Below, piece after piece: positions 1-60,850 of a stretch of DNA of 60,850 nucleotides (its first letter is position 1; the number at the start of each line of letters is the position of its first letter). The notes beneath the pieces are model-generated. The model was given only the letters and a program-made list of their open reading frames with translations. It did not search any database and had not been told where the DNA came from. The DNA is taken from contig JBHLQH010000021.1 in NCBI GenBank assembly GCA_048884965.1, forward strand, positions 1 through 60,850. Reading direction: 5' to 3'. The translations under genes and the position numbers were made by a program. This DNA is from Candidatus Thorarchaeota archaeon. GTDB lineage: Archaea; Asgardarchaeota; Thorarchaeia; Thorarchaeales; Thorarchaeaceae.

Positions 1-466
1 TCTGAACAAGCATGCCAGGATATTGCTCGTAAGGATCGCCCCACGGGCGAAAGCCAAATCGTTTCATTAGTTTTTCACTGACTTCTTGACCTACAAGGAT
101 ATTGCAATAGTTTCGTATGCAGCCATGTTCTTTGCCAAATTCAGCGAATTGCATGTACATAGCTGATGCGAGACCACTTCCTCGGCAGACCGGACTAACG
201 GTTTGATGCTCACCAAAGAGACCTTTCTCTGTGATGATAGCTTTGTACAAGCCCACAATCCTTCCTTCAAGCCGGGCACCAAAATAGTGGTAACCAGATC
301 TCATGTCTTCAATAATCTGTTCAGGTGTGTACATGCGTTTCTTACGCCAATCCTCGGGATAGTCCATTGCCAATGGCCAAACCTGTCTGAACAATTGCGA
401 GATTTCCATTGCATCATCTTCAGTGAATTCAATGATGCGAATCTCATCTTCAGGGATAGTGGCCAT
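1..466 (-). CDS. GNAT-family N-acetyltransferase (3' end runs off the window)
   Basis: Hand translation from ATG at 466: MATIPEDEIRIIEFTEDDAMEISQLFRQVW...HQTVSPVCRGSGLASAMY...LMKRFGF; acetyl-CoA motif A (V.P..RG.G.A); open to the window edge; not in the ORF track. Confidence 0.8.
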   Translation of the reverse strand, partial: MATIPEDEIRIIEFTEDDAMEISQLFRQVWPLAMDYPEDWRKKRMYTPEQIIEDMRSGYHYFGARLEGRIVGLYKAIITEKGLFGEHQTVSPVCRGSGLASAMYMQFAEFGKEHGCIRNYCNILVGQEVSEKLMKRFGFRPWGDPYEQYPGMLVQ

Positions 467-527
467 GGTAGTTCAATCATCACATACCGATTCTGCTGAT
501 AAACCTCTGCGTGGTGTAGTCACGCCT

Positions 528-1649
528 TCAGTGAACTGAGGCCCAATCATAGGCTTCCTGAATGGGTGTGCACGCCCCGCATTTGGAACAACCACCGGAT
601 GTTTTCATTGGATTGAGCTGATATTTGAAGAGAGTTCTGCCTAATTCTTTGTAGAATTCAATTGCTTCATCCAAATTTCCAACATAGGACGGGGTGAAAT
701 CAGCGAGTTGGCTTCCTGGAGCAGGACGAATTGGAGTTACAATCGGAAGAATCCCTCTTTGCGCCATGTCCTCACAGAACTTCAGAGTGATATCCCTATC
801 CTCACCAAGACCATAGAGAATGAAGGTTGTGACATCTCCAGGTTTGAAGTATTTTCGAGCGGCATCCCATGTTTTTACATAGAGATCAATCGGTCCGTGT
901 TGATGTTTCCCAGGGCAGACCTCGGCGCGAATTCTATCGTCAGCGCTTTCTATATGGATACCCACCGCATTCACACCAGCTTCAGCCAATCTCTGGAGGT
1001 AGGAATGATCTAAAGGAGGCTCAAATTGCACTGCAATAGGAATTTCGCTTTTCATCCGTATTTCCCGGGCTATCTCAATCATTCTCTCTATACCCATATC
1101 GTCCCCTTCAGAGGTGCCAGTAGTAAGAAGAACGTGTTTTGCGGCTCCTGTTTTCTCTGCTCCCTCGACTACTTCAGCGATTTGTGAGGGCGTCTTTTCC
1201 CTGATAGTCATCCCAGATAGATAACTTGAGGGGATAGTACAGAACTTACATTGTTCACCAGAGGCCCAATATTTACATGATTGCACTACTGTCGTAGCAA
1301 GGCACTCATCACCATGAAGCAGAGCTACTTTTCCATACTCAACACCATCAGATGTTGAGTGGTCGTATAGGTCTGGTTTTGGAACCTCTAGTAGATTATA
1401 CTTCGAGTCATACACCCATCTGTCACCTTCAATGTGTTCCAGTGTTGAAGAGTGGAATTTTGTCGAAGTAGGTTCGGTCCGGATAGGGATTCCACATGGA
1501 CGACCATTGGGTAGATAGAAGTATCTTCCACCTACGGGTCCTGCACCGCCTTTACGACCATGTGAATAGCCTTCAGGCAGGGTAGCTCCTTCCAGAAGAA
1601 GCCTAACCTTTAGGTAGAGTATCTCTTCAGAGTCCATAGATGTTCTCAT
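528..1649 (-). CDS. Radical SAM protein, MSMEG_0568/NitD-like family
   Basis: RKGGAGP near N-terminus; LHGDECLATTVVQSCKYWASGEQCKFC (CX8CX2C); C-terminal GCSKCGAC. Confidence 0.8.
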   Translation of the reverse strand: MRTSMDSEEILYLKVRLLLEGATLPEGYSHGRKGGAGPVGGRYFYLPNGRPCGIPIRTEPTSTKFHSSTLEHIEGDRWVYDSKYNLLEVPKPDLYDHSTSDGVEYGKVALLHGDECLATTVVQSCKYWASGEQCKFCTIPSSYLSGMTIREKTPSQIAEVVEGAEKTGAAKHVLLTTGTSEGDDMGIERMIEIAREIRMKSEIPIAVQFEPPLDHSYLQRLAEAGVNAVGIHIESADDRIRAEVCPGKHQHGPIDLYVKTWDAARKYFKPGDVTTFILYGLGEDRDITLKFCEDMAQRGILPIVTPIRPAPGSQLADFTPSYVGNLDEAIEFYKELGRTLFKYQLNPMKTSGGCSKCGACTPIQEAYDWASVH

Positions 1650-1667
1650 CTCGTTTCTGAAAATAGC

Positions 1668-2789
1668 CTAATCATCTTTCGGATAGTGGCCCTTCATCAT
1701 CCGAAGAACGAATTCGGGTAGGTCTAATACTTCAATGGATTCATCCGATTGTGATTCAAGCATATTCTTGCAAAACGGACATGATGTGATTATAATCTCA
1801 GCCTCAACTTGTTTCGCATCTTGGATACGGGCATTCCCAATCACTCTCGCTTGTTCAGGAAAGAGTGTCCGAAGGCCAGACCCATTGCCACAACAAGTTG
1901 CGTTCTCGCGATTTCGTTCCATTTCAGTAACCTTTACACCAGAGGCTTTCAAAATGACTTCACGAGGAGGGTCGTAGATTCCCGAATGCCTCCCGAGATG
2001 ACAGGGATCATGGAATGTAACACGCTTCCCAACACGGATGCCTGCGCAGGCTGAAACTTTGTCGTTCAGAAGTTGTGAGATGTGCATTAGAGGTTTATTG
2101 AGGATCAACCCATGTTTTGGGTAATCATGAGTAAGTGTCTTGTAGCATCCAGGACAGGTAACAACGATAAGTTCTGCGTCTGCGGCATTCAGGGTCTCGA
2201 CATTATGCTTTGCATGTGCCAATGCTTCATTCACGAATCCAGTTCTGAATAATGGGGAGGCGCAGCACCATTCGTCATCTGGTAGCACCACTTGAAAATC
2301 GAGGGTCTGTAATAATTCCACTGTATCTTCTGCAATGGATTGCTCCCGATAGGCTGCTGTGCATCCAGAGAAGTATACAGCTCTTCTACCCTTGGATTCT
2401 TTCTGAGAGAACCATTTGTTTCGGGATTCGTGTTTCTCGTCATATGGATTATGATGCTTGGAGATTGATTGCTTTAGCTTCTCAAGGGCAGATGGATACC
2501 TTCCTTGTTCAACCAAGCGTTCTCGTGATGTTTCTACAATGGTAGCGATGTCTATCTCAGGAAGACACCAAGTGAGGCAATGACTGCATTGGAGGCATTG
2601 ATAAAGAACTTCGATTGCCCGTTCATCCAACGGTCTTGTTCCAACATTCTCATAATGAAGAAGCATCGCTCGTCCATGAGGCGTGGGAGCATCGGAGCGC
2701 CATGCAAAGAAGGTGGGACAGACATGCCTACACATCTTGGGGCATGAGGCGCACATTCGAATTTGCTCTGAGTACGTCGCATCGTCCAT
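1668..2789 (-). CDS. Fe-S oxidoreductase, GlpC/HdrD-like (2x4Fe-4S plus two CCG domains)
   Basis: CASCPKMCRHVCP, CLQCSHCLTWC, WCCAS, TCPGC, HDPCHLGR, CCGNG, SCPFC. Confidence 0.85.
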   Translation of the reverse strand: MDDATYSEQIRMCASCPKMCRHVCPTFFAWRSDAPTPHGRAMLLHYENVGTRPLDERAIEVLYQCLQCSHCLTWCLPEIDIATIVETSRERLVEQGRYPSALEKLKQSISKHHNPYDEKHESRNKWFSQKESKGRRAVYFSGCTAAYREQSIAEDTVELLQTLDFQVVLPDDEWCCASPLFRTGFVNEALAHAKHNVETLNAADAELIVVTCPGCYKTLTHDYPKHGLILNKPLMHISQLLNDKVSACAGIRVGKRVTFHDPCHLGRHSGIYDPPREVILKASGVKVTEMERNRENATCCGNGSGLRTLFPEQARVIGNARIQDAKQVEAEIIITSCPFCKNMLESQSDESIEVLDLPEFVLRMMKGHYPKDD

Positions 2790-4216
2790 TACTCACGCAC
2801 CCCCATTCCAAGCTTCCCAGGATTCATTATCCCATTCGGATCTAGTGTGATCTTTATCTGCTGCAATACAGGGAATACGGACTCCAACTCATTCTCCGTA
2901 TACGTACTGCGTGTTAGACCAACACCATGTTGATGACTCATGACGCCTCCTTCCTTCAAGCATGCGGATATACCAGCATTCCAGATGCGTGTATAGGTTG
3001 ACCAAGCGGTTTCAGCATCGGGTTGGGAAGAGAAGAAAATCATGTACATACTTCCGCCATGTAGATACATATGTGAGAAATGACAAAGAACAATCGCACC
3101 CTCAGATTCCATTGCCTCTTTCATAGACCGATAGACCCTCTCAAGCCGGTCATAGGTTGCAACAACATCAATGGTATCGCCAATCGAAAATCCAGCAGTG
3201 AGAAATTTCGTTGGATAATACATGTCGTATCGATGCTCCCACCATCTGCTTGAAGGTCCGTCCCCATAGTCTTGAGCGCCGTGTGCCAGACAGATGTTGA
3301 CGGAATCCATCTCATCAAGATCAACTCGTTTTCGAGACCCATCAAAGGCAAGAAGCAGCATGCATGTTTCATCCTCGACCTCAAAATGTGGAGCTATAGA
3401 CATGGCTGTGTCAATCTCATCATACAGCCGAACTATGGAAGGTCTGATTCCCGACCTGAAGATTTCCTTTATTGCATCAAGTCCGCTCGTGACATCAGGA
3501 AAGGACATGCTTCGAAATCGTCGCTCCTCTGGAATAGGAAATAGTTGCAGGGTTGCTGCGGTGATAACACCCAATGTTCCTTCAGATCCAATAAAGAGCT
3601 GTTTCAAATCAGGACCTACAGAATGCCTTGGAACAGCCTTGCATTGAATCACTGATCCGGTGGGTGTTACTACCTCTAGACCCATTGTCATGTCTTCGAT
3701 TTTTCCATAAAGTGAGGACATTGAACCACCTGACCGAGTCGCGATGAAACCACCAATATTTGAGGCTCGCAATGAAGTAGGAGTGTGTCCGGTAGTGTAG
3801 CCAAATCTATTGACATATTCTTCAAGGTCAATACCAACAACACCTGCTTGTACCTTCACTACCATCGAATCATGGTCAATTCCGTAAATAGTATTCATCC
3901 GTTTCAGATCAAGGTGAAGACCACCATATACGGGTACTATTCCACCACAACTACCTGCTCCTCCTCCAACAGGTGTGATTGGAACCTTTAGCTCATTACA
4001 GATTCGTAGAACACTAGCCACTTCTTCAGTTGTGTTTGGAAACGCAACTAGGTCTGGCATTACAAGCAGTTCACCAGCTCTGATTTTTGCGGCGCTCAGA
4101 GGCCAAGCATCAATGGCGTTGAGAAGAGTATCTGTTTCGTGGATAGTGACATGTTCAGATCCAATCACAGCAGATATCCTAGCTGCCGCTTCTTGCTTTG
4201 TCTTCTTGTCAAGCAT
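2789..4216 (-). CDS. FAD-linked oxidoreductase of the VAO/PCMH family, alkyl-dihydroxyacetonephosphate synthase (AGPS)-like
   Basis: PVGGGAGSCGG, GHTPTS, GGFIATRSGG, GPDLKQLFIGSEGTLGVIT, RLYDE, HFSHMYLHGGSMY, SHQHGVG, DPNGIMNPGKL. Confidence 0.75.
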   Translation of the reverse strand: MLDKKTKQEAAARISAVIGSEHVTIHETDTLLNAIDAWPLSAAKIRAGELLVMPDLVAFPNTTEEVASVLRICNELKVPITPVGGGAGSCGGIVPVYGGLHLDLKRMNTIYGIDHDSMVVKVQAGVVGIDLEEYVNRFGYTTGHTPTSLRASNIGGFIATRSGGSMSSLYGKIEDMTMGLEVVTPTGSVIQCKAVPRHSVGPDLKQLFIGSEGTLGVITAATLQLFPIPEERRFRSMSFPDVTSGLDAIKEIFRSGIRPSIVRLYDEIDTAMSIAPHFEVEDETCMLLLAFDGSRKRVDLDEMDSVNICLAHGAQDYGDGPSSRWWEHRYDMYYPTKFLTAGFSIGDTIDVVATYDRLERVYRSMKEAMESEGAIVLCHFSHMYLHGGSMYMIFFSSQPDAETAWSTYTRIWNAGISACLKEGGVMSHQHGVGLTRSTYTENELESVFPVLQQIKITLDPNGIMNPGKLGMGVRE

Positions 4217-4228
4217 TATTTCTCTCTC

Positions 4229-5455
4229 CTAGGCAATTCGTTGAGCAATGAACACGGTCATATCATCAACCTCTATCGCGCTACCTGAACGAAATAGGCT
4301 CTCTTCTAACTGTGCAGTGCAAAGGGGACAAGGAGTGACAACCTTATCCGCTGATGTTTCAATGATGGCATCCACATTTTCCCTCACGACGCCTCGGGCG
4401 ATATCGGGAGAGTGCCTTCCCACTAGACCGCCGCCCCCACAGCAAGAATCATGTGCGCTGGACTCTTTTACCTCAACAAAGGGCATGATATGTAGGATTT
4501 GATGTGCATATTCAAGTACACGTCGAGAAGTATGGCGAATGAGATGGCAGGGGTCATGAACTGTTACTGTTACTGGCTTTGTAGCCTTGTCATTGAAAGC
4601 TTGAGAGAGCGTATCAAATCCTATTTCTTCTGCTAGGAATTCCAGTAGGTGATAGATCGGGATCTTCCAGCCATCACGTTCTGCAACTTCACTCAAATTT
4701 GATGTGCATCCAGCGCAGGTGGTTACGATCTTCTTAACCCCTAGCTCATCAATCTTCTTCTTCAGGACAGAGGATAGCTCAAGGGACTTGTCTTCATCAC
4801 CAATAAGAAGAGCTGGAAGACTACAGCACGTCATTTCGTCAAGAAGAGTGAAACTTACCCCTAATCGATGGAGAATCACTTTTGCAGCCTCCTTGACCTC
4901 CTGTGCTCGCTCCTCTGCTTGACAACCGGGATAAAAGAGAACCTCAGCATTGTTCCGTACAGAGTGCTCGATGTATGGAAGACCAAGACGCTCTAAACGC
5001 ATATCCCGACTCTCAATCTTCTCATCGGGATTCGCCCAAGGCTCAAATGCAAGATTGTGAGCTCGTAGAATCTCATTCTGTTCATGAAGACTCCTTGGTA
5101 CAAGATCTGGGCGCTGAGAGAAGATCCTTCTTCGCATTAAATTAACGATACCGGGGATATTGACATTATTGGGACACACCTCTCGACAGGTTCCACAACC
5201 AGTGCAGAGATAGATCCTATCAACACTCGTCCAGTACTCTGGGGTCGATCGACTCAGCTCAACAGCGATACCTCTAGGTCCTGTGAACCTATCAACTCCG
5301 ACTGCCCTTACAACAGGACAGTGATTCAGGCAAATCCCACAGTTGATGCAGTTCTCAATAGATTTGATTACATCTATCTCATGAGGTGCGAAAGGAAGCA
5401 TACGTTCTTCCTTGAGGGTTCCCTTCACATGATTATATGCTTCTTCTTCACTCAT
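4229..5455 (-). CDS. glpC: Anaerobic glycerol-3-phosphate dehydrogenase subunit C-like Fe-S/CCG protein
   Basis: CINCGICLNHCP, CTGCGTCREVCP, CCG domains; abuts glpB. Confidence 0.75.
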   Translation of the reverse strand: MSEEEAYNHVKGTLKEERMLPFAPHEIDVIKSIENCINCGICLNHCPVVRAVGVDRFTGPRGIAVELSRSTPEYWTSVDRIYLCTGCGTCREVCPNNVNIPGIVNLMRRRIFSQRPDLVPRSLHEQNEILRAHNLAFEPWANPDEKIESRDMRLERLGLPYIEHSVRNNAEVLFYPGCQAEERAQEVKEAAKVILHRLGVSFTLLDEMTCCSLPALLIGDEDKSLELSSVLKKKIDELGVKKIVTTCAGCTSNLSEVAERDGWKIPIYHLLEFLAEEIGFDTLSQAFNDKATKPVTVTVHDPCHLIRHTSRRVLEYAHQILHIMPFVEVKESSAHDSCCGGGGLVGRHSPDIARGVVRENVDAIIETSADKVVTPCPLCTAQLEESLFRSGSAIEVDDMTVFIAQRIA

Positions 5456-6805
5456 TTACTTGCCTCCTCTAACTGAAGCTAACGCTAGCTCCCCACATAC
5501 CTTCCCTGTTGCCAAAGCTACTCCAAGTCCACTTTTCTCAGTAGGATAGTTGTAGCCGCCAAGGACAGATCCTGCACTCCATAGATTTGATGAGAAGATT
5601 GCCCCTGCTGCATCTGTAGGCTGGAATTTAGAGTCAACACCAATTCCGCACTCGAATAATCCATGGCCAGTTGCTTGTACAGACACAATTTGGGTCAGAT
5701 TGCGAGGTCTAGTGTTTTGCACAGGACTGTACTCTCCATCAAGCACGGGAATATTGAATATGCCTTCTTTCAGACCTTTGGCATCCCCATTAATGCCGCC
5801 ACCCACAAACTTTCCTGTGGCAAGAATAACAGTATTGGGATGTATATTGAAAATCCTACGAGGACTTTGAAAAGTGATGTTGATGGTGCGGGATTCTTCA
5901 CACTCATAGCCGATTGCCTCATGCCCCAAGAGCAACGTTCCACCGGCGTTTCTAAGCTCTCCTTCAAGAGACCTCTGCAACCTATGACCAGGAACCGATG
6001 GAGGGAACGACAGAAGCTCGAATATCTCAGCTCCTATTTCCTTCTCTAGTTTCTCCTTGATATGAAAGGGATCCTTCAAGCCAAGAATGGGTGGGATAGC
6101 GACGAGCGATGTGTCGGTTTGCTGTACCTGCTTCGTTAACTCTGTAGCTAGATGTTTGAAGCCCTCCTCAGTTTCAATATATCTGGCGAGCTCGATGGGT
6201 GAGATATTGAATGTCTTCTGGAAAGGTGAGCACTCTATATCGGTGTGCACAATCCTTCGTGGTCCTTCACCCGTTGAAATGACATGATCAGTCATGGATT
6301 TTGCTGCGGCGGAAGAGCTAAAATCCGGAAGTCCCTTAATCCCTGCAAATAGGAGAACCTCATCAGGATTATCCAATCGTTGAGTATACATCGTTTTCTG
6401 AACAAGACAGGTGGGCTTCTTGGTCCCAAGTACCGTGAGTGCCATTATTGTTCTGTCAAGACCGCCAGTTACTGCTGCGGGGGTTCCATCTAGTAGATTT
6501 GAGAACCAAGAAATGGTATCTCTGAACCAAGCATAGTCATCATTCAATTCCATATCACTTAGCAATGCGTATGGATGATAGGGGTATATCTGGGAAAAGG
6601 CGGAGATACCTTCCAAAGGTGACAGAAAGGGCGTCGAAGCACCTCTCAGGTAACCTGCAATGTCGATTGCTCCTGAGGACATAGATGTTGCCCCTTCTCC
6701 CTTACGAACAACAAGGGTTTTTGCGTTCCCTTGCGATGCAGTGATACCTGCAACAAGTCCAGCCATACCTCCACCTATCACTAGGACATCGCAATCATAG
6801 CCCAT
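5456..6805 (-). CDS. glpB: Anaerobic glycerol-3-phosphate dehydrogenase subunit B
   Basis: VIGGGMAG, SSGAIDI, PPSVPGHRL, LATGKFVGGG, AGSVLGGY..EKSGLGVALATG. Confidence 0.9.
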   Translation of the reverse strand: MGYDCDVLVIGGGMAGLVAGITASQGNAKTLVVRKGEGATSMSSGAIDIAGYLRGASTPFLSPLEGISAFSQIYPYHPYALLSDMELNDDYAWFRDTISWFSNLLDGTPAAVTGGLDRTIMALTVLGTKKPTCLVQKTMYTQRLDNPDEVLLFAGIKGLPDFSSSAAAKSMTDHVISTGEGPRRIVHTDIECSPFQKTFNISPIELARYIETEEGFKHLATELTKQVQQTDTSLVAIPPILGLKDPFHIKEKLEKEIGAEIFELLSFPPSVPGHRLQRSLEGELRNAGGTLLLGHEAIGYECEESRTINITFQSPRRIFNIHPNTVILATGKFVGGGINGDAKGLKEGIFNIPVLDGEYSPVQNTRPRNLTQIVSVQATGHGLFECGIGVDSKFQPTDAAGAIFSSNLWSAGSVLGGYNYPTEKSGLGVALATGKVCGELALASVRGGK

Positions 6806-8467
6806 TTAGTTGACCTCCTCCCATGGCTTTGGCTCATACTCAACGTCGGCTTGATCCAGATTAGCGACACATGAGTAGATGCCATGAACCACTTCCTCTT
6901 GTGCAAGCCCAGCGCCTCTTATAGGAGGTCTCTTCCCCTTCCATCGTTCAGAAAGATAATCCATTATGTCGGTTTGCAGTTGAGCTCCGGTTAGCTCCAT
7001 CTCTTCAGCGAGGATAGAAGCTGCTTTGTAGGTGCAGAATGTGCCTTGACAAGGACCAGTACCCAAACGAACTCGACGACGAATGTCATTGAGGGTCTGA
7101 GGGTATTCATGCTGAATCGTATATCGAATCTCTGCTTCCATGACGGGTTCACAAGTACAAATCATTGATTTCCACTCAGGATTCTCACGCGTCATCTCAA
7201 GGATTGTTAAGGACTCTGAACCTCTCCTAACCTTGAGCCGTTCCAGAGCATGAAGCGAGATGCCATACTCCTTAGAGAGAGATAGAACATCAACTTCATC
7301 AGCCATTCCTGGAAGGGGATTCAAATGGGTTTCACATTTCTTCTCAATTCCAAGTTTCGAGCAGATTAGATTGGTGGCTGCTTCAGCCATATGTCTGCAC
7401 ATAACCAACTTCCCGCCGATGAAGGAATAGAAACCTTCAACGCCTTCTTGTTCATGATTGATGATATCATACCCTCTGGTCACTTCCCCTTCTGGCACTT
7501 TCCAGACAGGAGCCATAGGTCGAACCCCTTCCATCGTCCGAATGATTCTGGCATCTCTGATGGAGGGCAGAACAAATTCAAAGCTTTTCAAAAGATACTC
7601 GATCTCATCCTGTGACGCAACCAATTCGTCAGGATTATCCCACGTATCAATCGCAGTTGTTCCAATAAGGGTGGTATTCTCATGTGGGAACATATACACC
7701 CATCGACCATCCACGGCTCGAGTCGATAATCCAACGTTAGTCACCCGTCTATCAAGAATAATATGGGCTCCTTTGTTCAATCTGAGTTCTAGCTTGAGCC
7801 CAGCAAGCTCAGCAATGCTGCTTGCCCAAGGACCAGCGGCACTGATTATCGTTCTGGTCTTGACCGTGATGATTTCAGCAGTTATCCGATTGAAATATGA
7901 TAATCCCTCAATCCGTCCATCTTTGACTAGAATATCAGTGACTTCACAGTATGTACGCACATCAGCTCCATGGATAGCAGCATCTTTTGCCTGCAGGATA
8001 CAAAGTCGGAAGGGATCAATAAAGAACTCCTCAACATAACCACTAGCGAATAGATCTGGATGCAAAGTGGGTTCAATCTTGAAAGAGTCTTCCGGAGTCA
8101 GAATAAGAAAAGGAGGTACGCCTCGTTCCTTGACGCGTTTCTCATACTCTTCCATTCCTTTCCCTCCCGAGCCGATCTCTGTGAAATCCATTAGAGGGAA
8201 AAGGATAGGAAGCTTGGCGACAATATGCTTGGCGATCTTCCGGAAGTGTACAACCTCTTCTGAACACATGTCCATTATATCTGGTTCATGATAGTACTTG
8301 AAACCAGAACTGATCATACCAGCACAGGTGCCAACGGTTGCAGAGGCAATATCATCGCGTTCCAATAGAAGAGTTTTCAGACCGCGCATTGCACAATCAC
8401 GAGCAACAGCTGTTCCAGTGCTACCGCCGCCGATGACAACAACATCGTATTCAGTCAATGCAATCAT
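6806..8467 (-). CDS. glpA: Anaerobic glycerol-3-phosphate dehydrogenase subunit A
   Basis: VIGGGSTG...RDCAMRG, IDPFRL, KGAHI, GVRP, GGKL; C-terminal BFD-like CTCE...RLGTGPCQGTFC. Confidence 0.9.
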   Translation of the reverse strand: MIALTEYDVVVIGGGSTGTAVARDCAMRGLKTLLLERDDIASATVGTCAGMISSGFKYYHEPDIMDMCSEEVVHFRKIAKHIVAKLPILFPLMDFTEIGSGGKGMEEYEKRVKERGVPPFLILTPEDSFKIEPTLHPDLFASGYVEEFFIDPFRLCILQAKDAAIHGADVRTYCEVTDILVKDGRIEGLSYFNRITAEIITVKTRTIISAAGPWASSIAELAGLKLELRLNKGAHIILDRRVTNVGLSTRAVDGRWVYMFPHENTTLIGTTAIDTWDNPDELVASQDEIEYLLKSFEFVLPSIRDARIIRTMEGVRPMAPVWKVPEGEVTRGYDIINHEQEGVEGFYSFIGGKLVMCRHMAEAATNLICSKLGIEKKCETHLNPLPGMADEVDVLSLSKEYGISLHALERLKVRRGSESLTILEMTRENPEWKSMICTCEPVMEAEIRYTIQHEYPQTLNDIRRRVRLGTGPCQGTFCTYKAASILAEEMELTGAQLQTDIMDYLSERWKGKRPPIRGAGLAQEEVVHGIYSCVANLDQADVEYEPKPWEEVN

Positions 8468-8607
8468 TTCTCCATGGATTCACTGCGATGTACTATATTG
8501 CGAAGCAGTACGTATATTGAGCAGTCACCGGGTCAATACAAACGTTTTGGAAACAGTGTTTTAACCTTCAAAGAGTTCATATAGAATAGAGGAGGTTTCA
8601 TCGAAGG

Positions 8608-9180
8608 ATGATGATGAGGGTCAATAGAACGACGAACGGGCTCGCTTTGCTGATTGTTTGCTTCATAGTTAGTTCATCCATATTCTATTTCTTGCCAATA
8701 CCAAGAGAGTATAGCACTGATGAAATAGATGAGTTGAGTATACCAGATCACTTCACTCTCCAACGTAGTATCGTATTCACAGCAAGGTCATTCAATCAGA
8801 CAATCGTGATCGACCTGACATGTTCTGAAGGATATATTGACATCGTCGTCTTGTATCCAAACGAATTCGGCAATTGGTACACGGGCGAGGAGTACTTAGC
8901 ATACTATGAAGCACAGAATACATCTTTGGTTTCAGAAACGTTGGTTATCGATCAACCGATTGTAGGATGGATACAAATCATGATGCTATCTAGCTATGGC
9001 AATGTAAGTCTCACCGGCAGTATAACCGGATATTCAATAGCCTATAATGAACCTCTATCAATGCTTTCTTTTGCTTTGGCGATTCCCTTCGCTATTGCAT
9101 GGATCTGCTATACGATCCACCTGAATAGGACTGACGAAACTATGACGTTAGCTGAATCAGAGATGGCATCTCTTGAATGA
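8608..9180 (+). CDS. Membrane protein: two TM helices flanking a beta-rich domain
   Basis: Hydrophobic N- and C-terminal segments; central IDIVVL..EFGNW..G resembles the repeat in 47410-48714. Confidence 0.65.
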   Translation: MMMRVNRTTNGLALLIVCFIVSSSIFYFLPIPREYSTDEIDELSIPDHFTLQRSIVFTARSFNQTIVIDLTCSEGYIDIVVLYPNEFGNWYTGEEYLAYYEAQNTSLVSETLVIDQPIVGWIQIMMLSSYGNVSLTGSITGYSIAYNEPLSMLSFALAIPFAIAWICYTIHLNRTDETMTLAESEMASLE

Positions 9181-10597
9181 GGAGCTGATTGTAGATAGTG
9201 TATAGCTTTTCATAGACAGTATGATGTTCAGGTATTGGTTCTCGACGTTCTACAATGTGCAACATGTTAGAAACCGCTTCATCGTAGCTGCCATACACAC
9301 CAGTCCCAACAGTGCCAAGTATCGCTGCTCCTATCGCCGTTGAGTCCCTAGACCTTGGAAGAAGAACCCTCTTATTCGTACAGTCAGCTTGAATCTGTCG
9401 CCACAAAGGGGAGTTCGATCCACCACCATCTATACGAAGCTCGTTGAACTCAAGATCAAGCATCCCTTCTATCATCTCGCAGTACATTCTGATCCCATAG
9501 CCATTGGCTTCCATGATTGCCCGCGCAACATGGGCTCTTGTGTGACTGAAACCAAGGTTATAGAAGATCCCCTTATTGTATGCCATAAAGGGAAAGACGA
9601 CAAGTCCATCGCTACCAGCAGGGATGGAAGCCGCGGAGGATTCGATTATATCATAGACATCCTTGTCACTTCTAGCTGCTTGAGCAACCTCGGATTCACA
9701 ATAATTATCGCGATACCATTTGTACGCTAAACCAGTCCCAGGGATTGCTCCTTCAAGTATCCATTTGCCGGGCATCGCCGATGGATTGGAGAACATAACA
9801 TAAGGATCCTCGATGAATTCTTCAGTATGTGTGATAACGAATGTTCCCGTCCCGGTCGTGGCTTTCACGACTCCAGATTTGATGGTTCCGGTTCCCAACG
9901 CCGAGCATTGTTGGTCACCACTGCCCATGATGACCATCGTGCCTCTCCGCAAACCTGTCACCTTTGCAGCCTCTCCTGTGATCTCTCCTATTATTTTCCC
10001 AGGCTCTACTATCTCAACGAGCTTGTCTACCGGTATTCCAGTGGCTTCGCATAGTTCGTAGGACCACTTCAATGACTCATGATCTATAGGACCATATCTT
10101 GCGTTAGCAGGCTCACTAACCATAGCTCCACATAATCGATTATTGATGAATGCATCGAGGTGTACGAATTTGTGGGCTTTCTTGAACAGGTCGGGTTGCT
10201 CGTCGATGAACCACATGAGCTTGTTAACAGTTTTACGCGGCCCGATATCTTCAGCCATCTCCTTGCTCTTAGAGCTTGAGCGATTATCAACCCATGTCAC
10301 TGTTGGAGCAAGCGCGTTTCCATCTTTATCGATAGGTGTTACGCAATCGCGGGTTGTGGCTACTACAACGCCTACAATCGCATCGGGGCCAGCATCTAAA
10401 GAGGTGATAGCTCTTTGCATCGTGGTGCAAGCAGTGCGCCAATAGGTATCGGCTATTTGCTCGTGAATCCTAATATCGCGAGGATTTGGAGGGTATTCCT
10501 CATATGCTTTAGTCAGCTCTCGACCCTCTTCATCAACCAGAACGGATCTCGTGCCAGTTGTTCCAATATCAAAGATTGCAAATATCCTACTACTCAT
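9140..10597 (-). CDS. FGGY-family carbohydrate kinase (glycerol/xylulose kinase-like)
   Basis: FDIGTTGTR, TWVDNR, GSGDQQCSALG, TTGTGTF, DGGGSNSPLWRQIQAD; start set at the ATG after a GGTGA RBS. Confidence 0.9.
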   Translation of the reverse strand: MSSRIFAIFDIGTTGTRSVLVDEEGRELTKAYEEYPPNPRDIRIHEQIADTYWRTACTTMQRAITSLDAGPDAIVGVVVATTRDCVTPIDKDGNALAPTVTWVDNRSSSKSKEMAEDIGPRKTVNKLMWFIDEQPDLFKKAHKFVHLDAFINNRLCGAMVSEPANARYGPIDHESLKWSYELCEATGIPVDKLVEIVEPGKIIGEITGEAAKVTGLRRGTMVIMGSGDQQCSALGTGTIKSGVVKATTGTGTFVITHTEEFIEDPYVMFSNPSAMPGKWILEGAIPGTGLAYKWYRDNYCESEVAQAARSDKDVYDIIESSAASIPAGSDGLVVFPFMAYNKGIFYNLGFSHTRAHVARAIMEANGYGIRMYCEMIEGMLDLEFNELRIDGGGSNSPLWRQIQADCTNKRVLLPRSRDSTAIGAAILGTVGTGVYGSYDEAVSNMLHIVERREPIPEHHTVYEKLYTIYNQLLIQEMPSLIQLTS

Positions 10598-10682
10598 ATT
10601 GTTCACCACTTTTGGTATACACCCATTTCATGTACAATGGATAATATGAATCTCCCGACAGAGTTATTTCAACCAAGGAAGG

Positions 10683-11627
10683 ATGTATCTTACCATGGCC
10701 GAGGAATATAGCGCCCACATAGAAATCGTACCCAAAGTACACCTTATACGAGGAAAGAATCAAGGTAGATTTCCTGAGGCGAACGCCCTTCTCATCGATG
10801 ATGAAATTCTCACTATAGTCGATGCAGGCGCCTCACTGGACAACATCAAGAAAACTGTTCATGACTGCGGCCATGGACTTGAAGATATCGATCAGATAAT
10901 CCTGACCCATTTTCACGTTGATCATAAGGGACATGCTGCAGAGATAATGAAGGTCGCGGATTGTGAATTAATATGTCACCCGCTAGCAAAGAAAGGCATT
11001 GAAACCCTCGAAGGTACAATAGAATTCTACGGTATCGCAGGCCACAGGCAATTCAGCAACTGGAGGCATCTAATTGATTTACGCTTGCCACATGTGACAG
11101 GTAACTATCAGGTAACAAGTGTTTTTGACGATAGAAAACCGATATCTCTAGGAGAAATAGAGCTCGTTCCAATCCATGCCCCTGGGCATACCAAGGATCA
11201 CACCCTCTTTGGTATCAATGGAACTGATATCATCTTTCTCGTTGACATTGATCTTACACGGTTCGGGCCATGGTATGGAAATGCTGTTAGTGAGGTGTGT
11301 GCGTTTCAAGATTCAATACGCCATGTAATAGAGTTAGAACCGATGGTAGGTATAAGCAGTCATATCATCAATCCGATTGAAGAGAATCTTATACAACGAT
11401 TGGAGCAGTATCTAGCTATATTCAAACAAAGAGAGAACCGCATTATTGAAAATATCAAGCATGGTATCAACACTATCGAAGGGCTATCAAAAGCACCAAC
11501 GATCTATCCAAGAATCCCTACGGATGCATATCTTATCTTTGAGGAGTTTATGATTGAGAAACACATCGATGATATGATTAGAACTGGTAAAGTGTATGTC
11601 GAAGAAGGTGTGATTCATCTGAGGTAA
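10683..11627 (+). CDS. Metallo-beta-lactamase-fold hydrolase
   Basis: THFHVDHKG, HAPGHTKDH, DIDLTRFGPWYG. Confidence 0.85.
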   Translation: MYLTMAEEYSAHIEIVPKVHLIRGKNQGRFPEANALLIDDEILTIVDAGASLDNIKKTVHDCGHGLEDIDQIILTHFHVDHKGHAAEIMKVADCELICHPLAKKGIETLEGTIEFYGIAGHRQFSNWRHLIDLRLPHVTGNYQVTSVFDDRKPISLGEIELVPIHAPGHTKDHTLFGINGTDIIFLVDIDLTRFGPWYGNAVSEVCAFQDSIRHVIELEPMVGISSHIINPIEENLIQRLEQYLAIFKQRENRIIENIKHGINTIEGLSKAPTIYPRIPTDAYLIFEEFMIEKHIDDMIRTGKVYVEEGVIHLR

Positions 11628-11671
11628 AAATAGAGATGGTGGTCCCCATTGCATTATGAGGACCTACAAGA

Positions 11672-12457
11672 CTACTTGTGAGAGAACTTTGCCTCTCGCT
11701 TATTGAGGAATGCATCAACACCCTCTGTTTTATCCTTTGTATCAAAGGTGTCGCAGAAGACATCCACCTCAAAAGCAAGGTTCTTCTCTAGTGGCATTTC
11801 CCATGCGTTCTGTAGGGATTGCTTGGCTAGTTTTATCGCGATTCCGGGTTTAAGAGCCAGCTTCTTTGCCAGTTCCATTGCTCCTTCCTGCAAGGCTTCA
11901 GGGGTATCAAACAGCTTATTCACCAACCCAAGTCGATGCGCTTCCTCGGCCTTGATCTGGTCTCCAGAATAAACTAGTTCCTTCGCTACACCAAGACCGA
12001 CTATTCGTGGTAGTCGGACGGTTCCACCAAACCCAGGTATGATACCAAGATTGATCTCAGGCTGACCAAATCGGGCATTTGCAGAAGCATATCTGATATC
12101 ACATGCCATAGAGATCTCACAGCCTCCACCTAGTGCGAATCCATTGATTGCAGCAATGACTGGCTTTGACATCGCTTCCATATACTTGCAAAGATTCTGG
12201 CCATTCTCTGCCAGAGCACGTACTGTATTTGAGTTCTTATCACTAAACTCAGAGATATCAGCGCCAGCTGCGAATGCTTTGTCACCTGAACCGGTAAGGA
12301 TGACGACTCGTACAGTATCATCTGCTTCAGCTCGCTTCATTAGTTCAGATAGTTTTGTGACAACAGCGACATTCAACGCATTATACTTACTTGGACGGTT
12401 AATGGTAACCTTGGCAACACCGTCAGATGCCTCATAGAGTACAATCTCTTCAGACAC
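11672..12457 (-). CDS. Enoyl-CoA hydratase (crotonase)
   Basis: AFAAGADI, GFALGGGCE, GQPEINLGIIPGFGGT (both catalytic Glu present). Confidence 0.92.
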   Translation of the reverse strand: MSEEIVLYEASDGVAKVTINRPSKYNALNVAVVTKLSELMKRAEADDTVRVVILTGSGDKAFAAGADISEFSDKNSNTVRALAENGQNLCKYMEAMSKPVIAAINGFALGGGCEISMACDIRYASANARFGQPEINLGIIPGFGGTVRLPRIVGLGVAKELVYSGDQIKAEEAHRLGLVNKLFDTPEALQEGAMELAKKLALKPGIAIKLAKQSLQNAWEMPLEKNLAFEVDVFCDTFDTKDKTEGVDAFLNKREAKFSHK

Positions 12458-12648
12458 TGTAAACTCCTCCTGGAGAACATGACTTCTCCTTTCAGAGTCC
12501 TAAATAAGCGTTCTCAGAACACAATTTGTCTTCATTATTGAAAAGAACACTACAGAAGAGGTCTAACCTCAGACTCCGGTTTGCCTTAATGCTTATTTAC
12601 CGGTTTGTTGAATCGTTGTACGCTAGACTATAACAAATCGGAGAAGAG

Positions 12649-13041
12649 ATGATGCAGCAGGGAGAGAAGAATCAGGTTCTAGTAGACTCACTCCTCGCTA
12701 TGAAGAATTCATTGCTGAGTTCCTACGAGATGAAGACGACAGTGAAGGAAGAGGGATTGCTTCTTCGGGGTCTAACAAAGGAGGGACCAGACTATATTGT
12801 CTTCTCGGATTATAGACGCAATGACGGAAGAAGAAGGATACTTGACGCTATCGAGATGATTGATACCGCAATTTCAAAGCTAGAGGATATGGACTATCGA
12901 GATGCATCAAGAATCTATCTAAACACTCTGAAATCCGTTGCCATCATAACCAAGATGGCGAATGTTCTCGAATGTCACTGTCTAGATGGTAATTTCGAAG
13001 AAAAAGAAGAGGAGGGCACAATTGCCCTCAAAATAGCTTAG
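12649..13041 (+). CDS. Hypothetical helical protein
   Basis: 130-aa ORF with upstream TTATTTA box and GGAG; no motif recognised. Confidence 0.6.
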   Translation: MMQQGEKNQVLVDSLLAMKNSLLSSYEMKTTVKEEGLLLRGLTKEGPDYIVFSDYRRNDGRRRILDAIEMIDTAISKLEDMDYRDASRIYLNTLKSVAIITKMANVLECHCLDGNFEEKEEEGTIALKIA

Positions 13042-13454
13042 GTAAGCCATTTGTAAGTAATCTTCTTGTCATCTATTTTCTCATAACCAAGCTTCAATGT
13101 CATGCCAACCTCAGGCATACTCATGAGATTCGTTATGTGGGCAGTTAGCCGCTTGCCTGATGGAAACTCTCCAATGGCAACCACATAGGGAGCTTTTGAT
13201 GTTAGTGTTTCAGGAGCGAAATCGACGATCACATAGGACCGAAGCTTTGCTTGAGTTTCGGTGAATAGCTTCAATTCAGCTTTACTAAGACACTTTTGGC
13301 AATGTTCTCTCGGTGGAAGGTATTCTTCGCCGCAAGAAGTACACTTGCTCATCATCAACTTTTCCTCATCAAGTGCTTCCAAGAATTTCTGGAAGAACGG
13401 AGTGACTGCCTTATCGGTGGTGTAGCCCAAATAGAGTTCTTTCTGTTCTGTCAT
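13038..13454 (-). CDS. DUF35/ChsH2-type Zn-ribbon OB-fold thiolase partner
   Basis: CTSCGEEYLPPREHCQKC, PYVVAIG; ATG overlaps the thiolase stop (TAATG). Confidence 0.9.
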   Translation of the reverse strand: MTEQKELYLGYTTDKAVTPFFQKFLEALDEEKLMMSKCTSCGEEYLPPREHCQKCLSKAELKLFTETQAKLRSYVIVDFAPETLTSKAPYVVAIGEFPSGKRLTAHITNLMSMPEVGMTLKLGYEKIDDKKITYKWLT

Positions 13455-14623
13455 TAGGACCATCCCCTCTCAAAGATGAAGACGTTCACGAACTGTCCAG
13501 ATTGACCAACGTTGTGAGCCAAGCCATATTGGACATCTTTGATCTGTCTTGAAGAGTGTTCAGCCTCGCCGCGCATCTGCTTCATGATTTCATATGTCAT
13601 GGAAACACCTGTTGCGCCCAAGGGATGGCCTTTGCTCTTGAGACCTCCATCACAGTTGACGGGAATCCTGCCTGTGTGGTAGTTTTCCTTGTTCTCTACA
13701 AGCTCAGGTCCCTTGCCAGGTTCAGCAAATCCTAAATCTTCGTAGGCTATTAGTTCAGCGATGGTGAAGCAATCGTGGACCTGTGCCATATTCATATCAT
13801 CTGGCTTCAGTCCAGCCATCTTGTATGCCGCATCAGCTGCTCTCTTTGCACCAGGAATTGAGGTCAAGCTCTTCCTATCCTGAATCATCATCTCTGAAGC
13901 GCCTGCGCCAATACCTTTGATCCACATCGGACGATCAGTGAATTCCTTCACACGATCCTCAGCAGCTATGACAACCGCAGCACCTCCATCAGTGATCAAG
14001 CTACAGTCATAGAGGTTGAGAGGTCGGCAAATGGGTATAGCATTATTTGCTTCCTCAAAGGGTATCTCCTTGGGTAAGTGAGCCTTAGGATTCTGTGCAC
14101 CATAGTGATGTGATTTGACCGCAATCTTCGCGAGGGTGTCATGAGTCATGTTATATTCGTGCATGTATCGTGATGCCATTAGAGCATAGAAAGCAGGAAA
14201 TGAGATTCCATATGGATACTCCCATCTCATATCACCAGCTCGCGACATATACTCTGTAGCAGTAGCTGAAGACACTCGGTTCATCTGCTCAACACCAAGT
14301 ACAAGCATTACATCATAAAGACCTGCCGCGACCATTCCCCAAGCAGCCCTAAGAGAGGCTGTTCCAGTTGTGCAAGCAGATTCTACTCTAAGGTGAGGCT
14401 TTTCTTGCATGCCGATATAATCAGCCATCAATGCAGAGCCAGCACCTTGACCAGTGAATTGCGATGCAGCATAGGAGAGAACAGAAGCGTCAATCTTGTC
14501 TTGTGTGATGCCTTCATCATAGATCGGTTTGTATGCTTCCGCACACAACTCTCTCATGGTGGCATCATATCGCTTTCCAAACTTGCTGTGGCCACCAGCC
14601 ACAACAGCGACGCGTCTTGCCAT
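13454..14623 (-). CDS. Archaeal-type thiolase (acetyl-CoA C-acyltransferase)
   Basis: ESACTTG, DCSLITDGGAA, VHDCFTIAE, GGLKSKGHPLGATG, HNVG. Confidence 0.92.
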   Translation of the reverse strand: MARRVAVVAGGHSKFGKRYDATMRELCAEAYKPIYDEGITQDKIDASVLSYAASQFTGQGAGSALMADYIGMQEKPHLRVESACTTGTASLRAAWGMVAAGLYDVMLVLGVEQMNRVSSATATEYMSRAGDMRWEYPYGISFPAFYALMASRYMHEYNMTHDTLAKIAVKSHHYGAQNPKAHLPKEIPFEEANNAIPICRPLNLYDCSLITDGGAAVVIAAEDRVKEFTDRPMWIKGIGAGASEMMIQDRKSLTSIPGAKRAADAAYKMAGLKPDDMNMAQVHDCFTIAELIAYEDLGFAEPGKGPELVENKENYHTGRIPVNCDGGLKSKGHPLGATGVSMTYEIMKQMRGEAEHSSRQIKDVQYGLAHNVGQSGQFVNVFIFERGWS

Positions 14624-14800
14624 TTTTTATCCTCCGGAAGGAACTCCTCTTCTATTGCTGAGCAGCTCCTTTACTTCAATCAGACTTATGAAACATCTCA
14701 AGACGTGGTCTTAAGGTTGACGGATGCCAAGATGACGATTGTGAATTCGACACTTAGATACAACCAAGTTTAAAGTAGTGAGAAGTAAGAAACAGAAACA

Positions 14801-15130
14801 GTGAGGGATATGGTAAAACATCCTAGATACCAAGCACAAGATGTTGGGAGAATGGAAGAGATCCCACGAGCATTTGATAGATATTGCCCGAGTACATACA
14901 AGCTCGAACGCGTCGAGCCTCATAGGGACCCGAAGACCGTAGGTCCTATTCCCAGACCGACCTTTAGGATACTCAATGAAAAGGGAAAACTTGTAGCTCA
15001 TTTCCATCCCTACGGACATTCAGAATGCTACGATGATGCCTTCAAGGAGATCTATGGGAAAATGTCTAGAGATATCGAACAAGCAGGATTCTCAGCTATG
15101 CAGCAGTTCGAGAAGGAATATGGTAACTGA
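14801..15130 (+). CDS. Hypothetical protein
   Basis: 109-aa ORF (probable ATG at 14810) after a TTTAAA box; no family recognised. Confidence 0.6.
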   Translation: MRDMVKHPRYQAQDVGRMEEIPRAFDRYCPSTYKLERVEPHRDPKTVGPIPRPTFRILNEKGKLVAHFHPYGHSECYDDAFKEIYGKMSRDIEQAGFSAMQQFEKEYGN

Positions 15131-15174
15131 GTTTTGTTGCGCTGTCTGAAGCTCTTTTGTAGGGATATTCCCAA

Positions 15175-16110
15175 GTGAAAACTATGATTCGGGAAATATC
15201 ATTGGAGTCTTTCGAGACAATCGAATATCTGATTGACGATTACACATCATCTCAAAAGACGAGTATTTTCGCACCTCCAATTCCACTCGCAGATCGTCTA
15301 AAGCATGGAATTTCAGAGGGAGCGATTGGTGTCTATGCCTTTGTGGAGCATGAAGAAGCAAAAGGATTCTTCGTCTTAGGCTTGAGAAATGGAGGAATAA
15401 GCATACTTCATGCTTCTGGAGAAGATGCTCGTGTTTTTAGGATCAAACAAGAGATGTTCGACTTTGGTTTTGAGTTGCTATCCAAGGAATTCTCCTTGGT
15501 TCGAGTTGGCGGCGGATCCATAGATGAGGAATTATCAAGGTATCTTATCTCTCGAGGCTTTGACAAATTTGACCGGAAGCATATGACGCTGTCAAGAGAG
15601 AAAATAGAAGACTTGCCAGATTCTTCTCTGGATGGTTCTTTCACATTTCAGTCCTATACTAGTGATGACAAGCAAGAGATGAGTGCTCTCATCTACGATG
15701 CTAACGTAGACAACATCGATGTGAAAGTCTTTCCAAATTTCTTTGGTTCAGAGGAAGCTGTCAAGGATCTAATAACTAGCATCGAAAACAACGTTTATGG
15801 CAAATACACTGAAGGTTACTCTCTAATCCTTCGAAAGGAGGGTGAAGCTGTCGGAGCAATCTTTCTGACTCAGACCGATGACGTAACAGGATACATCCCA
15901 GATATATGCATTCGAAAGGACAACCGTAGACAGGGATTGGGTCGAGCCATTCTGGTTCAATCCTTCAAAGATATGATCAATGGCATGCCAGCGCTGAGGA
16001 GAATCAACTTGGACGTCACAATGAAAAATCCTGCACGATTCTTGTATGAATCACTTGGATTCGAGGATGTCAACCATTATTCAGTGCATCTCTGGAATAA
16101 AGCTGAATAG
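15175..16110 (+). CDS. Tandem-domain GNAT acetyltransferase
   Basis: ICIRKDNRRQGLGRAIL, LDVTMKNPARFLYESLGF. Confidence 0.85.
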   Translation: MKTMIREISLESFETIEYLIDDYTSSQKTSIFAPPIPLADRLKHGISEGAIGVYAFVEHEEAKGFFVLGLRNGGISILHASGEDARVFRIKQEMFDFGFELLSKEFSLVRVGGGSIDEELSRYLISRGFDKFDRKHMTLSREKIEDLPDSSLDGSFTFQSYTSDDKQEMSALIYDANVDNIDVKVFPNFFGSEEAVKDLITSIENNVYGKYTEGYSLILRKEGEAVGAIFLTQTDDVTGYIPDICIRKDNRRQGLGRAILVQSFKDMINGMPALRRINLDVTMKNPARFLYESLGFEDVNHYSVHLWNKAE

Positions 16111-16125
16111 TTGAAAAATGAAAGT

Positions 16126-16145
16126 GATGGGGGAAACCCCCCATC
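16126..16145. terminator. GC-rich hairpin between convergent genes
   Basis: GATGGGGG-AAAC-CCCCCATC, perfect 8-bp stem. Confidence 0.55.
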
Positions 16146-16155
16146 TAGAAACTCA

Positions 16156-16968
16156 TTATGCGCCTGTGAACTTGCCACGACGCTTCTCAAAGACTGCCGA
16201 GATACCTTCTCCGAGGTCTTTTGTTGCAAAGAGTGCGACCCCAGCCTTGGTCTGGTACTCGTGGTTATCTTTGTAGTCGTCATCAAATGCCATGTGGGTT
16301 GCCGCCTTTGCCCATTTCAAGGCAAGAGGCGCATTACCACCTAACTTTGCACCGTACCACATAGCCTGGCTGAGTAGTTCATCCTTGGTCACAACCTTGC
16401 TAACAAGGCCCATCTGTAGTGCTTCATCAGCGGTCACCTGACCACCTGTAAGGATAAGTTCCATAGCCTTTCCTAGACCGATGATTCTTGGTAACCTTAC
16501 ACATCCACCCCAAGCCGGTATAAGACCAAGACTGACTTCGGGAGTTCCAATCTTTGCTTCGGTATCGCAAATTCGGATATCACAAGCAAGCGCAATTTCA
16601 GTTCCGCCGCCCAGACAAAGACCGTGAACAGCAGCGATAACAGGTTTGCTCAACTTGGCAATTTTGTCAATAACTGCCTGTCCCTGTTCTAGCAATGGTT
16701 TTACCTCATCGCCTTTTCCCAGATAGCCCTGAGCCATCTTGAGGTCTGCTCCAGTGCAGAACACCTTATCATGAGCTGAAGCCAATACTACTGAGCGAAC
16801 ATCAGGATCTTTTTCAGCTTCATCTAAAGCATCATTCAGATCTTGAATGAAGTCGTCATTAATACTGTTCAGAGCGTCAACGCGGTTGAACTTGATTACA
16901 GCTACGTTCTTTACTGGTGAAAGGAACGAGCCCTCCTTTGAATAGAGCATAGATTTGTATTCTGGCAT
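16156..16968 (-). CDS. Enoyl-CoA hydratase/isomerase
   Basis: FCTGADL, GLCLGGGTE, GTPEVSLGLIPAWGG; start at the ATG after GGTGAT. Confidence 0.9.
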   Translation of the reverse strand: MPEYKSMLYSKEGSFLSPVKNVAVIKFNRVDALNSINDDFIQDLNDALDEAEKDPDVRSVVLASAHDKVFCTGADLKMAQGYLGKGDEVKPLLEQGQAVIDKIAKLSKPVIAAVHGLCLGGGTEIALACDIRICDTEAKIGTPEVSLGLIPAWGGCVRLPRIIGLGKAMELILTGGQVTADEALQMGLVSKVVTKDELLSQAMWYGAKLGGNAPLALKWAKAATHMAFDDDYKDNHEYQTKAGVALFATKDLGEGISAVFEKRRGKFTGA

Positions 16969-17067
16969 TATTATCACCGTTCAAAGACTATGCCAAGACA
17001 ACAGCATGCTTCCTCTAATAAATACCGGTCCTTTTAGATTGTCGAAGTCTAGTTCACGAATTCACGT

Positions 17068-17103
17068 AAAAAGAGAAAGGAGGCAAGGAGCATCCTTGCC
17101 TTC
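17068..17103 (-). terminator. Hairpin plus T-tract downstream of the 3-hydroxyacyl-CoA dehydrogenase gene
   Basis: GGAGGCAAGGA-GCA-TCCTTGCCTTC stem followed on the minus strand by TTTCTCTTTTT. Confidence 0.6.
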
Positions 17104-17112
17104 ATTTCGATA

Positions 17113-18237
17113 CTAACCTAGCATCTTTGGTACTGAATAGCATTCACCAAGTTCTTCATACAGCTTCTGCATCTCAACCTTGACCTTGTCAAGACCAATC
17201 TTGTTCGCTGTTTCAAAGGGACCTTCTGGGAAGCTTGCACCAAGCTTCATTGCCATGTCGATGTCATCCTTCTCAGCGATTCCTTCATCGACCAGTAACA
17301 TCGCTTCTCGTAAGACAGGCATTTGGATTCGCATAAGCAACCACTGTGCATCAACTCCCTTTGGTGGCTCAGGTGCATCCTGTGCTGCCCCATATTGATA
17401 GAATCCCTTCTTGGCTTTATTACCAATCGCACCAGCTTCAACTAGCTTCTTGAGTGTTTCAGGAGGCTTGAAGCAATCACCTAGTTCCCGATAGAGCGTG
17501 CTCATAGCATTAAAGGCGATGTCTAGACCAACAAAGTCACCCAATGCAAAAGGCCCTACCATGAACTTGGCATGAGTCGTCATTACATTATCGATTTCTT
17601 CCTTGGTAGCAATGCCTTGCTCATACAGGAGAATGGACTCACGAAGAACAGGCATGAGAATCCTATTGACAATGAAACCAGGACTGTTCTTTGCTTTCAC
17701 TGGGATCTTGCCCTGTCTCTCACCAACCTCAATCGCTGCTTTGATTGTTTCATCACTAGTCTTGTCACCGATAACAATCTCAATCAGTTTCATGGCGGCC
17801 ACAGGCGAGAAGTAGTGCATACCAATGAACTTGTCAGCTCTGTTCGTCGCACCTGCCAATTCATCAATGCTGAGGGAAGAAGTATTCGTAGCAAGGATTG
17901 CATGAGGTGGTGCATTTGCATCACACTCAGCAAAAACTTTCTTCTTGACATCCATATTCTCAAAGATTGCTTCAATAACTAGATCGACCTCCTTCACTGC
18001 ATCAGAGATACTTGTTGTTGAGGCCAAGTTACCCATCAATGCTTGTGCTTCAGCTAATCCCAGCTTTCCCTTGTCAACACCGGTCATGACATCGTTCCGT
18101 ATCCTATCCATACCAGCCTCAAGAGCTCCTTCATTCACATCAACCAGGGTGACATGGATGCCCTTTCCAGCTGATACGTAGGCTATACCGGAACCCATCA
18201 GACCAGCTCCGATGACTGCAATCTTGTTAATTGCCAT
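17113..18237 (-). CDS. 3-hydroxyacyl-CoA dehydrogenase with duplicated C-terminal domain
   Basis: VIGAGLMGSGIA, IEAIFENMDVK, TNTSSL, GMHYFSP, PGFIVNR; second 3HCDH C-domain (DIDMAMKLGASFPEGPF). Confidence 0.92.
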   Translation of the reverse strand: MAINKIAVIGAGLMGSGIAYVSAGKGIHVTLVDVNEGALEAGMDRIRNDVMTGVDKGKLGLAEAQALMGNLASTTSISDAVKEVDLVIEAIFENMDVKKKVFAECDANAPPHAILATNTSSLSIDELAGATNRADKFIGMHYFSPVAAMKLIEIVIGDKTSDETIKAAIEVGERQGKIPVKAKNSPGFIVNRILMPVLRESILLYEQGIATKEEIDNVMTTHAKFMVGPFALGDFVGLDIAFNAMSTLYRELGDCFKPPETLKKLVEAGAIGNKAKKGFYQYGAAQDAPEPPKGVDAQWLLMRIQMPVLREAMLLVDEGIAEKDDIDMAMKLGASFPEGPFETANKIGLDKVKVEMQKLYEELGECYSVPKMLG

Positions 18238-18248
18238 TGGATTACCTC

Positions 18249-18617
18249 CTATAGAGCACCAGTCATCGCGACCAGGATCAAGTTGGCAAGGGGATCACTC
18301 TCATGAGCGTTTCCAATCACACTAAGGCTTCCGTCCTTCATGGTATCCTTGAACGGTATCTCACCAGTGAAGATTCCCAATAGCACCTCAGAGCGAGCTC
18401 TATAGATGACATCGGGACTCGGATAGACTCCATCATGAAGGCTCATCCCAGAATGCTTGACCACAAGATATTGGTCACCTTCCTCTGTATGTACCTGCAG
18501 AATCTTCCCATGGTATGGTCCAATCCATTCAGCGATATGCTTCTTGAGGTCATCCTTTGAGTTGACTTGATGCATGAAGAACTTGAAGAATTCTTGTAGT
18601 TGACTCATTTTACTCAT
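18249..18617 (-). CDS. SCP2 sterol/acyl-CoA-binding domain protein
   Basis: PDVIY...LLGIFTGEIPFKDTMKDGSLSVIGN matches the SCP2 C-terminal pattern; beta-oxidation context. Confidence 0.7.
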   Translation of the reverse strand: MSKMSQLQEFFKFFMHQVNSKDDLKKHIAEWIGPYHGKILQVHTEEGDQYLVVKHSGMSLHDGVYPSPDVIYRARSEVLLGIFTGEIPFKDTMKDGSLSVIGNAHESDPLANLILVAMTGAL

Positions 18618-18885
18618 CCTCCTTATTCATCCAGTCGTTGATTGCCTCGTGCATGACTGCTTCCAATGTTGTCGTCCAGAAGTTGCCCTTTCGCTTCTTG
18701 ATCTTCTGAAGGAACGCTTCATACTTGTCGTTATCCATAAGAACGACAATACGTCCCTTTCGATCATTGATGAAAGCTCTATGGTACATCTTCTTTGAGC
18801 TCCAATACTCATGTTCTATGGACTCTTCATCGAGAGTAGGATAGAACGGCCATTCACCAGTTGGATGTTTCCTGAACTTTGCCAT
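18610..18885 (-). CDS. Small protein with a C-terminal ribbon-helix-helix-like segment
   Basis: RIVVLMDNDKYEAF...TLEAVMHEAINDWM; overlaps both neighbours. Confidence 0.6.
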   Translation of the reverse strand: MAKFRKHPTGEWPFYPTLDEESIEHEYWSSKKMYHRAFINDRKGRIVVLMDNDKYEAFLQKIKKRKGNFWTTTLEAVMHEAINDWMNKEDE

Positions 18886-19151
18886 TATTTACTCCACCTC
18901 TTTACTTCGCCACCAACAGCTTCTTTGAAGCCGGGTCGGAAAGGCCATTGAACACAATAGCGGAATCCCTTGACACCCTCCTCCTCTCCACCAGACCAGC
19001 GTCCAGTGTAGACGCGCCCGCCTTTGTTATTGGCGAACTGCTCCATGACGCACATGATGAGTCCTTGAACAGTAAGGCCAGCTTCCTCAGCGAGTTCTTT
19101 GAGATTCTCCATTGTCTTATCGTCGAATTTGATATCCATCCTGTCACTCAT
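18885..19151 (-). CDS. Small protein with an N-terminal ribbon-helix-helix (CopG-like) segment
   Basis: RMDIKFDDKTMENLKELAEEAGLTVQGLIMCVMEQF. Confidence 0.7.
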   Translation of the reverse strand: MSDRMDIKFDDKTMENLKELAEEAGLTVQGLIMCVMEQFANNKGGRVYTGRWSGGEEEGVKGFRYCVQWPFRPGFKEAVGGEVKRWSK

Positions 19152-19896
19152 CCTCCCTGAATGCTATTCGCTTGTAGGGCCTTCCCCAGCGTTCCTGATA
19201 CATGAGACCTTCAAGAGGTGCTCTGCTTGGACCTAATGCCCTTGCGGATATTCTCTGTCCAATACAGAAAGCTGTGATTGGCTCCCAAATTGGCGGAATG
19301 CCAAGTTTATCCCGAATCAGCTCTGCATGGCGAGGATCTGAGCAAACCAGAGCCTCGTAACCACATCCATATCCAAGCTCTGTTGCCGTCAGCCACATGT
19401 TCTGAACAGCCATTCCACACACCACAGAACCGAATAGTGAATTAGGATATAGGTAACCTGCATCGTGCCAGGCTTCGCTAGCGCATACGATAATCACTGT
19501 ATCACTCTTCTCAGGATACCTGAATAGTTCACCGTCTCTTAGTCGTGCATATACCGCAGCTCGATAAGGATCAGATATGAACCAATTACGTCCACTTGTG
19601 AGCTCAAAGGGAGCTCCTCCAAATGCAGTCTGTGCCATCTCCTGAGCGAGATCAGCAAGGAAAACCTTCATGTCGTGATCATCGCGGATTACTACAAATC
19701 TCATCATGAGCATGTTCTCAGGACTTGGGGCGTGTCTTGCTGCCTCAAGTATAAGCTCGATATGCTCATCGGGTATCTTTTCTCCAGTAAATTCCCTGAT
19801 AGAACGCCTCTCTCGTATCCACTTCAGTGATTCTAACTCCTGAGTGGCTTTGGCTGTTTCTTCAGCTTTACCAGATGAATCTGCATCAGATGCCAT
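19144..19896 (-). CDS. Nitroreductase-family flavoprotein
   Basis: RERRSIREF, ILEAARHAPSPEN, QNMWLTATELGYG. Confidence 0.88.
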   Translation of the reverse strand: MASDADSSGKAEETAKATQELESLKWIRERRSIREFTGEKIPDEHIELILEAARHAPSPENMLMMRFVVIRDDHDMKVFLADLAQEMAQTAFGGAPFELTSGRNWFISDPYRAAVYARLRDGELFRYPEKSDTVIIVCASEAWHDAGYLYPNSLFGSVVCGMAVQNMWLTATELGYGCGYEALVCSDPRHAELIRDKLGIPPIWEPITAFCIGQRISARALGPSRAPLEGLMYQERWGRPYKRIAFREDE

Positions 19897-20068
19897 TTAT
19901 ACACCTCAATTGTTTTGAACAATAGCTCGACTCATGACGATGCTGACATAAATTCTTTCCGCGCGGGCGAAAAACTAGTAGTATTCTGTGCGAATTTTCT
20001 GAAATGTTCAGAATAGAAAGAAAGCACCATGTCTGATTCAAAAAGCAATCATATGATTGCGTGAAATG

Positions 20069-20821
20069 TTATAAATCAGACATTCGGGTCCAATCTCTGG
20101 GCATTTCAACAGAGAGGAATAATGCTACAACGACAATTGCCTCAATTAGATATCCAATTGGACTCAAGATGCAGAACATTGAGCCAATGATTAGGATAAG
20201 AGCGACTATGCGGCGGATTGATTGGTTCCCCATGACACTGTCATAGAACAGAAGGATAAAACCTGAAAGGGCAATTGTCAATGCTACAAATCCTATCGCT
20301 AATGCGTATGCAATCGCAAACCCAGGTATCGCGTCAAGAAACAAGAAGCCCGATTCAGGATCATAGTAGGCAATATCATATCCATATGTCTGTAGAATAA
20401 TCGCACAAGTAGCTTGAAGGACAGCACCCAAAATTGATACTATTGCACCTCCAATACCTAGGATATCCTTGAAAGATATTGTGAACCCGTAGAAACCAAT
20501 ACTCTGTAAAAGCAAGGCAGAGGTCATGAAGACAAAACCAGGAATCAATATGCGGGGACCTGTGATGAGGTCAATTCCTGAGAGTGCTGTTAGTAGCATT
20601 GTAGCTGCGAGAAGGCCAAATATCAGACTTAGGCTGCCTGCGTAGAAAGGTAACATATCGAAATCAGCAGTCTGTATTCCTATAGATTCCTTAGTACACT
20701 CTCTATGTGCATACCAATCTCGATATAGGACAACGTCATGACCTTGGAGGGTCTTTCCGCAGAAAATACAAGTGGCAACTCCTTTCTCTTCTTCTATTAT
20801 GCTCTGCAAGTCTTCCTTCAA
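20069..20821 (-). CDS. Multi-pass membrane protein with an N-terminal LIM-like Zn finger (CxxC...HxxC)
   Basis: CIFCGKTL...YAHREC followed by about six hydrophobic helices. Confidence 0.7.
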   Translation of the reverse strand: MKEDLQSIIEEEKGVATCIFCGKTLQGHDVVLYRDWYAHRECTKESIGIQTADFDMLPFYAGSLSLIFGLLAATMLLTALSGIDLITGPRILIPGFVFMTSALLLQSIGFYGFTISFKDILGIGGAIVSILGAVLQATCAIILQTYGYDIAYYDPESGFLFLDAIPGFAIAYALAIGFVALTIALSGFILLFYDSVMGNQSIRRIVALILIIGSMFCILSPIGYLIEAIVVVALFLSVEMPRDWTRMSDL

Positions 20822-21054
20822 CTTTAGAAACTCCTAGATAAAACTTGATTTGAAAGGATAAAAGGATTCGGTGAGAAAATCAACCGTGTATTGTCAGGGT
20901 CGTATCAGAATACTGGGTGAGTATTAGCTCAAACATACAAGGTGACTTATGGAGGGATGTTTGACAATCTGTTGGAGCGCACTTTTACTCTCCCGGCGAA
21001 ACGTGAGTTCCGCATTCGTTCTAGAGTAGGAGCGTGATGCTCCTCCTCACCATA

Positions 21055-22086
21055 CTACTCAATCTTACTGAAATCAATGGCTTCCAGAATGATCTGTTCG
21101 ATGATCGGAACTTTTTCCAGATTGTCTGGATTGACTGAGCCAATCAGCGAATCCACAATCGTCCCAGTAGTATACGTATCATGAGCAGTCATCATAATTG
21201 GAACGCCCACTTCTCTTGCTCGAGCTAGCGTACGGATATCTGGTCCAATACCACCTGTCAAAATCAAGAGATTTGTGTCTGTTTCCAAGGCAGTCAGGCA
21301 GATATCGGAGCGGTCGCCACTAGTTATCACAGCCTTATCCTTAGCACGTCGAAACCACTTCAATGCATTCTCGGGAGCCATACTGCCTACCATGAACTGA
21401 TCGATGAGGAGTTCAAGTTTATCCTCACCTACAACCATCTCACCATCTAGAGCTTTTGCAATTTCTCGGATATTCGGGCTGAATAGCTCGCGCGTTCTAT
21501 AGATGGTGCCAAGGAACTTCATCCCCTTAGATTCGATATATGGTTGAATCTTGTCGTTTATCACAGTCTTCAACATTGGAGGCACGAGATTCAGAATGAT
21601 GGATATGTCCTCAATCTGATAGTAGTTGAAAAGTGCCTTGAGGATTAGGATGTCATCAATAGCAATCTCATCAGGAAAATTCACCAGACATATCACTGAT
21701 GCCCCTAATTCCTTTGCGATCTGAGGTGTAGATAGACCGATATGCAAAAGATGCCACGGAGCAGCCGTCCCTTCAATAATCATGTAGTCGTTATTCTCTG
21801 ATACTTCAGTATAGGCACCATGAATTCTCTCCAACAGGGTCTCTCTTCCCACCTTTAGGAATTCATCAAAACTTGTTTTTGTTCTAGCAATGGGCATCAA
21901 TGAATTGATGTCGGATTTCAATGAAAGAATCTGCTTCATTACATGGGCATCATCATCATTAATCTCACCAATGGGCTTGAAGTACCCAACACGCTTACCC
22001 TTCTTTGATAGGTATTTGGCCAAACCTAGAGCAACCAGAGTTTTTCCAGTAAGCGTTTCACCGCTAATGACGATGTTCTTGGTCAC
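21055..22086 (-). CDS. Phosphotransacetylase N-terminal-like protein (BioD-like P-loop plus DRTGG domain)
   Basis: GETLTGKT, GYFKPIG, IIEG, VITSGDRSDI, LILTGG; coupled to the acyl-CoA synthetase gene. Confidence 0.85.
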   Translation of the reverse strand: MTKNIVISGETLTGKTLVALGLAKYLSKKGKRVGYFKPIGEINDDDAHVMKQILSLKSDINSLMPIARTKTSFDEFLKVGRETLLERIHGAYTEVSENNDYMIIEGTAAPWHLLHIGLSTPQIAKELGASVICLVNFPDEIAIDDILILKALFNYYQIEDISIILNLVPPMLKTVINDKIQPYIESKGMKFLGTIYRTRELFSPNIREIAKALDGEMVVGEDKLELLIDQFMVGSMAPENALKWFRRAKDKAVITSGDRSDICLTALETDTNLLILTGGIGPDIRTLARAREVGVPIMMTAHDTYTTGTIVDSLIGSVNPDNLEKVPIIEQIILEAIDFSKIE

Positions 22087-24206
22087 TAATGTTCTCCTCC
22101 AATAGTAATCTTTACATCAACAGCAGATACACCTTTGCCTTTTTCATAGGCAAATGCAGGATTGATATCAAGCTCCACAATCTCTTCAAAGTCAGATACA
22201 AGCTGACTAATCCGAAGAATAGTATCCTCAATCGCAACGAGATCACTTGGAGCCTCGCCGCGGACTCCTTTCAAGAGGGTTCCCATCTTCGTTTCGTCAA
22301 TTAGCTCAGCTGCATCCCTTCGAGTCATAGGAGCAAGTCTAAAGGATATGTCTTTGAGATAGTTGACAAAAATCCCACCGGCTCCAAACATTATAAGCGG
22401 ACCAAATTGAATATCGCGTGAGCAGCCAATTATCAGCTCCTTACCTTTTTCTGCCATCTCTTGTACATCTACTCCGTACACTATGGCTTTCGGCATATGC
22501 TTTCGTGCGTTATCAAGTATCTCCACGAAAGCAACTTCGACCTCTTGAGGGGTCGTCAGACCGACCTTGATACCTCCAATATCACTCTTGTGAACGATAT
22601 CAGGACTTGCGATCTTCAATACGACCGGATAACCAAGCTCTTCTGCTAGATTCTTTGCTTCTTCAGAGCTTGTTGCCAAGCGAATTCGCGCCACAGGAAT
22701 TCCATATGCTTCTGCAATCTCATGTGCTTCGCTACCGAGAAGAACTCTGCGACGGTCCTCTCGGACTGTTCTGATTATCTTCTGCACTCGCTCGCGGTCG
22801 GCCTTAAAGACAGGTGCAGTTTCATCCTTGATTTTATCCCTGTTCACGGTGTACTTGTATAGCTCTGAAAGAGCATGAACAGCTCGTTCAGGAAAATCGA
22901 AAACAGGAATACCTCCATCAGTCAAGATAATTCGGGGATAGACCATTGAATTGCCACCCATAAATACAGCAATCAGTGGCTTATCGGGGTATTTCTTGTG
23001 AGACTCAACAATTACTTGTGCAGTTTCTGCGCTTTTGGTCATGGCTTGAGGGGTGAGGAGCACCAAAACAGCATCCACATTCTCATCTCGTAGCGATGCA
23101 TCGATGCATAGCTCATAATCCTCAGGTTGTGCAGTCCCCAATGCGTCTATAGGATTATAGAGAGCGGCAGCGGGGGGAAGATGCTCTTTGAGGTATTCAA
23201 GAGTAGTAGTACTCAGTTTTGCTATCTCAAGGCCCATTGACTCACACGCATCAGTCGTAAGGATTCCAGGGCCCCCTGCATTCGTAATGATAGCGACGCG
23301 ATTACCCTTTGGAAGATACATGTCATCAAACACATTTGCTACATCGAATAACTCAGCCATGCTTGTTGCTCGGCTCACACCACATTGCCTGAAAGCCACG
23401 TCATATGCAGTGTCACTACCTGCCAATGAGCCGGTATGTGATGATGCAGCACGAGCTCCTGCAGCACTTACACCAGATTTCACAACGAAGATAGGTTTGT
23501 GAGGGACGACCTTTCTACATGCATCCATGAACTTACGACCGTTTACCACCGATTCGATATATAGCAGGATGAATGTTGAATCCTCATCTCGCCCAAAAGC
23601 CTCTACAAAATCGGCTTCGTCTAACTGAGCTTTGTTCCCCAAACTAACGAACTTTGAGAACCCTATTCGTTCCATCAAGGACCAATCAAGGATACCGGTC
23701 ATCAAAGCGCCTGACTGTGAGGCAAAGGCTATCGTTCCTTTCGAGGGAGTTCCAGCTGAGAATGAACCATTGTAGGGAGAGTGTGTATTGATTATTCCCA
23801 GGCAATTGGGACCTTGAACTACCATACCATATTTCTCTGCCATGTTGATTATTTGCTTTTCAGCCTCATTTCCTTCATGACCGATTTCTTTGAAGCCTGC
23901 GGTTATGATGACCAGAGCTTTAACACCTTTCTCACCACATTCTTGAACAGCTTTTAGAACAAACTTAGCTGGAATGACAATAATTGCAACATCAACAGAT
24001 CCATGGATCTCTTTGATGCTTCTGAAGACTTGGAGACCGATGATTTCTCCACCTCTGGGATTAATTGGGTAGATGCGACCTGAGAAACCACTGTCTACTA
24101 TATTTCTCAGTACATCATTGCCGAGTTTCCCTTTCGTTTCAGATGCACCGATCACAGCTATCGAACGCGGGTTGAACAAAGAGTCAATTCCTTTTTGTCG
24201 GTCCAT
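22086..24206 (-). CDS. acd: ADP-forming acetate/acyl-CoA ligase, fused alpha-beta
   Basis: PRSIAVIGAS, GPNCLG, SQSGA, ASSHTGSLAG (phospho-His), NAGGPG, YPVVLKIASPDIVHKSDIGG, ELDINP. Confidence 0.92.
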   Translation of the reverse strand: MDRQKGIDSLFNPRSIAVIGASETKGKLGNDVLRNIVDSGFSGRIYPINPRGGEIIGLQVFRSIKEIHGSVDVAIIVIPAKFVLKAVQECGEKGVKALVIITAGFKEIGHEGNEAEKQIINMAEKYGMVVQGPNCLGIINTHSPYNGSFSAGTPSKGTIAFASQSGALMTGILDWSLMERIGFSKFVSLGNKAQLDEADFVEAFGRDEDSTFILLYIESVVNGRKFMDACRKVVPHKPIFVVKSGVSAAGARAASSHTGSLAGSDTAYDVAFRQCGVSRATSMAELFDVANVFDDMYLPKGNRVAIITNAGGPGILTTDACESMGLEIAKLSTTTLEYLKEHLPPAAALYNPIDALGTAQPEDYELCIDASLRDENVDAVLVLLTPQAMTKSAETAQVIVESHKKYPDKPLIAVFMGGNSMVYPRIILTDGGIPVFDFPERAVHALSELYKYTVNRDKIKDETAPVFKADRERVQKIIRTVREDRRRVLLGSEAHEIAEAYGIPVARIRLATSSEEAKNLAEELGYPVVLKIASPDIVHKSDIGGIKVGLTTPQEVEVAFVEILDNARKHMPKAIVYGVDVQEMAEKGKELIIGCSRDIQFGPLIMFGAGGIFVNYLKDISFRLAPMTRRDAAELIDETKMGTLLKGVRGEAPSDLVAIEDTILRISQLVSDFEEIVELDINPAFAYEKGKGVSAVDVKITIGGEH

Positions 24207-24323
24207 ATTGTTGCACAACCTTCACGGAACTTCGAACTGTGGGCGCTATGAACTGGATTTAAGCACTATCGTAACGGCTGTCGACGATTTACATTCCAAT
24301 CTACGACAAAAACGAAAAGTACA

Positions 24324-24376
24324 TTCTATATGGAGTCGGTATTACTCACTGTAATATGTAGGTATGACGTGGATAC
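24324..24376 (+). promoter_or_regulatory. TATA box followed by phased GTAWTAC-like boxes (putative autoregulatory operator)
   Basis: TTCTATAT at 24324-24331; GTATTAC at 24339, GTAATAT at 24351, GTATGAC at 24362; TATTAC-n5-GTAATA is an inverted repeat. Confidence 0.45.
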
Positions 24377-24448
24377 TAATCAGGTGATTACCACCATAGA
24401 CGATGGGAGAATACTCATCGTCTGAGAGAGATATGTTGGTGATAGCAA

Positions 24449-24589
24449 ATGAAACTCGTAACATTACATGTTCCTGAAACCTATATTGACGGTCTTGAGA
24501 AGCTTGTCGAGAGCAATCTCTATCCAAATAGATCTGAAGCGATCAGGATTGCAATTAGGGACCTTCTCAAGAGAGAGCTTTGGGGCTAA
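24449..24589 (+). CDS. 46-aa ribbon-helix-helix regulator, CdrS/aCcr1-like
   Basis: Hand translation MKLVTLHVPETYIDGLEKLVESNLYPNRSEAIRIAIRDLLKRELWG; YPNRSEAIR.AIRDLL signature; GGTGAT RBS; below ORF-track cut-off. Confidence 0.88.
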   Translation: MKLVTLHVPETYIDGLEKLVESNLYPNRSEAIRIAIRDLLKRELWG

Positions 24590-24727
24590 AGAGCTGTCCA
24601 TTGGGGCCGCTCTCCCAAAACACTCCTTCGTCCAAGATACCTTAATGTATATCAAAAGTACGTAATCCCTTGTACCAGCACGCGTTCTATGCAGTAGGAA
24701 AGGCACAAAGAACCAAGGGGCATCGGG

Positions 24728-25669
24728 ATGACATCAGACTCGACGATTATCATAGGTAATCAGGATAGTCGCATTCAACTTGTTAGAGGGTGCCCTTGTA
24801 TGAAGCAATTTGGGGATGAAAGAGTATGCATCAATTATGATGATATTCTTCCGATCAAGTCAATTACAATCGATCCTCATTTCTTCGCCCAGTTTGAGTC
24901 TGTAGATGATTTGAAGGAGTATCAGAGTGACAATGACGGTCTCTGCTACGGTTTACTCAATCTTGACCCAAGGGACGGGAAAGCATATTGTGTGAGTCAG
25001 GGAAAGGCAGTCATGATTAACAACCACTATGTTCAAGCGGGAGATATCAGGGATGCTCTGAACTTCGTGGTCCCAACTGAAATGGGGAATGATGATGCAA
25101 TTTGTTCATCGTGTCTTTACAAGTATCTCGTAACATTGACCGATGTGCTACAAGGTCTTCTCAGTGATTCTGAAAGAGGCAAAGTAATCCTGACATATGC
25201 TAAGGACCTTGTGAATCGAATCGCAAATGACCTTAGTCAAGGAGTCATTTCATTCCATCGGAATTCGATAGATTCGGAACATGAGGAATTTGATACCATA
25301 ATCCAGAAACTCTCTGAGAAGCATTATGAAATTGTCACGAGTCTTAGGGAGCCAAAGGATGATGCTCTTAGACATTTGCTTGATGCGTACAGGAAACTCT
25401 ACAAACTGGAATCAGTTTTCCTGCATCAGGTAGTGTCACTGAATCAGGAAGAGGAAGAAGTATCAGCGCTCACATACCTAAGACTGATGGTAAGCACAAC
25501 AAGGAAAATTCTCTTGCTCCATGATGAGCTTAGAGAACTAAACCTCACTGTCCTTAGCCAAGGAGAGATTTCGTCAGAACAGGAAGAGATGCTGACAAGA
25601 ACAAACACCACTAGGCAAGATGCGGAGAGAGATTTGAGAAAATTGATGCCGCTGCTCTCAGAAATCTGA
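24728..25669 (+). CDS. Uncharacterised Cys-rich protein (paralog A)
   Basis: VRGCPC...C...CY...YCVSQG...ICSSCLYK followed by a helical C-terminal half. Confidence 0.75.
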   Translation: MTSDSTIIIGNQDSRIQLVRGCPCMKQFGDERVCINYDDILPIKSITIDPHFFAQFESVDDLKEYQSDNDGLCYGLLNLDPRDGKAYCVSQGKAVMINNHYVQAGDIRDALNFVVPTEMGNDDAICSSCLYKYLVTLTDVLQGLLSDSERGKVILTYAKDLVNRIANDLSQGVISFHRNSIDSEHEEFDTIIQKLSEKHYEIVTSLREPKDDALRHLLDAYRKLYKLESVFLHQVVSLNQEEEEVSALTYLRLMVSTTRKILLLHDELRELNLTVLSQGEISSEQEEMLTRTNTTRQDAERDLRKLMPLLSEI

Positions 25670-25765
25670 GTTAAGCCGACAGAAAAAGGGCTATAACAGT
25701 AGAAGTGTTTCAATTCATGTTACTTCTAAATATTAGAGGAAGAGCAGCACCTGGAGCTTGTTGGA

Positions 25766-26740
25766 ATGGATGTGCTTGGACGCGGTGATGATTTGGAACA
25801 AAATTCAATCCGAGTCGTTAGAGGATGTCCATGCTTCAAAGTCTTTGGGGATGAAACTCTGTGTGTTAATGATGATAATATCTTGGAAGTCGAAGCCATA
25901 GAGATAGATCCCTCAGTATTTGCGTTTCACCCAGATAAGGAAAGCATCTCTGAAGAACAGGCACAAGATGGGAACATATGCTATGCATCAATCTATGTCA
26001 ACTACCCTGAAAATAGAGTCTACTGTATCTCTCAGGGATGGGCACTCAGAATTCACGGAAAGGATGTCCCAGGAAATGACTTGGAAGACGCACTGCAATT
26101 CCTCTCAACCAAGGATTTGACAGCAAGTGCTGAGATATGTAGTGAGTGTCTGTACAAGTTCATCCTTACATTGGCGGATACTTTCGCGGATCTAATGAGC
26201 AAGAAAGAGAAAACAGATGAGGTCAAGAAGTACGTCGATAAGTTCTCTCTGATGATAGCTGTTAAGCATAGTCAAATGGATAATATGATGAATCCCATTG
26301 GAACAGAGGAGGAAATAGATGAAGGCGTAGATCATTTCGCTTTCCTTCGAGGCTATCTTGTTCAACTGCTTGATCAACAGCATAAATGGAATGACCTCTA
26401 TAATGCTCTGAGATCAGAGAAGGATGATGAATGGCTTCAGGAACTCGTTCAAATGAGAGAAAAGCTTGCCAGAATGGAGTTCCAATTCTATAGTCAGACC
26501 TTGCAGTTACGGGACATCACTGATTTTCACCTGCTGATTCGAATGCTCAAGTATGTGCTTAAGTCATCATCTGAGATTCTAGAACTAAATGAAGAAATCC
26601 ACAGGGTGATCAAATCTCACGAATTCATAGAGAAAGCAGTAAAAGATGAGAGACTAAAGAATCTGGAGTCGTATACTGAGAAGTCGCGCACTGTCGAACA
26701 TAATTTCGGTAATATCCTTCAGATATTGAGCAGATTATAA
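25766..26740 (+). CDS. Uncharacterised Cys-rich protein (paralog B)
   Basis: VRGCPC...C...CY...YCISQG...ICSECLYK followed by a helical C-terminal half. Confidence 0.8.
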   Translation: MDVLGRGDDLEQNSIRVVRGCPCFKVFGDETLCVNDDNILEVEAIEIDPSVFAFHPDKESISEEQAQDGNICYASIYVNYPENRVYCISQGWALRIHGKDVPGNDLEDALQFLSTKDLTASAEICSECLYKFILTLADTFADLMSKKEKTDEVKKYVDKFSLMIAVKHSQMDNMMNPIGTEEEIDEGVDHFAFLRGYLVQLLDQQHKWNDLYNALRSEKDDEWLQELVQMREKLARMEFQFYSQTLQLRDITDFHLLIRMLKYVLKSSSEILELNEEIHRVIKSHEFIEKAVKDERLKNLESYTEKSRTVEHNFGNILQILSRL

Positions 26741-26751
26741 TAGAAGATTTC

Positions 26752-27339
26752 TCAAACGATGAAACGGATATCAGCGAGTACTGCTTCTAGAAACATGGAT
26801 GCTTCATGCTCATGTTCACTGTCATTCCAATAACTAACAAATTCGCTGAAGATAGAAAGATCTTCCAATATTTCTTGAGCAAGTATAAGCAATTCATTAA
26901 CTAAAATCTCATCTCCCTGACCAATACCTGGGCAAATGGATTGCTTTGCACTTAGTCCGTATGAAATCTCATCATTTTCCTCACGGAATGTGAAGGGAAA
27001 GGACTTACACACCCCAGGACGAGCAGGATGCACCATACAAAGGTCATTCTCTAAGAAGATACATTCGCCAGTAGGATTCTTCTTCAAAGCAATGATGGCA
27101 AGACCTCGCTCTGTCTCAATGCGGGGGATATTCTGCAGTCCCTGAGGAAGAATCATTGCCTTTGTTTGGATGTAGAAATCTACTACCCTAAGCATCTGCT
27201 TCGCATCAAGTCCAAGGGCATGTGCTAGATATGAGATGTCACGCCCAGTCAATGTCACAATCATATCCTTTTGAGAACAACAGGCACCACAACAAATGCA
27301 CTTGAAGTGTGTAGGCAATTTCCCACCCTCGGGTGCCAT
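26752..27339 (-). CDS. YkgJ-family cysteine-cluster protein (CxxCxxCC)
   Basis: FKCICCGACC, CIFL..DLCMVHPARPGVCKSFPF, CPGIG. Confidence 0.85.
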   Translation of the reverse strand: MAPEGGKLPTHFKCICCGACCSQKDMIVTLTGRDISYLAHALGLDAKQMLRVVDFYIQTKAMILPQGLQNIPRIETERGLAIIALKKNPTGECIFLENDLCMVHPARPGVCKSFPFTFREENDEISYGLSAKQSICPGIGQGDEILVNELLILAQEILEDLSIFSEFVSYWNDSEHEHEASMFLEAVLADIRFIV

Positions 27340-27355
27340 TCAGGTGTCCCTCCCA

Positions 27356-28519
27356 TCAGAGATTCTGAAGGAATTCTTTCATGGCAAGCATTCCATTCTT
27401 GATATCGTCATTTGATGTGGAATATGAGAACCTAAGATGATGGTCGTACGAATCTCCAAATGCCTTGCCTGGAACAGAAGTCACACCGGTCTTCTTCAAA
27501 AGCAGCTCAGACAGAGTATTGCTACTAAGTTCGTACTTGCTCATATCAGGGAAGACATAGAAAGCACCCATTGGATTCATGCATTGAATTCCATCAATGT
27601 CACAGAATGTTTTCAGGATCATATCACGCCGTTCTTGGAAGGCTTCCAGCATCATTCGAATTGAGGATTGATCACCCCTGATGGCTTCAACTCCCGCATA
27701 TTGCACAAAGGAGGTGGCACAGGAAGTAGTGTTCTGTTGAATGCGTACCATATTATCAATAGTATCAGGTGACGCTATTGCATAACCTAAGCGCCAACCG
27801 GTCATCGCATATGACTTCGAGAACCCACTAATCACGACGGTTCGTTCCAAAGCAGGATCCACCTCAAGCATGGAGGTCTGCTTAAATCCATCATATACCA
27901 ATTCTTCATAGATTTCATCACTAAATATCAGGAAATTATTATCGCATGCTAGGTCATAGATCAGCTTCATCTGATCTTTTGTCAGTACGCCTCCAGTGGG
28001 ATTATTGGGGCTATTAATGACAATTGCAGATACTTCCTTCCCGATCTTATTCTTGAGAGCTTCCTCATCCAGCATATATCCAGGATTTGTCCGTACATCA
28101 ACTGGTTTTGCGCCAGCATTACGAAGTAGCACTTTATAGGTTGGCCAAGAGGGAGCTAGTACGAGGACATCGTCACCAACATCTATAGTTGATAGAAAAC
28201 CTTGGAACAGAGCCATCTTTGCACCAGGGGTTACGATAACATTCTTCCGGCCATTGATGTGGATATTCCGGCGGGCGTATAGTTCTTGAATGGCATCAAG
28301 TAGCTCTACTACTCCTCGAGCAGATGTATACCTAGTCTTCCCAGCTTTCAATGCAGCAATGGCTGCCTCGGTGATATTTGGGGGCGTTGGAAAGTCAGGT
28401 TCTCCTACTTCGAAGTGATATACCTTCTTTCCTTCCATCTCCATCTTTTTTGCCAAATCGAGAATCTTCAAAGTACCGGAAGCAGGAATAACCTGCATAT
28501 GATGAGAAGTCCAATCCAT
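27356..28519 (-). CDS. PLP-dependent class I/II aminotransferase (aspartate aminotransferase-like)
   Basis: GEPDF, NSPNNPTG, SDEIY, SGFSKSYAMTGWRLGY. Confidence 0.92.
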   Translation of the reverse strand: MDWTSHHMQVIPASGTLKILDLAKKMEMEGKKVYHFEVGEPDFPTPPNITEAAIAALKAGKTRYTSARGVVELLDAIQELYARRNIHINGRKNVIVTPGAKMALFQGFLSTIDVGDDVLVLAPSWPTYKVLLRNAGAKPVDVRTNPGYMLDEEALKNKIGKEVSAIVINSPNNPTGGVLTKDQMKLIYDLACDNNFLIFSDEIYEELVYDGFKQTSMLEVDPALERTVVISGFSKSYAMTGWRLGYAIASPDTIDNMVRIQQNTTSCATSFVQYAGVEAIRGDQSSIRMMLEAFQERRDMILKTFCDIDGIQCMNPMGAFYVFPDMSKYELSSNTLSELLLKKTGVTSVPGKAFGDSYDHHLRFSYSTSNDDIKNGMLAMKEFLQNL

Positions 28520-28606
28520 TCAATCGCCACCTATACTTGACGACTATCCCACATCCCGTGGGGATGTAGTTCCAAAGAGTATGGTAATATATCAATTGTG
28601 GATGGT

Positions 28607-29428
28607 TCAAATTGAACAGAGGTCCACAAGCTGATCTTTTTGATGGTCGGTTCCAAATACCTGAATTCGCTCAGGTAGAGCTTCACCAAGTCCCAGATCA
28701 TAAGCTTTCCGAATATAGTCTATCTTCATTGGATCAAAGCCAAGGATATGAGCACAGTAGGCATCAACTGCGACAGCATCAGTTCCGATGATGATCCCAC
28801 CGACTTGGTGGATTTTGGGATCTGCTCGGTCACCTTCAATCAAATAGGTCAAGTCGATGATATTCAGTTTAGGTTTGAAGAAGGTTAATAGATCAACCAA
28901 TACATCTGAGAGGTGATTATGCCATTTTGCTTTATCCTTCTCAGGCAAGAGGCCAAATAGGTTTTTGATCCCAGCACCAATGCCTATCCGCTCTTGAGGC
29001 TTAACGGTGGCTAAATTGACGAGAAACTCATTCTCTAGTAAAATACATGGCAGCTGTATTGTTTTCAAGAAATGACCGGGCAGTTCACTTGCCTTCAGTG
29101 CTTCCTTGGAGAGGTTGACGACCTTCACACCTTCCTTCACGAAGGCACTATAGTTGCAGCCATTAAATGCTTCCTCAGCAGTCCTGATAGGATTGTCCGA
29201 TTCCACAAGGTATATTGGTGCCACTGCTTTGAAGAATTCCACAACTGCTTTGACCATTCCGAATGAGGTGTTTCCAGGAAGATTCGGATCGTAAATCGAT
29301 GGTTTGATGATAATATTCTTAGTAGAAGGAGAGATGGGAACAGGATTGGGCAACTTTGAGATAGCTGTCCGTAAGGCATCACTTTGGGTCTTTCGAACAG
29401 CCACTGAAACATAGGATGTGAAAGTCAT
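28607..29428 (-). CDS. DUF362-domain protein
   Basis: IIIKPS, VNLATVK, GIKNLFG, GTDAVAVDA. Confidence 0.75.
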   Translation of the reverse strand: MTFTSYVSVAVRKTQSDALRTAISKLPNPVPISPSTKNIIIKPSIYDPNLPGNTSFGMVKAVVEFFKAVAPIYLVESDNPIRTAEEAFNGCNYSAFVKEGVKVVNLSKEALKASELPGHFLKTIQLPCILLENEFLVNLATVKPQERIGIGAGIKNLFGLLPEKDKAKWHNHLSDVLVDLLTFFKPKLNIIDLTYLIEGDRADPKIHQVGGIIIGTDAVAVDAYCAHILGFDPMKIDYIRKAYDLGLGEALPERIQVFGTDHQKDQLVDLCSI

Positions 29429-29436
29429 TGTATTAT

Positions 29437-30381
29437 TTACCCACCGAAGAAGAGCCTACGAGCTCTTCGTCTGCGTTCCTCTTCGCTCTCCTCAGTATCT
29501 GGAGGTGGAGGAGGCGGAGGGGGAGATACAGATTCTATATCCTCATCGTCCTCGATACTCTCTTCATCTTCCAAAGAGCTTGGTGATGGTTCATCCATCG
29601 GACTCCAGACCTTAGCAGGTTTTGAGGTTTCATCATCAGCGGGAGATACTGGTTCCTCAAATGATGAATCATCAATAGGAGGTTCAACTGTTTCTTCCCA
29701 GGAGTATTTGGGGCGTATGACACTAATCTCTTCCTTTACCTCAGCAGGGGGTTCAGGAACATAGACATCTTCGGAAGATTCGAAGGAGTCAAGGTCTTCG
29801 GTATCTTCGATTTCATCAGGGGTCGAATCGATGATTAGGTGGTCGGGTTCGACTAATTCGAAATCGGATGAGAATTCTCTTGCACCACCATCTACATGGG
29901 TGTCATCTTCTACAGATCCTTCCATTATGCCCATTGAGTCTATACTAACAGACCCATCTTCTAGTGCTGGGGCAGGTGTCACTGCTATATCGGGAGAATC
30001 CGAATCAGATTCAATAGTGATTGATACTTCAGCTTCTACTTCGAATCCTTCAGGTTCTAGGACTATATCAGGAGGTGTTGTTTCAAAATCATCTGAGGGC
30101 AGTTCATCATCTTCAATATCTTCTTCTTCAAAGGAATCATCTAGGATAGGACCTTCAAGAATGTCCTCCTCGACATCGGAGTCAAATTTCAATCCAAGTT
30201 CCTTGTGCAAGCAGCTCTCACAGCGTTTTGCGGCGGCAACCAATCCATCGTATATGAAATCTTCCAAGGATTTTGCTCGATCTTTGTTAACCCTTGACCA
30301 CTTCAGGAAGGAATCAACCATTCTTAGAGCGTCTCTAACTCCCATCCAATAGTCATCGGACCTTTTATTATCTGGACTCAT
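29437..30381 (-). CDS. Acidic, largely disordered protein with an N-terminal helical domain, a Pro8 run and a basic C-terminal helix
   Basis: Folded-looking N-terminus (DYWMGVRDALRMVDSFLKW...CESC), long D/E/P/S-rich region, SPPPPPPPPDTEESEEERRRRARRLFFGG end. Confidence 0.8.
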   Translation of the reverse strand: MSPDNKRSDDYWMGVRDALRMVDSFLKWSRVNKDRAKSLEDFIYDGLVAAAKRCESCLHKELGLKFDSDVEEDILEGPILDDSFEEEDIEDDELPSDDFETTPPDIVLEPEGFEVEAEVSITIESDSDSPDIAVTPAPALEDGSVSIDSMGIMEGSVEDDTHVDGGAREFSSDFELVEPDHLIIDSTPDEIEDTEDLDSFESSEDVYVPEPPAEVKEEISVIRPKYSWEETVEPPIDDSSFEEPVSPADDETSKPAKVWSPMDEPSPSSLEDEESIEDDEDIESVSPPPPPPPPDTEESEEERRRRARRLFFGG

Positions 30382-30447
30382 AGTAGGAACCTAGTCTTCG
30401 CTGCTCATGATTCTGAAAAAAGGCTTTCCATCATATGGGTAATACGT

Positions 30448-30972
30448 TCATTCCGATTCTGATTTATTCTTTAGCAGGAGAATCTCATTGTACAATTCAT
30501 CAAAGGTCGTCACAATCTCAAGCCGCTTGAACTTGTCAATCTCAGAATCAATGATTAATACTCGTGTTGGAACGCCACTTCCCAAGTGTTCTCGGATTTC
30601 ATTCCTATATATCGCTTCAATTTCTGGATCCGCATCTGGCATGACTATAACAACAGCATTAGCTCCAGCAAATGTTACAGAAAGAAGCATCTCTAATGCT
30701 GAATGGCGAGGGGACCAGGTCACCGCGCGTACATTTGATTCCTCAGTTTCTATCGCGGCTGTACCAATACGAATACCATCAACAGCAACAGCATTATCAT
30801 TCACAATACTCAATACCTTTTCAAGTAACTTGTCATCAGGACCAACTACGGTTACTTTGAACAAATATCGTTTCTTTGACCTCTTCCCGGCGGTCTTTTT
30901 CTTATCTGATGAAATTGTTAATCTAACCCCCAAAGGCAGGAATGAAAACTGCTTGTTGTCTATGCATCGCAT
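30448..30972 (-). CDS. Rab/Ras-fold small GTPase-like protein lacking G1/G3/G4 motifs
   Basis: YLFKVTVVG, DGIRIG, VRAVTW, FAGANAVVIV align by eye with Rab YLFKVVLIG, IGVEF, IKAQIW, YRGAVGALLV; exact start uncertain. Confidence 0.6.
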   Translation of the reverse strand: MRCIDNKQFSFLPLGVRLTISSDKKKTAGKRSKKRYLFKVTVVGPDDKLLEKVLSIVNDNAVAVDGIRIGTAAIETEESNVRAVTWSPRHSALEMLLSVTFAGANAVVIVMPDADPEIEAIYRNEIREHLGSGVPTRVLIIDSEIDKFKRLEIVTTFDELYNEILLLKNKSESE

Positions 30973-31056
30973 AGGTCCTTTTGTAGATATGTCTTACTAG
31001 CTAGTTCCTTTGATTCATGAAAACTATTAAGATGTCATCTGATTTAGAGAAGAGCG

Positions 31057-31428
31057 ATGAGAGGATATCAAGCGGTAACAATCGTTGGCATAATATTGGT
31101 AGTGGTAGGAGTCCTTATCCTGATTTCAACAGCAGGAGAATCTGAATTCTTCTTCTTTGTATTCCCCTTCTTTTTCTTTGGGAATGCAAGTAGTATAACG
31201 CCAATTTTCACAGGTATAATGATACTCTTCACACTTGTCTGCCTTTTTCAAATTCTAACATTCAAATCCGGCTTTAGCTCATTGTATGAGAATACCAAAG
31301 TGGAACGAAAATGCTCAAAATGTCAAGTTCCATTACCAGAGGGCTTTAACTACTGCCCAATATGTGGAACGCAAAGTATTGACTCTGACCAGCGGAATTG
31401 GTCCTACGATCAAGAGGATATTGAGTGA
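31057..31428 (+). CDS. Small membrane protein with a C-terminal zinc ribbon
   Basis: TM segments (FFFFVFPFFFFG), then CSKC...YCPICG. Confidence 0.75.
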   Translation: MRGYQAVTIVGIILVVVGVLILISTAGESEFFFFVFPFFFFGNASSITPIFTGIMILFTLVCLFQILTFKSGFSSLYENTKVERKCSKCQVPLPEGFNYCPICGTQSIDSDQRNWSYDQEDIE

Positions 31429-31429
31429 T

Positions 31430-31891
31430 ATGATAACAATCAGGTCTGTTGCTCTAAGGGATCTAGGGGAGATAATCAGAATTGAAGAAGAGTGCTTCCC
31501 AAATCCATGGCCAAAATCTACCTTCCTTATGTTGGCAATACGAGGAGGATCAATGGAAGATAAAGCTGGATATGTTACTATGGTTGTTTGTCAGTACAAT
31601 GATAGAATAGTTGGCTATGCGGTCTGGGAATACGAGAAGAAAACTCGAGCAGGTCATCTGCTCAATATCGCAGTGACGAGGGAATGCCAAAGACATGGAC
31701 TTGGATCACTAATGGCAAATTATGTATTAACCAATCTAAGGGAATCAAGTGCCAAAGGGTGCCGTTTAGAGGTCAGAGAGAGTAACCACACAGCAAGGAG
31801 CTTGTATGAGAAGCTTGGTATGCACTCTGTTGGAAGGTCCCCTAACTATTATGAAACAGAGGACGCACTCATCTATGAAATAGCCTTTTGA
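31430..31891 (+). CDS. rimI: RimI/Ard1-like N-terminal protein acetyltransferase
   Basis: IEEECFPNPW, HLLNIAV...QRHGLG, LEVRESN..ARSLYEKLG, YYETEDA; ATG at 31430 is in frame with ORF 31286-31891. Confidence 0.88.
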   Translation: MITIRSVALRDLGEIIRIEEECFPNPWPKSTFLMLAIRGGSMEDKAGYVTMVVCQYNDRIVGYAVWEYEKKTRAGHLLNIAVTRECQRHGLGSLMANYVLTNLRESSAKGCRLEVRESNHTARSLYEKLGMHSVGRSPNYYETEDALIYEIAF

Positions 31892-31892
31892 G

Positions 31893-34800
31893 CTACTTGA
31901 TCGCATCTGCAATGAGTTTTGGACCGAGTACATTCTTGTAAAGCCGGAGGTAGGATTCATCTCTTGATAGAATACATATAGGGGTATCCTCATTCGTTTG
32001 CCCACCAATCAATATCTCCTTGTCATCAGCTACTGCAAGTAGACTTGGAGTAGGAAGCTCCCAGATACGCCAACCCTTCAGAGTTTCAAGTTCAGGATCC
32101 TTATCCTCACTTTGAGGGATGATCAGGACTCTTCTTATCGGCGTTTTCACCTTAGCAAGCTTCTTGAGATCTAGACAATCAAGATGAGGAAGTGAAATCA
32201 CAATTGATGATTCAGCACGTGTTGACATGTCTTGAATCTGAGCACACACCTCCTCAGTGCCAGAGAGATACCAAGTTGTGGATGATGGAAGAGACCTAAC
32301 CTCTTCAGTTGCTTCCTGTATAGCAGATAGCATACCAGCTATATTCCTAGCTCCTTCCATCGCAGATGAATTTGCATCCTGTACTGATGTACTGAGCTTC
32401 ATAGTACTCTCAAGCGCGTTCTCAGACCATTCATTGAGAGATTCATTGGTTTCGCCTGAAGCTGATTTTAGCAATTCCGTTCGAGAACTCTGGAGCTTGA
32501 TGATTGCAGCAGAGATCTCACCAGAACCTGTTTTTTGAACCTCCTGAATCTGAGAGGTCGAATCATTTACTTGTGAGGACAATCCCTCAACAATCTCATA
32601 TGAAGCACTACTGAGTGCGGCCTTCATTTCTACGCCAACTGATTCGAATTTCCTCGCCGCATGCTGATTCGAAATCAATGCAGCCTGTTGAATCTGCTCA
32701 ATAGCACCATCTTGTGCCTGAGACATTTGTGCCTCAAGCTTGGAGATGAAGGTACTCATTTCATCACAGGTGGTCTTTGCGGAGGTTTCAAGGTCCAATA
32801 TACGTTGGTCTGTTTCTTCCTTGGTAGTAGCTAATCTTGCTTTGCTTTCTGTCAAAACAGTCTTTGAAACTAGGTCTGTATCCTTCAGTACTTTGTCTGG
32901 AAACTCAGACATGGAATCTATTGCTCCATTCAAGGATGTTTCACTTGTGGTTGCAAATTCATTTGCTGTTGTTCGCATTAGAGTTTCAGAGTGTTGTAGG
33001 AAGGATAGACCTACCTCCTCAAGCTGAGATATTTGGGTCTGGGATCGTTCTCTCAATCCGGTTAAAGCAACCTCAGAGGATTTACTTAGGGTTTGTTGAG
33101 CATGTATGACATCGTTGCTCATTTTGGAACCTAATGTTTCCAATGAAGCGGCCACATTGTCCATAGCTGAATCGATCCATACTGATGCCGCATCGAATGC
33201 AACAACCGTTTCAGCTCTTCTGTCCTCCATTGCAGCCATCAATTCATTGCGAGCTTTAGACCTTCCTGTTGAAGCTCCAGATTGGGTTGCTTCCAAGCTG
33301 GCATAGAATTCCTCAACCTTCTCAGTGGTTTTCTTGATATTTGCTGTCGCCAGCGTATCAAGCTTCTTACTGGTTTCCCCAAGAATCCGTTGCATTGACT
33401 CCATTTCTTCAGATAGGTAGGTGTCAACAGTATTTTTGACATTTACAGTATTCTTTGCTAGGATATCTGCTGTTTCTATTGTAATGGATTTCAGTCGCTC
33501 AGTGACATTATCTCTGGCACCTGCTACAGATACACCAAATTCACGAGATAGCTGTTGAACATTGTCTGCAAACTGCTTTACTGTACCAGTTTCTATCTCA
33601 AGAAGGCTCTCCTGTGCACTAGCCAAGGATGCTTCAATCGACGATATAGCATCCTCCATACTCTTCGAAATCTCTGTTTTCTTATCAGCAGTAAATTCAT
33701 TCAAGCTCCTCTTCAAAGCAGCTGTGGATTCTACCACAGAGTCGATGCGCATACCTATTTCAGAAGCAAACTCCTGTTGAAGCTTAATCGAATCGCTGTC
33801 AAGAGAATCCATCTCTGATTTCACAACGGTTTTGAACTCTGTATGCGCAGAAGCGATCAAATCTCGTGCTTCTACTGATTGGCTTGCTATTAGACCATTG
33901 AATGATGATTCCATGCTTTGGGTTACAGAAATGAATTGCTGAGTCATCTCTTCTATTCGTGTATGAAAGTCATTACGCATTTCTTCAGCATGTCGATCAA
34001 TTCTCGCAACCTGCTCTGTAATGCTAACATCAATCTCCTTCTGTGCACGAGTGACCTGTGAGCCTAGAGTATTCATGCTCTCAGCCAATCTACTATTTAG
34101 TCGTTGATTCAAACCCTCATAAAGCGTCTTGGCTTCATTGACCTGTTGTTGCACAGCAGTAATATGTTGTGATGATATATCAGTTAGTTTTGACTCCAAA
34201 CTGCTTTCGTATTCACTAGCAATTCGCCGAATGGATGATAAAGCAGCATCGTTCTTGGTTTCAGTTGTGGATATCACTCCAGAAAAGGATGATTTCAAGC
34301 GACTTGTGATGTTATCAGCAAGGGAATTCAGTTCAGCAGCTTCAGTATCCAAGACAGTAGATATCTCCTTGACTGCTGAATTGACTTTCTTATCAATTGC
34401 TTTCGAAGCCTTATCGCCCCATGAGACAATATTTTCTTGCAGGTTGTCATTTGTCAATTGAAGTCGTTCTTTATTTCCAGAAACCTCATTCTGTAGTAGC
34501 TCGATAATGGATGTTCGAGCTTCACTCATCAAGGTGTCAGTATCGGCAGTAAGAGTACGGGCGAGATTCCGAACTGCTTTGTATTCTTCGCCAATTGAAG
34601 CATTCATCTTGTCAATATGCCCAGAGAGCGAACTACGAACAATTTCGAGAAATGCTTTTTCAGAAGCATTAAGTTGTTCGAGTTGAGCAAGAACAGATTG
34701 CGAAGCAGTTTCCATATAGTTCGCAACCTCCTCTTTCCATTGATCGATATTTTCCGTAAAGGATGTGGTTAGACCTAGTATATCGTCGAATCTCTTCTGC

Positions 34801-35786
34801 ATATTCTCAGATTGCGATTCAGCATTTTGCTGTGCTTCTTGTGATGTTTCGTTTAGTGTTTTTCTGGAGGCAGTGAGGTTCTGTCCAAAGAGAAACTCGA
34901 AGTTGGCGGTTTTTAGCTTCAGAGCTTCTGATAGATTGGTCAACATCTCTGAAACAGCGTTTGAAGATTCTAGGGCTTTTGCTCCTAATATCGATGAGAT
35001 TTGCTCGGTGCTTTCTTGCAGCGCTTTTTCGGAGCTTTTGAGGGCTGCCTCTAGTACCTTCTTTGCACCTGCAACCAGTTTGTTTGACTTTTCGTCTACC
35101 TCCTTGATAGAGGACAACGACGCGGATTTTTCTTGAGTTAGCCACTTCGCGAATTCCTTTGATAATTTCTTGACATCAGCAGTAAGCTGCTTCTGACTTT
35201 TATCCAATTCATCCTGCAACAGAGTGAGTTTCTGTCCAATTTGATCTTCAAGGGATAAATTCAGCGAGTCAAGAGTGGTTTGCGTTCTTTGCGAATAATC
35301 ATTGAGAATTCCCGAGGTAAGTGCGGTCATGGCAGATATGTGAGTCTGTACGATATCGGCGACTTCCTTCTCATACACATCATATGCACCATTCAGCTTG
35401 TTATACCGAGACTCATTAGCCTTGGTTATAGTTCCAAGGGTTTTCTCGGTTGATTTTTGTAATTTCTGAACAGTAGATGTCGTTTCGCCTCCAATTTTCT
35501 CGGATTCGTCTATGAACCCTTCAATGACCTTAATCATTGGTAGGATTGGTGGTGTTGCTCTGTACAAAGGTACAACACTATCAATCTCTTCAACTAGCCC
35601 CTTCGTTACTAATGTCTTGAGAGGTTTAGATACACTAGTTAGAGGTTGATCAACTACCATTGATATTGCACCAGCAGTAAGATTACCACCGCGTATTAAC
35701 GGAAGCAGTATTGTCGCCTCATCCTTTGTAAGCGACAGAGTTTCTGCTAACTTTGGAATTGCTCTTATTTTCCCGCTTTTACTCAC
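31893..35786 (-). CDS. 1297-aa protein: TrmB-like wHTH, about 1050-aa alpha-helical rod, TrmB/PLD-fold C-terminal domain
   Basis: LSLTKDEATILLPL..GNLTAGAIS...LKTLVTKGLVE....PLYRATPP; TWYLSGTEEVCAQIQDMSTRAESSIVISLP...AVADDKEILIG. Confidence 0.75.
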   Translation of the reverse strand: MSKSGKIRAIPKLAETLSLTKDEATILLPLIRGGNLTAGAISMVVDQPLTSVSKPLKTLVTKGLVEEIDSVVPLYRATPPILPMIKVIEGFIDESEKIGGETTSTVQKLQKSTEKTLGTITKANESRYNKLNGAYDVYEKEVADIVQTHISAMTALTSGILNDYSQRTQTTLDSLNLSLEDQIGQKLTLLQDELDKSQKQLTADVKKLSKEFAKWLTQEKSASLSSIKEVDEKSNKLVAGAKKVLEAALKSSEKALQESTEQISSILGAKALESSNAVSEMLTNLSEALKLKTANFEFLFGQNLTASRKTLNETSQEAQQNAESQSENMQKRFDDILGLTTSFTENIDQWKEEVANYMETASQSVLAQLEQLNASEKAFLEIVRSSLSGHIDKMNASIGEEYKAVRNLARTLTADTDTLMSEARTSIIELLQNEVSGNKERLQLTNDNLQENIVSWGDKASKAIDKKVNSAVKEISTVLDTEAAELNSLADNITSRLKSSFSGVISTTETKNDAALSSIRRIASEYESSLESKLTDISSQHITAVQQQVNEAKTLYEGLNQRLNSRLAESMNTLGSQVTRAQKEIDVSITEQVARIDRHAEEMRNDFHTRIEEMTQQFISVTQSMESSFNGLIASQSVEARDLIASAHTEFKTVVKSEMDSLDSDSIKLQQEFASEIGMRIDSVVESTAALKRSLNEFTADKKTEISKSMEDAISSIEASLASAQESLLEIETGTVKQFADNVQQLSREFGVSVAGARDNVTERLKSITIETADILAKNTVNVKNTVDTYLSEEMESMQRILGETSKKLDTLATANIKKTTEKVEEFYASLEATQSGASTGRSKARNELMAAMEDRRAETVVAFDAASVWIDSAMDNVAASLETLGSKMSNDVIHAQQTLSKSSEVALTGLRERSQTQISQLEEVGLSFLQHSETLMRTTANEFATTSETSLNGAIDSMSEFPDKVLKDTDLVSKTVLTESKARLATTKEETDQRILDLETSAKTTCDEMSTFISKLEAQMSQAQDGAIEQIQQAALISNQHAARKFESVGVEMKAALSSASYEIVEGLSSQVNDSTSQIQEVQKTGSGEISAAIIKLQSSRTELLKSASGETNESLNEWSENALESTMKLSTSVQDANSSAMEGARNIAGMLSAIQEATEEVRSLPSSTTWYLSGTEEVCAQIQDMSTRAESSIVISLPHLDCLDLKKLAKVKTPIRRVLIIPQSEDKDPELETLKGWRIWELPTPSLLAVADDKEILIGGQTNEDTPICILSRDESYLRLYKNVLGPKLIADAIK

Positions 35787-35828
35787 TTTTATCCCGCCGA
35801 TATTATTTACTAACTCAAGATGTTGGTA

Positions 35829-36629
35829 TCAAGAACTAATCCTTTTCACAGAATTGAACAACTCCTGTAATTCGCTAACCAAGAGTGGATTGTTCTTTGA
35901 GTCTGAGATTATTTCAAGAATAAGTTCCGATGAGCCTTTGCTTGCTACGAACTCATGATTTGCAATAGTTGATGGAATACTATCAAGAAGCTCCTTAATT
36001 TTGTCAGATTCAGGGTTACCTTTGATTGAAAAACGAATCTCCCACCAGTTCGAAGTAATCGTTTTGACTTCAACAGGTACATTCATGAACTGGGAATAGA
36101 CCTCAGCATATTGATGAACTAAATCAAAACGCGTCAGCTGTTCATTTTCAGGATTAATGATTACAATACCTCTTGTGAAATCGAAATGGAAGACCAACTT
36201 GTCACCTGCTACAATCATCTGATCCTTACTATTTACCGCCACATAGTTTTTCCATTCTGTCTTGAACTTGGTATTGAAATGACGAATCGAGCTTACCTTC
36301 AAGGTTGCCATTAGATCCTTGATAGGCAATCTCCGATCGTTCATTCCTCTTCCCTTTCCTTCAAGGATATATCTCCTGAGTTGATCCATATAGACCGAGT
36401 AGCAGAATTCAGGAAGGTCCTGAGTTTCAACACCAAGCTCAATAAGGGTGTTGAGGAAGTTCCTATTCTTGCACGCTGGGCGAACTGTGCAGCTAAGTCG
36501 ATCTTCTTGACAGGCACGACATTTTGTCTCATGTAGTTCCATTAATTCTCTGGCCAGTTGTCGGTCTGAGGGATAATCGAGGAATTCAACTCTCTTTGCC
36601 ATTTCATCATCGTGCTTCTTTAGCTCCAT
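35829..36629 (-). CDS. Uncharacterised protein with an N-terminal Cys cluster
   Basis: HETKCRACQEDRLSCTVRPAC...PEFCY. Confidence 0.75.
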   Translation of the reverse strand: MELKKHDDEMAKRVEFLDYPSDRQLARELMELHETKCRACQEDRLSCTVRPACKNRNFLNTLIELGVETQDLPEFCYSVYMDQLRRYILEGKGRGMNDRRLPIKDLMATLKVSSIRHFNTKFKTEWKNYVAVNSKDQMIVAGDKLVFHFDFTRGIVIINPENEQLTRFDLVHQYAEVYSQFMNVPVEVKTITSNWWEIRFSIKGNPESDKIKELLDSIPSTIANHEFVASKGSSELILEIISDSKNNPLLVSELQELFNSVKRISS

Positions 36630-36795
36630 TTCAGTATCAACTCACAAGATATAATATGCATGAAACCATCAGGTAGGAGAATATCCCATTATCTAGGAAT
36701 ATTCAAGGTTCTCATTACAGGCTCTGCAATTGAACGAGATAAATCTATTCAACACGCATCTATGATTTCGACCTTTTTCAGACGTCGAAGTGAAC

Positions 36796-37884
36796 TTAGG
36801 TTTCGGTAGTGATCTTCTTGAGCTTGGAAGTCCAATCACGAATTTCCTTGTTTAGTCGTGCGATATCATTCTCGTTCAATGTCGCAGTAGGTGGATATGC
36901 TTTGAGTTCTCGTGCTCGGGTTCCAAATTGGAATAGAACTGGAGTGTGTCCCTTAATCAACAATGTAAGTTTGTCACGAACCTCCTCCAATGCTTTTGCC
37001 ATATCCTTAGCTTCTGTTTGAGGCTTTACCTTCGCGAGAAGGCTATTCATTAGGTTATCAATTGTTGAAGCATCAGCCTTTATTGTCAGCTCTTCATCAG
37101 GCTCGTCCCTCTTCTCACCTTTCTTTGGCTTCTCTCTGTCTGATTTTGGAGAGGCTATCTCAATATAGCCGCCATTTGATAATGACTTTACCACTTCCAT
37201 AGCTTCACTAATATCCTCAATCGCCTTGTTGTATTTGCGCTCGATATCGTCCAATTGTCTGACAATGATACCAACAATCTCTTTTGTTTCTGAGAATGCT
37301 GAGGACATCACGTCGACCTTTTCCTCAAGTGCTGAAAGTCCAGCTACATACTGTTGAAGGTCATCAATCTTCTTACCAAGAACCTCCGTACTATCTGAAT
37401 CTCTCAGTTGCACAATATTCGTAGCGATTTCGGAAAGAGAAGTAGAGAATGTCTGTATCCTTTCATCAAGAGAACCAATGTTTTCCGACTGATTGGAATC
37501 GTCTACCTTGGAGCCAATTTCAGTCACTGAGAGTAACAGATCATCTATCTTCTTGTAAAGTACATCCATTTCTTTTGAGGATTGGACTTCAGCAATATCG
37601 TCCGTGACTTTCTCGACTTTTGATGTAAGTTCATCGAGTTTAGAGGAAAGACTGTCGAAATCTTTCTCATCTACGGCCTTGGCGAGTGCCTCTAGTTTCT
37701 TGTCATCTTCGACCTTTTCTTTTATTGATTCGACTTCCTTCGTTAGAGAATCAATCTTTTTCATCAGGTCAGGAAAATCATCAAGGGGTTCAATGCGCTT
37801 ATTGATTTTGTCAAGTTCTTGCGCCAGTCCTTCTACTTTCTTCTCCAAATTCTTCACATTTCCTTCAGCATTATCGGAAGACAT
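36796..37884 (-). CDS. Coiled-coil protein with a C-terminal four-helix domain
   Basis: About 235 aa of heptad-like KKIDDL/KVE repeats, a charged linker and a ~90-aa helical C-domain. Confidence 0.8.
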   Translation of the reverse strand: MSSDNAEGNVKNLEKKVEGLAQELDKINKRIEPLDDFPDLMKKIDSLTKEVESIKEKVEDDKKLEALAKAVDEKDFDSLSSKLDELTSKVEKVTDDIAEVQSSKEMDVLYKKIDDLLLSVTEIGSKVDDSNQSENIGSLDERIQTFSTSLSEIATNIVQLRDSDSTEVLGKKIDDLQQYVAGLSALEEKVDVMSSAFSETKEIVGIIVRQLDDIERKYNKAIEDISEAMEVVKSLSNGGYIEIASPKSDREKPKKGEKRDEPDEELTIKADASTIDNLMNSLLAKVKPQTEAKDMAKALEEVRDKLTLLIKGHTPVLFQFGTRARELKAYPPTATLNENDIARLNKEIRDWTSKLKKITTET

Positions 37885-37983
37885 GTGCTCCCCTACTTGG
37901 CGTGTTTCTGCAAATAGAGAAGTATCGCATGTTTTTAGCCTTTCGGAGATGTAGATATTTTGAAAGAATTGAGTTTCAAGACC

Positions 37984-38823
37984 CTAGAGGTCCTTTGCCC
38001 GAATTGATTCGATGTTCAGGCTATCTAGAATGGGCAGTAGATGTTCTCGCTGTTCCATGTTTGTACCTTTCCAATCTATGACAGCTCTTTTCACTTGTGC
38101 TTGGGAACGAGAGATCATCTGTCGTATAACGGATTCAGGGATTTCGTTAAGTGCATACTTTGGAGCAATATGTCCTATCTGAAGATCGTTTTCAAGAACC
38201 AACTTGTTGAACTTGGAAACATAGTGGGTCCCACCGAATCCAATATCGCACTCTCTACCAAATGGTTCCTTAGTGCACTGGATTGCCGCAGCAGCAACTG
38301 CTCTCGCACCATCCTCGTGAGTCCAGTATGTTTCATTACTACCCAATTCTACAAAGACCAAGGGAGTATTCATACTAGTGGGACCATGATGAGTTGCTTC
38401 CATGGTGACATCGAATTCAACCAACTCTCTTTCGTCTCGCTCCTTTTGCAAACATTTGAGTGCAGCAGAAGCTAGCGAAGAGGAGCAGATGGACAGAGAG
38501 AAAGGGTCACCACCAAATAAAGCATCAGGGCCCAGATTGCCGGTGCTATGTACAAGTAAAGCGGGTTGTCCAGATTCAGCTCTGTGTCGAGAACAGAAGA
38601 TATACACATCAGCAGGAACCTCATCTTCAAGATGATTCGATTGAACCATATCACGGGATGAAGTAATTAGCTTGACTCTATCATCATTTACAAGAATCGG
38701 ATGTCCATCGAAGGTCTCTCCATTCTCTCTAAAATCATAATCTTGGATGAGTACTTGTTTAATGGTTAGACTAGCAGGATCGCGAATTGAAGTAACGAGA
38801 ACTCGCAAAGTGATGAACCTCAA
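37984..38823 (-). CDS. dtdA: D-aminoacyl-tRNA deacylase, archaeal DTD2 type
   Basis: SIRDPAS, FCSRHRAES, LLVHSTGN, EATHHGPT, FVELGS, GFGGTHY, GHIAPKY. Confidence 0.92.
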   Translation of the reverse strand: MRFITLRVLVTSIRDPASLTIKQVLIQDYDFRENGETFDGHPILVNDDRVKLITSSRDMVQSNHLEDEVPADVYIFCSRHRAESGQPALLVHSTGNLGPDALFGGDPFSLSICSSSLASAALKCLQKERDERELVEFDVTMEATHHGPTSMNTPLVFVELGSNETYWTHEDGARAVAAAAIQCTKEPFGRECDIGFGGTHYVSKFNKLVLENDLQIGHIAPKYALNEIPESVIRQMISRSQAQVKRAVIDWKGTNMEQREHLLPILDSLNIESIRAKDL

Positions 38824-40064
38824 TTCTGCTCAATCTTGCATTTCTCTAGTAGGGGAATTAGTTTTAGTTCTTCGACTTCGATGCCAATCTTCTCATCGAA
38901 CGCCTGATTGATTTCTGTTTCAACTCTGGTCTTGAAATCCTCGAATTTCTCAATTTCACGTCGGATATCATCACCAACTCGAAGCAAATCATTCCTGTGA
39001 TATTCATAATTCTTCTTTGCTTCCTCCAACGCAGTTTCCAGGCTTTTGTTCTTGGCGTACACATCTGAGCCAGCATATTGAGTCCGCTTATTGTCAATAT
39101 CCTTAGCTTTCATCTGAAGATCCCTGAGCGAGCCATTCTTGATAATCTCAATCTCCTCAATAGACCGACGTGCAAGACGGTCTTTTAGCTTCAATGAACC
39201 AGATTCTATCGCCTTCACAAGTCCGTCCAGTCCCTCTACAAGAGCAGGATATCCTTCGGGTTCTTGTACGATAGCTGCAAAGGGATCTTCGAAATATTCC
39301 GCTAAAGCCTTCTGCCCAGATGGTCCTATCCGGACGCCGGTATCAGTTTGACCAAATTTCTTCACAGTCTTTCGAAGAGTGTTTAGCTTCATTCGAAGCA
39401 GACCTGCTATTCGCTCTGATTCCTCATCCAAGTTGAGTAGCTCTGACACATTGGACTCCTTCTTGAAGCTCTCAAACACATCTCGCTTCTGGTTGTATTC
39501 ACCTTGAGCTTGCTCAATCTTCATTCTGATGGTTCGTATCTGTTCCTCGTATACTTCTGTGCCATAGGTAATCTCTCGCATGGTTGTGATGCGACCACCG
39601 ATACGCTCCAGATCCTTTAACCAGCTGTATTCGTAGAGGAGTTTGGACAACTTCTTCATCTCATTACCGAGGTCGCCCATATGTCGATCCAAAGATTTGA
39701 TTGTGTCCTTGTATTTCTTATCCATGCGCCTAATCCATCGAGCCCCTGCACCCCAAATCTCTTGGATGAAATATTGAATCTCTCCTTGCATCGCCTCAGT
39801 ACTTTCGTAGGTGATGTCCTTCTTGACATCAAAATTCGCTACAATCTCATCGATTTTATTGGCGAACCTAGTGGCAGTGCCTTCTGCTTCTGCATCACTT
39901 TCTTTGCTGGCTTCCTTAAGCTCTGCACCCACTGCCTTGATGTCTCTAAGAGAAGCCTCAACGATTCTATAGCTCTTCTCTGCCAGCTTGCGAAAATCCT
40001 TACTCTTGTCACTAAGTTTTTTCCGATACCATTTCTCTAGTTCAGGGATTGATAGCGTTCTCAT
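38820..40064 (-). CDS. Long all-alpha/coiled-coil protein
   Basis: Helical and charged throughout, no NTPase motifs; probable start MRTLS at 40064; stop overlaps the dtdA start. Confidence 0.75.
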   Translation of the reverse strand: MRTLSIPELEKWYRKKLSDKSKDFRKLAEKSYRIVEASLRDIKAVGAELKEASKESDAEAEGTATRFANKIDEIVANFDVKKDITYESTEAMQGEIQYFIQEIWGAGARWIRRMDKKYKDTIKSLDRHMGDLGNEMKKLSKLLYEYSWLKDLERIGGRITTMREITYGTEVYEEQIRTIRMKIEQAQGEYNQKRDVFESFKKESNVSELLNLDEESERIAGLLRMKLNTLRKTVKKFGQTDTGVRIGPSGQKALAEYFEDPFAAIVQEPEGYPALVEGLDGLVKAIESGSLKLKDRLARRSIEEIEIIKNGSLRDLQMKAKDIDNKRTQYAGSDVYAKNKSLETALEEAKKNYEYHRNDLLRVGDDIRREIEKFEDFKTRVETEINQAFDEKIGIEVEELKLIPLLEKCKIEQN

Positions 40065-40224
40065 TTGTCTGGCACACTCGGATGTTTGCGAATTTTCATG
40101 CGCGTTTATCAACCTTTTGAAAGAAGAGGAATTGCTCTACACATAAGAGAAATTCTTGTCAGTAGAGGGAGGCTTTATATCATTCAGGATTGCCGTAAGT
40201 GTGCATAGGAACAAGTGGTCGGTC

Positions 40225-41025
40225 ATGTCAGAGGTCTTAGAAACCGGTAACCGGAAACCGAGACTCGATGCTGCCTATTCCCTTGAATGTGCTTCTTGAG
40301 GACAAGGTCGCAACGGACTCTTCATCAAAAGATTGAGCTTGATTGATCCCAAAGGCCATGATAGACTGTTGCTACGGAATCCAGCGAACTATAAAGCAGG
40401 ATTCTGGACAACATTCGTCTATGATAGTCAACCTCATGCCATCAGTTCCACGGAACCGATGAATAGGATGAATGTCACTTCAGAAACAGGGATTGGAACT
40501 GTGAAGATCTCAGCGGGATACAATCACCATGGTTGTAAACCACTGATTGAATTGACAGATAGTCTCTGGAGCAAGAACAAGCCAATGCTCTTCTGGCGTC
40601 ACAGTATAAAGAATACTGGGCGCATGGCCTTTGAGGATGTCAAAGCATATCTCTTGATGGACTTTGATATCGGAGGACCCAACAGCTACAAGGATGATAG
40701 TGGTCAGTATGACCCTGAAAAGGGAATTATGACTGTCTGGGATGAGAATCATCTCTTTGTACAACTAACGGGAAATCCAAAACCATCCGCTGGAGAGGTA
40801 TCAACGCCTGTCAAGTTGGTCATTGATGAAACCCGACGCGACCTAGGAAAACACCTCGAGATGGGTCCACGAGACATCGTAATCGGACTACAATGGAATC
40901 TTGGGAATATCGACCTTGGTGAAATAGCTACAGTCGATGTTGCCCTTGTTTCGGCAGTGAGCCTCGATGAGGTGAGAGACCTCACGCAAGACGCGTGGAG
41001 CCTCTTCGACAGGAAAATGCGATGA
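40225..41025 (+). CDS. Beta-rich protein with an in-frame TGA at codon 25 (C-A-S-UGA); candidate selenoprotein
   Basis: ATG 40225 is in frame with the 40333-41025 ORF; the only interruption is TGA at 40297-40299; TTTATAT box about 42 nt upstream of the ATG. Confidence 0.6.
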
Positions 41026-41131
41026 CATGAACACTGGAAATAAATGATGCTCATAGAGCTCAGGGAAGCACCCTGTTTCCTGTCGTACACCTCAGAATAC
41101 AGCAAGACGAAGTGACCCGCCTCGATTCTGC

Positions 41132-41458
41132 TCATCTAATATCTTCAAGATACTCGACAAGCATCAATGCTTCCTCCGTGAAGTGAGCAGGTTCACCTCT
41201 GTTGTTGATATCTCCACCAACTAGGAAACCCATTGCTACCAAGGAACGTAGATTCCATTTCACCGTACTATATGCAACTCCGGACTTTCGAGAGACCAGA
41301 TCAGCTAGTGTCGTAAGGGAAACCTCACGGTATCGCAGTGTATTTACACTATGCACTAACACTGATTTCTGAGTGGGATTCATCTTTGATTCAGCTAGCT
41401 TCAGAAATACAGAAGCTAGACTTCTAAAAGAAGATCCATAGGGAGTTTGTTCACACAT
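41132..41458 (-). CDS. Winged-helix DNA-binding protein
   Basis: MNPTQKSVL...SLTTLADLVSRKSGVAYSTVKWNLRSLVAMGFL..G; start moved to MCEQ because the upstream sequence is occupied by a small ORF. Confidence 0.75.
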   Translation of the reverse strand: MCEQTPYGSSFRSLASVFLKLAESKMNPTQKSVLVHSVNTLRYREVSLTTLADLVSRKSGVAYSTVKWNLRSLVAMGFLVGGDINNRGEPAHFTEEALMLVEYLEDIR

Positions 41459-41468
41459 CGGGCAGGTC

Positions 41469-41573
41469 TTAGACCCATCTGAGAACACAATCACCTTGTC
41501 TGGTAATTTCGCACTCACCTGGACATTTGACCCGACATCGATGGGCATCTGATGCAGTTGCTTCTATACCCAT
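41469..41573 (-). CDS. 34-aa Cys-rich microprotein
   Basis: GAGGTGA RBS, then MGIEATASDAHRCRVKCPGECEITRQGDCVLRWV*; ends 10 nt before the wHTH ATG. Confidence 0.55.
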   Translation of the reverse strand: MGIEATASDAHRCRVKCPGECEITRQGDCVLRWV

Positions 41574-41660
41574 TTCTTTTTTCACCTCTTTTTACATAGG
41601 GTCGACCAAATAGATTGCGAGTTTGTACTTAAATTTTCGCAGTAACGCTCAATTGCAGAT

Positions 41661-42155
41661 TTATAGAAAATCATCAGGCATCTCTAATCCTAATGATTGC
41701 AGCTTTCCAAAACCTTTGGAATACAGGCTCATGTGATGGCGAATGTCTTCCTCAATTAAAGCCAGTGATTCAAGAGACACAATGATGCCGTCCAAACCTT
41801 CAGACCTGTAATCATCTAGCATTGAACTAAGTGTGTCGCTCATCTGAAGCATCAGATCTTGAATGGTAACATTGAGATCAATCATCGAACGAACCGTTTC
41901 TGTTGCAGGGCCATGAGGCATGTAGGGTAGAAAATCTTCCAACGCAACACCAGCTTCACGACACTTATCCACACGCCCAGGGATGATCTCATCAACCATA
42001 TTGTGCAGCCATCCTAGACGTTCTTGATGAGTCAGGCTCTGGAGACCATCCATTGAGAAATATCCAGTCCATGGCATGAACTCTGTGCCTTCATAGGAAA
42101 TCCATTCATCAAAGGCAGATAATACACGACGCCATCCCTCTTCAGTTTCGGACAT
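41661..42155 (-). CDS. Hypothetical helical protein
   Basis: Probable start MSETEEGW after GGTTGA; acidic helical composition. Confidence 0.7.
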   Translation of the reverse strand: MSETEEGWRRVLSAFDEWISYEGTEFMPWTGYFSMDGLQSLTHQERLGWLHNMVDEIIPGRVDKCREAGVALEDFLPYMPHGPATETVRSMIDLNVTIQDLMLQMSDTLSSMLDDYRSEGLDGIIVSLESLALIEEDIRHHMSLYSKGFGKLQSLGLEMPDDFL

Positions 42156-42221
42156 TTCCATCAACCTAGCGGATAGTCGGCATCGAAGGTTATAAAGTAA
42201 CGTGAGCTTTTCTGATATAGG

Positions 42222-42896
42222 ATGACTGGTCGAATTCAAGAACTAGTAGAGATTCTCAAATTATCGAAAGAGTCCGAACATACTGAGCTCCCAGATTCTC
42301 TACAAGAACTGTTAACGAATTTCGGATACAATAACACATCAGAGATAAATCGGGAGATGCGGATTGAGATCGCATTGGAAGCGATTTCGAGAGGATGCGA
42401 AGCAGAGATAGTCATCCAGCAGTTGACATGGAAGGACTTCGAAGGATTTGTCGCTAGAGTCCTTCAAGAGAATGATTATCACTGTACAGAGAGTTACAGG
42501 AGAAGAGGCAATAAACTAGTTGAAGGAATGGAAATCGATGTTATCGGAGTTAAAGGAAGATCAATTCTGGCAATTGATGCCAAGATGTGGGGAATTAGGT
42601 CAGGTAAGACATCCGCTATTAAAGAAGCTATTAAGAAGCAAGTGATTCGCACTGAGAGGCTAAGTCACGACCTGGAAAAACTGAGTAAGAAGATTCCAGC
42701 AATGTCCCCAGGAATCTATACTCTCATACCTATAATGGCGACATGGTTGGTAGAAGATGTTCAGATTCATGAGGGAGTGCCAGTCATACCGATATTCAAA
42801 CTAAACGCATTTCTCCTCGACCTTGCGAGATTTGAGGATTTTCTAATATCCTTTGAAGGGAACTTGAACAGGCAAATGCAGCAGTCGAAACTATAG
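42222..42896 (+). CDS. PD-(D/E)xK nuclease, Mrr/NERD-like
   Basis: LTWKDFEGFVARVL...MEIDVIG....LAIDAKMW. Confidence 0.75.
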   Translation: MTGRIQELVEILKLSKESEHTELPDSLQELLTNFGYNNTSEINREMRIEIALEAISRGCEAEIVIQQLTWKDFEGFVARVLQENDYHCTESYRRRGNKLVEGMEIDVIGVKGRSILAIDAKMWGIRSGKTSAIKEAIKKQVIRTERLSHDLEKLSKKIPAMSPGIYTLIPIMATWLVEDVQIHEGVPVIPIFKLNAFLLDLARFEDFLISFEGNLNRQMQQSKL

Positions 42897-43925
42897 GGGC
42901 TCTATCTCGTACGGAGAGACCACATTCGTTACAGTATCCATCTTGAGGACTCTCATAAACTCATCATGAGAAGCGCCTCGTCTGATTGCATCCATAACAG
43001 AGGGGTATGTCTTGATGTTCTCCAAAGTAGCATACCCTAAGGACACAACCCGTTCCTCTGCCGAAAGGGCTTTCGTGTCTTCAAATCTGAGTGCATCTCT
43101 TTCTAGCGTTTCAATAACTGGGCGTAGAAATGTACCTGTCACTGTTTCAGTATTGAGAGAAGCAAGTCCGGCCCCACAGGAAGGTCCCTCTCCTTCAAAG
43201 TTGCCATGAACAACAACAATGATCCTGCGCTCAACAGTTTCCTTTGAAAGCCATTCTTCAAAGAAATCATTCAATTGAACCGTTTCTTCAATTGATTCAT
43301 CAAAGGGAGGCACATGTGCACCTAAGGTCTGTATCGCCATTGGAACCCCATTTGGTGTTACTGGTGGAGTAACTCGGGAATCAGAGCAGATCACCACAAG
43401 CGTATCATCATCGACGTATTCGGGTCTTGAAATACGCTTTAGTATGTAGTTCTCAAGCTCATAGGCTCGATCAAATCCATGAGCGACCAATCGCGCATCT
43501 CCTCGCTCGTAATCGACTCGAAAGGCAAGAAGAGGGATGTCATTGAGATCGGGATGTGCTGCAGCATTTTCAATCGATGCTCTCACAACATTTCCTGATT
43601 CCTCGACATCAAAAGTCAGGATTACTCCTGTCTTCTCAGGAAATTGCTTGCTATATGCGGCGGGTCCTGCAAATAGGAACGGAGAAGCATCAGGTAATGG
43701 CAGGATGTGATCTCTTACACGTGTAGCATGAAATGCATCTCCTTGACCGAATCTGAATAACTGTAAATCTTGAGAGCTGCGATGTATTGGAGATATTATG
43801 AGAAATCGAGGTGCTTGTCCCATGGCAGCCTGTTTCTTTTTCTCAGCAATCTCAGGATCTTGTTTACCATCTTCAGCTATCTTCGCAGAAAGTTCGGTGA
43901 TCTTTCGAATCATGTGAATTCTCAC
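42891..43925 (-). CDS. Internally duplicated beta-carbonic-anhydrase-like protein
   Basis: C-domain: VICSDSRV and VVHGNFEGEGPSCGA; N-domain: GQAPRFLII, GDAF. Confidence 0.6.
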   Translation of the reverse strand: MRIHMIRKITELSAKIAEDGKQDPEIAEKKKQAAMGQAPRFLIISPIHRSSQDLQLFRFGQGDAFHATRVRDHILPLPDASPFLFAGPAAYSKQFPEKTGVILTFDVEESGNVVRASIENAAAHPDLNDIPLLAFRVDYERGDARLVAHGFDRAYELENYILKRISRPEYVDDDTLVVICSDSRVTPPVTPNGVPMAIQTLGAHVPPFDESIEETVQLNDFFEEWLSKETVERRIIVVVHGNFEGEGPSCGAGLASLNTETVTGTFLRPVIETLERDALRFEDTKALSAEERVVSLGYATLENIKTYPSVMDAIRRGASHDEFMRVLKMDTVTNVVSPYEIEPL

Positions 43926-44018
43926 TACTCCATGCCTAGAATTCTCTGATTGGGTGTTCTAGAAAAACTTGACGCACCTCAACAAATCCGGTCGTCAGTT
44001 CCTATCCAGCTGATGCTA

Positions 44019-44306
44019 CTATACGAAGGTGCGTCCTGAGAGCTGGTACCTATGAGCGTCCTCTGCGATCATCTCCCAAGTAGGATTGTTATTGATCACA
44101 GCCTTGCAAGCTTCTACTCTCGCTTCATCCCAACTCCTTTCTTGCAAGAGCTTCTCAAGCAGATTTCTGTACTTGATCTGTTCACGAGTAGTGTAGATGG
44201 CCTCCGAGCTTTGGACTACTAGTTTTTCCGCGCCTTGTCGCGACATGCCATAGGTATCGACTAAGAACGAAACCATCCTTTCAAAGGGTTTGTCTTTCCC
44301 GCTCAT
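44019..44306 (-). CDS. Hypothetical protein
   Basis: About 95-aa helical ORF from MSGKDK; upstream CTTATAT box. Confidence 0.6.
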   Translation of the reverse strand: MSGKDKPFERMVSFLVDTYGMSRQGAEKLVVQSSEAIYTTREQIKYRNLLEKLLQERSWDEARVEACKAVINNNPTWEMIAEDAHRYQLSGRTFV

Positions 44307-44387
44307 ACCTATATGTATGCGTGAACGGATATAAGTCATTTCTGGCTGCGGTATGTCTGATTACAAACAAGATTCCTGTACCAAGTA

Positions 44388-45185
44388 TCATTTTGAAACA
44401 AAACTGGGCAACCATCCAATTATTCCATCTCTTTCAACAATCTCAACGGAAGCCATCGAATTCACTTGAAATGCCTTTACGAGCTGGGAGAGTGAATCCT
44501 TGGTAAATGGTTCCTCCCAGCCTAAACCTATTTGTGATTGATATACCTCCATGGGAACGCCAATATCGCAGATATAGAGGTCACCAGTGAAATCAGGATA
44601 TGCCTTTAGAAGTCCTTCCTTAACAAAAGCAATTGTAAGTGTCGAGGTTGGTTTCAAATCTGCTTGACTGTCACCGGTATCAGGATTCAGACCAGATGGT
44701 ACATCAAGGCACACCGTACAATCACTCTGTGCCAAGTACTCAAAGACATTGTCAGTTATTTCATCGTCCCTTGATACAAAACCATAGCCAAGGTAGGCAT
44801 CCAGAACTACATCCGTAGAACTCATCTCCGACGGCATTCCATTCGATACGGGAACACTCAGGGATCGCAATCTAACATATTGTCCAGCAGGAATACGCCT
44901 GAAGGAAATGACTCCTCTTGGCGCATATACTTCAACATTATACCCCCATGCGAAGAGTCGTCTAGCAGCGACCATTCCACCTGCTCCATTGTTTCCAGAA
45001 CCAACTATAATTCTAAAGGTAGTGGTTTCATCATGCCGGCATTGTACAGCAAGACGGGCTAGAGTGGAACCAGCGTGCTCCATCATAAGTTCAACTGGAA
45101 CATCCAAATTCTCCACCATAATCCTATCAACGGCCATAATCTGTTCTTTGGTCAATCCGGGAAGAGTCATAGTATCACTGTCCAA
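44388..45185 (-). CDS. nnrE: NAD(P)H-hydrate epimerase (YjeF_N)
   Basis: LMMEHAG, GSGNNGAGG, DAYLGYG, LDVPSG, CDIGVP. Confidence 0.9.
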   Translation of the reverse strand: MDSDTMTLPGLTKEQIMAVDRIMVENLDVPVELMMEHAGSTLARLAVQCRHDETTTFRIIVGSGNNGAGGMVAARRLFAWGYNVEVYAPRGVISFRRIPAGQYVRLRSLSVPVSNGMPSEMSSTDVVLDAYLGYGFVSRDDEITDNVFEYLAQSDCTVCLDVPSGLNPDTGDSQADLKPTSTLTIAFVKEGLLKAYPDFTGDLYICDIGVPMEVYQSQIGLGWEEPFTKDSLSQLVKAFQVNSMASVEIVERDGIIGWLPSFVSK

Positions 45186-45258
45186 TCAAACCTCTTAGAT
45201 TTTACCACGACCAAACTGTAAAGGTTAAATTGGTGGATATCATAACCATAGTTAATAG

Positions 45259-45927
45259 GTGATAGCTATGGAGATAAATCAATCAATTTGCTGTAGAAAA
45301 CTCAAGAGAGCTGATGTCCTGGATCTAAAAGAGAAGAAGATAGGTCATATCGGAGACATGGTTTTCAAGTTCGACGGTGAGCTGAAGCTTTCAAAATTCG
45401 TCTTATCAGGACCGCTATCTGAGGAGCTGATGGAAGTCCTCCGCATAAAGAAGGATAGTGATCCCATTTTTGACGCTTCAATAATCAAGAGGCTTGGTGA
45501 GAAAGTTCAACTGACAGCAGAAAAGAGTTCTCTAAAAACAACGAGAGATAAGGATGCAATAGGTGCGAATGAGATTCGTTTCTCAAACCTAGAAAAGCTT
45601 GAGATAATTGACAAACATGGCGAGAAGGTTGGTAAGGCTATTGATGTCGACTTTGACAAAGAAGGAACAGCTTCTCTAATTGTTGGAGGAGGCTTCTTTG
45701 AAGAGAAACTTGAGGCGATAGGATTCAAGAAAGATGTTGATATAATTGTTCCAAGTGAGGTCATAGCGAAGATTGACAACAAGATTTGCCTAAAGGTAGC
45801 AAAAGAAGATTTGGCATTGACTATGGAAGAAGAACTCAAAATGAGCTCAGCCAAGAAGGCAAGGTCAGATATTGTCGTTCATAGAGATGTATCAAGAGTG
45901 AGATTGTTTTCCCATAGACCGCTCTAG
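45259..45927 (+). CDS. Tandem PRC-barrel protein
   Basis: Two repeats: DVLDLKEKKIGHIGDMVF and EIIDKHGEKVGKAIDVDF...IIVPSEVIAKIDNKI. Confidence 0.8.
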   Translation: MIAMEINQSICCRKLKRADVLDLKEKKIGHIGDMVFKFDGELKLSKFVLSGPLSEELMEVLRIKKDSDPIFDASIIKRLGEKVQLTAEKSSLKTTRDKDAIGANEIRFSNLEKLEIIDKHGEKVGKAIDVDFDKEGTASLIVGGGFFEEKLEAIGFKKDVDIIVPSEVIAKIDNKICLKVAKEDLALTMEEELKMSSAKKARSDIVVHRDVSRVRLFSHRPL

Positions 45928-45967
45928 TAGGCTCTTCATTAAACGAAGAGCCGGGTGGCTCTCATTA

Positions 45968-47275
45968 CTAATCGCGCAGACCTTCTATCTTCTTTTGAAG
46001 TTCGTTCAGTGTTTCTCCATGGAAGGGATACTTTGAGATGATAAATGCCCCAATGACTATAGCAATGAAGGGGATTATCGATACCAGAAGCCGCAAACCA
46101 AATAATGCGTCTGCAGGTTGCGTAGCGAGATTCTCATCAAACCCTGAAGAATAAAGCAGTACGGCATAGGTCCATGCTTGTACGACTACTGCGAATCGCA
46201 TGATAAAGGCATTGAAGCCAAAGTATGCCCCTTCACGTCGTTTTCCTGTTTCTACCTCATCTGCATCTATTGCAAAGGCTATGAGAATATCTGGTTGAAT
46301 CATGAATCCTCCAACGCCAGCTCCTGCAATGGCGATAATAATAAGTGCAGTAGTGAAATCTGGTACGAACATCATCGCAAGTAAGACCACACCTACCCAT
46401 AACATGGTGACGATGGACGTCGTTCTCGGACCTTTGATCACATTCATCTTGTTCCACACGAAGAATACTGGCAAAGCAACCAGGAATAGCATCAGAAAGA
46501 GAAGAGTGACATCATTACCCAGGATATATGTTGCATAGAATGGCAATGCACCAATGACAACTGCAATTACATACTGTACGCAGAAATTGTACAATACAAA
46601 AATCACGAATGCCTTGTTTGTGAATGTATGCTTCATTCCTTCAAGAAGTGGCAAGGTCTCCTCCTTTCGGAACTCCTCCGCCTCCCTTGAACCTGATAGT
46701 GAAAGGAATGCGAAAAGGGAAGAGGTGATTCCTATTGCCAATCCAACTATTGGCCAGCCAATCATTGCAGCAAGTATTGCAGGAGCTGCTGTGCCTATGA
46801 TCAATCCGAAGATGGAGAAGATTTGACGAATCACTGACACCTGAGACCTTTCCTCATTGCTTGCATACATCTCTGGAAACAGTGCTGTCCAATTCAGTAC
46901 TACAATTGTGTAGCATGTGTCATAGAAGATAATGGAAAGAGTTAGCCAGATGAATAGATTGAAGTCTCCGATTGAGAGTGCATCACCAGGTGGACCAAAT
47001 ACAAGGAATGTTGAAAGTGCAAGGGGTATAGCAAAGACAGCGATCCAAGGAATTCTCCTTCCCCAGCGAGTCCTTGTCTTATCTGATAGGTAGCCAAAGA
47101 TAGGATCATTTACAGCATTCCAAATTGACCAGAGCGTAAGAGCTGAAGCCAGCCAGAACTCATTCATATGAAGATTCACCGCATAGTGAAAGAATAGATA
47201 CGTCTGTATCGCGTACTGTGGCAAGGCTGCAGTGATACTACCTGAGCTATAGCCTATCTTTGTGAGTAGTCCCAT
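45968..47275 (-). CDS. MFS transporter, GPH (MelB-like) family
   Basis: WNAVNDPIFGYLSDKTRTRWGRRIPW, DADEVETGKRREGAYFG; about 12 TM helices. Confidence 0.92.
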   Translation of the reverse strand: MGLLTKIGYSSGSITAALPQYAIQTYLFFHYAVNLHMNEFWLASALTLWSIWNAVNDPIFGYLSDKTRTRWGRRIPWIAVFAIPLALSTFLVFGPPGDALSIGDFNLFIWLTLSIIFYDTCYTIVVLNWTALFPEMYASNEERSQVSVIRQIFSIFGLIIGTAAPAILAAMIGWPIVGLAIGITSSLFAFLSLSGSREAEEFRKEETLPLLEGMKHTFTNKAFVIFVLYNFCVQYVIAVVIGALPFYATYILGNDVTLLFLMLFLVALPVFFVWNKMNVIKGPRTTSIVTMLWVGVVLLAMMFVPDFTTALIIIAIAGAGVGGFMIQPDILIAFAIDADEVETGKRREGAYFGFNAFIMRFAVVVQAWTYAVLLYSSGFDENLATQPADALFGLRLLVSIIPFIAIVIGAFIISKYPFHGETLNELQKKIEGLRD

Positions 47276-47409
47276 GTTAGTCACACCAGACTTTCATTGA
47301 GGACATGGTGAGATATAAGCAACTTGGAGAGAGACCAAATACATATCAAGACAAAGTATATCATGTAGAAAACCGATTCTATACGGTATCACCCGGAGGT
47401 AGTTTGCAC

Positions 47410-48714
47410 TTGAGAAAATTACGGTTCATCCTGTTACTTGCCCTTCTAATGATGCCAATTGTATCATATAGGACTGGACAAGCAACAGCACTTCCCTTTG
47501 ATGGAGAATATGCAGATCAATCGGTGACTGTTGGCTCACATCTGTATCTGGATCTTTCACTCTCATCGGGAGATGTAGTATCTGGATACTTTGAAACACA
47601 TGATGATGGAATGGGGCTTGATTTCTTCATCTGCACTGAAGCACAATATTTGATATGGGATGGAGGAGGAACAGCATCAGTTTATGAAAGTGTTGAGAAT
47701 ATGCACATTAACACCTGGTCCTTAACGGTCCCATCTACTGATACGTGGTATCTGGTATTCTATAATGATGATAGCGAAACCATCACATTCGATGCTGGTG
47801 TGGACATCAATGGTGACAATACACCCTATTATCAACCAAGCAGCTACGATTATACACAGTTTGGTCGAGTTCTAGAACCTGATGAGTGGTGGTATCTATC
47901 TGGCAATCTGGCAGCAGGTACTGAAATCTCAGGACACTTCTCTACCTTCTTCACTACCGATGGAGTTGATTTCTTCATCTGCAATGAGGAGAATTATGAG
48001 ATCTGGGATTCAGATGGATCTGCAACAGTATATGGGCTTCGAGAGAACTATCATCAATCAGCTATAGCAGCATTTACAGTTCCAACTAGTGGAGTGTGGT
48101 ACCTTGTCTGGTCAGCGCTTGATCAGGCAGATACGATATCACTCTCATATGGAGTCACGATAGACGATTCTGGAGCAACTGGTACAACTTCAGATACAAA
48201 CACAGATACAATCCCGCCACCTGACGGAGATATTATGCTTCTTGCCATCGGAGGAATCGCTGCTGTTGCAGTACTCCTCGTGGTCTGTGTTGTATGTAAC
48301 AAACGCAAAACAAGCGGTCCCACTCCCGGCGTACAAACGACTCGAGTAGGTCCCACTCCTGGAACTGGAAAGCCAATGATCGGTGCCTCGCAAAAGGATA
48401 TCGTCAAGGGAGCCCTGAAATCCTATCCAAGAGTCACCATGCTAGAGCTTGCAGACATATTAGAGATGGATGATGATACTGTACGCAATATCACATTGCA
48501 GTTGATTGCCGCTGGAGAAATCTCAGGAACCTTTGACAAATCAACTGGAGAATTCATCTCGAAAGATGCTTCCCAGGTTGGAAGGGAGCTTCGTGATTCA
48601 GCAGGAATTCTCAAACTACCTCGTTGTCCTAACTGCGGAGCACCACTTCCTGGAGATCACGTAATTGGTGATAGAGTGCAATGCGGCAACTGCGGCGTTA
48701 GCTTCACCATCTAA
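47410..48714 (+). CDS. Type I membrane protein: signal peptide, two beta-sandwich repeats, TM, PCI-like wHTH, Zn ribbon
   Basis: Repeat G..SG.F....G.DFFIC.E..Y.IWD..G.A.VY...VP....WYLV twice; TM; KSYPRVTMLELADILEMDDDTVRNITLQLIAAGEISGTFD; CPNC..CGNC; TTG start after GGAGGT. Confidence 0.75.
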   Translation: MRKLRFILLLALLMMPIVSYRTGQATALPFDGEYADQSVTVGSHLYLDLSLSSGDVVSGYFETHDDGMGLDFFICTEAQYLIWDGGGTASVYESVENMHINTWSLTVPSTDTWYLVFYNDDSETITFDAGVDINGDNTPYYQPSSYDYTQFGRVLEPDEWWYLSGNLAAGTEISGHFSTFFTTDGVDFFICNEENYEIWDSDGSATVYGLRENYHQSAIAAFTVPTSGVWYLVWSALDQADTISLSYGVTIDDSGATGTTSDTNTDTIPPPDGDIMLLAIGGIAAVAVLLVVCVVCNKRKTSGPTPGVQTTRVGPTPGTGKPMIGASQKDIVKGALKSYPRVTMLELADILEMDDDTVRNITLQLIAAGEISGTFDKSTGEFISKDASQVGRELRDSAGILKLPRCPNCGAPLPGDHVIGDRVQCGNCGVSFTI

Positions 48715-48719
48715 TAGAT

Positions 48720-48758
48720 GAAAAACGGAGGGATTTGTCCCTCCCATTTTCTCTTTTT
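48720..48758. terminator. Bidirectional hairpin terminator
   Basis: AAAAA-C-GGAGGGA-TTTG-TCCCTCC-CATTTTCTCTTTTT between convergent genes. Confidence 0.6.
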
Positions 48759-48759
48759 C

Positions 48760-49056
48760 TCAGTTATCGATTCTTTTCTTGTGATCCTTGATTTTCATCA
48801 TTATCTCATAACCATCAATGCCAAGAGCTCGAAGATAGGTATCAAGGGGTGGAACATCAGCGCTCTGTCCATTTAGGAATTCCAATACCACGTCCCTGAC
48901 CTCTTTCTCGAATCGTTTTTCCTTGCCGATTCTTTTCGCCATGAATCCCCAATCGAAAAGCATCATGTGCTTTTTGAATGCAGATGGATCACGTTCCGCT
49001 TTCGTCATGACTTTCTCAGTAATGAAATCGATGAGTTGTTGTTCTGCACTAATCAG
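48760..49056 (-). CDS. Hypothetical protein, probable CTG start
   Basis: ORF-track frame (ATG 49008) stays open to a CTG at 49056, 6 nt after an AGGTGA RBS. Confidence 0.55.
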   Translation of the reverse strand: MISAEQQLIDFITEKVMTKAERDPSAFKKHMMLFDWGFMAKRIGKEKRFEKEVRDVVLEFLNGQSADVPPLDTYLRALGIDGYEIMMKIKDHKKRIDN

Positions 49057-49142
49057 TGATGTTCACCTAATAGATATCTTGTTGGAGAGAATATAAACCG
49101 TCTTTGTTCAACCCCATTCGATTTTACGACGATAGATTTAAA

Positions 49143-49167
49143 TATAGTTAAGAAGATATTAACTATA
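49143..49167. promoter_or_regulatory. Perfect 9-bp inverted repeat immediately downstream of a TATA box (putative operator)
   Basis: TATAGTTAA-GAAGATA-TTAACTATA directly after TTTAAA. Confidence 0.55.
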
Positions 49168-49186
49168 GTAAAGGATAGAATCGATT

Positions 49187-49333
49187 ATGAATAAAGCAAC
49201 CTTGATAACCTGCAATTCGTGCAACGTGATTTTTAACACTAAGGCAGAAAGAGAAGAACATGCCTTCAGGATGCACTATGAAGAAGCAACAGGTCTACGT
49301 AGGGCAAAGAAATGGGCGGACTTGATGCTCTAG
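49187..49333 (+). CDS. 48-aa single C2H2 zinc-finger microprotein
   Basis: MNKATLITCNSCNVIFNTKAEREEHAFRMHYEEATGLRRAKKWADLML; C-x2-C-x3-F-x8-H-x4-H. Confidence 0.75.
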   Translation: MNKATLITCNSCNVIFNTKAEREEHAFRMHYEEATGLRRAKKWADLML

Positions 49334-49343
49334 TCAGCCACTC

Positions 49344-49739
49344 TCATTCCTCTTGTTCTTTATTCTTGAAATCTAATGCTGCTGAGTTGATACAATATCG
49401 TAATCCTGTAGGATTAGGGCCATCGTCGAATACATGCCCAAGATGACCACCACATTTTCTACACTTGACCTCAATACGAGTCATCCCGTAACTTTTGTCA
49501 ACTTTCCTCTCGATGCTGTCCTCAGATATCTTGTCCCAGAAGCTCGGCCATCCACTACCGGATTCGAATTTGGTGTCGGACTTGAATAGCTCATTTCCAC
49601 ATCCTGCACAGGTATAGATACCATTCTCTTTATGATGTACATACTTGCCTGAGAAGGGCTTTTCAGTCCCACATTGTCTCAAGACTTGGAATTGTTCAGG
49701 AGTTAGTTCTAAGCGCCATTCTTTGTCGGTCTTTTCCAT
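49344..49739 (-). CDS. msrB: Peptide-methionine (R)-S-oxide reductase
   Basis: GTEKPF, CAGC, KFESGSGWPSF, CRKCGGHLGHVFDDGP, RYCINS (Cys form); start MEKTDKEW. Confidence 0.95.
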   Translation of the reverse strand: MEKTDKEWRLELTPEQFQVLRQCGTEKPFSGKYVHHKENGIYTCAGCGNELFKSDTKFESGSGWPSFWDKISEDSIERKVDKSYGMTRIEVKCRKCGGHLGHVFDDGPNPTGLRYCINSAALDFKNKEQEE

Positions 49740-49839
49740 AGTTTCACACTCCTGAAAAGATTCGCAACAAGTAAAAAAAGGAATTAGAAAGTGGCAGAAT
49801 CTGATTGTGATTGCAGATTCCTTCCACTTCCCCGGTAAC

Positions 49840-50235
49840 TCACTTATGGAAATATGTGGCAATTAGATCGATGATAACCCCATAGGCAACGCCAGCAATT
49901 AGACCCATTAGATCAATCCAATCGGGTTTTCCAAAAATCGTAGCGAAAGAAATGATGAATCCCAAGATCAGTCCTCTAACCGCAGCATTGGCAAGATTCT
50001 TCTCGCTCTCGCTTTTGATGATTGTCACGTCACCAGCAAATCCGACGATTAGACCAATAATTACTCTATTATACCACACGCCAAGAAGGTACATGATATT
50101 CGCATCAAATCCACCTGGAACTCTCCCACCAACGCCTATGATACAAAGAATTCCAAGAAGAGAACCCATGACAATCGAAATCACAACACGCCGATAGTCT
50201 GTCATTATTCTTCGACTCATGGCGAGTATTCGCAA
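49840..50235 (-). CDS. Small four-TM membrane protein
   Basis: GSLLGILCIIGVGGR, WYNRVIIG; four hydrophobic segments. Confidence 0.75.
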   Translation of the reverse strand: MRILAMSRRIMTDYRRVVISIVMGSLLGILCIIGVGGRVPGGFDANIMYLLGVWYNRVIIGLIVGFAGDVTIIKSESEKNLANAAVRGLILGFIISFATIFGKPDWIDLMGLIAGVAYGVIIDLIATYFHK

Positions 50236-50316
50236 TTTTACCTTATTACTCTGATTTTATGGTCGAAATCCTGTTTCTCACTCCTTAATAGACTATAGAA
50301 CATATTCCCCATACAA

Positions 50317-50571
50317 ATGAAGAAAATCAAGCCAATCATCAGTGTGTGGGGCTTCGAAGGTTGTGGAGCAATGTGGGCATTCTTTAGTTTGAAAAAGGTT
50401 GCCGAAGCATCAGCTGGAGATAATTCAATCTTCAACTTCTCTATAGAAGAGGCATTTGAATTGGATAATCAGAGAAGGCAAGAATTAGGTTTCAAGAAAG
50501 TTACATTCGGTCAATTCATCGATTGTATAGATGCTTCAATCTCATGCACGCCTCCTGATATTGATTGTTGA
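50317..50571 (+). CDS. Hypothetical small protein
   Basis: 84-aa ORF filling the intergenic gap after a CTTAATA box. Confidence 0.45.
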   Translation: MKKIKPIISVWGFEGCGAMWAFFSLKKVAEASAGDNSIFNFSIEEAFELDNQRRQELGFKKVTFGQFIDCIDASISCTPPDIDC

Positions 50572-50629
50572 TTTTCTCTCGGATTTGTTGAGAAGTGGCC
50601 TTAACTAAAGGGATATCTTTCGGCTAAGC

Positions 50630-51460
50630 GTGGTATTCATGAAGCACGGCATTTACATCGCGAACTATGCTCTCCAAGGTGAACCAAGCAAATTTGTCCA
50701 GCTGGCTATTGAAGCGGAAAGAGCTGAGTGGGATGGTTTCTTCATATGGGACCATATTTACCCAGATCCTATAAACATACAGCAAGTGACAGACCCGTGG
50801 ATTACGCTAGCTGCAATAGCGGCATCTACTGATTCTATAAGACTGGGGACGACTGTAACCCCCTTACCAAGAAGAAGACCTCAGAAGGTAGCAAGGGAGG
50901 TAGCAACCTTGGACCGCCTATCAGGAGGAAGATTCACATTGGGTGTAGGATTGGGTAGTGATGTGCTTTCAGAGTTCTCCAAATTTGGAGAAGAGACAGA
51001 CACCAAGGTACGAGCAGAGATGCTAGATGAAAGTCTTGAGATTCTTCGAGGATTATGGAGTGGAAAAGAATTCACTTTCCAAGGAAAACACTACAGTATC
51101 GATAATGTAACCTTCAAACCCAGACCAAAGCAGAAGACAGTTCCAATCTGGTGCGCAGGAACTTGGCCATTGAAAGCTCCATTCAGAAGAGCAGCTAGAT
51201 ATGAGGGAGTATTTCCTCTAAGTTTGAACGAATTCTTGACCCCAAAAGATTTCATTGACATCCGAAAATATATTGACCGTTATAGGACTAAGAAATCAGA
51301 CTATGATGTTATTGATCTTATTCAGACCAAAGGTCCTGACGATACGGAATGGATTCCTGTACTATCCGAAGCTGGAGTCACATGGGTTCAGGAAGTGATA
51401 ATGGGGCAGGATATGAACGAAATCTTAGAACGTGTCAAAAAAGGGCCAGTGACTCGATAG
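50630..51460 (+). CDS. LLM-class (luciferase-like) flavin/F420-dependent oxidoreductase
   Basis: WDGFFIWDH, DPWITLAAIA, RLGTTVTPLPRRRP, DRLSGGRFTLGVGLG. Confidence 0.9.
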   Translation: MVFMKHGIYIANYALQGEPSKFVQLAIEAERAEWDGFFIWDHIYPDPINIQQVTDPWITLAAIAASTDSIRLGTTVTPLPRRRPQKVAREVATLDRLSGGRFTLGVGLGSDVLSEFSKFGEETDTKVRAEMLDESLEILRGLWSGKEFTFQGKHYSIDNVTFKPRPKQKTVPIWCAGTWPLKAPFRRAARYEGVFPLSLNEFLTPKDFIDIRKYIDRYRTKKSDYDVIDLIQTKGPDDTEWIPVLSEAGVTWVQEVIMGQDMNEILERVKKGPVTR

Positions 51461-51506
51461 CAGATATTACGACGGGCTTTTATACAACATCAATCTGAGA
51501 TGGATT

Positions 51507-52391
51507 ATGTTCTTCGGGATATCATATCACGAAAATGTCAATAACTGGGTGACAAAGAGCCTCATTGAATCTATGGAGAAGAAGGGGCATAAGGTCCATC
51601 CTTTGCGTCTATCAGATGTTGGAGCTGAAGTACCAAATAGATTTACGCATCTAGAAGAAGACATTTCAAATCTTGATGGGCTTATTGTCAGAACAATTGG
51701 ATTTGGAACAGGAGACCAGATAACGTACAGGATTAGCCTCCTTGAGCACTTCGAGGACGCGGGTGTATATGTGATGAATCCAGCCTACGCATTCAGAAGA
51801 GCAAAGGACAAGTATGCTACTTTGACTTCGTTGCAGAAAGTTGGGATTCGGGTACCACGAACGTACATTGGAGAGAACCTTGAAGCTGCAATTGAATTTG
51901 TAGAAGAAGTTGGAGATGTAGTAATCAAGCCTATGATCGGGGCGAGAGGAATGGGGGCAATAAGAGCAGAGATGCCTGAACTCACATACAGGGCAATGAA
52001 GTTCATTCATCAGCTGGGACAAGTTCTCTATATCCAAGAGATGATACAGAAGCCAGATAGGGACATTCGAGCCTTTGTTATAGGAAACGAAGTAGTTGGA
52101 GCAATGTATCGCTATCTACCTGCAGATGTAGAAGGGGAATGGCGCACTAATGTGCATGGTGGTGGAAGAGCAGAAGTCGTCGAGCTGGATGAGGAATACA
52201 AAGAGTGTGCCATAAAAACTGCAGAAGCACTAAATCTGGACTACACCGGAGTGGATATCCTGGAATCACCAGAAGGCCCCTGTGTAATCGAAGCAAACGC
52301 ATCACCGTCGTGGAGCGCACTGTCTCGAGTAACCGAACTTGATATCGCAGGAATGATTGTAGACAAGCTAGTCGAAAAATCTCGGACATGA
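51507..52391 (+). CDS. RimK/LysX-family ATP-grasp glutamate ligase
   Basis: KDKY, VIKPMIGARGMG, QEMI..PDRDIRAFV, WRTNVHGGG, GVDI, EANASP. Confidence 0.88.
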   Translation: MFFGISYHENVNNWVTKSLIESMEKKGHKVHPLRLSDVGAEVPNRFTHLEEDISNLDGLIVRTIGFGTGDQITYRISLLEHFEDAGVYVMNPAYAFRRAKDKYATLTSLQKVGIRVPRTYIGENLEAAIEFVEEVGDVVIKPMIGARGMGAIRAEMPELTYRAMKFIHQLGQVLYIQEMIQKPDRDIRAFVIGNEVVGAMYRYLPADVEGEWRTNVHGGGRAEVVELDEEYKECAIKTAEALNLDYTGVDILESPEGPCVIEANASPSWSALSRVTELDIAGMIVDKLVEKSRT

Positions 52392-52474
52392 GAAGAAAAG
52401 AACTAGTGGACCAAATATACTACTGCACAAATACTGCACTTCATATGCAAAAGAAAAACGGCCCGCCTGAACTC

Positions 52475-52816
52475 ATGATGAATGTATCCAGAGACCAACC
52501 TGAGAATCACCACCCTCGAACCGCATGTGGTCGTATAGGATGTGTGACCATCTATAAGACAGATGACTGTCATCTATGCGAAGCTGTTGATTCGTACCTG
52601 AAGGATTTGGTAAGATCTGAAGGTCTCTCAGAGAATATCATCAATACGATCGACAGAGCTTCAATGAAAGAAGAGCCTAATTTTGACGGAGTGTACTCTG
52701 CTCCAGCAGTTAGAGTTTGCCAGACAGTAATGACAGGACTTCCTGATGACGATAAAATGAGAAGCTCACTCAGATCTGCAACGAATAAGAAATGCTTCCT
52801 AGAGGATGTTACGTAA
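52475..52816 (+). CDS. Thioredoxin/glutaredoxin-fold protein
   Basis: IYKTDDCHLC, GVYSAPAV (cis-Pro), TGLP; start uncertain (ORF track 52388). Confidence 0.65.
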   Translation: MMNVSRDQPENHHPRTACGRIGCVTIYKTDDCHLCEAVDSYLKDLVRSEGLSENIINTIDRASMKEEPNFDGVYSAPAVRVCQTVMTGLPDDDKMRSSLRSATNKKCFLEDVT

Positions 52817-52822
52817 CACCCT

Positions 52823-53563
52823 CTATGCAGTCTTAGTTCGAAGTTTTAGGATCTCTTCGACTTCATCGTCGGAAAGGATCCTGAACCTCAAATCGTCAGT
52901 GTTTATCATACCGATCTCAATAGTTTCCTTGCGTTCCGCAGGAGAGGTGATTTCACCACTGACCTCATCAATAGCATCCATGGCTAAGGAGAGGGCATCA
53001 TCCAATTTTGCCTTTGGATTATAACGTTCCATAAAGAAATCACGAACACGCTCTGATTCTTTCCCAATCGCGGCAGCTTTCCAGCCCCAGAATGAACCTG
53101 AGGGATCAGTTGTATAAAGCTGCGGACCGTGATCATCAATACCGGCAAGCAACAACGAAACCCCGAATGGGCGGACTCCTCCGTATTGAGTATGCATCTG
53201 TTTGGTATCGCAGATATCAACGACTAGAGATTGAATTGATATGGGTTCATCGTAGCTCAGTCGGTTAATCTGTGCTCGGACTCTAGCTTGATCAATGAGT
53301 TTTCTTGCATCTGCATGAAGACCAGCTATGGCAGTTCCAACGTGATCGTCAATGAGTAATATCTTCTTCAACGTTGAAAGGTCAACTAACTTGTTCGGAG
53401 ACCTTTTCTCACCAACTAGGACGACACCAGTTTCGACCTTTACTCCTACTGCAAGTGGGCCATGGCGGACTGCCTCAGTTGCATATTCTACTTGGTAGAG
53501 ACGTCCTTCAGGACTAAATACTGTAATGGCTCTATCATAGCCCATGCTCTGAGTTGGAAACAT
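52823..53563 (-). CDS. psmA: Proteasome subunit alpha
   Basis: GYDRAITVFSPEGRLYQVEYA, AGLHADAR, RPFGVSLL, DPSG. Confidence 0.96.
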   Translation of the reverse strand: MFPTQSMGYDRAITVFSPEGRLYQVEYATEAVRHGPLAVGVKVETGVVLVGEKRSPNKLVDLSTLKKILLIDDHVGTAIAGLHADARKLIDQARVRAQINRLSYDEPISIQSLVVDICDTKQMHTQYGGVRPFGVSLLLAGIDDHGPQLYTTDPSGSFWGWKAAAIGKESERVRDFFMERYNPKAKLDDALSLAMDAIDEVSGEITSPAERKETIEIGMINTDDLRFRILSDDEVEEILKLRTKTA

Positions 53564-53669
53564 ATTGTAACACTCCAAACACATTAACCGGTAACCAATC
53601 CGGTCAAATTTACGAAACTAGAACGGCGCTTTTAAGGTTATTTCTATCTCCATGATTTCCTGTGGATGT

Positions 53670-54365
53670 TCATCTCCAATCCAAGTCTACTTCAAAAGAA
53701 GGGGATGAGGATTCGACGGTGATACGCACATCATCTTCAGAAACTAAAGCTAGTTTTTCCGATTCGTCTTCCCTGACTCCTACCGAAGGAACATAGTTTT
53801 GAATGGTGTATCTTCCTTCGAAGTCTATATCTTTGAGATACTCGATGATATCGCGAAGATCATCCAATGTCATAAGATTTCCAACATATGTTGTACGCGG
53901 CCAAAATTGTGTTGATGATGAAAGAATACAATCTATACTTTCTTGCACTCGCGGCCACGGATCAGCATTGGTTCTGCACACTTCAGCATACCTAGTTGGT
54001 GATGCCTTCAAATCAAACCAGATTGAATCAAGGTAGGGTAGAGACTTCTTTAGAATAGAAGGAACAGAACCCTGTGTGTTCAGATTGATATGCCCCCCAA
54101 TTCTTGTCTTTAGAAGCGCAAGGAACTCAGGTAGATCTTTATGAAGTGTAGGCTCACCGCCAGTGATACAAAACCCGTCGGAAAGAAATCCCTGAAGGCT
54201 TGATACCAAGTTGTCGAGGTCGACCACATCTCCACTTTCAGGGGGGATTAAGCTGGCATTCTGGCAGTATGGACAATCGAAATTACATCCACCAGTAAAG
54301 ATTACCGTGACTGGAATCCCGGGAACATCAACGAGACTAATGTCGATAATCGATGCCACACGCAT
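53670..54365 (-). CDS. Radical SAM glycyl-radical activase-like protein (NrdG/PflA type)
   Basis: FTGGCNFDCPYCQN, ITGGEPT, DLKA. Confidence 0.85.
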   Translation of the reverse strand: MRVASIIDISLVDVPGIPVTVIFTGGCNFDCPYCQNASLIPPESGDVVDLDNLVSSLQGFLSDGFCITGGEPTLHKDLPEFLALLKTRIGGHINLNTQGSVPSILKKSLPYLDSIWFDLKASPTRYAEVCRTNADPWPRVQESIDCILSSSTQFWPRTTYVGNLMTLDDLRDIIEYLKDIDFEGRYTIQNYVPSVGVREDESEKLALVSEDDVRITVESSSPSFEVDLDWR

Positions 54366-54540
54366 TGCAATATGAACCTCACTCTAGGAAATGTGAAAGC
54401 AAGTTAAATGTTGCACAAGAGAGAATCACATCGAATCCCTCGGTATATTTCCGTCATCAACCTTCAGCATTAATACCCTGAATTATCCCACCATAATTCT
54501 TATTTACTAATATCTCATAATACATGAACGGGACCGAACA

Positions 54541-54813
54541 ATGGAAACTGCAAGTGTTATACAAGAGGATATCTTAAAGAGTACACTGCTTCATATTCAG
54601 ATGAAACAGTGTCAGTATATCGATAATTTTCCTGAAACTGTAGCTTCAATCTTCTCTTCTATGCGAGTAGGGAATAGACTCAAGCCCTATGAGGATATGA
54701 AAAGGAAACTCTATCGAATCTCTACTTCATTCTTTGATATCAACAGCAAGATAAAGAAACGCGAATTCTACCTAGGACTATACGATAGAATTCAGAGAGC
54801 AATAAAGAGATGA
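54541..54813 (+). CDS. Hypothetical protein
   Basis: 90-aa ORF after a TTTATTTA box. Confidence 0.5.
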   Translation: METASVIQEDILKSTLLHIQMKQCQYIDNFPETVASIFSSMRVGNRLKPYEDMKRKLYRISTSFFDINSKIKKREFYLGLYDRIQRAIKR

Positions 54814-56280
54814 TCATTCTCGATCTGATTTTGCTTCTTTCAAAGTAATGATGAACTTAGCACCTTTGGCAGGATCACCCTTCACTCTATCTACAATACT
54901 GATTGATCCCCCGTACTTACGGATCATCTGAGCTACAAGTGTTAAGCCAACCCCACCAGATCTCTTACTCTTATCGAAGATTGTCTGTTTTTTCGCTTCA
55001 GAGATGCCAGGACCATTATCCGAGATATTCAGCTGAAAGATGCCATTCTTTCGAGTTGTTGAAACCCAGACCTTGCGTTTCTCCGTAGGGTTATGTCGTG
55101 CGGAATTCTCAAGCAGGTTCCAAACCAGCTCACCCAGTAATGCATCTGCCCATACCAGTGCAGTTTCATCAACGCCTTTTAGGTCTACTTTGGCGGAGTA
55201 GACCCTTTCAAGAACCGCAGCCTTCTCTTTTATGACAGTAGATAGGTCCATACTTGTCATAGGTAGAAGCCTTGTCTGTCCCGCTCGTTTTACCTTCGTG
55301 ATGAGCCTATTGCACCTTTGCACTGCATCGACTATGTCCTGTCTGGCATCATCTAGATATGATTTTGGCAGCTCATGGTCAAGTAGGCCAGTGGCGGTCA
55401 TAATCACCTGTAGTTGGTTTGCAACATCATGAGTCAATAAATCAAGATAGAATTGTACTGACTCCTCAGTTTCCTTTTGAGTAGTGATATCAGTGACTAC
55501 ACCAAATGTTCCCAAGAAGGCACCTTCACCGTTGTATAGAGGGACAGCTGAGATAATAGTCGGTACGATATGGCCGGATTTTGTAATCCATTGGAGTTCG
55601 TATCGTTCTGATTCACCCTTCTTTCGGGCGTACAGCTTGGATTCCATTGTTTTGCGATCAGTGTTTTGCGTGAAATCTAGCCAACATTTTCCAACTATCT
55701 CGTTTCTATCATACCCAAGCATTCTACAGAATGCATCATTAGCATACGTCAACTTAAGGTCAGAATCATCAATTACAAGACCATCATTCATAGTTTCAAT
55801 TAGTGTTCGATAACGTTCTTCGGATTCCTTTAGTGCATTTCGACTAAGTATTTCTTCAGTCCTATTCTGGATGAGAACAAGGAGTTTCTTTTGGCCATCA
55901 ATAGTATTGATGAGCGTGACTCTCAAGTCAGCATACTGTACATTCTTCCTTGTGTCGTAAACTTTGATGCGATATGAATCTGGAACATCCATGCCCTTCA
56001 TTCGATCTGTATACCTTTGGGAGATTGTTGCTCTATCATCTTCATGGATGAATTCACGAAAATCAGAACCTATGAGCTCACCTTTCTTCGCTTGAATCAT
56101 CTTGTATCCCTCCTCGCTGATGTACTCGAATTTGTAATCAGTTCCAAGAAGGACTACTGCATCATGGCTGTGCTCGAGAATGAGATATAGGGCTTGTTCA
56201 TCTAGGCGGATGTCACCGAGTTTGAATTCAAAATCTGAACTCAAAGGCGTTGTGCCTTCTCGACTTGACTTCTTAGTCAT
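54814..56280 (-). CDS. Cytoplasmic PAS-PAS sensor histidine kinase
   Basis: Two PAS domains; H-box LTHDVANQL, N-box NLLENS, G1 DNGPGI, G2 GGVGL. Confidence 0.9.
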   Translation of the reverse strand: MTKKSSREGTTPLSSDFEFKLGDIRLDEQALYLILEHSHDAVVLLGTDYKFEYISEEGYKMIQAKKGELIGSDFREFIHEDDRATISQRYTDRMKGMDVPDSYRIKVYDTRKNVQYADLRVTLINTIDGQKKLLVLIQNRTEEILSRNALKESEERYRTLIETMNDGLVIDDSDLKLTYANDAFCRMLGYDRNEIVGKCWLDFTQNTDRKTMESKLYARKKGESERYELQWITKSGHIVPTIISAVPLYNGEGAFLGTFGVVTDITTQKETEESVQFYLDLLTHDVANQLQVIMTATGLLDHELPKSYLDDARQDIVDAVQRCNRLITKVKRAGQTRLLPMTSMDLSTVIKEKAAVLERVYSAKVDLKGVDETALVWADALLGELVWNLLENSARHNPTEKRKVWVSTTRKNGIFQLNISDNGPGISEAKKQTIFDKSKRSGGVGLTLVAQMIRKYGGSISIVDRVKGDPAKGAKFIITLKEAKSDRE

Positions 56281-56376
56281 CGTAAATGCCCCATTCAGTT
56301 ACTGATTCACTTTATTGGTGAATCTATTCAGTTTTAGGAGGGTGTATTATTTATTTCGTATAGGAAGATATAATGT

Positions 56377-57741
56377 CTACTCAAAACGTCTAAGATAGGA
56401 AAGAGGATTCTTTTGCTTGCCAAATCCAGCCAAATCATCAAATTTCACGACTAATCTGTTCAGCCAGGGCACGTTCTGAGTAAGCCAGACAATGAACTTG
56501 TGGAAGATACTGTTTTCCTTATTGTAGGGACACGAACGTATACAATTCGAGCATTCAGATCCATTCTCAATCCAGAAGTTGTAACAGGTTTCAGGATTGA
56601 TATACCACTTCTTCGCCCCAGGATTGTTTGATCGAGTCACCCCTTCCCAGGTCAGAGCATTACCATAGGGTATCGATTGTGAAGGGCACGATGTTGCACA
56701 TTTCTCACACACTCTACAGAAACTGGTGACAGATTCACAGAACTTCATATCAGGGGCGTCCGGATGAAGGGGCATGTCAGTGAGGACCTTCGCAATTCTT
56801 ACCCGGGGACCAAATTCCTTTGTGATTAGGATACCATGTCGACCTATCATTCCCAGTCCTGCATCGATCGCCATAGGAACACTTAGTCCTATATCATTCC
56901 CTGTTGTTACTGCAGCATATCCTAAGCTGCGAATAAAATCCGCCAACTCGATTTCAACGAAAGCCATTCTAGAATATCCTAATGCTGTTGTTGCAGAGGA
57001 AGTGAAGGCTGGAGATGTAGCAATTCCATTGTAATCCATTTCAACAGCAATAACAATAGCGCGGTTCAATCTTTCTGGAAAGGTGTAATCTTCGCGATTT
57101 CTATTCTGTGAGTATAGCCATCTTGGATCCACCTCAATGATACCTACTAGGTCTGCACCATAGAAACGAGCAGCACGTTTAATGGCACTAGTTAGTTCCT
57201 TGCTAGACATAGTGGCCTTTTTTGAGCCGCCTCTTTCATTTGAATAGTCTGTCTTTCGAGGATTGATCTTTATCCGAGAATCGTAAAGAGCCCAACCTGA
57301 TGCCGCAAGATGATGCTCAAACCGCCCATAACCAGGCATGTTCTTTGCTATCATATTCTCAGCACCATACCACTCATTTTGGTCGTAGTTCTTGAAATCT
57401 GGGTCGTTATGCACGCGAGCGAAAATCATGTCAGCCTCAGAGAAGCGTTCCCAATCCATTGAAACCAAATAGGGTCTTCTCGTTTTAGCTGACGGACACA
57501 TTGGTTCTTTCTTCTTAGGTTTTCCATGATTGGTTTCTGTTTTTATGGCATTCTTTGGACATGCTCTAAAACATCGGAGGCATCCAGTGCAAACATCCCT
57601 GCGAATCTGAGGGAACCTATCACCTTTGCCGTATGTTAATGGTGAATCGGTACCATGTATGTCAACGCATGCATTGTAGCACTCAAGATCACATTCATTT
57701 GGATTACAGAGATCTTGATCGACCAACATATAAACATCCAA
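56377..57741 (-). CDS. rdhA: Reductive dehalogenase family protein with an N-terminal ferredoxin domain
   Basis: KRAARFYGADLVGI, SVPMAIDAGLG..GRHGILITKEFGPRVRIAKVLTDMPL, FCRVCEKCATSCP, CYNFW......CSNCIRSCPY. Confidence 0.85.
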   Translation of the reverse strand: MDVYMLVDQDLCNPNECDLECYNACVDIHGTDSPLTYGKGDRFPQIRRDVCTGCLRCFRACPKNAIKTETNHGKPKKKEPMCPSAKTRRPYLVSMDWERFSEADMIFARVHNDPDFKNYDQNEWYGAENMIAKNMPGYGRFEHHLAASGWALYDSRIKINPRKTDYSNERGGSKKATMSSKELTSAIKRAARFYGADLVGIIEVDPRWLYSQNRNREDYTFPERLNRAIVIAVEMDYNGIATSPAFTSSATTALGYSRMAFVEIELADFIRSLGYAAVTTGNDIGLSVPMAIDAGLGMIGRHGILITKEFGPRVRIAKVLTDMPLHPDAPDMKFCESVTSFCRVCEKCATSCPSQSIPYGNALTWEGVTRSNNPGAKKWYINPETCYNFWIENGSECSNCIRSCPYNKENSIFHKFIVWLTQNVPWLNRLVVKFDDLAGFGKQKNPLSYLRRFE

Positions 57742-57871
57742 CCTATTGATTCTCGATACAATGGGTAATTAATGAGTTCCTATCTGGTTTATGTCCAATG
57801 TACATAATTGACCTACTAAATAGAGATACTAAATTACAATCCTCAATTCCATCTAATCTCTAAGCGAAGTT

Positions 57872-58942
57872 CTATACTATTCCTCGCTTGATTTCCTCAG
57901 CTACAAAATGCTCTCTTTCCTCATCATTCGCAGAAACTACAAAGTTATGGATATCTCTGAACATCTTTACAATGCTTCCGAGCTCCTGCCGATACGAATC
58001 GACTAGGATAGCACCTTGCGTGGATCGCATTATTGCGGACGATACAGCTTCTCCTGATTCAATTCCATAACGAATTCCCTCGCCAGAGAGTGGATTACAG
58101 AGACCTGCAGCATCACCAGCCAATAGGACATTGCCCCGCCCAGGTGTGAAGAAACCAAAGGGTATTGCCCACGTTTCCTTTCCAATGTATTCGGAATCAA
58201 TCAAATTGAAATCATCCTGTAGCCATTTCTTGAATTGATCCAATGCACTGTACACATGCGGAACACTCCGCCTTTGAACACCAGTGCCTATGAGAATGTC
58301 ATCACCCTTTGGTATTGCATAGCTATACGAAATCGAGATGTCCCTTCTAAAGAACCCGTAGAAGTATTCATCCAAGTCCGTGTTCTTCCTGTCACTCCAC
58401 AACTGCTGTCCCACAATTAAGAAGTCTGTGGAATCATCCAAAGACAGTAGTTTTCGTGTGAGCGACCTAACACCATCAGCACCAACAACATAGCTGGCTT
58501 TTATGTACAAATCATCGTCTTTCTGCTTCAGTTTTAGTCTTGGAGAAATTGCATCAGACAATTCAATAAGTTGAGTTTCATCTAGAACATCGACTCCACA
58601 ATCCTTTGCAACATCCATAAGCCACTCATCAAACCTCTCACGTCTGATGTTATGGATCTTGTAATTTGGAACCGGACCTCCATTCTCTTTGCCACTCGGG
58701 GGAACATAATACAATCCCAAGGTCTTTGGATTGTTAAACACATATGAAGGCATACTAACATTAAGCATGTCCTCAATTATCTCAGATGTAATCCAAGGAA
58801 GAACTCCACCACATGGTTTTCGAGTGCCTTTCTTTGCTTTCTCTACAAGTAGAACATCAAGACCCAAAGAGGCACAATTAATCGCTGCACTGCACCCCGC
58901 AGGTCCGCCCCCAATAACAACTACATCATACTCTTGCATCAT
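57872..58942 (-). CDS. Geranylgeranyl-reductase-family FAD oxidoreductase (LipT-like by context)
   Basis: IGGGPAG, KPCGG, GADG, YAIPKG, AGDAAG..NPLSGEGI; overlaps the lipoate ligase stop. Confidence 0.8.
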   Translation of the reverse strand: MMQEYDVVVIGGGPAGCSAAINCASLGLDVLLVEKAKKGTRKPCGGVLPWITSEIIEDMLNVSMPSYVFNNPKTLGLYYVPPSGKENGGPVPNYKIHNIRRERFDEWLMDVAKDCGVDVLDETQLIELSDAISPRLKLKQKDDDLYIKASYVVGADGVRSLTRKLLSLDDSTDFLIVGQQLWSDRKNTDLDEYFYGFFRRDISISYSYAIPKGDDILIGTGVQRRSVPHVYSALDQFKKWLQDDFNLIDSEYIGKETWAIPFGFFTPGRGNVLLAGDAAGLCNPLSGEGIRYGIESGEAVSSAIMRSTQGAILVDSYRQELGSIVKMFRDIHNFVVSANDEEREHFVAEEIKRGIV

Positions 58943-60539
58943 ATGAAGCCTTCCCCTCTAATCGACCCTGTTTCTGCAGTGCTTTAAGGACTCGACTAAG
59001 CAGGTCGAGCTTCAGTATCGTCTGACCTTCGAATTGTCCGATGTATGCTTCTTGTTGTTCTCCTAGCTCATAACAAGTAGAGTCATCGACATCTATTAAG
59101 AGTCCGGGAACTCCAGTTCCAAGAAAATCGCGATGATGCTTGTTGTAAAATCCTTCACAGCAAGATCCAACATATCCTCTAGCTCCCATCTGTTTAAACT
59201 CGTCTATAGTTTCAAGTAGGTGCTCAAAGTTCTGAATAGTTCGTACTGGTATCCCAAGTTCATTAGCAAGTTCGTAGATGCTCCCAATTGTACAAGCCCC
59301 ACATTCAGAACACCCCTCTGTCCTCCTGTATTCGCATTCAATGAGCTTGGCGCAATATGGTAGAAGTATGTAATCGAAATCTTGACAAAGAACCTCATCG
59401 GGCCTGAAATTGACAGTCATTAGATGGTTTGAATCCTGAAGAGATATGCCTATCTTGCTGAAAGCAGTCTTCGTTGTTGCTTCGAGAAAGAGCTGTACTA
59501 GTTCTTCAGGATTCACACCAAACATACGAGTGTCCGTTTCTTCAAAAAAACCCAGAATGTTCTTGCGTATCGATTCTTCATCAGCTGCGATATTCTTCAA
59601 CTTTGCTTCTAAATCCATTATTGCTCTCTGTGGAAATATCTGAAAGTCTCCTGTGATAAAGCTACTAGTGATGAAGTTACCAGTCACATTCAAGGAGATT
59701 GAAACTCGAATAAGCCCACCGGGAGTCTTTCGAACCGCAGTAACCTGTCCAACATGATTCATTGGAGGTTTCACCATATCAATCCATTCTTCGGATTGAA
59801 ACTCAGGTAGAAGTTCAGTAAAAACCTCTTTCTCAACGGGTGTAAGCACTTCCTTTTCAAACTCAACTTGGAGAACTTCTTGAAATCCATCCACAATTGC
59901 TTGCTTAATCTCATCCAGTGGTGGGACATATCCTAACTCCCACTTAAGGCAGGTGACACGCTCCTTTACGGTTTCGATTTCTTTGTCAGCAAGTTTCTCT
60001 ATGGGTATCCGGAGTGTGCGTAGCATGAGATCAACATCAAAGTCTATCAACAAAGTTCCTTGATACAGAAAGGCACCGCCACGTTCTGTACCACCAGTCC
60101 CAGATATCTTTCGACCATTTATCTCAATATCGTTCTTTGGTCTAAACTCAGCCTCTAATCCAAGCTTCTTTAGACCAGCCACAGTACCAGCACAGCTAAG
60201 TCGAGCTAGCTTATCTAAATCATATCGCAGCTCATTGATTCCTGGTGCTTTTTTGTCAGCAATCAATTCCCATCCAAGACAAGTGGGGGTGAAGAGTATT
60301 GCACCTCCACCAGTAATGCGTCGGTTATAGTCGATATCATGTCGCTTGCAATAATCAACTCGGACTTCTTGTGCAATTGATTGATGAAAACCAACAAGTA
60401 CAGTAGCAGAGCTGAATTGCAAGATTCTAAGTGTATTCTTTGTTAAGCCATTTGAGCGGCACTCAAGAAGCGCATCATCTAGTGCCATATTCTCCGCTCC
60501 AGTGAGCACACCTGTATCAAGTAATCTCCATTTTGTCAT
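58926..60539 (-). CDS. Lipoate-protein ligase (fused A+B) with a C-terminal Cys-rich DUF116-like domain
   Basis: WRLLDTG, NMALD, RRITGGGA, NDIEINGRKISGTG, QGTLL; TPGGLIRV; LPYCAK...CSECGAC...GSCC. Confidence 0.88.
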   Translation of the reverse strand: MTKWRLLDTGVLTGAENMALDDALLECRSNGLTKNTLRILQFSSATVLVGFHQSIAQEVRVDYCKRHDIDYNRRITGGGAILFTPTCLGWELIADKKAPGINELRYDLDKLARLSCAGTVAGLKKLGLEAEFRPKNDIEINGRKISGTGGTERGGAFLYQGTLLIDFDVDLMLRTLRIPIEKLADKEIETVKERVTCLKWELGYVPPLDEIKQAIVDGFQEVLQVEFEKEVLTPVEKEVFTELLPEFQSEEWIDMVKPPMNHVGQVTAVRKTPGGLIRVSISLNVTGNFITSSFITGDFQIFPQRAIMDLEAKLKNIAADEESIRKNILGFFEETDTRMFGVNPEELVQLFLEATTKTAFSKIGISLQDSNHLMTVNFRPDEVLCQDFDYILLPYCAKLIECEYRRTEGCSECGACTIGSIYELANELGIPVRTIQNFEHLLETIDEFKQMGARGYVGSCCEGFYNKHHRDFLGTGVPGLLIDVDDSTCYELGEQQEAYIGQFEGQTILKLDLLSRVLKALQKQGRLEGKASYDARV

Positions 60540-60543
60540 GGTT

Positions 60544-60850
60544 CTACTCACCATCCTCCCTAGCTGGCAGGACGTCATCCATCAATGAACAGCATTTGTC
60601 AGACATTTTCAATTGCAATCCAAGTCCTTCTGCAAACTCGTATCCAACTTCTGTAGGATATGCAATTCCGTTTATCCCAGCCATAATAGCTAATGTATCG
60701 GTCATCCTCCTATGTTCGCCATGAGGTCTTGCACATCCCAATATCACTGGTCGATTGGGTAAAGCCAATCTAGCAGCAAGCAATACTCTCGCAATGTCCA
60801 TTGGACTAGAAGGAGTGATATTCTCCATAGGTGTATGCTCTAATGGTTTG
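60544..60850 (-). CDS. lipS1: Radical SAM lipoyl synthase LipS1-like protein, C-terminal part
   Basis: LGCARP and C-terminal CCS motifs, 4 nt upstream of the lipoate ligase; 5' part outside the window. Confidence 0.65.
   Translation of the reverse strand, partial: KPLEHTPMENITPSSPMDIARVLLAARLALPNRPVILGCARPHGEHRRMTDTLAIMAGINGIAYPTEVGYEFAEGLGLQLKMSDKCCSLMDDVLPAREDGE

Follow-up and report, generated by a model that had tools for sequence, protein, structure and literature searches.

A Thorarchaeial gene neighborhood with a two-gene unit encoding a four-cysteine protein and a giant TrmB-family rod

We lean toward reading the locus at positions 29437-40064 of the window (the whole 60,850-nt stretch of Candidatus Thorarchaeota DNA that was analyzed) as a gene neighborhood specific to Thorarchaeia and not as one machine; it would hold an old two-gene unit, F-E, among genes that are otherwise functionally independent. 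An earlier note had described the locus as a concentration of scaffold-type proteins, mostly on one strand, and this description held. ORF calls and family searches placed every gene it listed where it had put them (Table 1), the minus strand carries every gene but C and D, and no enzymatic family besides DtdA and RimI was matched in Pfam or NCBIfam. For B, predicted fold and hhalign verified a small-GTPase fold lacking the nucleotide motifs, and the 1,297-aa TrmB-headed rod (E), the four-cysteine protein (F), and the acidic Pro8 protein (A) were each verified as well. The interpretation placed on these genes, namely a single membrane-remodeling or cytoskeletal system, was mostly unsupported, with a gene order that dissolves outside Thorarchaeia and discordant distributions. 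The proposal of an undescribed structural system survives for the two-gene F-E unit and falls for the seven-gene set. Scans of the region for tRNA genes, Rfam families, and tandem repeats were all negative.

Table 1. Genes and sequence features of the locus (positions in the window)
Feature	Position	Strand	Description
I	38820-40064	-	414 aa from the Met common to orthologs; all-helical, pan-archaeal family
H (DtdA, D-aminoacyl-tRNA deacylase)	37984-38823	-	PF04414, E value 1.9e-62, 210.9 bits vs cutoff 33.6
G	36796-37884	-	362-aa coiled coil; invariant central helix aa 172-225; conserved helical C-domain aa 270-358
F	35829-36629	-	266 aa; conserved C37, C40, C53, C76; C-terminal alpha/beta-like half
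E	31893-35786	-	1,297-aa TrmB-family protein: wHTH head, hendecad helical rod, truncated TrmB-like C-domain
E residues 16-80, TrmB-type wHTH	35547-35741	-	PF01978, E value 2.3e-7, 31.0 bits vs cutoff 25.6
E residues ~85-1165, helical rod	32292-35534	-	11/3 (hendecad) hydrophobic period, one proline
E residues 630-651 (NGLIASQSVEARDLIASAHTEF)	33834-33899	-	Most conserved 22-residue window, rod midpoint
E residues ~1167-1297, C-terminal alpha/beta domain	31896-32288	-	Related to first half of TrmB effector domain
D (RimI-type GNAT N-acetyltransferase)	~31430-31891	+	TIGR01575, 89.3 bits vs cutoff 86.4
C	31057-31428	+	Small membrane protein, C-terminal zinc ribbon; immediately precedes rimI
B	30448-30972	-	Pseudo-GTPase: small-GTPase fold; G1, G3, G4 motifs lost
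A	29437-30381	-	314 aa, acidic, disordered-looking; helical CxxC N-domain of ~70-100 aa
A residues 287-314, conserved tail	29440-29523	-	Pro8 then DTEESEEERRRRARRLFFGG

Gene order and distribution across Asgard archaea

Gene order was conserved in every Thorarchaeal genome examined (19 of one family and one of a second family). However, the block of colinear genes in Thorarchaeia spans 26.7-43.9 kb, more than the locus itself, and takes in neighbors unrelated to it (an aminotransferase, DUF362, a selenoprotein, and a carbonic-anhydrase-like gene); only F-E persists elsewhere. Given that the block crosses unrelated metabolic genes, it represents general colinearity and is not evidence for shared function. 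Among 20 genomes of other Asgard families, H, G, and F were never adjacent to the I ortholog, the sole exceptions in its vicinity being a single partial E-like gene at a distance of 6 kb and two B-like matches, both weak. Around the F orthologs of 18 genomes from other families only E recurred, and outside the Thorarchaeal order the surroundings of F-E and of I had no other recurring cluster gene. The proteins I, DtdA, G, RimI, the membrane zinc-ribbon protein, B, and A would then be neighbors by descent within Thorarchaeia, with no shared job.

The claim of co-function could be narrowed to a scaffold confined to Thorarchaeia, in which the seven non-enzymatic proteins cooperate and B and the Pro8 adaptor A organize the rods E, G, and I, possibly with a link to actin/profilin or ESCRT. 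We regard this as unlikely. Order and orientation are kept in the 19 Thorarchaeaceae genomes and largely in the second family, but the four flanking genes named above share this synteny, the housekeeping genes dtdA and rimI are interleaved, and the genome of the second Thorarchaeal family has B inverted and A missing. Because I-dtdA-G-F-E are co-directional and tightly spaced in Thorarchaeia, with I and dtdA overlapping, these five genes could conceivably be co-transcribed and share a lineage-specific role. The Pro8 tract and basic tail of A are clearly under selection, and B is conserved as a pseudo-GTPase; however, A is linked to the DUF362 gene as tightly as to B, given that only 8 nt separate the two. 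By a crude and post hoc proxy for rods (a stretch of 200 aa or more without proline), the genome has 30 rod-like ORFs among 3,019; E, G, and I are three of them and lie inside 8.2 kb. Label shuffling placed at least three rod-like ORFs within 10.6 kb in 4.6% of trials (p about 0.05), so this clustering is only modestly enriched. Against the scaffold, too, every component has a distribution of its own, and the components are discordant among the 151 Asgard genomes. No ESCRT-III gene shares a contig with the locus, and the single profilin-like match found is weak and unlinked to it. These searches, which covered ESCRT and profilin, gave nothing that ties the locus to membrane remodeling or the cytoskeleton, and E has a wHTH head of DNA-binding type.

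The F-E gene pair

In 10 Asgard families, Thor-, Jord-, Baldr-, and Njordarchaeal genomes among them, the gene directly preceding E on its strand is F. This arrangement was found at all 20 Thorarchaeal loci and at 13 loci in eight other families, namely f3, f7 (Jordarchaeales), f8 (Baldrarchaeia), f15, f17, f19, f20 (Njordarchaeales), and f21. The intergenic gap ranges from -14 to +112 nt and measures 42 nt in the window. F and E-like genes were not adjacent in Hermod-, Loki-type, and four other families. F itself was found in 111 of the 151 Asgard genomes. In an alignment of 29 F orthologs, Cys37, Cys40, and Cys76 are invariant and Cys53 is nearly so, and these four conserved cysteines suggest that F is probably a zinc protein. 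No Pfam family matched F. The protein has no recognizable fold (Atlas model pLDDT 0.48), so any role we assign to F is a guess: it could be a cofactor or cap at the head of E or an adaptor at the apex of E. F would be made from the same transcript as E and act as its partner. On the sequence evidence, the pair points to chromatin and not to a membrane or the cytoskeleton; TrmBL2 is a chromatin protein of Thermococcales (PMC3031468, PMC4877046, PMC11840125).

Protein E and the systems it resembles

E orthologs of Thorarchaeia, family f19, and Jordarchaeales measure 1,293-1,310 aa, and identity between classes is 20%. The rod, about 1,080 residues long, has a hydrophobic period of 3.65-3.70 in every one of its seven windows of 140 residues and shows no power at 3.5, and among 20 Thorarchaeaceae orthologs (24-59% identity) it carries a single indel of one residue in one sequence. 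The stretch at residues 630-651 has a mean column identity of 0.72, compared to 0.68 for the best wHTH window; the midpoint of the rod is (83+1167)/2 = 625, and we consider this stretch a candidate fold-back apex or docking site. We infer a fold-back of E from just two features, the conserved midpoint and the fixed length, and E most likely forms a DNA-anchored strut that keeps a fixed length and folds back on itself. The short pairing helix of TrmB/TrmBL2 would have been extended in E to about 1,080 residues of fixed-length hendecad helix. E would dimerize, its wHTH heads are predicted to bind DNA, and the rod would fold back near residue 630, so that the two terminal domains meet, as they do in ordinary TrmB proteins. 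The folded strut would measure about 80 nm (about 160 nm for the unfolded rod) and could space or bridge DNA segments or tie DNA to another structure.

The TrmB family comprises sugar regulators of Thermococcales and the chromatin protein TrmBL2 (TK0471/PF0496), and its members are typically about 250-350 aa long, with a short dimerization helix between the domains. E shares with them the N-terminal wHTH (PF01978 above cutoff) and the order of parts, that is, head, pairing helix, and C-domain. The likeness of the C-domain is confined to the first effector subdomain: PF11495 matched at profile positions 3-98 of 233 and scored 15.8 bits on the E protein of the window, below the cutoff of 22.2, and was matched in 7 of 22 E orthologs (best E value, 7.5e-6). 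Unlike TrmB and TrmBL2, E has 1,297 aa and a pairing helix of about 1,080 residues as opposed to a few dozen, and it has a conserved partner gene in F, whereas none is known for TrmB proteins. Single-sequence searches with the head and C-domain of E matched no TrmB/TrmBL2 entry in the PDB.

The kinship with TrmB also raises the reading of F-E as an ordinary transcription-factor pair, in which E is a TrmB-type regulator, its long helix merely spacing or sensing, and F is a co-regulator that senses redox state or metals. Both ends of E resemble TrmB, F has its conserved four-cysteine site, and TrmB proteins are known as regulators (PMC4158304), all of which would suit such a pair. We nevertheless find it improbable, in that a simple regulator would hardly need a 1,080-residue linker that stays fixed and indel-free between classes with 20% identity, the C-domain of E would retain just the first subdomain of the sugar-binding module, and no conserved target genes adjoin F-E in the neighborhoods inspected.

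The long antiparallel coiled-coil arms of SMC, Rad50, and MukB resemble the rod of E in having a length that is fixed across divergent orthologs and a conserved mid-point element. In those arms folding back joins the terminal domains, as it is predicted to do in E. E differs from these proteins by lacking an ATPase head and Walker motifs and by its hendecad as opposed to heptad period; searches of Pfam and NCBIfam gave nothing above noise in E for SMC/Rad50 or any other ATPase family.

Matches to lipid-binding proteins were also obtained. Pfam Apolipoprotein (PF01442) matched E over seven stretches with an E value of 1e-16, and the rod profile matched ApoA-IV and ApoA-I at E values of 7e-14 to 1e-8. 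Together with the 11/3 hydrophobic period, these matches would be compatible with amphipathic 11-mer helices lying on a membrane or lipid surface, so that E, with its DNA-binding head, would tether the nucleoid to the membrane. This seems to us a poor prospect. The Pfam score of 61.5 bits is under the 90-bit cutoff, and exchangeable apolipoproteins are built of proline-punctuated 22-mers, whereas the rod of E has one proline in about 1,080 residues and only the 11/3 period in common with them. That the rod is free of indels and conserved at its midpoint favors paired halves over a surface-bound helix. Common periodicity and composition can explain the similarity, and we read the match as shared periodicity.

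The fold-back strut anchored on DNA could also be extended to a larger scheme, in which F-E is an Asgard-wide nucleoid organizer made of the strut and a zinc-protein adaptor, and the Thorarchaeal partners G, B, and A couple chromatin to profilin/actin or another cytoplasmic scaffold. We give this scheme little credence; if true, F-E would be a two-component organizer found throughout Asgard archaea and the locus an early link of eukaryotic style between chromatin and scaffold.

Genes neighboring the F-E pair

The I protein is not specific to this cluster. Single-copy, full-length orthologs were present in 88 of the 151 Asgard genomes, and the family extends beyond Asgard: its profile matched 1,774 representative clusters, some of them from Hadarchaeota, Altiarchaeales, and Methylarchaceae. 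No Pfam or PDB sequence match was found for I. Its AlphaFold2 model (pLDDT 90.8) has 15 helices, the longest of 55 aa, and the top two Foldseek matches were 8qfc_C and 8ohd_B, from UFL1 E3-ribosome complexes, with nearly full-length alignments at E values of 0.17-0.18, TM scores of 0.21-0.25, and an rmsd of about 22 Å. Judged by their lengths, we take these chains to be CDK5RAP3 (C53), which is part of the UFM1 E3 ligase complex. A PDB profile search gave no sequence match between I and CDK5RAP3, among the Pfam matches listed for 41 members none was to a CDK5RAP3 family, and the I family, as a further difference, also occurs outside Asgard archaea. The likeness, which comes from the model, is a lead only.

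The TGA stop of I overlaps the TTG start of dtdA (TTGA). H is a housekeeping gene that adjoins I only in Thorarchaeia; it scored 239.9 bits against NCBIfam PRK03995.1-4, below the equivalog cutoff of 272.

Full-length G orthologs are restricted to families f1 and f2, and weak relatives of the G C-domain, of 170-240 aa, occur in other families. In an alignment of 21 orthologs the N-half coiled coil is variable and the C-domain spans about 90 aa. The Atlas model of G (pLDDT 0.60) has eukaryotic Vps28 clusters as neighbors over residues 259-362, at TM scores of 0.28 and 0.41, which recalls the C-terminal four-helix bundle of Vps28 in ESCRT-I. This resemblance was not confirmed. PF03997 (VPS28) did not match G at E values up to 0.1, its one match genome-wide was unrelated (E value 0.087), and a G profile search did not find Vps28 in the PDB. 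Canonical Asgard ESCRT-I is linked in the genome to ESCRT-II, ESCRT-III, or Vps4 genes. Relatives of the G C-domain were not found beside F-E or ESCRT-III genes, and in five genomes genes of this type lay on other contigs than Snf7-family genes or hundreds of kb away from them.

Gene D is convergent with E. The N-half of C is hydrophobic in translation, and its zinc ribbon matched PF13240 with an E value of 2e-5 and 24.6 bits against a cutoff of 25.

The true start of B probably lies downstream of the ATG at 30972. Its predicted fold (pLDDT 77, with a poorly modeled switch region) matched Rab8, Rab21, Rab11, Rab5, and MglA in Foldseek at E values of 9e-5 to 2e-3 and probability 1.0, and hhalign aligned it to Asgard Ras-like GTPases at an E value of 2.3e-5. 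B thus resembles the Ras-superfamily small GTPases (Rab, Ras, MglA) in predicted G-domain fold and detectable sequence kinship, but it is without the canonical G1, G3 DxxG, and G4 NKxD. At G1, VVGPDDKLLE (GPDD-K) aligns to vGxxxVGKTs with a four-residue gap and does not fit the P-loop GxxxxGK[ST]; at G3, WDxxGQ (DxxG) aligns to (M/W)SPxH; and at G4, gNKxD aligns to a stretch without N or K. Given that these changes are common to 19 of 19 orthologs, the motif loss is ancient and selected and not gene decay. Clear B orthologs are confined to families f1, f2, and f16, and those of f16 form tandem pairs. Pseudo-GTPases are also found in eukaryotes, CENP-M being one.

A is 31% Asp+Glu and has one Pro8 tract and a C-terminal RRRRARRLFFGG. 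Its N-domain was found only in families f1, f6, and f12 (Hermodarchaeia). We compared the tail of the window's A with those of 17 Thorarchaeal orthologs, 18 sequences in all. The proline run is unbroken over 7-9 residues in 14 of the 18 and over 4-5 in two, and in these 16 it is followed by EE(E/D)ER(R/K)RRARRLFFG or a close variant; one sequence has an interrupted tract and one has no tail, and the acidic middle of the protein varies freely.

Gene order and distribution of the cluster genes

The earlier note had proposed that the genes at 29437-40064 form one membrane-remodelling or cytoskeletal locus of scaffold proteins. All nine genes were located, seven on the minus strand and two on the plus strand, and each protein was checked, so the observation that unusual proteins are present here stands. 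The minus-strand genes are closely packed: the TTG start of dtdA overlaps the stop of I (TTGA), the gaps are 99 nt (dtdA-G), 166 nt (G-F), 42 nt (F-E) and 66 nt (B-A), and 8 nt separate A from the DUF362 gene downstream. Searches of the region for tRNA genes, Rfam families, and tandem repeats returned none. Three rod-like genes fall within 8.2 kb, a clustering that is only mildly unusual for the genome (p about 0.05 by genome-wide label shuffling, with rod-like genes picked by a post-hoc proxy).

Positions and properties of the genes of the region and of the A tail
Feature	Position	Strand	Remark
I	38820-40064	-	start at 40064, the start common to orthologs
dtdA	37984-38823	-	clear member of its family
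G	36796-37884	-	coiled coil and helical C-domain
F	35829-36629	-	four-Cys protein
E	31893-35786	-	TrmB-headed rod
rimI	about 31430-31891	+	clear member of its family; convergent with E
Membrane zinc-ribbon gene	31057-31428	+	convergent with E
B	30448-30972	-	pseudo-GTPase
A	29437-30381	-	acidic protein with poly-proline tail
A C-terminal tail	29440-29523	-	orthologs in loci L021-L039

We compared gene order in 20 genomes of the same order, 19 from the window's own family and one from the second Thorarchaeal family, over about 20 kb surrounding the E ortholog. The order of all cluster genes is identical across the family genomes. Conservation of gene order was thus borne out within Thorarchaeaceae, but the flanks are as strictly colinear there as the cluster itself: on one side (26752-29428) a CxxCxxCC protein, a class I/II aminotransferase, and DUF362, and on the other (40225-43925) a selenoprotein gene at 40.2-41.0 kb and its neighbours, the last at 42891-43925. 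The conserved block extends over at least 17 kb and disregards the borders of the proposed locus. The selenoprotein gene is a candidate, and four genes without Pfam matches follow it up to 43925. The second family (locus L040) retains the string I-dtdA-G-F-E plus rimI; B is inverted, and A and DUF362 were not found in the locus.

Outside the order, the cluster dissolves. Around I (about 20 kb in 20 genomes of 14 other families, searched with family HMMs), dtdA, G, and F were not found; E-like matches were limited to one partial gene at a distance of 6 kb, and B-like matches to two weak ones, one of which was identified by Pfam scan as a bona fide Ras-family GTPase. E is the only cluster gene to recur near F, as examined in 18 genomes from other families. 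Apart from F-E, the cluster is therefore synteny at the level of one order, and a gene order common to a single order of archaea is no evidence that the genes work together. We considered whether a Ras-family GTPase gene near I in eight distant loci could represent linkage with B and rejected this, given that genes of this kind are numerous in Asgard genomes and that the BLAST cluster merges paralogues.

The distributions of the genes across 151 Asgard genomes are likewise discordant, and co-occurrence breaks down for every pair except F-E. I is found in 88 of the 151 genomes, including families that lack F (e.g., f4, f5, f6, and f13), and F in 111, including families that lack I (e.g., f7, f8, f17, f20, and f22). 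Full-length G is limited to the two Thorarchaeal families (f1 and f2); clear orthologues of B are limited to these and f16, weaker matches being ordinary GTPases; and the N-domain of A occurs in f1, f6, and f12. In this genome and four further Asgard ones, the ESCRT-III genes were located elsewhere, not with G-type genes, and the suggested ESCRT link of the locus was not upheld. Synteny, phyletic patterns, and the location of ESCRT-III together leave a single membrane or cytoskeletal system largely unsupported.

The F-E pair

At the core of the region is a real two-gene structural unit, apparently undescribed. In f1, f2, f3, f7 (Jordarchaeales), f8 (Baldrarchaeia), f15, f17, f19, f20 (Njordarchaeales), and f21, the next gene after F is a full-length E-type gene of the same strand, separated from it by -14 to +112 nt. 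The adjacency is absent in f12 (Hermodarchaeia), f9 (Lokiarchaeota), f16, f18, f22, and f24, which hold TrmB-rod paralogues of other lengths. F-E is a putative two-gene operon retained in at least five Asgard classes.

The head of E matches the TrmB wHTH with a score over the Pfam cut-off, and in 7 of 22 orthologs the last ~130 residues resemble the TrmB effector domain over its first subdomain. When the head and the C-domain were each searched against the PDB as single sequences, TrmB or TrmBL2 entries were not found. The rod has a hydrophobic period of 3.65-3.70 (11/3) in all 140-residue windows, with zero power at 3.5, and residues 84-1166 include one proline only. Seven apolipoprotein-like stretches were detected under the Pfam cut-off; given that score, we rejected apolipoprotein homology and read the resemblance as shared periodicity. 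Among orthologues in Thorarchaeia, f19, and Jordarchaeales (1,293-1,310 aa), whose identity falls to 20%, length is constant to within about 1% at that identity, and the lone indel in the rod within Thorarchaeaceae (24-59% identity) is one residue in one sequence. Conservation along E has maxima in the head and the C-domain and its overall maximum at residues 630-651, close to the rod's geometric midpoint (residue 625). Given the fixed length and this conserved midpoint, we read E from its sequence as a rod with halves that would have to match, probably folded back at a conserved apex. Fold-back would reunite the head with the C-domain, as in ordinary TrmB proteins, and the rod, at roughly 0.15 nm per residue, would measure about 80 nm folded versus about 160 nm extended.

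F belongs to no known family. Three of its cysteines are invariant and one is nearly invariant, and these four conserved residues suggest that F is most simply a putative zinc-stabilised partner. Its model in the Atlas, a database of ready-made protein models, is too poor for use (pLDDT 0.48), and the 120 matches listed in a word-indexed search with the F profile were Thorarchaeal "hypothetical proteins" alone.

TrmBL2 of Thermococcales is a chromatin protein of high abundance that acts as a roadblock to SMC (PMC3031468, PMC4877046, PMC11840125). E resembles TrmB and TrmBL2 in its wHTH head and, more weakly, in part of its C-domain, and the length of its rod is fixed. A TrmB head on a fixed-length rod points to DNA organisation over membrane remodelling. 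Literature searches on giant rods of the TrmB type, on pseudo-GTPases of Asgard archaea, and on hendecad TrmBL2 found nothing on these proteins. If F-E serves as a strut or tether of chromatin, it would represent a means of organising the nucleoid without description in the literature searched. Among known prokaryotes, Asgard archaea are the nearest kin of eukaryotes, and relatively little is known about how their DNA and cytoplasm are organised. In place of a loosely defined seven-gene "scaffold locus", the analysis leaves one testable object, a putative DNA-binding rod with a cysteine-rich partner. New in this analysis are the pairing of F with E across the phylum, the conserved rod midpoint of this E subfamily, the reduction of the rest of the cluster to one-order synteny, and confirmation of the pseudo-GTPase by both structure and profile.

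The window's own genome also encodes a 1,006-aa paralogue of E (C10:88844-91861, +) that has a 714-residue proline-free run and a C-domain matching that of E at E 4.6e-6; a 2,196-aa ORF (C10:81095-87682, -) adjoins it. No F-like gene other than F itself was found anywhere in this genome. A further recurrent arrangement is seen in Jordarchaeales and f19 (L061:6268-6669 and L061:6864-7892; equivalents in L062, L063, L070, and L079). Just upstream of F, or near E in L079, where F was undetected, there is a conserved gene that encodes 339-473 aa and matches DUF4139 weakly. In the three Jordarchaeal loci it is immediately preceded by a NIL-ferredoxin gene with two 4Fe-4S motifs, and similar ferredoxin genes occur in Hermod- and Loki-type F loci.

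The pseudo-GTPase B and the tail of A

The description of B as a Rab-fold protein without nucleotide motifs was confirmed. In Foldseek, its model (pLDDT 77) hits structures of Rab, Ras, and MglA at E 9e-5 and above with probability 1.0, and its profile matches that of Asgard Ras-like GTPases at E 2.3e-5. In the profile-profile alignment, the P-loop carries a four-residue deletion, and DxxG and NKxD are lost. Given that these changes are common to 19/19 orthologs, model and alignment argue that B is a genuine, long-standing pseudo-GTPase, anciently fixed in an Asgard lineage. In f16, B-type pseudo-GTPase genes stand in tandem pairs (G063:C6:352486-353599, G043:C21:1780-2886, and G078:C52:80052-81160) and match the B profile at E about 1e-27; these pairs show no linkage to the F gene of their genome.

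In 16 of 18 sequences (A and 17 Thorarchaeal orthologs), the tail of A has an unbroken run of 4-9 prolines, with 7-9 in 14 of them, and then EEERRRRARRLFFG or a closely similar sequence; the protein's acidic middle (200 aa) varies freely. Across Thorarchaeal genera, the succession of prolines, acidic stretch, and EEERRRRARRLFFG is preserved nearly letter for letter. The tail looks like a candidate short linear docking motif, and its poly-proline and basic C-terminal motif could be tested against Asgard profilins. The lone profilin-like match in the genome is weak (C35:31202-31432, E 0.33) and lies on another contig.

The helical proteins G and I

The N-half of G is a coiled coil of variable sequence; its central helix is invariant, and its helical C-domain is conserved. 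Its identification as Vps28 was unconfirmed, the sole support being a weak neighbour of a low-confidence model. A weak paralogue of G in the same genome (C14, 186 aa) lies among DHH, NUDIX, and Ras genes, with no ESCRT genes there.

The model of I is all-helical (pLDDT 90.8). Neither structure nor sequence gives it a significant relative in the PDB, and it has no family in Pfam. Its family comprises 1,774 representative clusters and includes proteins of Hadarchaeota, Altiarchaeales, and Methylarchaceae; given these members beyond Asgard, I is a pan-archaeal protein. CDK5RAP3 (C53) was considered as an identity for I. Picchianti et al. reported UFL1 and DDRGK1, and not C53, in Asgard archaea (PMC10183829). 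Given that report, the weakness of the top Foldseek matches, a PDB profile search that yielded coiled-coil noise only, and the spread of the family beyond Asgard, we dropped this identity as evidence and kept it as a lead only. Sub-threshold Pfam VPS28 matches in 4 of the 41 aligned members of the I family (A1; best E 0.0023) are probably helical noise, although curious given the Vps28 suggestion for the neighbouring G.

I adjoins a TRM5/TYW2 tRNA methyltransferase gene in 10 of the 20 non-Thorarchaeal loci, in four families (L041:10574-11671; equivalents in L045, L046, L048, L052-L055, L059, and L060); the one pair inspected, in L041, is convergent. In Thorarchaeia the neighbour is dtdA, its start overlapped by the stop of I. 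Given that TRM5/TYW2 and dtdA both act on tRNA, these neighbours may hint at a translation-related role for I. Several f5 and f13 loci carry three further genes near I (L045:6721-7647, -; L045:12524-13429, +; L041:14449-14970, -), encoding a weak first-longin-domain match (Fuz/MON1/HPS1, E 2e-4), a DUF7121 coiled coil, and a bona fide Ras-family GTPase, which may constitute a small trafficking-like neighbourhood.

Follow-up and report, generated by a model that had tools for sequence, protein, structure and literature searches.

The gene at 40225-41025 of the window (the whole 60,850-nt stretch of Candidatus Thorarchaeota archaeon DNA analysed here) is, by computational criteria, very probably a genuine selenoprotein gene and the representative of a previously unannotated family that extends across the Asgard archaea. 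The reading is built on the conservation of an in-frame TGA, coding constraint on both sides of it, Cys replacements, covariation in a SECIS element, the presence of the selenocysteine (Sec) machinery, the predicted fold and the distribution of the family. A selenoprotein had been proposed in the initial annotation of this DNA, and every test suggested there that could be run came out in its favour. Translation would start at the ATG at 40225, and the UGA at codon 25 would be decoded as Sec by tRNA-Sec and the archaeal SelB/EFSec, directed by a 3'-UTR SECIS that lies ~720 nt downstream and whose AUGA core shares its UGA with the stop codon of the gene. The exposed selenolate would be the functional centre of the product. 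For the Thorarchaeial proteins, cycling of this selenolate by way of a Cys22-Sec25 selenenylsulfide is the most likely mode of action, and the product would then be a redox protein with an unusual scaffold.

Reading frame and conservation of the in-frame TGA

The frame was found as initially described: it opens with the ATG at 40225-40227, is interrupted once, at codon 25, by the in-frame TGA at 40297-40299, and runs on to the next stop, the TGA at 41023-41025, for a total of 266 codons; the ORF-track start is the TTG at 40333 (Table 1). The Sec codon lies in the context L-E-C-A-S-[TGA]-G-Q-G, with the motif E-C-x-S-U-G. The TTTATAT box reported upstream of the ATG is present as well, and a TTTATA(T/A)-like box at an equal distance from the ATG occurs in the ten orthologous upstream regions examined; we infer that TTTATAT has a promoter function. 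The motif GTG(G/A)TCGGTC that abuts the ATG is a possible Shine-Dalgarno-like ribosome-binding site, since it is complementary to the usual archaeal 16S 3' end. Of 56 loci, 53 have ATG as codon 1. The N-terminus of the protein has, by eye, no obvious hydrophobic signal segment, so that the 266-residue product is probably cytoplasmic.

Table 1. Features of the selenoprotein gene and its 3' element (positions in the window)
Feature	Position	Strand	Remarks
TATA-like promoter box TTTATAT	40174..40180	+	44 nt before ATG; sequence reading
Conserved 5'-UTR motif GTG(G/A)TCGGTC	40215..40224	+	Abuts ATG; in most of ten upstream regions
Selenoprotein gene	40225..41025	+	266 codons plus TGA stop; Sec is codon 25
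Cys22 codon, candidate resolving Cys of CxxU	40288..40290	+	Invariant in 24 aligned Thorarchaeial proteins
In-frame TGA read as selenocysteine (U25)	40297..40299	+	TGA in 56/57 loci read
Whole 3' recoding element	41011..41081	+	Putative helix I enclosing SECIS core, helix II and second hairpin
Putative helix I	41011-41016 with 41076-41081	+	71% of cells paired; 3/6 pairs change both sides
AUGA of SECIS core	41022..41025	+	Its UGA is the gene's stop codon
SECIS helix II	41027-41033 with 41048-41054	+	One A/C mismatch; 14-nt apical loop 41034-41047 with AAA
GA(G) of SECIS core, 3' side of GA/GA quartet	41056..41058	+	Conserved over family
Second hairpin CAGGG-AAGCA-CCCUG	41061..41075	+	4/5 pairs change both sides; 81% of cells paired

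Codon 25 was read in 57 loci, which comprise 46 species-level genomes, the window among them, of which 45 have TGA, and 11 metagenome contigs, all with TGA. The exception, L009, has TGT (Cys). A class-wide genome search similarly returned ~60 full-length matches with one TGA and a single match with none. The residues upstream of the TGA (1-24) display a coding pattern in the aligned sequences: over codons 3-24 of the orthologous loci the differences per codon position are 0.28/0.15/0.59, with 0.25/0.19/0.42 downstream of the TGA, while the 24 codons 5' of the ATG give a flat 0.63 differences per position. Few parts of the protein are as well conserved as the N-terminus, in which M1, G8, P12, R13, D15, C22, U25 and G26 are invariant in the 24 aligned Thorarchaeial proteins, and the frame across the TGA is kept in every case. 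As the same codon is conserved together with both of its flanks, the conservation of the TGA is, on this alignment, far beyond chance, and an assembly error at 40297 is unlikely. The homologue comparison proposed earlier, a search for TGA or Cys at codon 25 with conservation on either side, thus returned a conserved TGA and conserved flanks, with Cys in L009 and in a distant subfamily.

Every database record returned is annotated as though this TGA were an ordinary stop, the predicted proteins being 185-238 aa long, and in one case the upstream peptide has a 46-aa record of its own (P0154). The locus would then consist of a 24-codon upstream ORF followed by a separate protein of 228-230 residues starting at the TTG at 40333 or 40339. 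We regard this as scarcely credible. No conserved start codon is found downstream of the TGA among the orthologous loci: the first one is scattered from codon 27 to beyond codon 109, and in 11 loci there is no ATG within 120 codons after the TGA. The stretch from the TGA to the called start (codons 26-36) is conserved as protein (G-x-G-R-x-G-F-x-I-K-R-L), the frame never being lost, and one orthologue and a whole subfamily read through the position with Cys. The locus also has a SECIS and the genome the Sec machinery, and AlphaFold2 places residues 13-40, which span the TGA, in a beta-hairpin of the domain, strands 13-22 and 29-40 forming the N-terminal hairpin of an all-beta structure.

The SECIS element and the selenocysteine machinery

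The initial annotation found no canonical SECIS. One is present and supported by covariation, and it was missed because it begins at the stop codon, where cgA-UGA supplies the AUGA core. An AUGA...UGA arrangement lacking helix II had in fact been noticed at 41022-41054; the arrangement is the SECIS itself, but helix II is not absent, being weak in this copy and backed by covariation in the orthologues. Over 45 loci the AUGA core does not vary in its T, G and A, and its leading A shows at least 90% conservation; in the GA(G) core the A and the final G are invariant and the first G is at least 90% conserved. Helix II of the family comprises 8 bp, 93.6% paired, with compensatory change at 8/8 pairs, and the apical consensus is G-UAAA-GC-nnn-GC, with a possible 2-bp ministem (92% paired). 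The covariation score of the 3' element was reached by no shuffle, and slid-partner controls pair at 40-49% as against the 84% observed. The weakest-supported part of the element is helix I. The second hairpin, earlier placed at 41061-41082, proved real and conserved (41061-41075). A weak stem-loop that had been pointed out at the UGA itself (40297-40324) is not conserved, RNAalifold giving 0 pairs over 43 orthologues, and a bacterial-type SECIS directly after the Sec codon is ruled out, as conserved pairs are lacking there.

The copy in the window is the weakest in the family, its helix II having six Watson-Crick pairs and one internal mismatch, and the minimum-free-energy fold is without helix II (z = 0.18). 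In a search with a family-built covariance model it scored 30.5 bits (E = 0.06 genome-wide) and was the only match in the genome. The VhuU and selD SECIS elements of the same genome were not picked up in this search, the model being too family-specific. A loose genome-wide pattern scan (AUGA, helix, AAA, GA) gave 138 raw matches, mostly noise, and revealed two VhuU elements, whereas Rfam, run on 39900-41700 at E <= 10, returned three chance matches and no SECIS family. The covariance-type test suggested in the initial annotation favours a eukaryote-like SECIS in the 3' UTR.

For Asgard eSECIS-like elements we used the criteria of the Huang 2024 model (PMC11227280), namely a core 5'-GA_[G/A]A-3', usually AUGA_GA, an upper stem of 7-15 bp with <=2 mismatches, and an apex with unpaired adenines that is either a loop of 8-20 nt (type I) or a bulge plus ministem (type II). 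The core is present as AUGA at 41022-41025 and GA at 41056-41057, and the apex of the window copy is a 14-nt loop with AAA; the stem also falls within the published limits, narrowly for the window copy, which has either 7 positions with one mismatch or 9 with two. A stop UGA overlapping the AUGA has been published as a trait of Lokiarchaeal selenoprotein genes, among them a VhuU gene (PMC4989117; PMC11227280), and the VhuU genes of the present genome have the same SECIS layout, with the stop codon inside the AUGA. A hairpin similar to the second one also follows the VhuU SECIS and occurs in the selD 3' UTR of this genome. Taken as sequence, the 3' element is a candidate SECIS of the eukaryote-like (kink-turn) type for the codon-25 UGA. 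In the selD 3' UTR a clean AUGA_GA element could not be defined; what was seen there is a long stem bearing a hairpin with a CGCAA loop, besides an AUGA at the stop.

The genome, which is metagenome-assembled, encodes the complete set of Sec factors whose presence had been set as a check on the proposal: tRNA-Sec, SelB/EFSec, PSTK, SepSecS and SelD. The tRNA-Sec scored 55.6 bits and was called tRNA-SeC(tca) by ARAGORN; SelB (280 bits), SepSecS (437 bits) and a PSTK-like protein (139 bits) all lie on contig C43, in a cluster to which the tRNA-Sec(tca) also belongs. The PSTK match is below the NCBIfam equivalog cut-off of 290 bits, yet it is the only match and lies beside the tRNA-Sec. The SelD gene itself carries an in-frame TGA. 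Three Thorarchaeial genomes lacking Sec markers were checked, and none of them has the selenoprotein gene. In the genome with the Cys form (G034), SepSecS and tRNA-Sec were not matched and a TGA-containing SelD is present. Loss of the Sec trait was considered as an account of the Cys form, and the TGA-containing SelD argues against it; the trait is probably present in G034, with the machinery cluster unassembled.

Diverged subfamilies and relation to known selenoproteins

Beyond the Thorarchaeial orthologues, diverged subfamilies were found at ~20-25% identity. A related-locus search with the protein P0061 alone gave nothing, and an alignment query succeeded. Three loci (L072-L074) have 'FDYVC-x-x-TGA' at the homologous position. 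In the Loki-type subfamily the homologous TGA is present in 18 of the 19 N-termini read and in four of six in a further set, five of these six loci also having a lokiSECIS (AUGA, helix, AAAAA loop, GA). A Cys-only subfamily (hhalign probability 98.5%) has CxxCxxC with a Cys aligned to U25, and its four members share an extra Cys on a nearby strand. Cys22 is invariant in the three-subfamily alignment too, yet most Loki-type members have L-A-T-U, with no Cys at -3. The CxxU motif highlighted in the initial annotation is therefore not a family-wide trait, and the selenenylsulfide cannot be a family-wide mechanism.

Not all residues at the Sec position are Sec or Cys. A database fragment (P0057) has Trp there, and three Loki-type genomes have Arg (AGA read in one) in a degraded N-terminus. 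Both could be taken to mean that the UGA is translated, whether by near-cognate decoding or through a local change of the code, into one of the standard amino acids Trp, Cys or Arg; we hold this to be very improbable. All 45 complete genes of the family terminate in TGA, so TGA is not generally reassigned; the 3' element resembles that of the VhuU genes in the same genome; and Cys, the classical partner of Sec, is the only sense codon at the position among Thorarchaeial orthologues with DNA read. The Trp of P0057 probably reflects a gene call made under genetic code 4, which would turn a TGA into Trp, and the relatives of P0057 at 50-71% identity all carry TGA; the contig behind this fragment was not recovered in the metagenome scan.

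The selenoprotein is found in about half of 400 sampled Asgard genomes, with 123 of 135 genomes of the Loki-type family and ~66 of 85 of the main Thorarchaeial family having it. Only one Cys replacement is seen among ~60 Thorarchaeial species. By sequence comparison Sec is under strong selection in the family, and this single replacement, together with the absence of the gene from the Sec-marker-less genomes, points to a selenium-dependent function.

Asgard selenoproteins with eukaryote-like SECIS elements have been described as VhuU/FrhA, HdrA-VhuD, PrxL and SelD (Mariotti 2016, PMC4989117; Huang 2024, PMC11227280). Their genes share with the present one the in-frame UGA, the 3'-UTR AUGA..GA kink-turn core, the unpaired apical adenines, the overlap of the UGA stop with AUGA and the Sec machinery, and the G[U/G]AAA published for Thorarchaeial frhA has its counterpart in the apical G-U-A-A-A of this family. 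The protein, however, is unrelated to any of the seven selenoprotein families on the Asgard list or of the 11 recorded for archaea as a whole (SelD, FrhA/VhuU, FrhD/VhuD, HdrA, FdhA, Prx-like, AhpF-N-like, DsbA-like and others), and neither Pfam nor NCBIfam disclosed a homologue among known bacterial or eukaryotic selenoprotein families. A comparison with published lists had been advised, and the family is missing from the Asgard and archaeal selenoprotein lists searched. The published Asgard survey sought only homologues of known families, and the dedicated surveys consulted would have missed this one because every gene caller truncates the gene. We consider it likely that this is a twelfth archaeal selenoprotein family, by the present searches apparently the only Asgard-specific one and among the most widespread Asgard selenoproteins, possibly inherited from the common ancestor of the Sec-using Asgard lineages.

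Archaeal selenoproteomes are regarded as very small, nearly all of their families also occurring in methanogens or bacteria and belonging either to hydrogenase/Hdr metabolism or to the thioredoxin-like redox proteins. The present family, widespread, lineage-specific and different in fold, would mean that surveys by homology count too few Asgard selenoproteins. Interest in Asgard SECIS elements lies in their being intermediate between the archaeal and the eukaryotic system, and the family could supply well over a hundred more of them, with clear covariation and a recurrent second hairpin. Many public records, at present truncated hypothetical proteins, would need correction.

Predicted fold and possible function of the protein

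The AlphaFold2 model (pLDDT 93, pTM 0.91) is all-beta with one C-terminal helix, and it bears out the earlier guess of a beta-sandwich: the predicted fold is a beta-(super)sandwich and not thioredoxin-like. VIA-align superimposed it on the glucodextranase N-domain (1ulv_A) with Z 23.7 and an rmsd of 2.3 A over 226 residues, and gave Z 20-23 against the GH15/GH94 N-domains 1lf6, 9ju0, 8rf9 and 2cqs, the whole model being covered. Foldseek gave E = 1.7e-8 for this type of fold, and an Atlas structure search, with the natural truncated ORF as query, agrees with the supersandwich. The model is thus that of a stand-alone beta-supersandwich like the GH15/GH94 N-terminal domain (galactose-mutarotase-like; PF09137 Glucodextran_N, PF06165 GH94_b-supersand). 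The fold is common to both, but identity is only 8-14%, and the selenoprotein consists of one 266-aa domain, with no (alpha/alpha)6 glycosidase or phosphorylase domain fused to it or paired with it. No Pfam or NCBIfam family, PF09137 and PF06165 included, matched at E <= 1, and a PDB sequence search gave nothing significant, its best match being an unrelated protein (E = 0.018). To our knowledge, no member of the supersandwich fold has Sec or a redox motif, and this scaffold was not found among the selenoproteins described in the literature surveyed.

In the model Sec sits at the tip of the N-terminal beta-hairpin, with the invariant Cys three residues before it (E-C-x-S-U-G-x-G-R). The protein also has a conserved D-F-D-I-G-G-P-x-S-Y-K-D-D / Q-W-N surface. 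Sec with a redox role occurs most often in a CxxU context, and the motif is shared with the thioredoxin-fold CxxU/UxxC selenoproteins (SelW/T/H-like, DsbA-like, AhpF-N-like and Prx-like), in which Cys likewise replaces Sec in some homologues. The present protein differs from them in its predicted all-beta supersandwich with one C-terminal helix, as opposed to an alpha/beta fold, in the predicted position of the motif at a hairpin tip and not at the start of a helix, and in the lack of a Cys at -3 in most Loki-type members. None of the structure matches listed was named as a thioredoxin-fold protein.

Sec also ligates Ni in the [NiFeSe] hydrogenases, and here too it might serve as a ligand for a metal or cofactor, the hairpin tip, alone or across a dimer, binding a metal or an Fe-S cluster. 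The CxxCxxC of the Cys-only subfamily puts three Cys in seven residues, besides the shared Cys nearby, a multi-Cys pattern typical of metal or cluster sites; and since most Loki-type members keep Sec without the Cys at -3, Sec alone is the constant feature. In the Thorarchaeial proteins, however, C22 and U25 are the only invariant ligand candidates, and no metal-binding family was matched in Pfam or NCBIfam. We judge a metal site to be doubtful, if a good deal more plausible than any reading of the TGA other than Sec, and prefer the redox cycling of Cys22 and Sec25 for the Thorarchaeial proteins. As a small single-domain protein, the product should suit expression and biochemistry.

The neighbouring genes encode a Lys/Glu-rich 430-aa protein without a Pfam match and a wHTH-like protein. 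A split GH15 enzyme, with the divergent 430-aa neighbour supplying the catalytic domain, was considered and rejected, this neighbour being Lys/Glu-rich, apparently helical by eye and unmatched in Pfam. The nameable neighbours suggest no shared pathway, so the neighbourhood offers no functional clue; the gene order around the locus is kept in all Thorarchaeia examined.

Reading frame and conservation of codon 25

Conservation of an in-frame TGA, covariation in a 3′ SECIS element and the presence of the selenocysteine (Sec) machinery together support the interpretation of the initial annotation, which had taken the UGA in a CxxU motif as marking a candidate new selenoprotein; the recoding signals and the fold are shown computationally. 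As that annotation stated, the frame from the ATG at 40225 runs for 266 codons with a single interruption, the TGA at 40297-40299 (codon 25, in L-E-C-A-S-[TGA]-G-Q-G-R), and ends at the TGA at 41023-41025, while the mechanical ORF list begins the gene at the TTG at 40333. The TTTATAT box that it placed about 42 nt before the ATG lies at 40174-40180, 44 nt upstream.

A protein search matched only hypothetical proteins of 185-238 residues from Thorarchaeota and "Promethearchaeota", all of which start downstream of the TGA. The DNA of 47 species-level genomes was then compared by tblastn and in-frame translation, and the orthologues, as judged from these comparisons, settle the reading frame. Residues 1-266 aligned in nearly all genomes, and all translations carry the motif M-S-E-x-L-E-T-G-N-R-x-P-R-L-D-x-x-Y-x-x-E-C-x-S-(TGA)-G-x-G-R-x-G-F-x-I-K-R-L-S-L-I-D, with stops and no conservation immediately 5′ of the ATG. 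TGA occupies codon 25 in 45 of 46 genomes (the window counted) and in all 11 additional metagenome contigs. The conservation on both sides of codon 25 that the initial annotation had proposed to look for was found: differences at the three codon positions are 0.28/0.15/0.59 in codons 3-24 and 0.25/0.19/0.42 in codons 26-34, and are flat at 0.63 in the 24 codons upstream of the ATG. Among 56 loci, codon 1 is ATG in 53, GTG in two and TTG in one; the first potential start 3′ of the TGA falls anywhere from codon 27 to beyond codon 109, and in 11 loci no ATG occurs in the 120 codons scanned. A 24-protein alignment places the N-terminus among its best conserved regions, with M1, G8, P12, R13, D15, C22, U25, G26 and G31 invariant. 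Across 87 genomes of the class, about 60 full-length matches contain one TGA and one contains none (the Cys form), partial matches at contig ends that reach the N-terminus also keep the TGA, and 16 of 17 genera are represented.

Trp, Arg or Gly in homologues had been named as counter-evidence; the Thorarchaeial DNA read shows only TGA or TGT at codon 25, with Arg confined to three genomes of the diverged Loki-type group and Trp to P0057, a 119-residue database fragment (E-C-S-S-W-G-K-G-R). Since the relatives of P0057 at 50-71% identity all have TGA, its Trp probably arose when a metagenome gene caller applied code 4 to a TGA. TGT (Cys) is found once among the Thorarchaeial orthologues, in L009:2998-3795 of genome G034. 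This Cys form retains both a stop embedded in AUGA and a SECIS-like helix, and G034 still encodes a Sec-type SelD that contains a TGA; most likely, Sec was recently replaced by Cys in an organism that uses Sec.

SECIS element and selenocysteine machinery

The stop is TGA in all 45 complete genes, and the codon before it has A in third position (CGA, CAA and so on) apart from two exceptions giving GUGA; the stop is thus embedded in AUGA. The aligned 3′ regions read AUGA, 1 nt, an 8-bp helix, an apical G-UAAA-GC-nnn-GC, the returning strand, 1 nt and GAG. RNAalifold predicted exactly this helix, with compensatory changes at all eight pairs and 93.6% of its cells paired in an explicit count. The covariation score of the whole structure was 0.468 against 0.201 in shuffles, none of 500 reaching it, and overall pairing was 84% against 40-49% with partners slid by 1-3 columns. 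The element fits the eSECIS-like model published by Huang et al. 2024 (PMC11227280), which requires a GA_[G/A]A core, 7-15 bp in the upper stem and either an apical loop of 8-20 nt or a ministem, and its apical G-U-A-A-A agrees with the G[U/G]AAA given there for Thorarchaeial frhA. A UGA stop overlapping the AUGA core is described for a Lokiarchaeal VhuU gene (PMC4989117), and such overlap is called common in Lokiarchaeia (PMC11227280). Two VhuU-type genes of the present genome (R-C-Y-D-C-U-L-S-C-A-A-H) likewise end in ...gcAUGA and ...ggAUGA, followed by a 9-bp helix, a GAAAC or AAAAC loop and GA.

The window copy is the weakest of the family, and its minimum-free-energy fold does not recover the helix (z = 0.18). 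This weakness accounts for the initial description of an AUGA...UGA arrangement lacking helix II: the arrangement is real and the helix weak, but the SECIS is not missing, scoring 30.5 bits with a covariance model built from the family as the sole match in the 4.1-Mb genome. The hairpin reported at 41061-41082 also proved real and conserved, and may be enclosed by a possible helix I suggested by pairing of the flanks. No conserved structure was found at the Sec codon itself, where a weak stem-loop had been suggested. Closure of helix I around the second hairpin would make the Thorarchaeial SECIS a three-way junction; we found no mention of such an arrangement in the accessible text of the Asgard SECIS literature. 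Three of this genome's selenoprotein genes have, 3′ of the SECIS core, a 5-6-bp hairpin with a GC(A)-containing pentaloop (AAGCA in the window gene, CGCAA in VhuU and selD); a distant subfamily has a comparable one, CCCAAG-UAGCC-CUUGGG, in its 3′ UTR.

Features of the window gene's 3′ region and flanks, and related hairpins (contigs C13, C58 and C15 belong to the same genome)
Feature	Position	Strand	Remarks
SECIS, window copy	41022-41058	+	AUGA.UCAU plus CA.UG, A/C mismatch
Second hairpin	41061-41075	+	CAGGG-AAGCA-CCCUG; conserved, compensatory changes at 4/5 pairs
Possible helix I	41011-41016 with 41076-41081	+	Encloses second hairpin; weaker, 71% paired
Further hairpin	C13:30860-30914	-	
Further hairpin	C58:12841-12900	+	
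Further hairpin	just below C15:13973	-	selD 3′ UTR
430-aa Lys/Glu-rich gene	38820-40112	-	Divergent; conserved start ATG ~40061 (M-R-T-L-S-I-P-E-L-E-K-W-Y), not TTG 40112
138-aa gene	41132-41548	-	Convergent; weak TK0271-family transcriptional activator match, E = 6e-5, below cut-off

All components of the Sec machinery that the initial annotation had listed for checking were found. The genome has a tRNA-Sec (55.6 bits, above the Rfam cut-off; tRNA-SeC with anticodon tca by ARAGORN), SelB (280 bits, above cut-off), SepSecS (437 bits) and a PSTK-like gene (139 bits, below the equivalog cut-off), clustered within 5 kb (contig C43:16684-20922) with the PSTK-like gene on the opposite strand. SelD, on contig C15, has its own in-frame TGA in T-H-G-U-S-C-K. 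Three genomes of the class (G014, G060 and G030, 91-92% complete) lack the gene, SepSecS, SelD and a tRNA-Sec above cut-off, a hint, from three genomes only, that the gene may be lost rather than converted to Cys when Sec is lost. Other Thorarchaeial genomes have SepSecS and no match to the gene.

A widespread Asgard family

Distant relatives, falling into several groups, were recovered from other Asgard metagenome-assembled genomes (MAGs) by exhaustive profile search. The matches, present in 210 of 400 genomes phylum-wide at E <= 1e-10, cluster in five family-level groups, among them a large Loki-type family in which 123 of 135 genomes are positive. C22 and U/C25 do not vary in an alignment of three subfamilies. 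Members of the P0061-type group are annotated only from residue ~37 onward, and upstream lies an in-frame TGA in F-D-Y-V-C-x-x-TGA (L072-L074). A Cys-only group (P0165, P0066, P0096 and P0153) has C-x-x-C-x-x-C at the same hairpin and aligns to the Thorarchaeial family with an hhalign probability of 98.5% (E = 1.6e-15), one Cys falling on U25. All four share an additional Cys on the strand preceding the invariant Asn. Their Cys set could be a metal or Fe-S site.

We sampled 20 N-terminal regions (within loci L075-L102), 19 Loki-type (f22) and one from family f30. The homologous codon is TGA in 18 of the 19 and AGA in one; the f30 region reads C-S-K-TGA. The CxxU context of the initial annotation stands for the Thorarchaeial alignment, but Loki-type members mostly have L-A-T-U-N, with no Cys at -3. 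Six earlier Loki-type loci gave TGA in four and Arg with a degraded N-terminus in two. A typical lokiSECIS (AUGA, 8 bp, AAAAA loop, GA) lies 10-20 nt past a TAA/TAG stop in five of these six genes, the sixth (L075) having only a looser AUGA...GA arrangement. Arg with a degraded N-terminal strand occurs in G274, G303 and G312 (AGA read in G312), and the SECIS is retained in G274 and G303, whose 3′ ends were read. Two lineages with about 20-25% protein identity therefore each pair TGA with their lineage-typical SECIS.

These comparisons indicate that this is a new selenoprotein family of wide Asgard distribution, and it is absent from the published Asgard lists consulted for the check that had been proposed. 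Huang et al. 2024 confined their survey of more than 400 Asgard genomes to homologues of known families, of which they list seven (SelD, FrhA, HdrA, FrhD, Prx-like, AhpF-N-like and DsbA-like; PMC11227280); Mariotti et al. 2016, who also searched Lokiarchaeota de novo, report only HdrA, VhuD, VhuU and PrxL, plus SPS (PMC4989117); Sun et al. 2021 give HdrA, Prx and MvhD; and a May 2026 review, which names the same Asgard families, puts the archaeal total at 11. A full-text literature search for new Asgard selenoprotein families gave nothing further; most subscription journals lie outside its reach, and a prior report is possible.

Predicted fold, chemistry and gene neighbourhood

No Pfam or NCBIfam family matched the 266-residue protein. 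An AlphaFold2 model from the 24-sequence alignment (pLDDT 93, pTM 0.91) is all-beta with one C-terminal helix. Foldseek placed it closest to GH94 phosphorylases, a cyclic glucan synthase and GH15 enzymes, in each case to the N-terminal region, and then to aldose epimerases and the YidC P1 domain (E about 1e-8). Exhaustive VIA-align gave Z 23.7 to the glucodextranase N-domain (rmsd 2.3 Å over 226 residues); further N-domains of GH15 and GH94 enzymes scored Z 20-23, the matches spanning the whole model, and the Atlas structure search was concordant. The predicted fold is therefore a galactose-mutarotase-like supersandwich, which bears out the beta-sandwich, non-thioredoxin body proposed initially. 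Unlike the GH15/GH94 N-domains, with which it would share this fold, the protein is a stand-alone domain and falls outside their Pfam families by sequence. Inspected by eye, its N-terminus shows no clear hydrophobic segment of the signal-peptide kind. In many Thorarchaeial genomes (for example G046:C32:2308-2703 and G045:C12:23517-23915), proteins of ~1,460 residues include a homologue of the segment from residue ~130 to ~260 (E about 1e-8), and in other organisms a related domain is N-terminal to transglutaminase domains (P0067, P0075, P0080).

Strands predicted at residues 13-22 and 29-40 make up a hairpin that carries C-x-x-U at the tip, where an exposed selenolate would be the active centre. 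Given the invariant Cys at -3 in Thorarchaeia, a selenenylsulfide redox couple would be the most likely chemistry there, at an even chance or slightly less. The C-x-x-C-x-x-C of the Cys-only subfamily and the Loki-type members that keep only Sec would favour Sec as a metal or cluster ligand, the main alternative, which we consider rather unlikely. As to substrate, the sugar-enzyme-like scaffold and a conserved acidic D-F-D-I-G-G-P-x-S-Y-K-D-D loop are leads only.

All Thorarchaeial loci examined keep the order D-aminoacyl-tRNA deacylase, 430-residue Lys/Glu-rich protein, selenoprotein gene, the syntenic convergent wHTH-like 138-residue gene and a 192-residue gene. The nameable neighbours suggest no common pathway, and the neighbourhood thus gives no specific functional clue. 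The contamination estimate of the MAG is 7.2%; the gene's contig is nevertheless syntenic with other Thorarchaeia. Orthologues of the 430-residue gene start at the equivalent of its internal ATG or are unconserved upstream of it.
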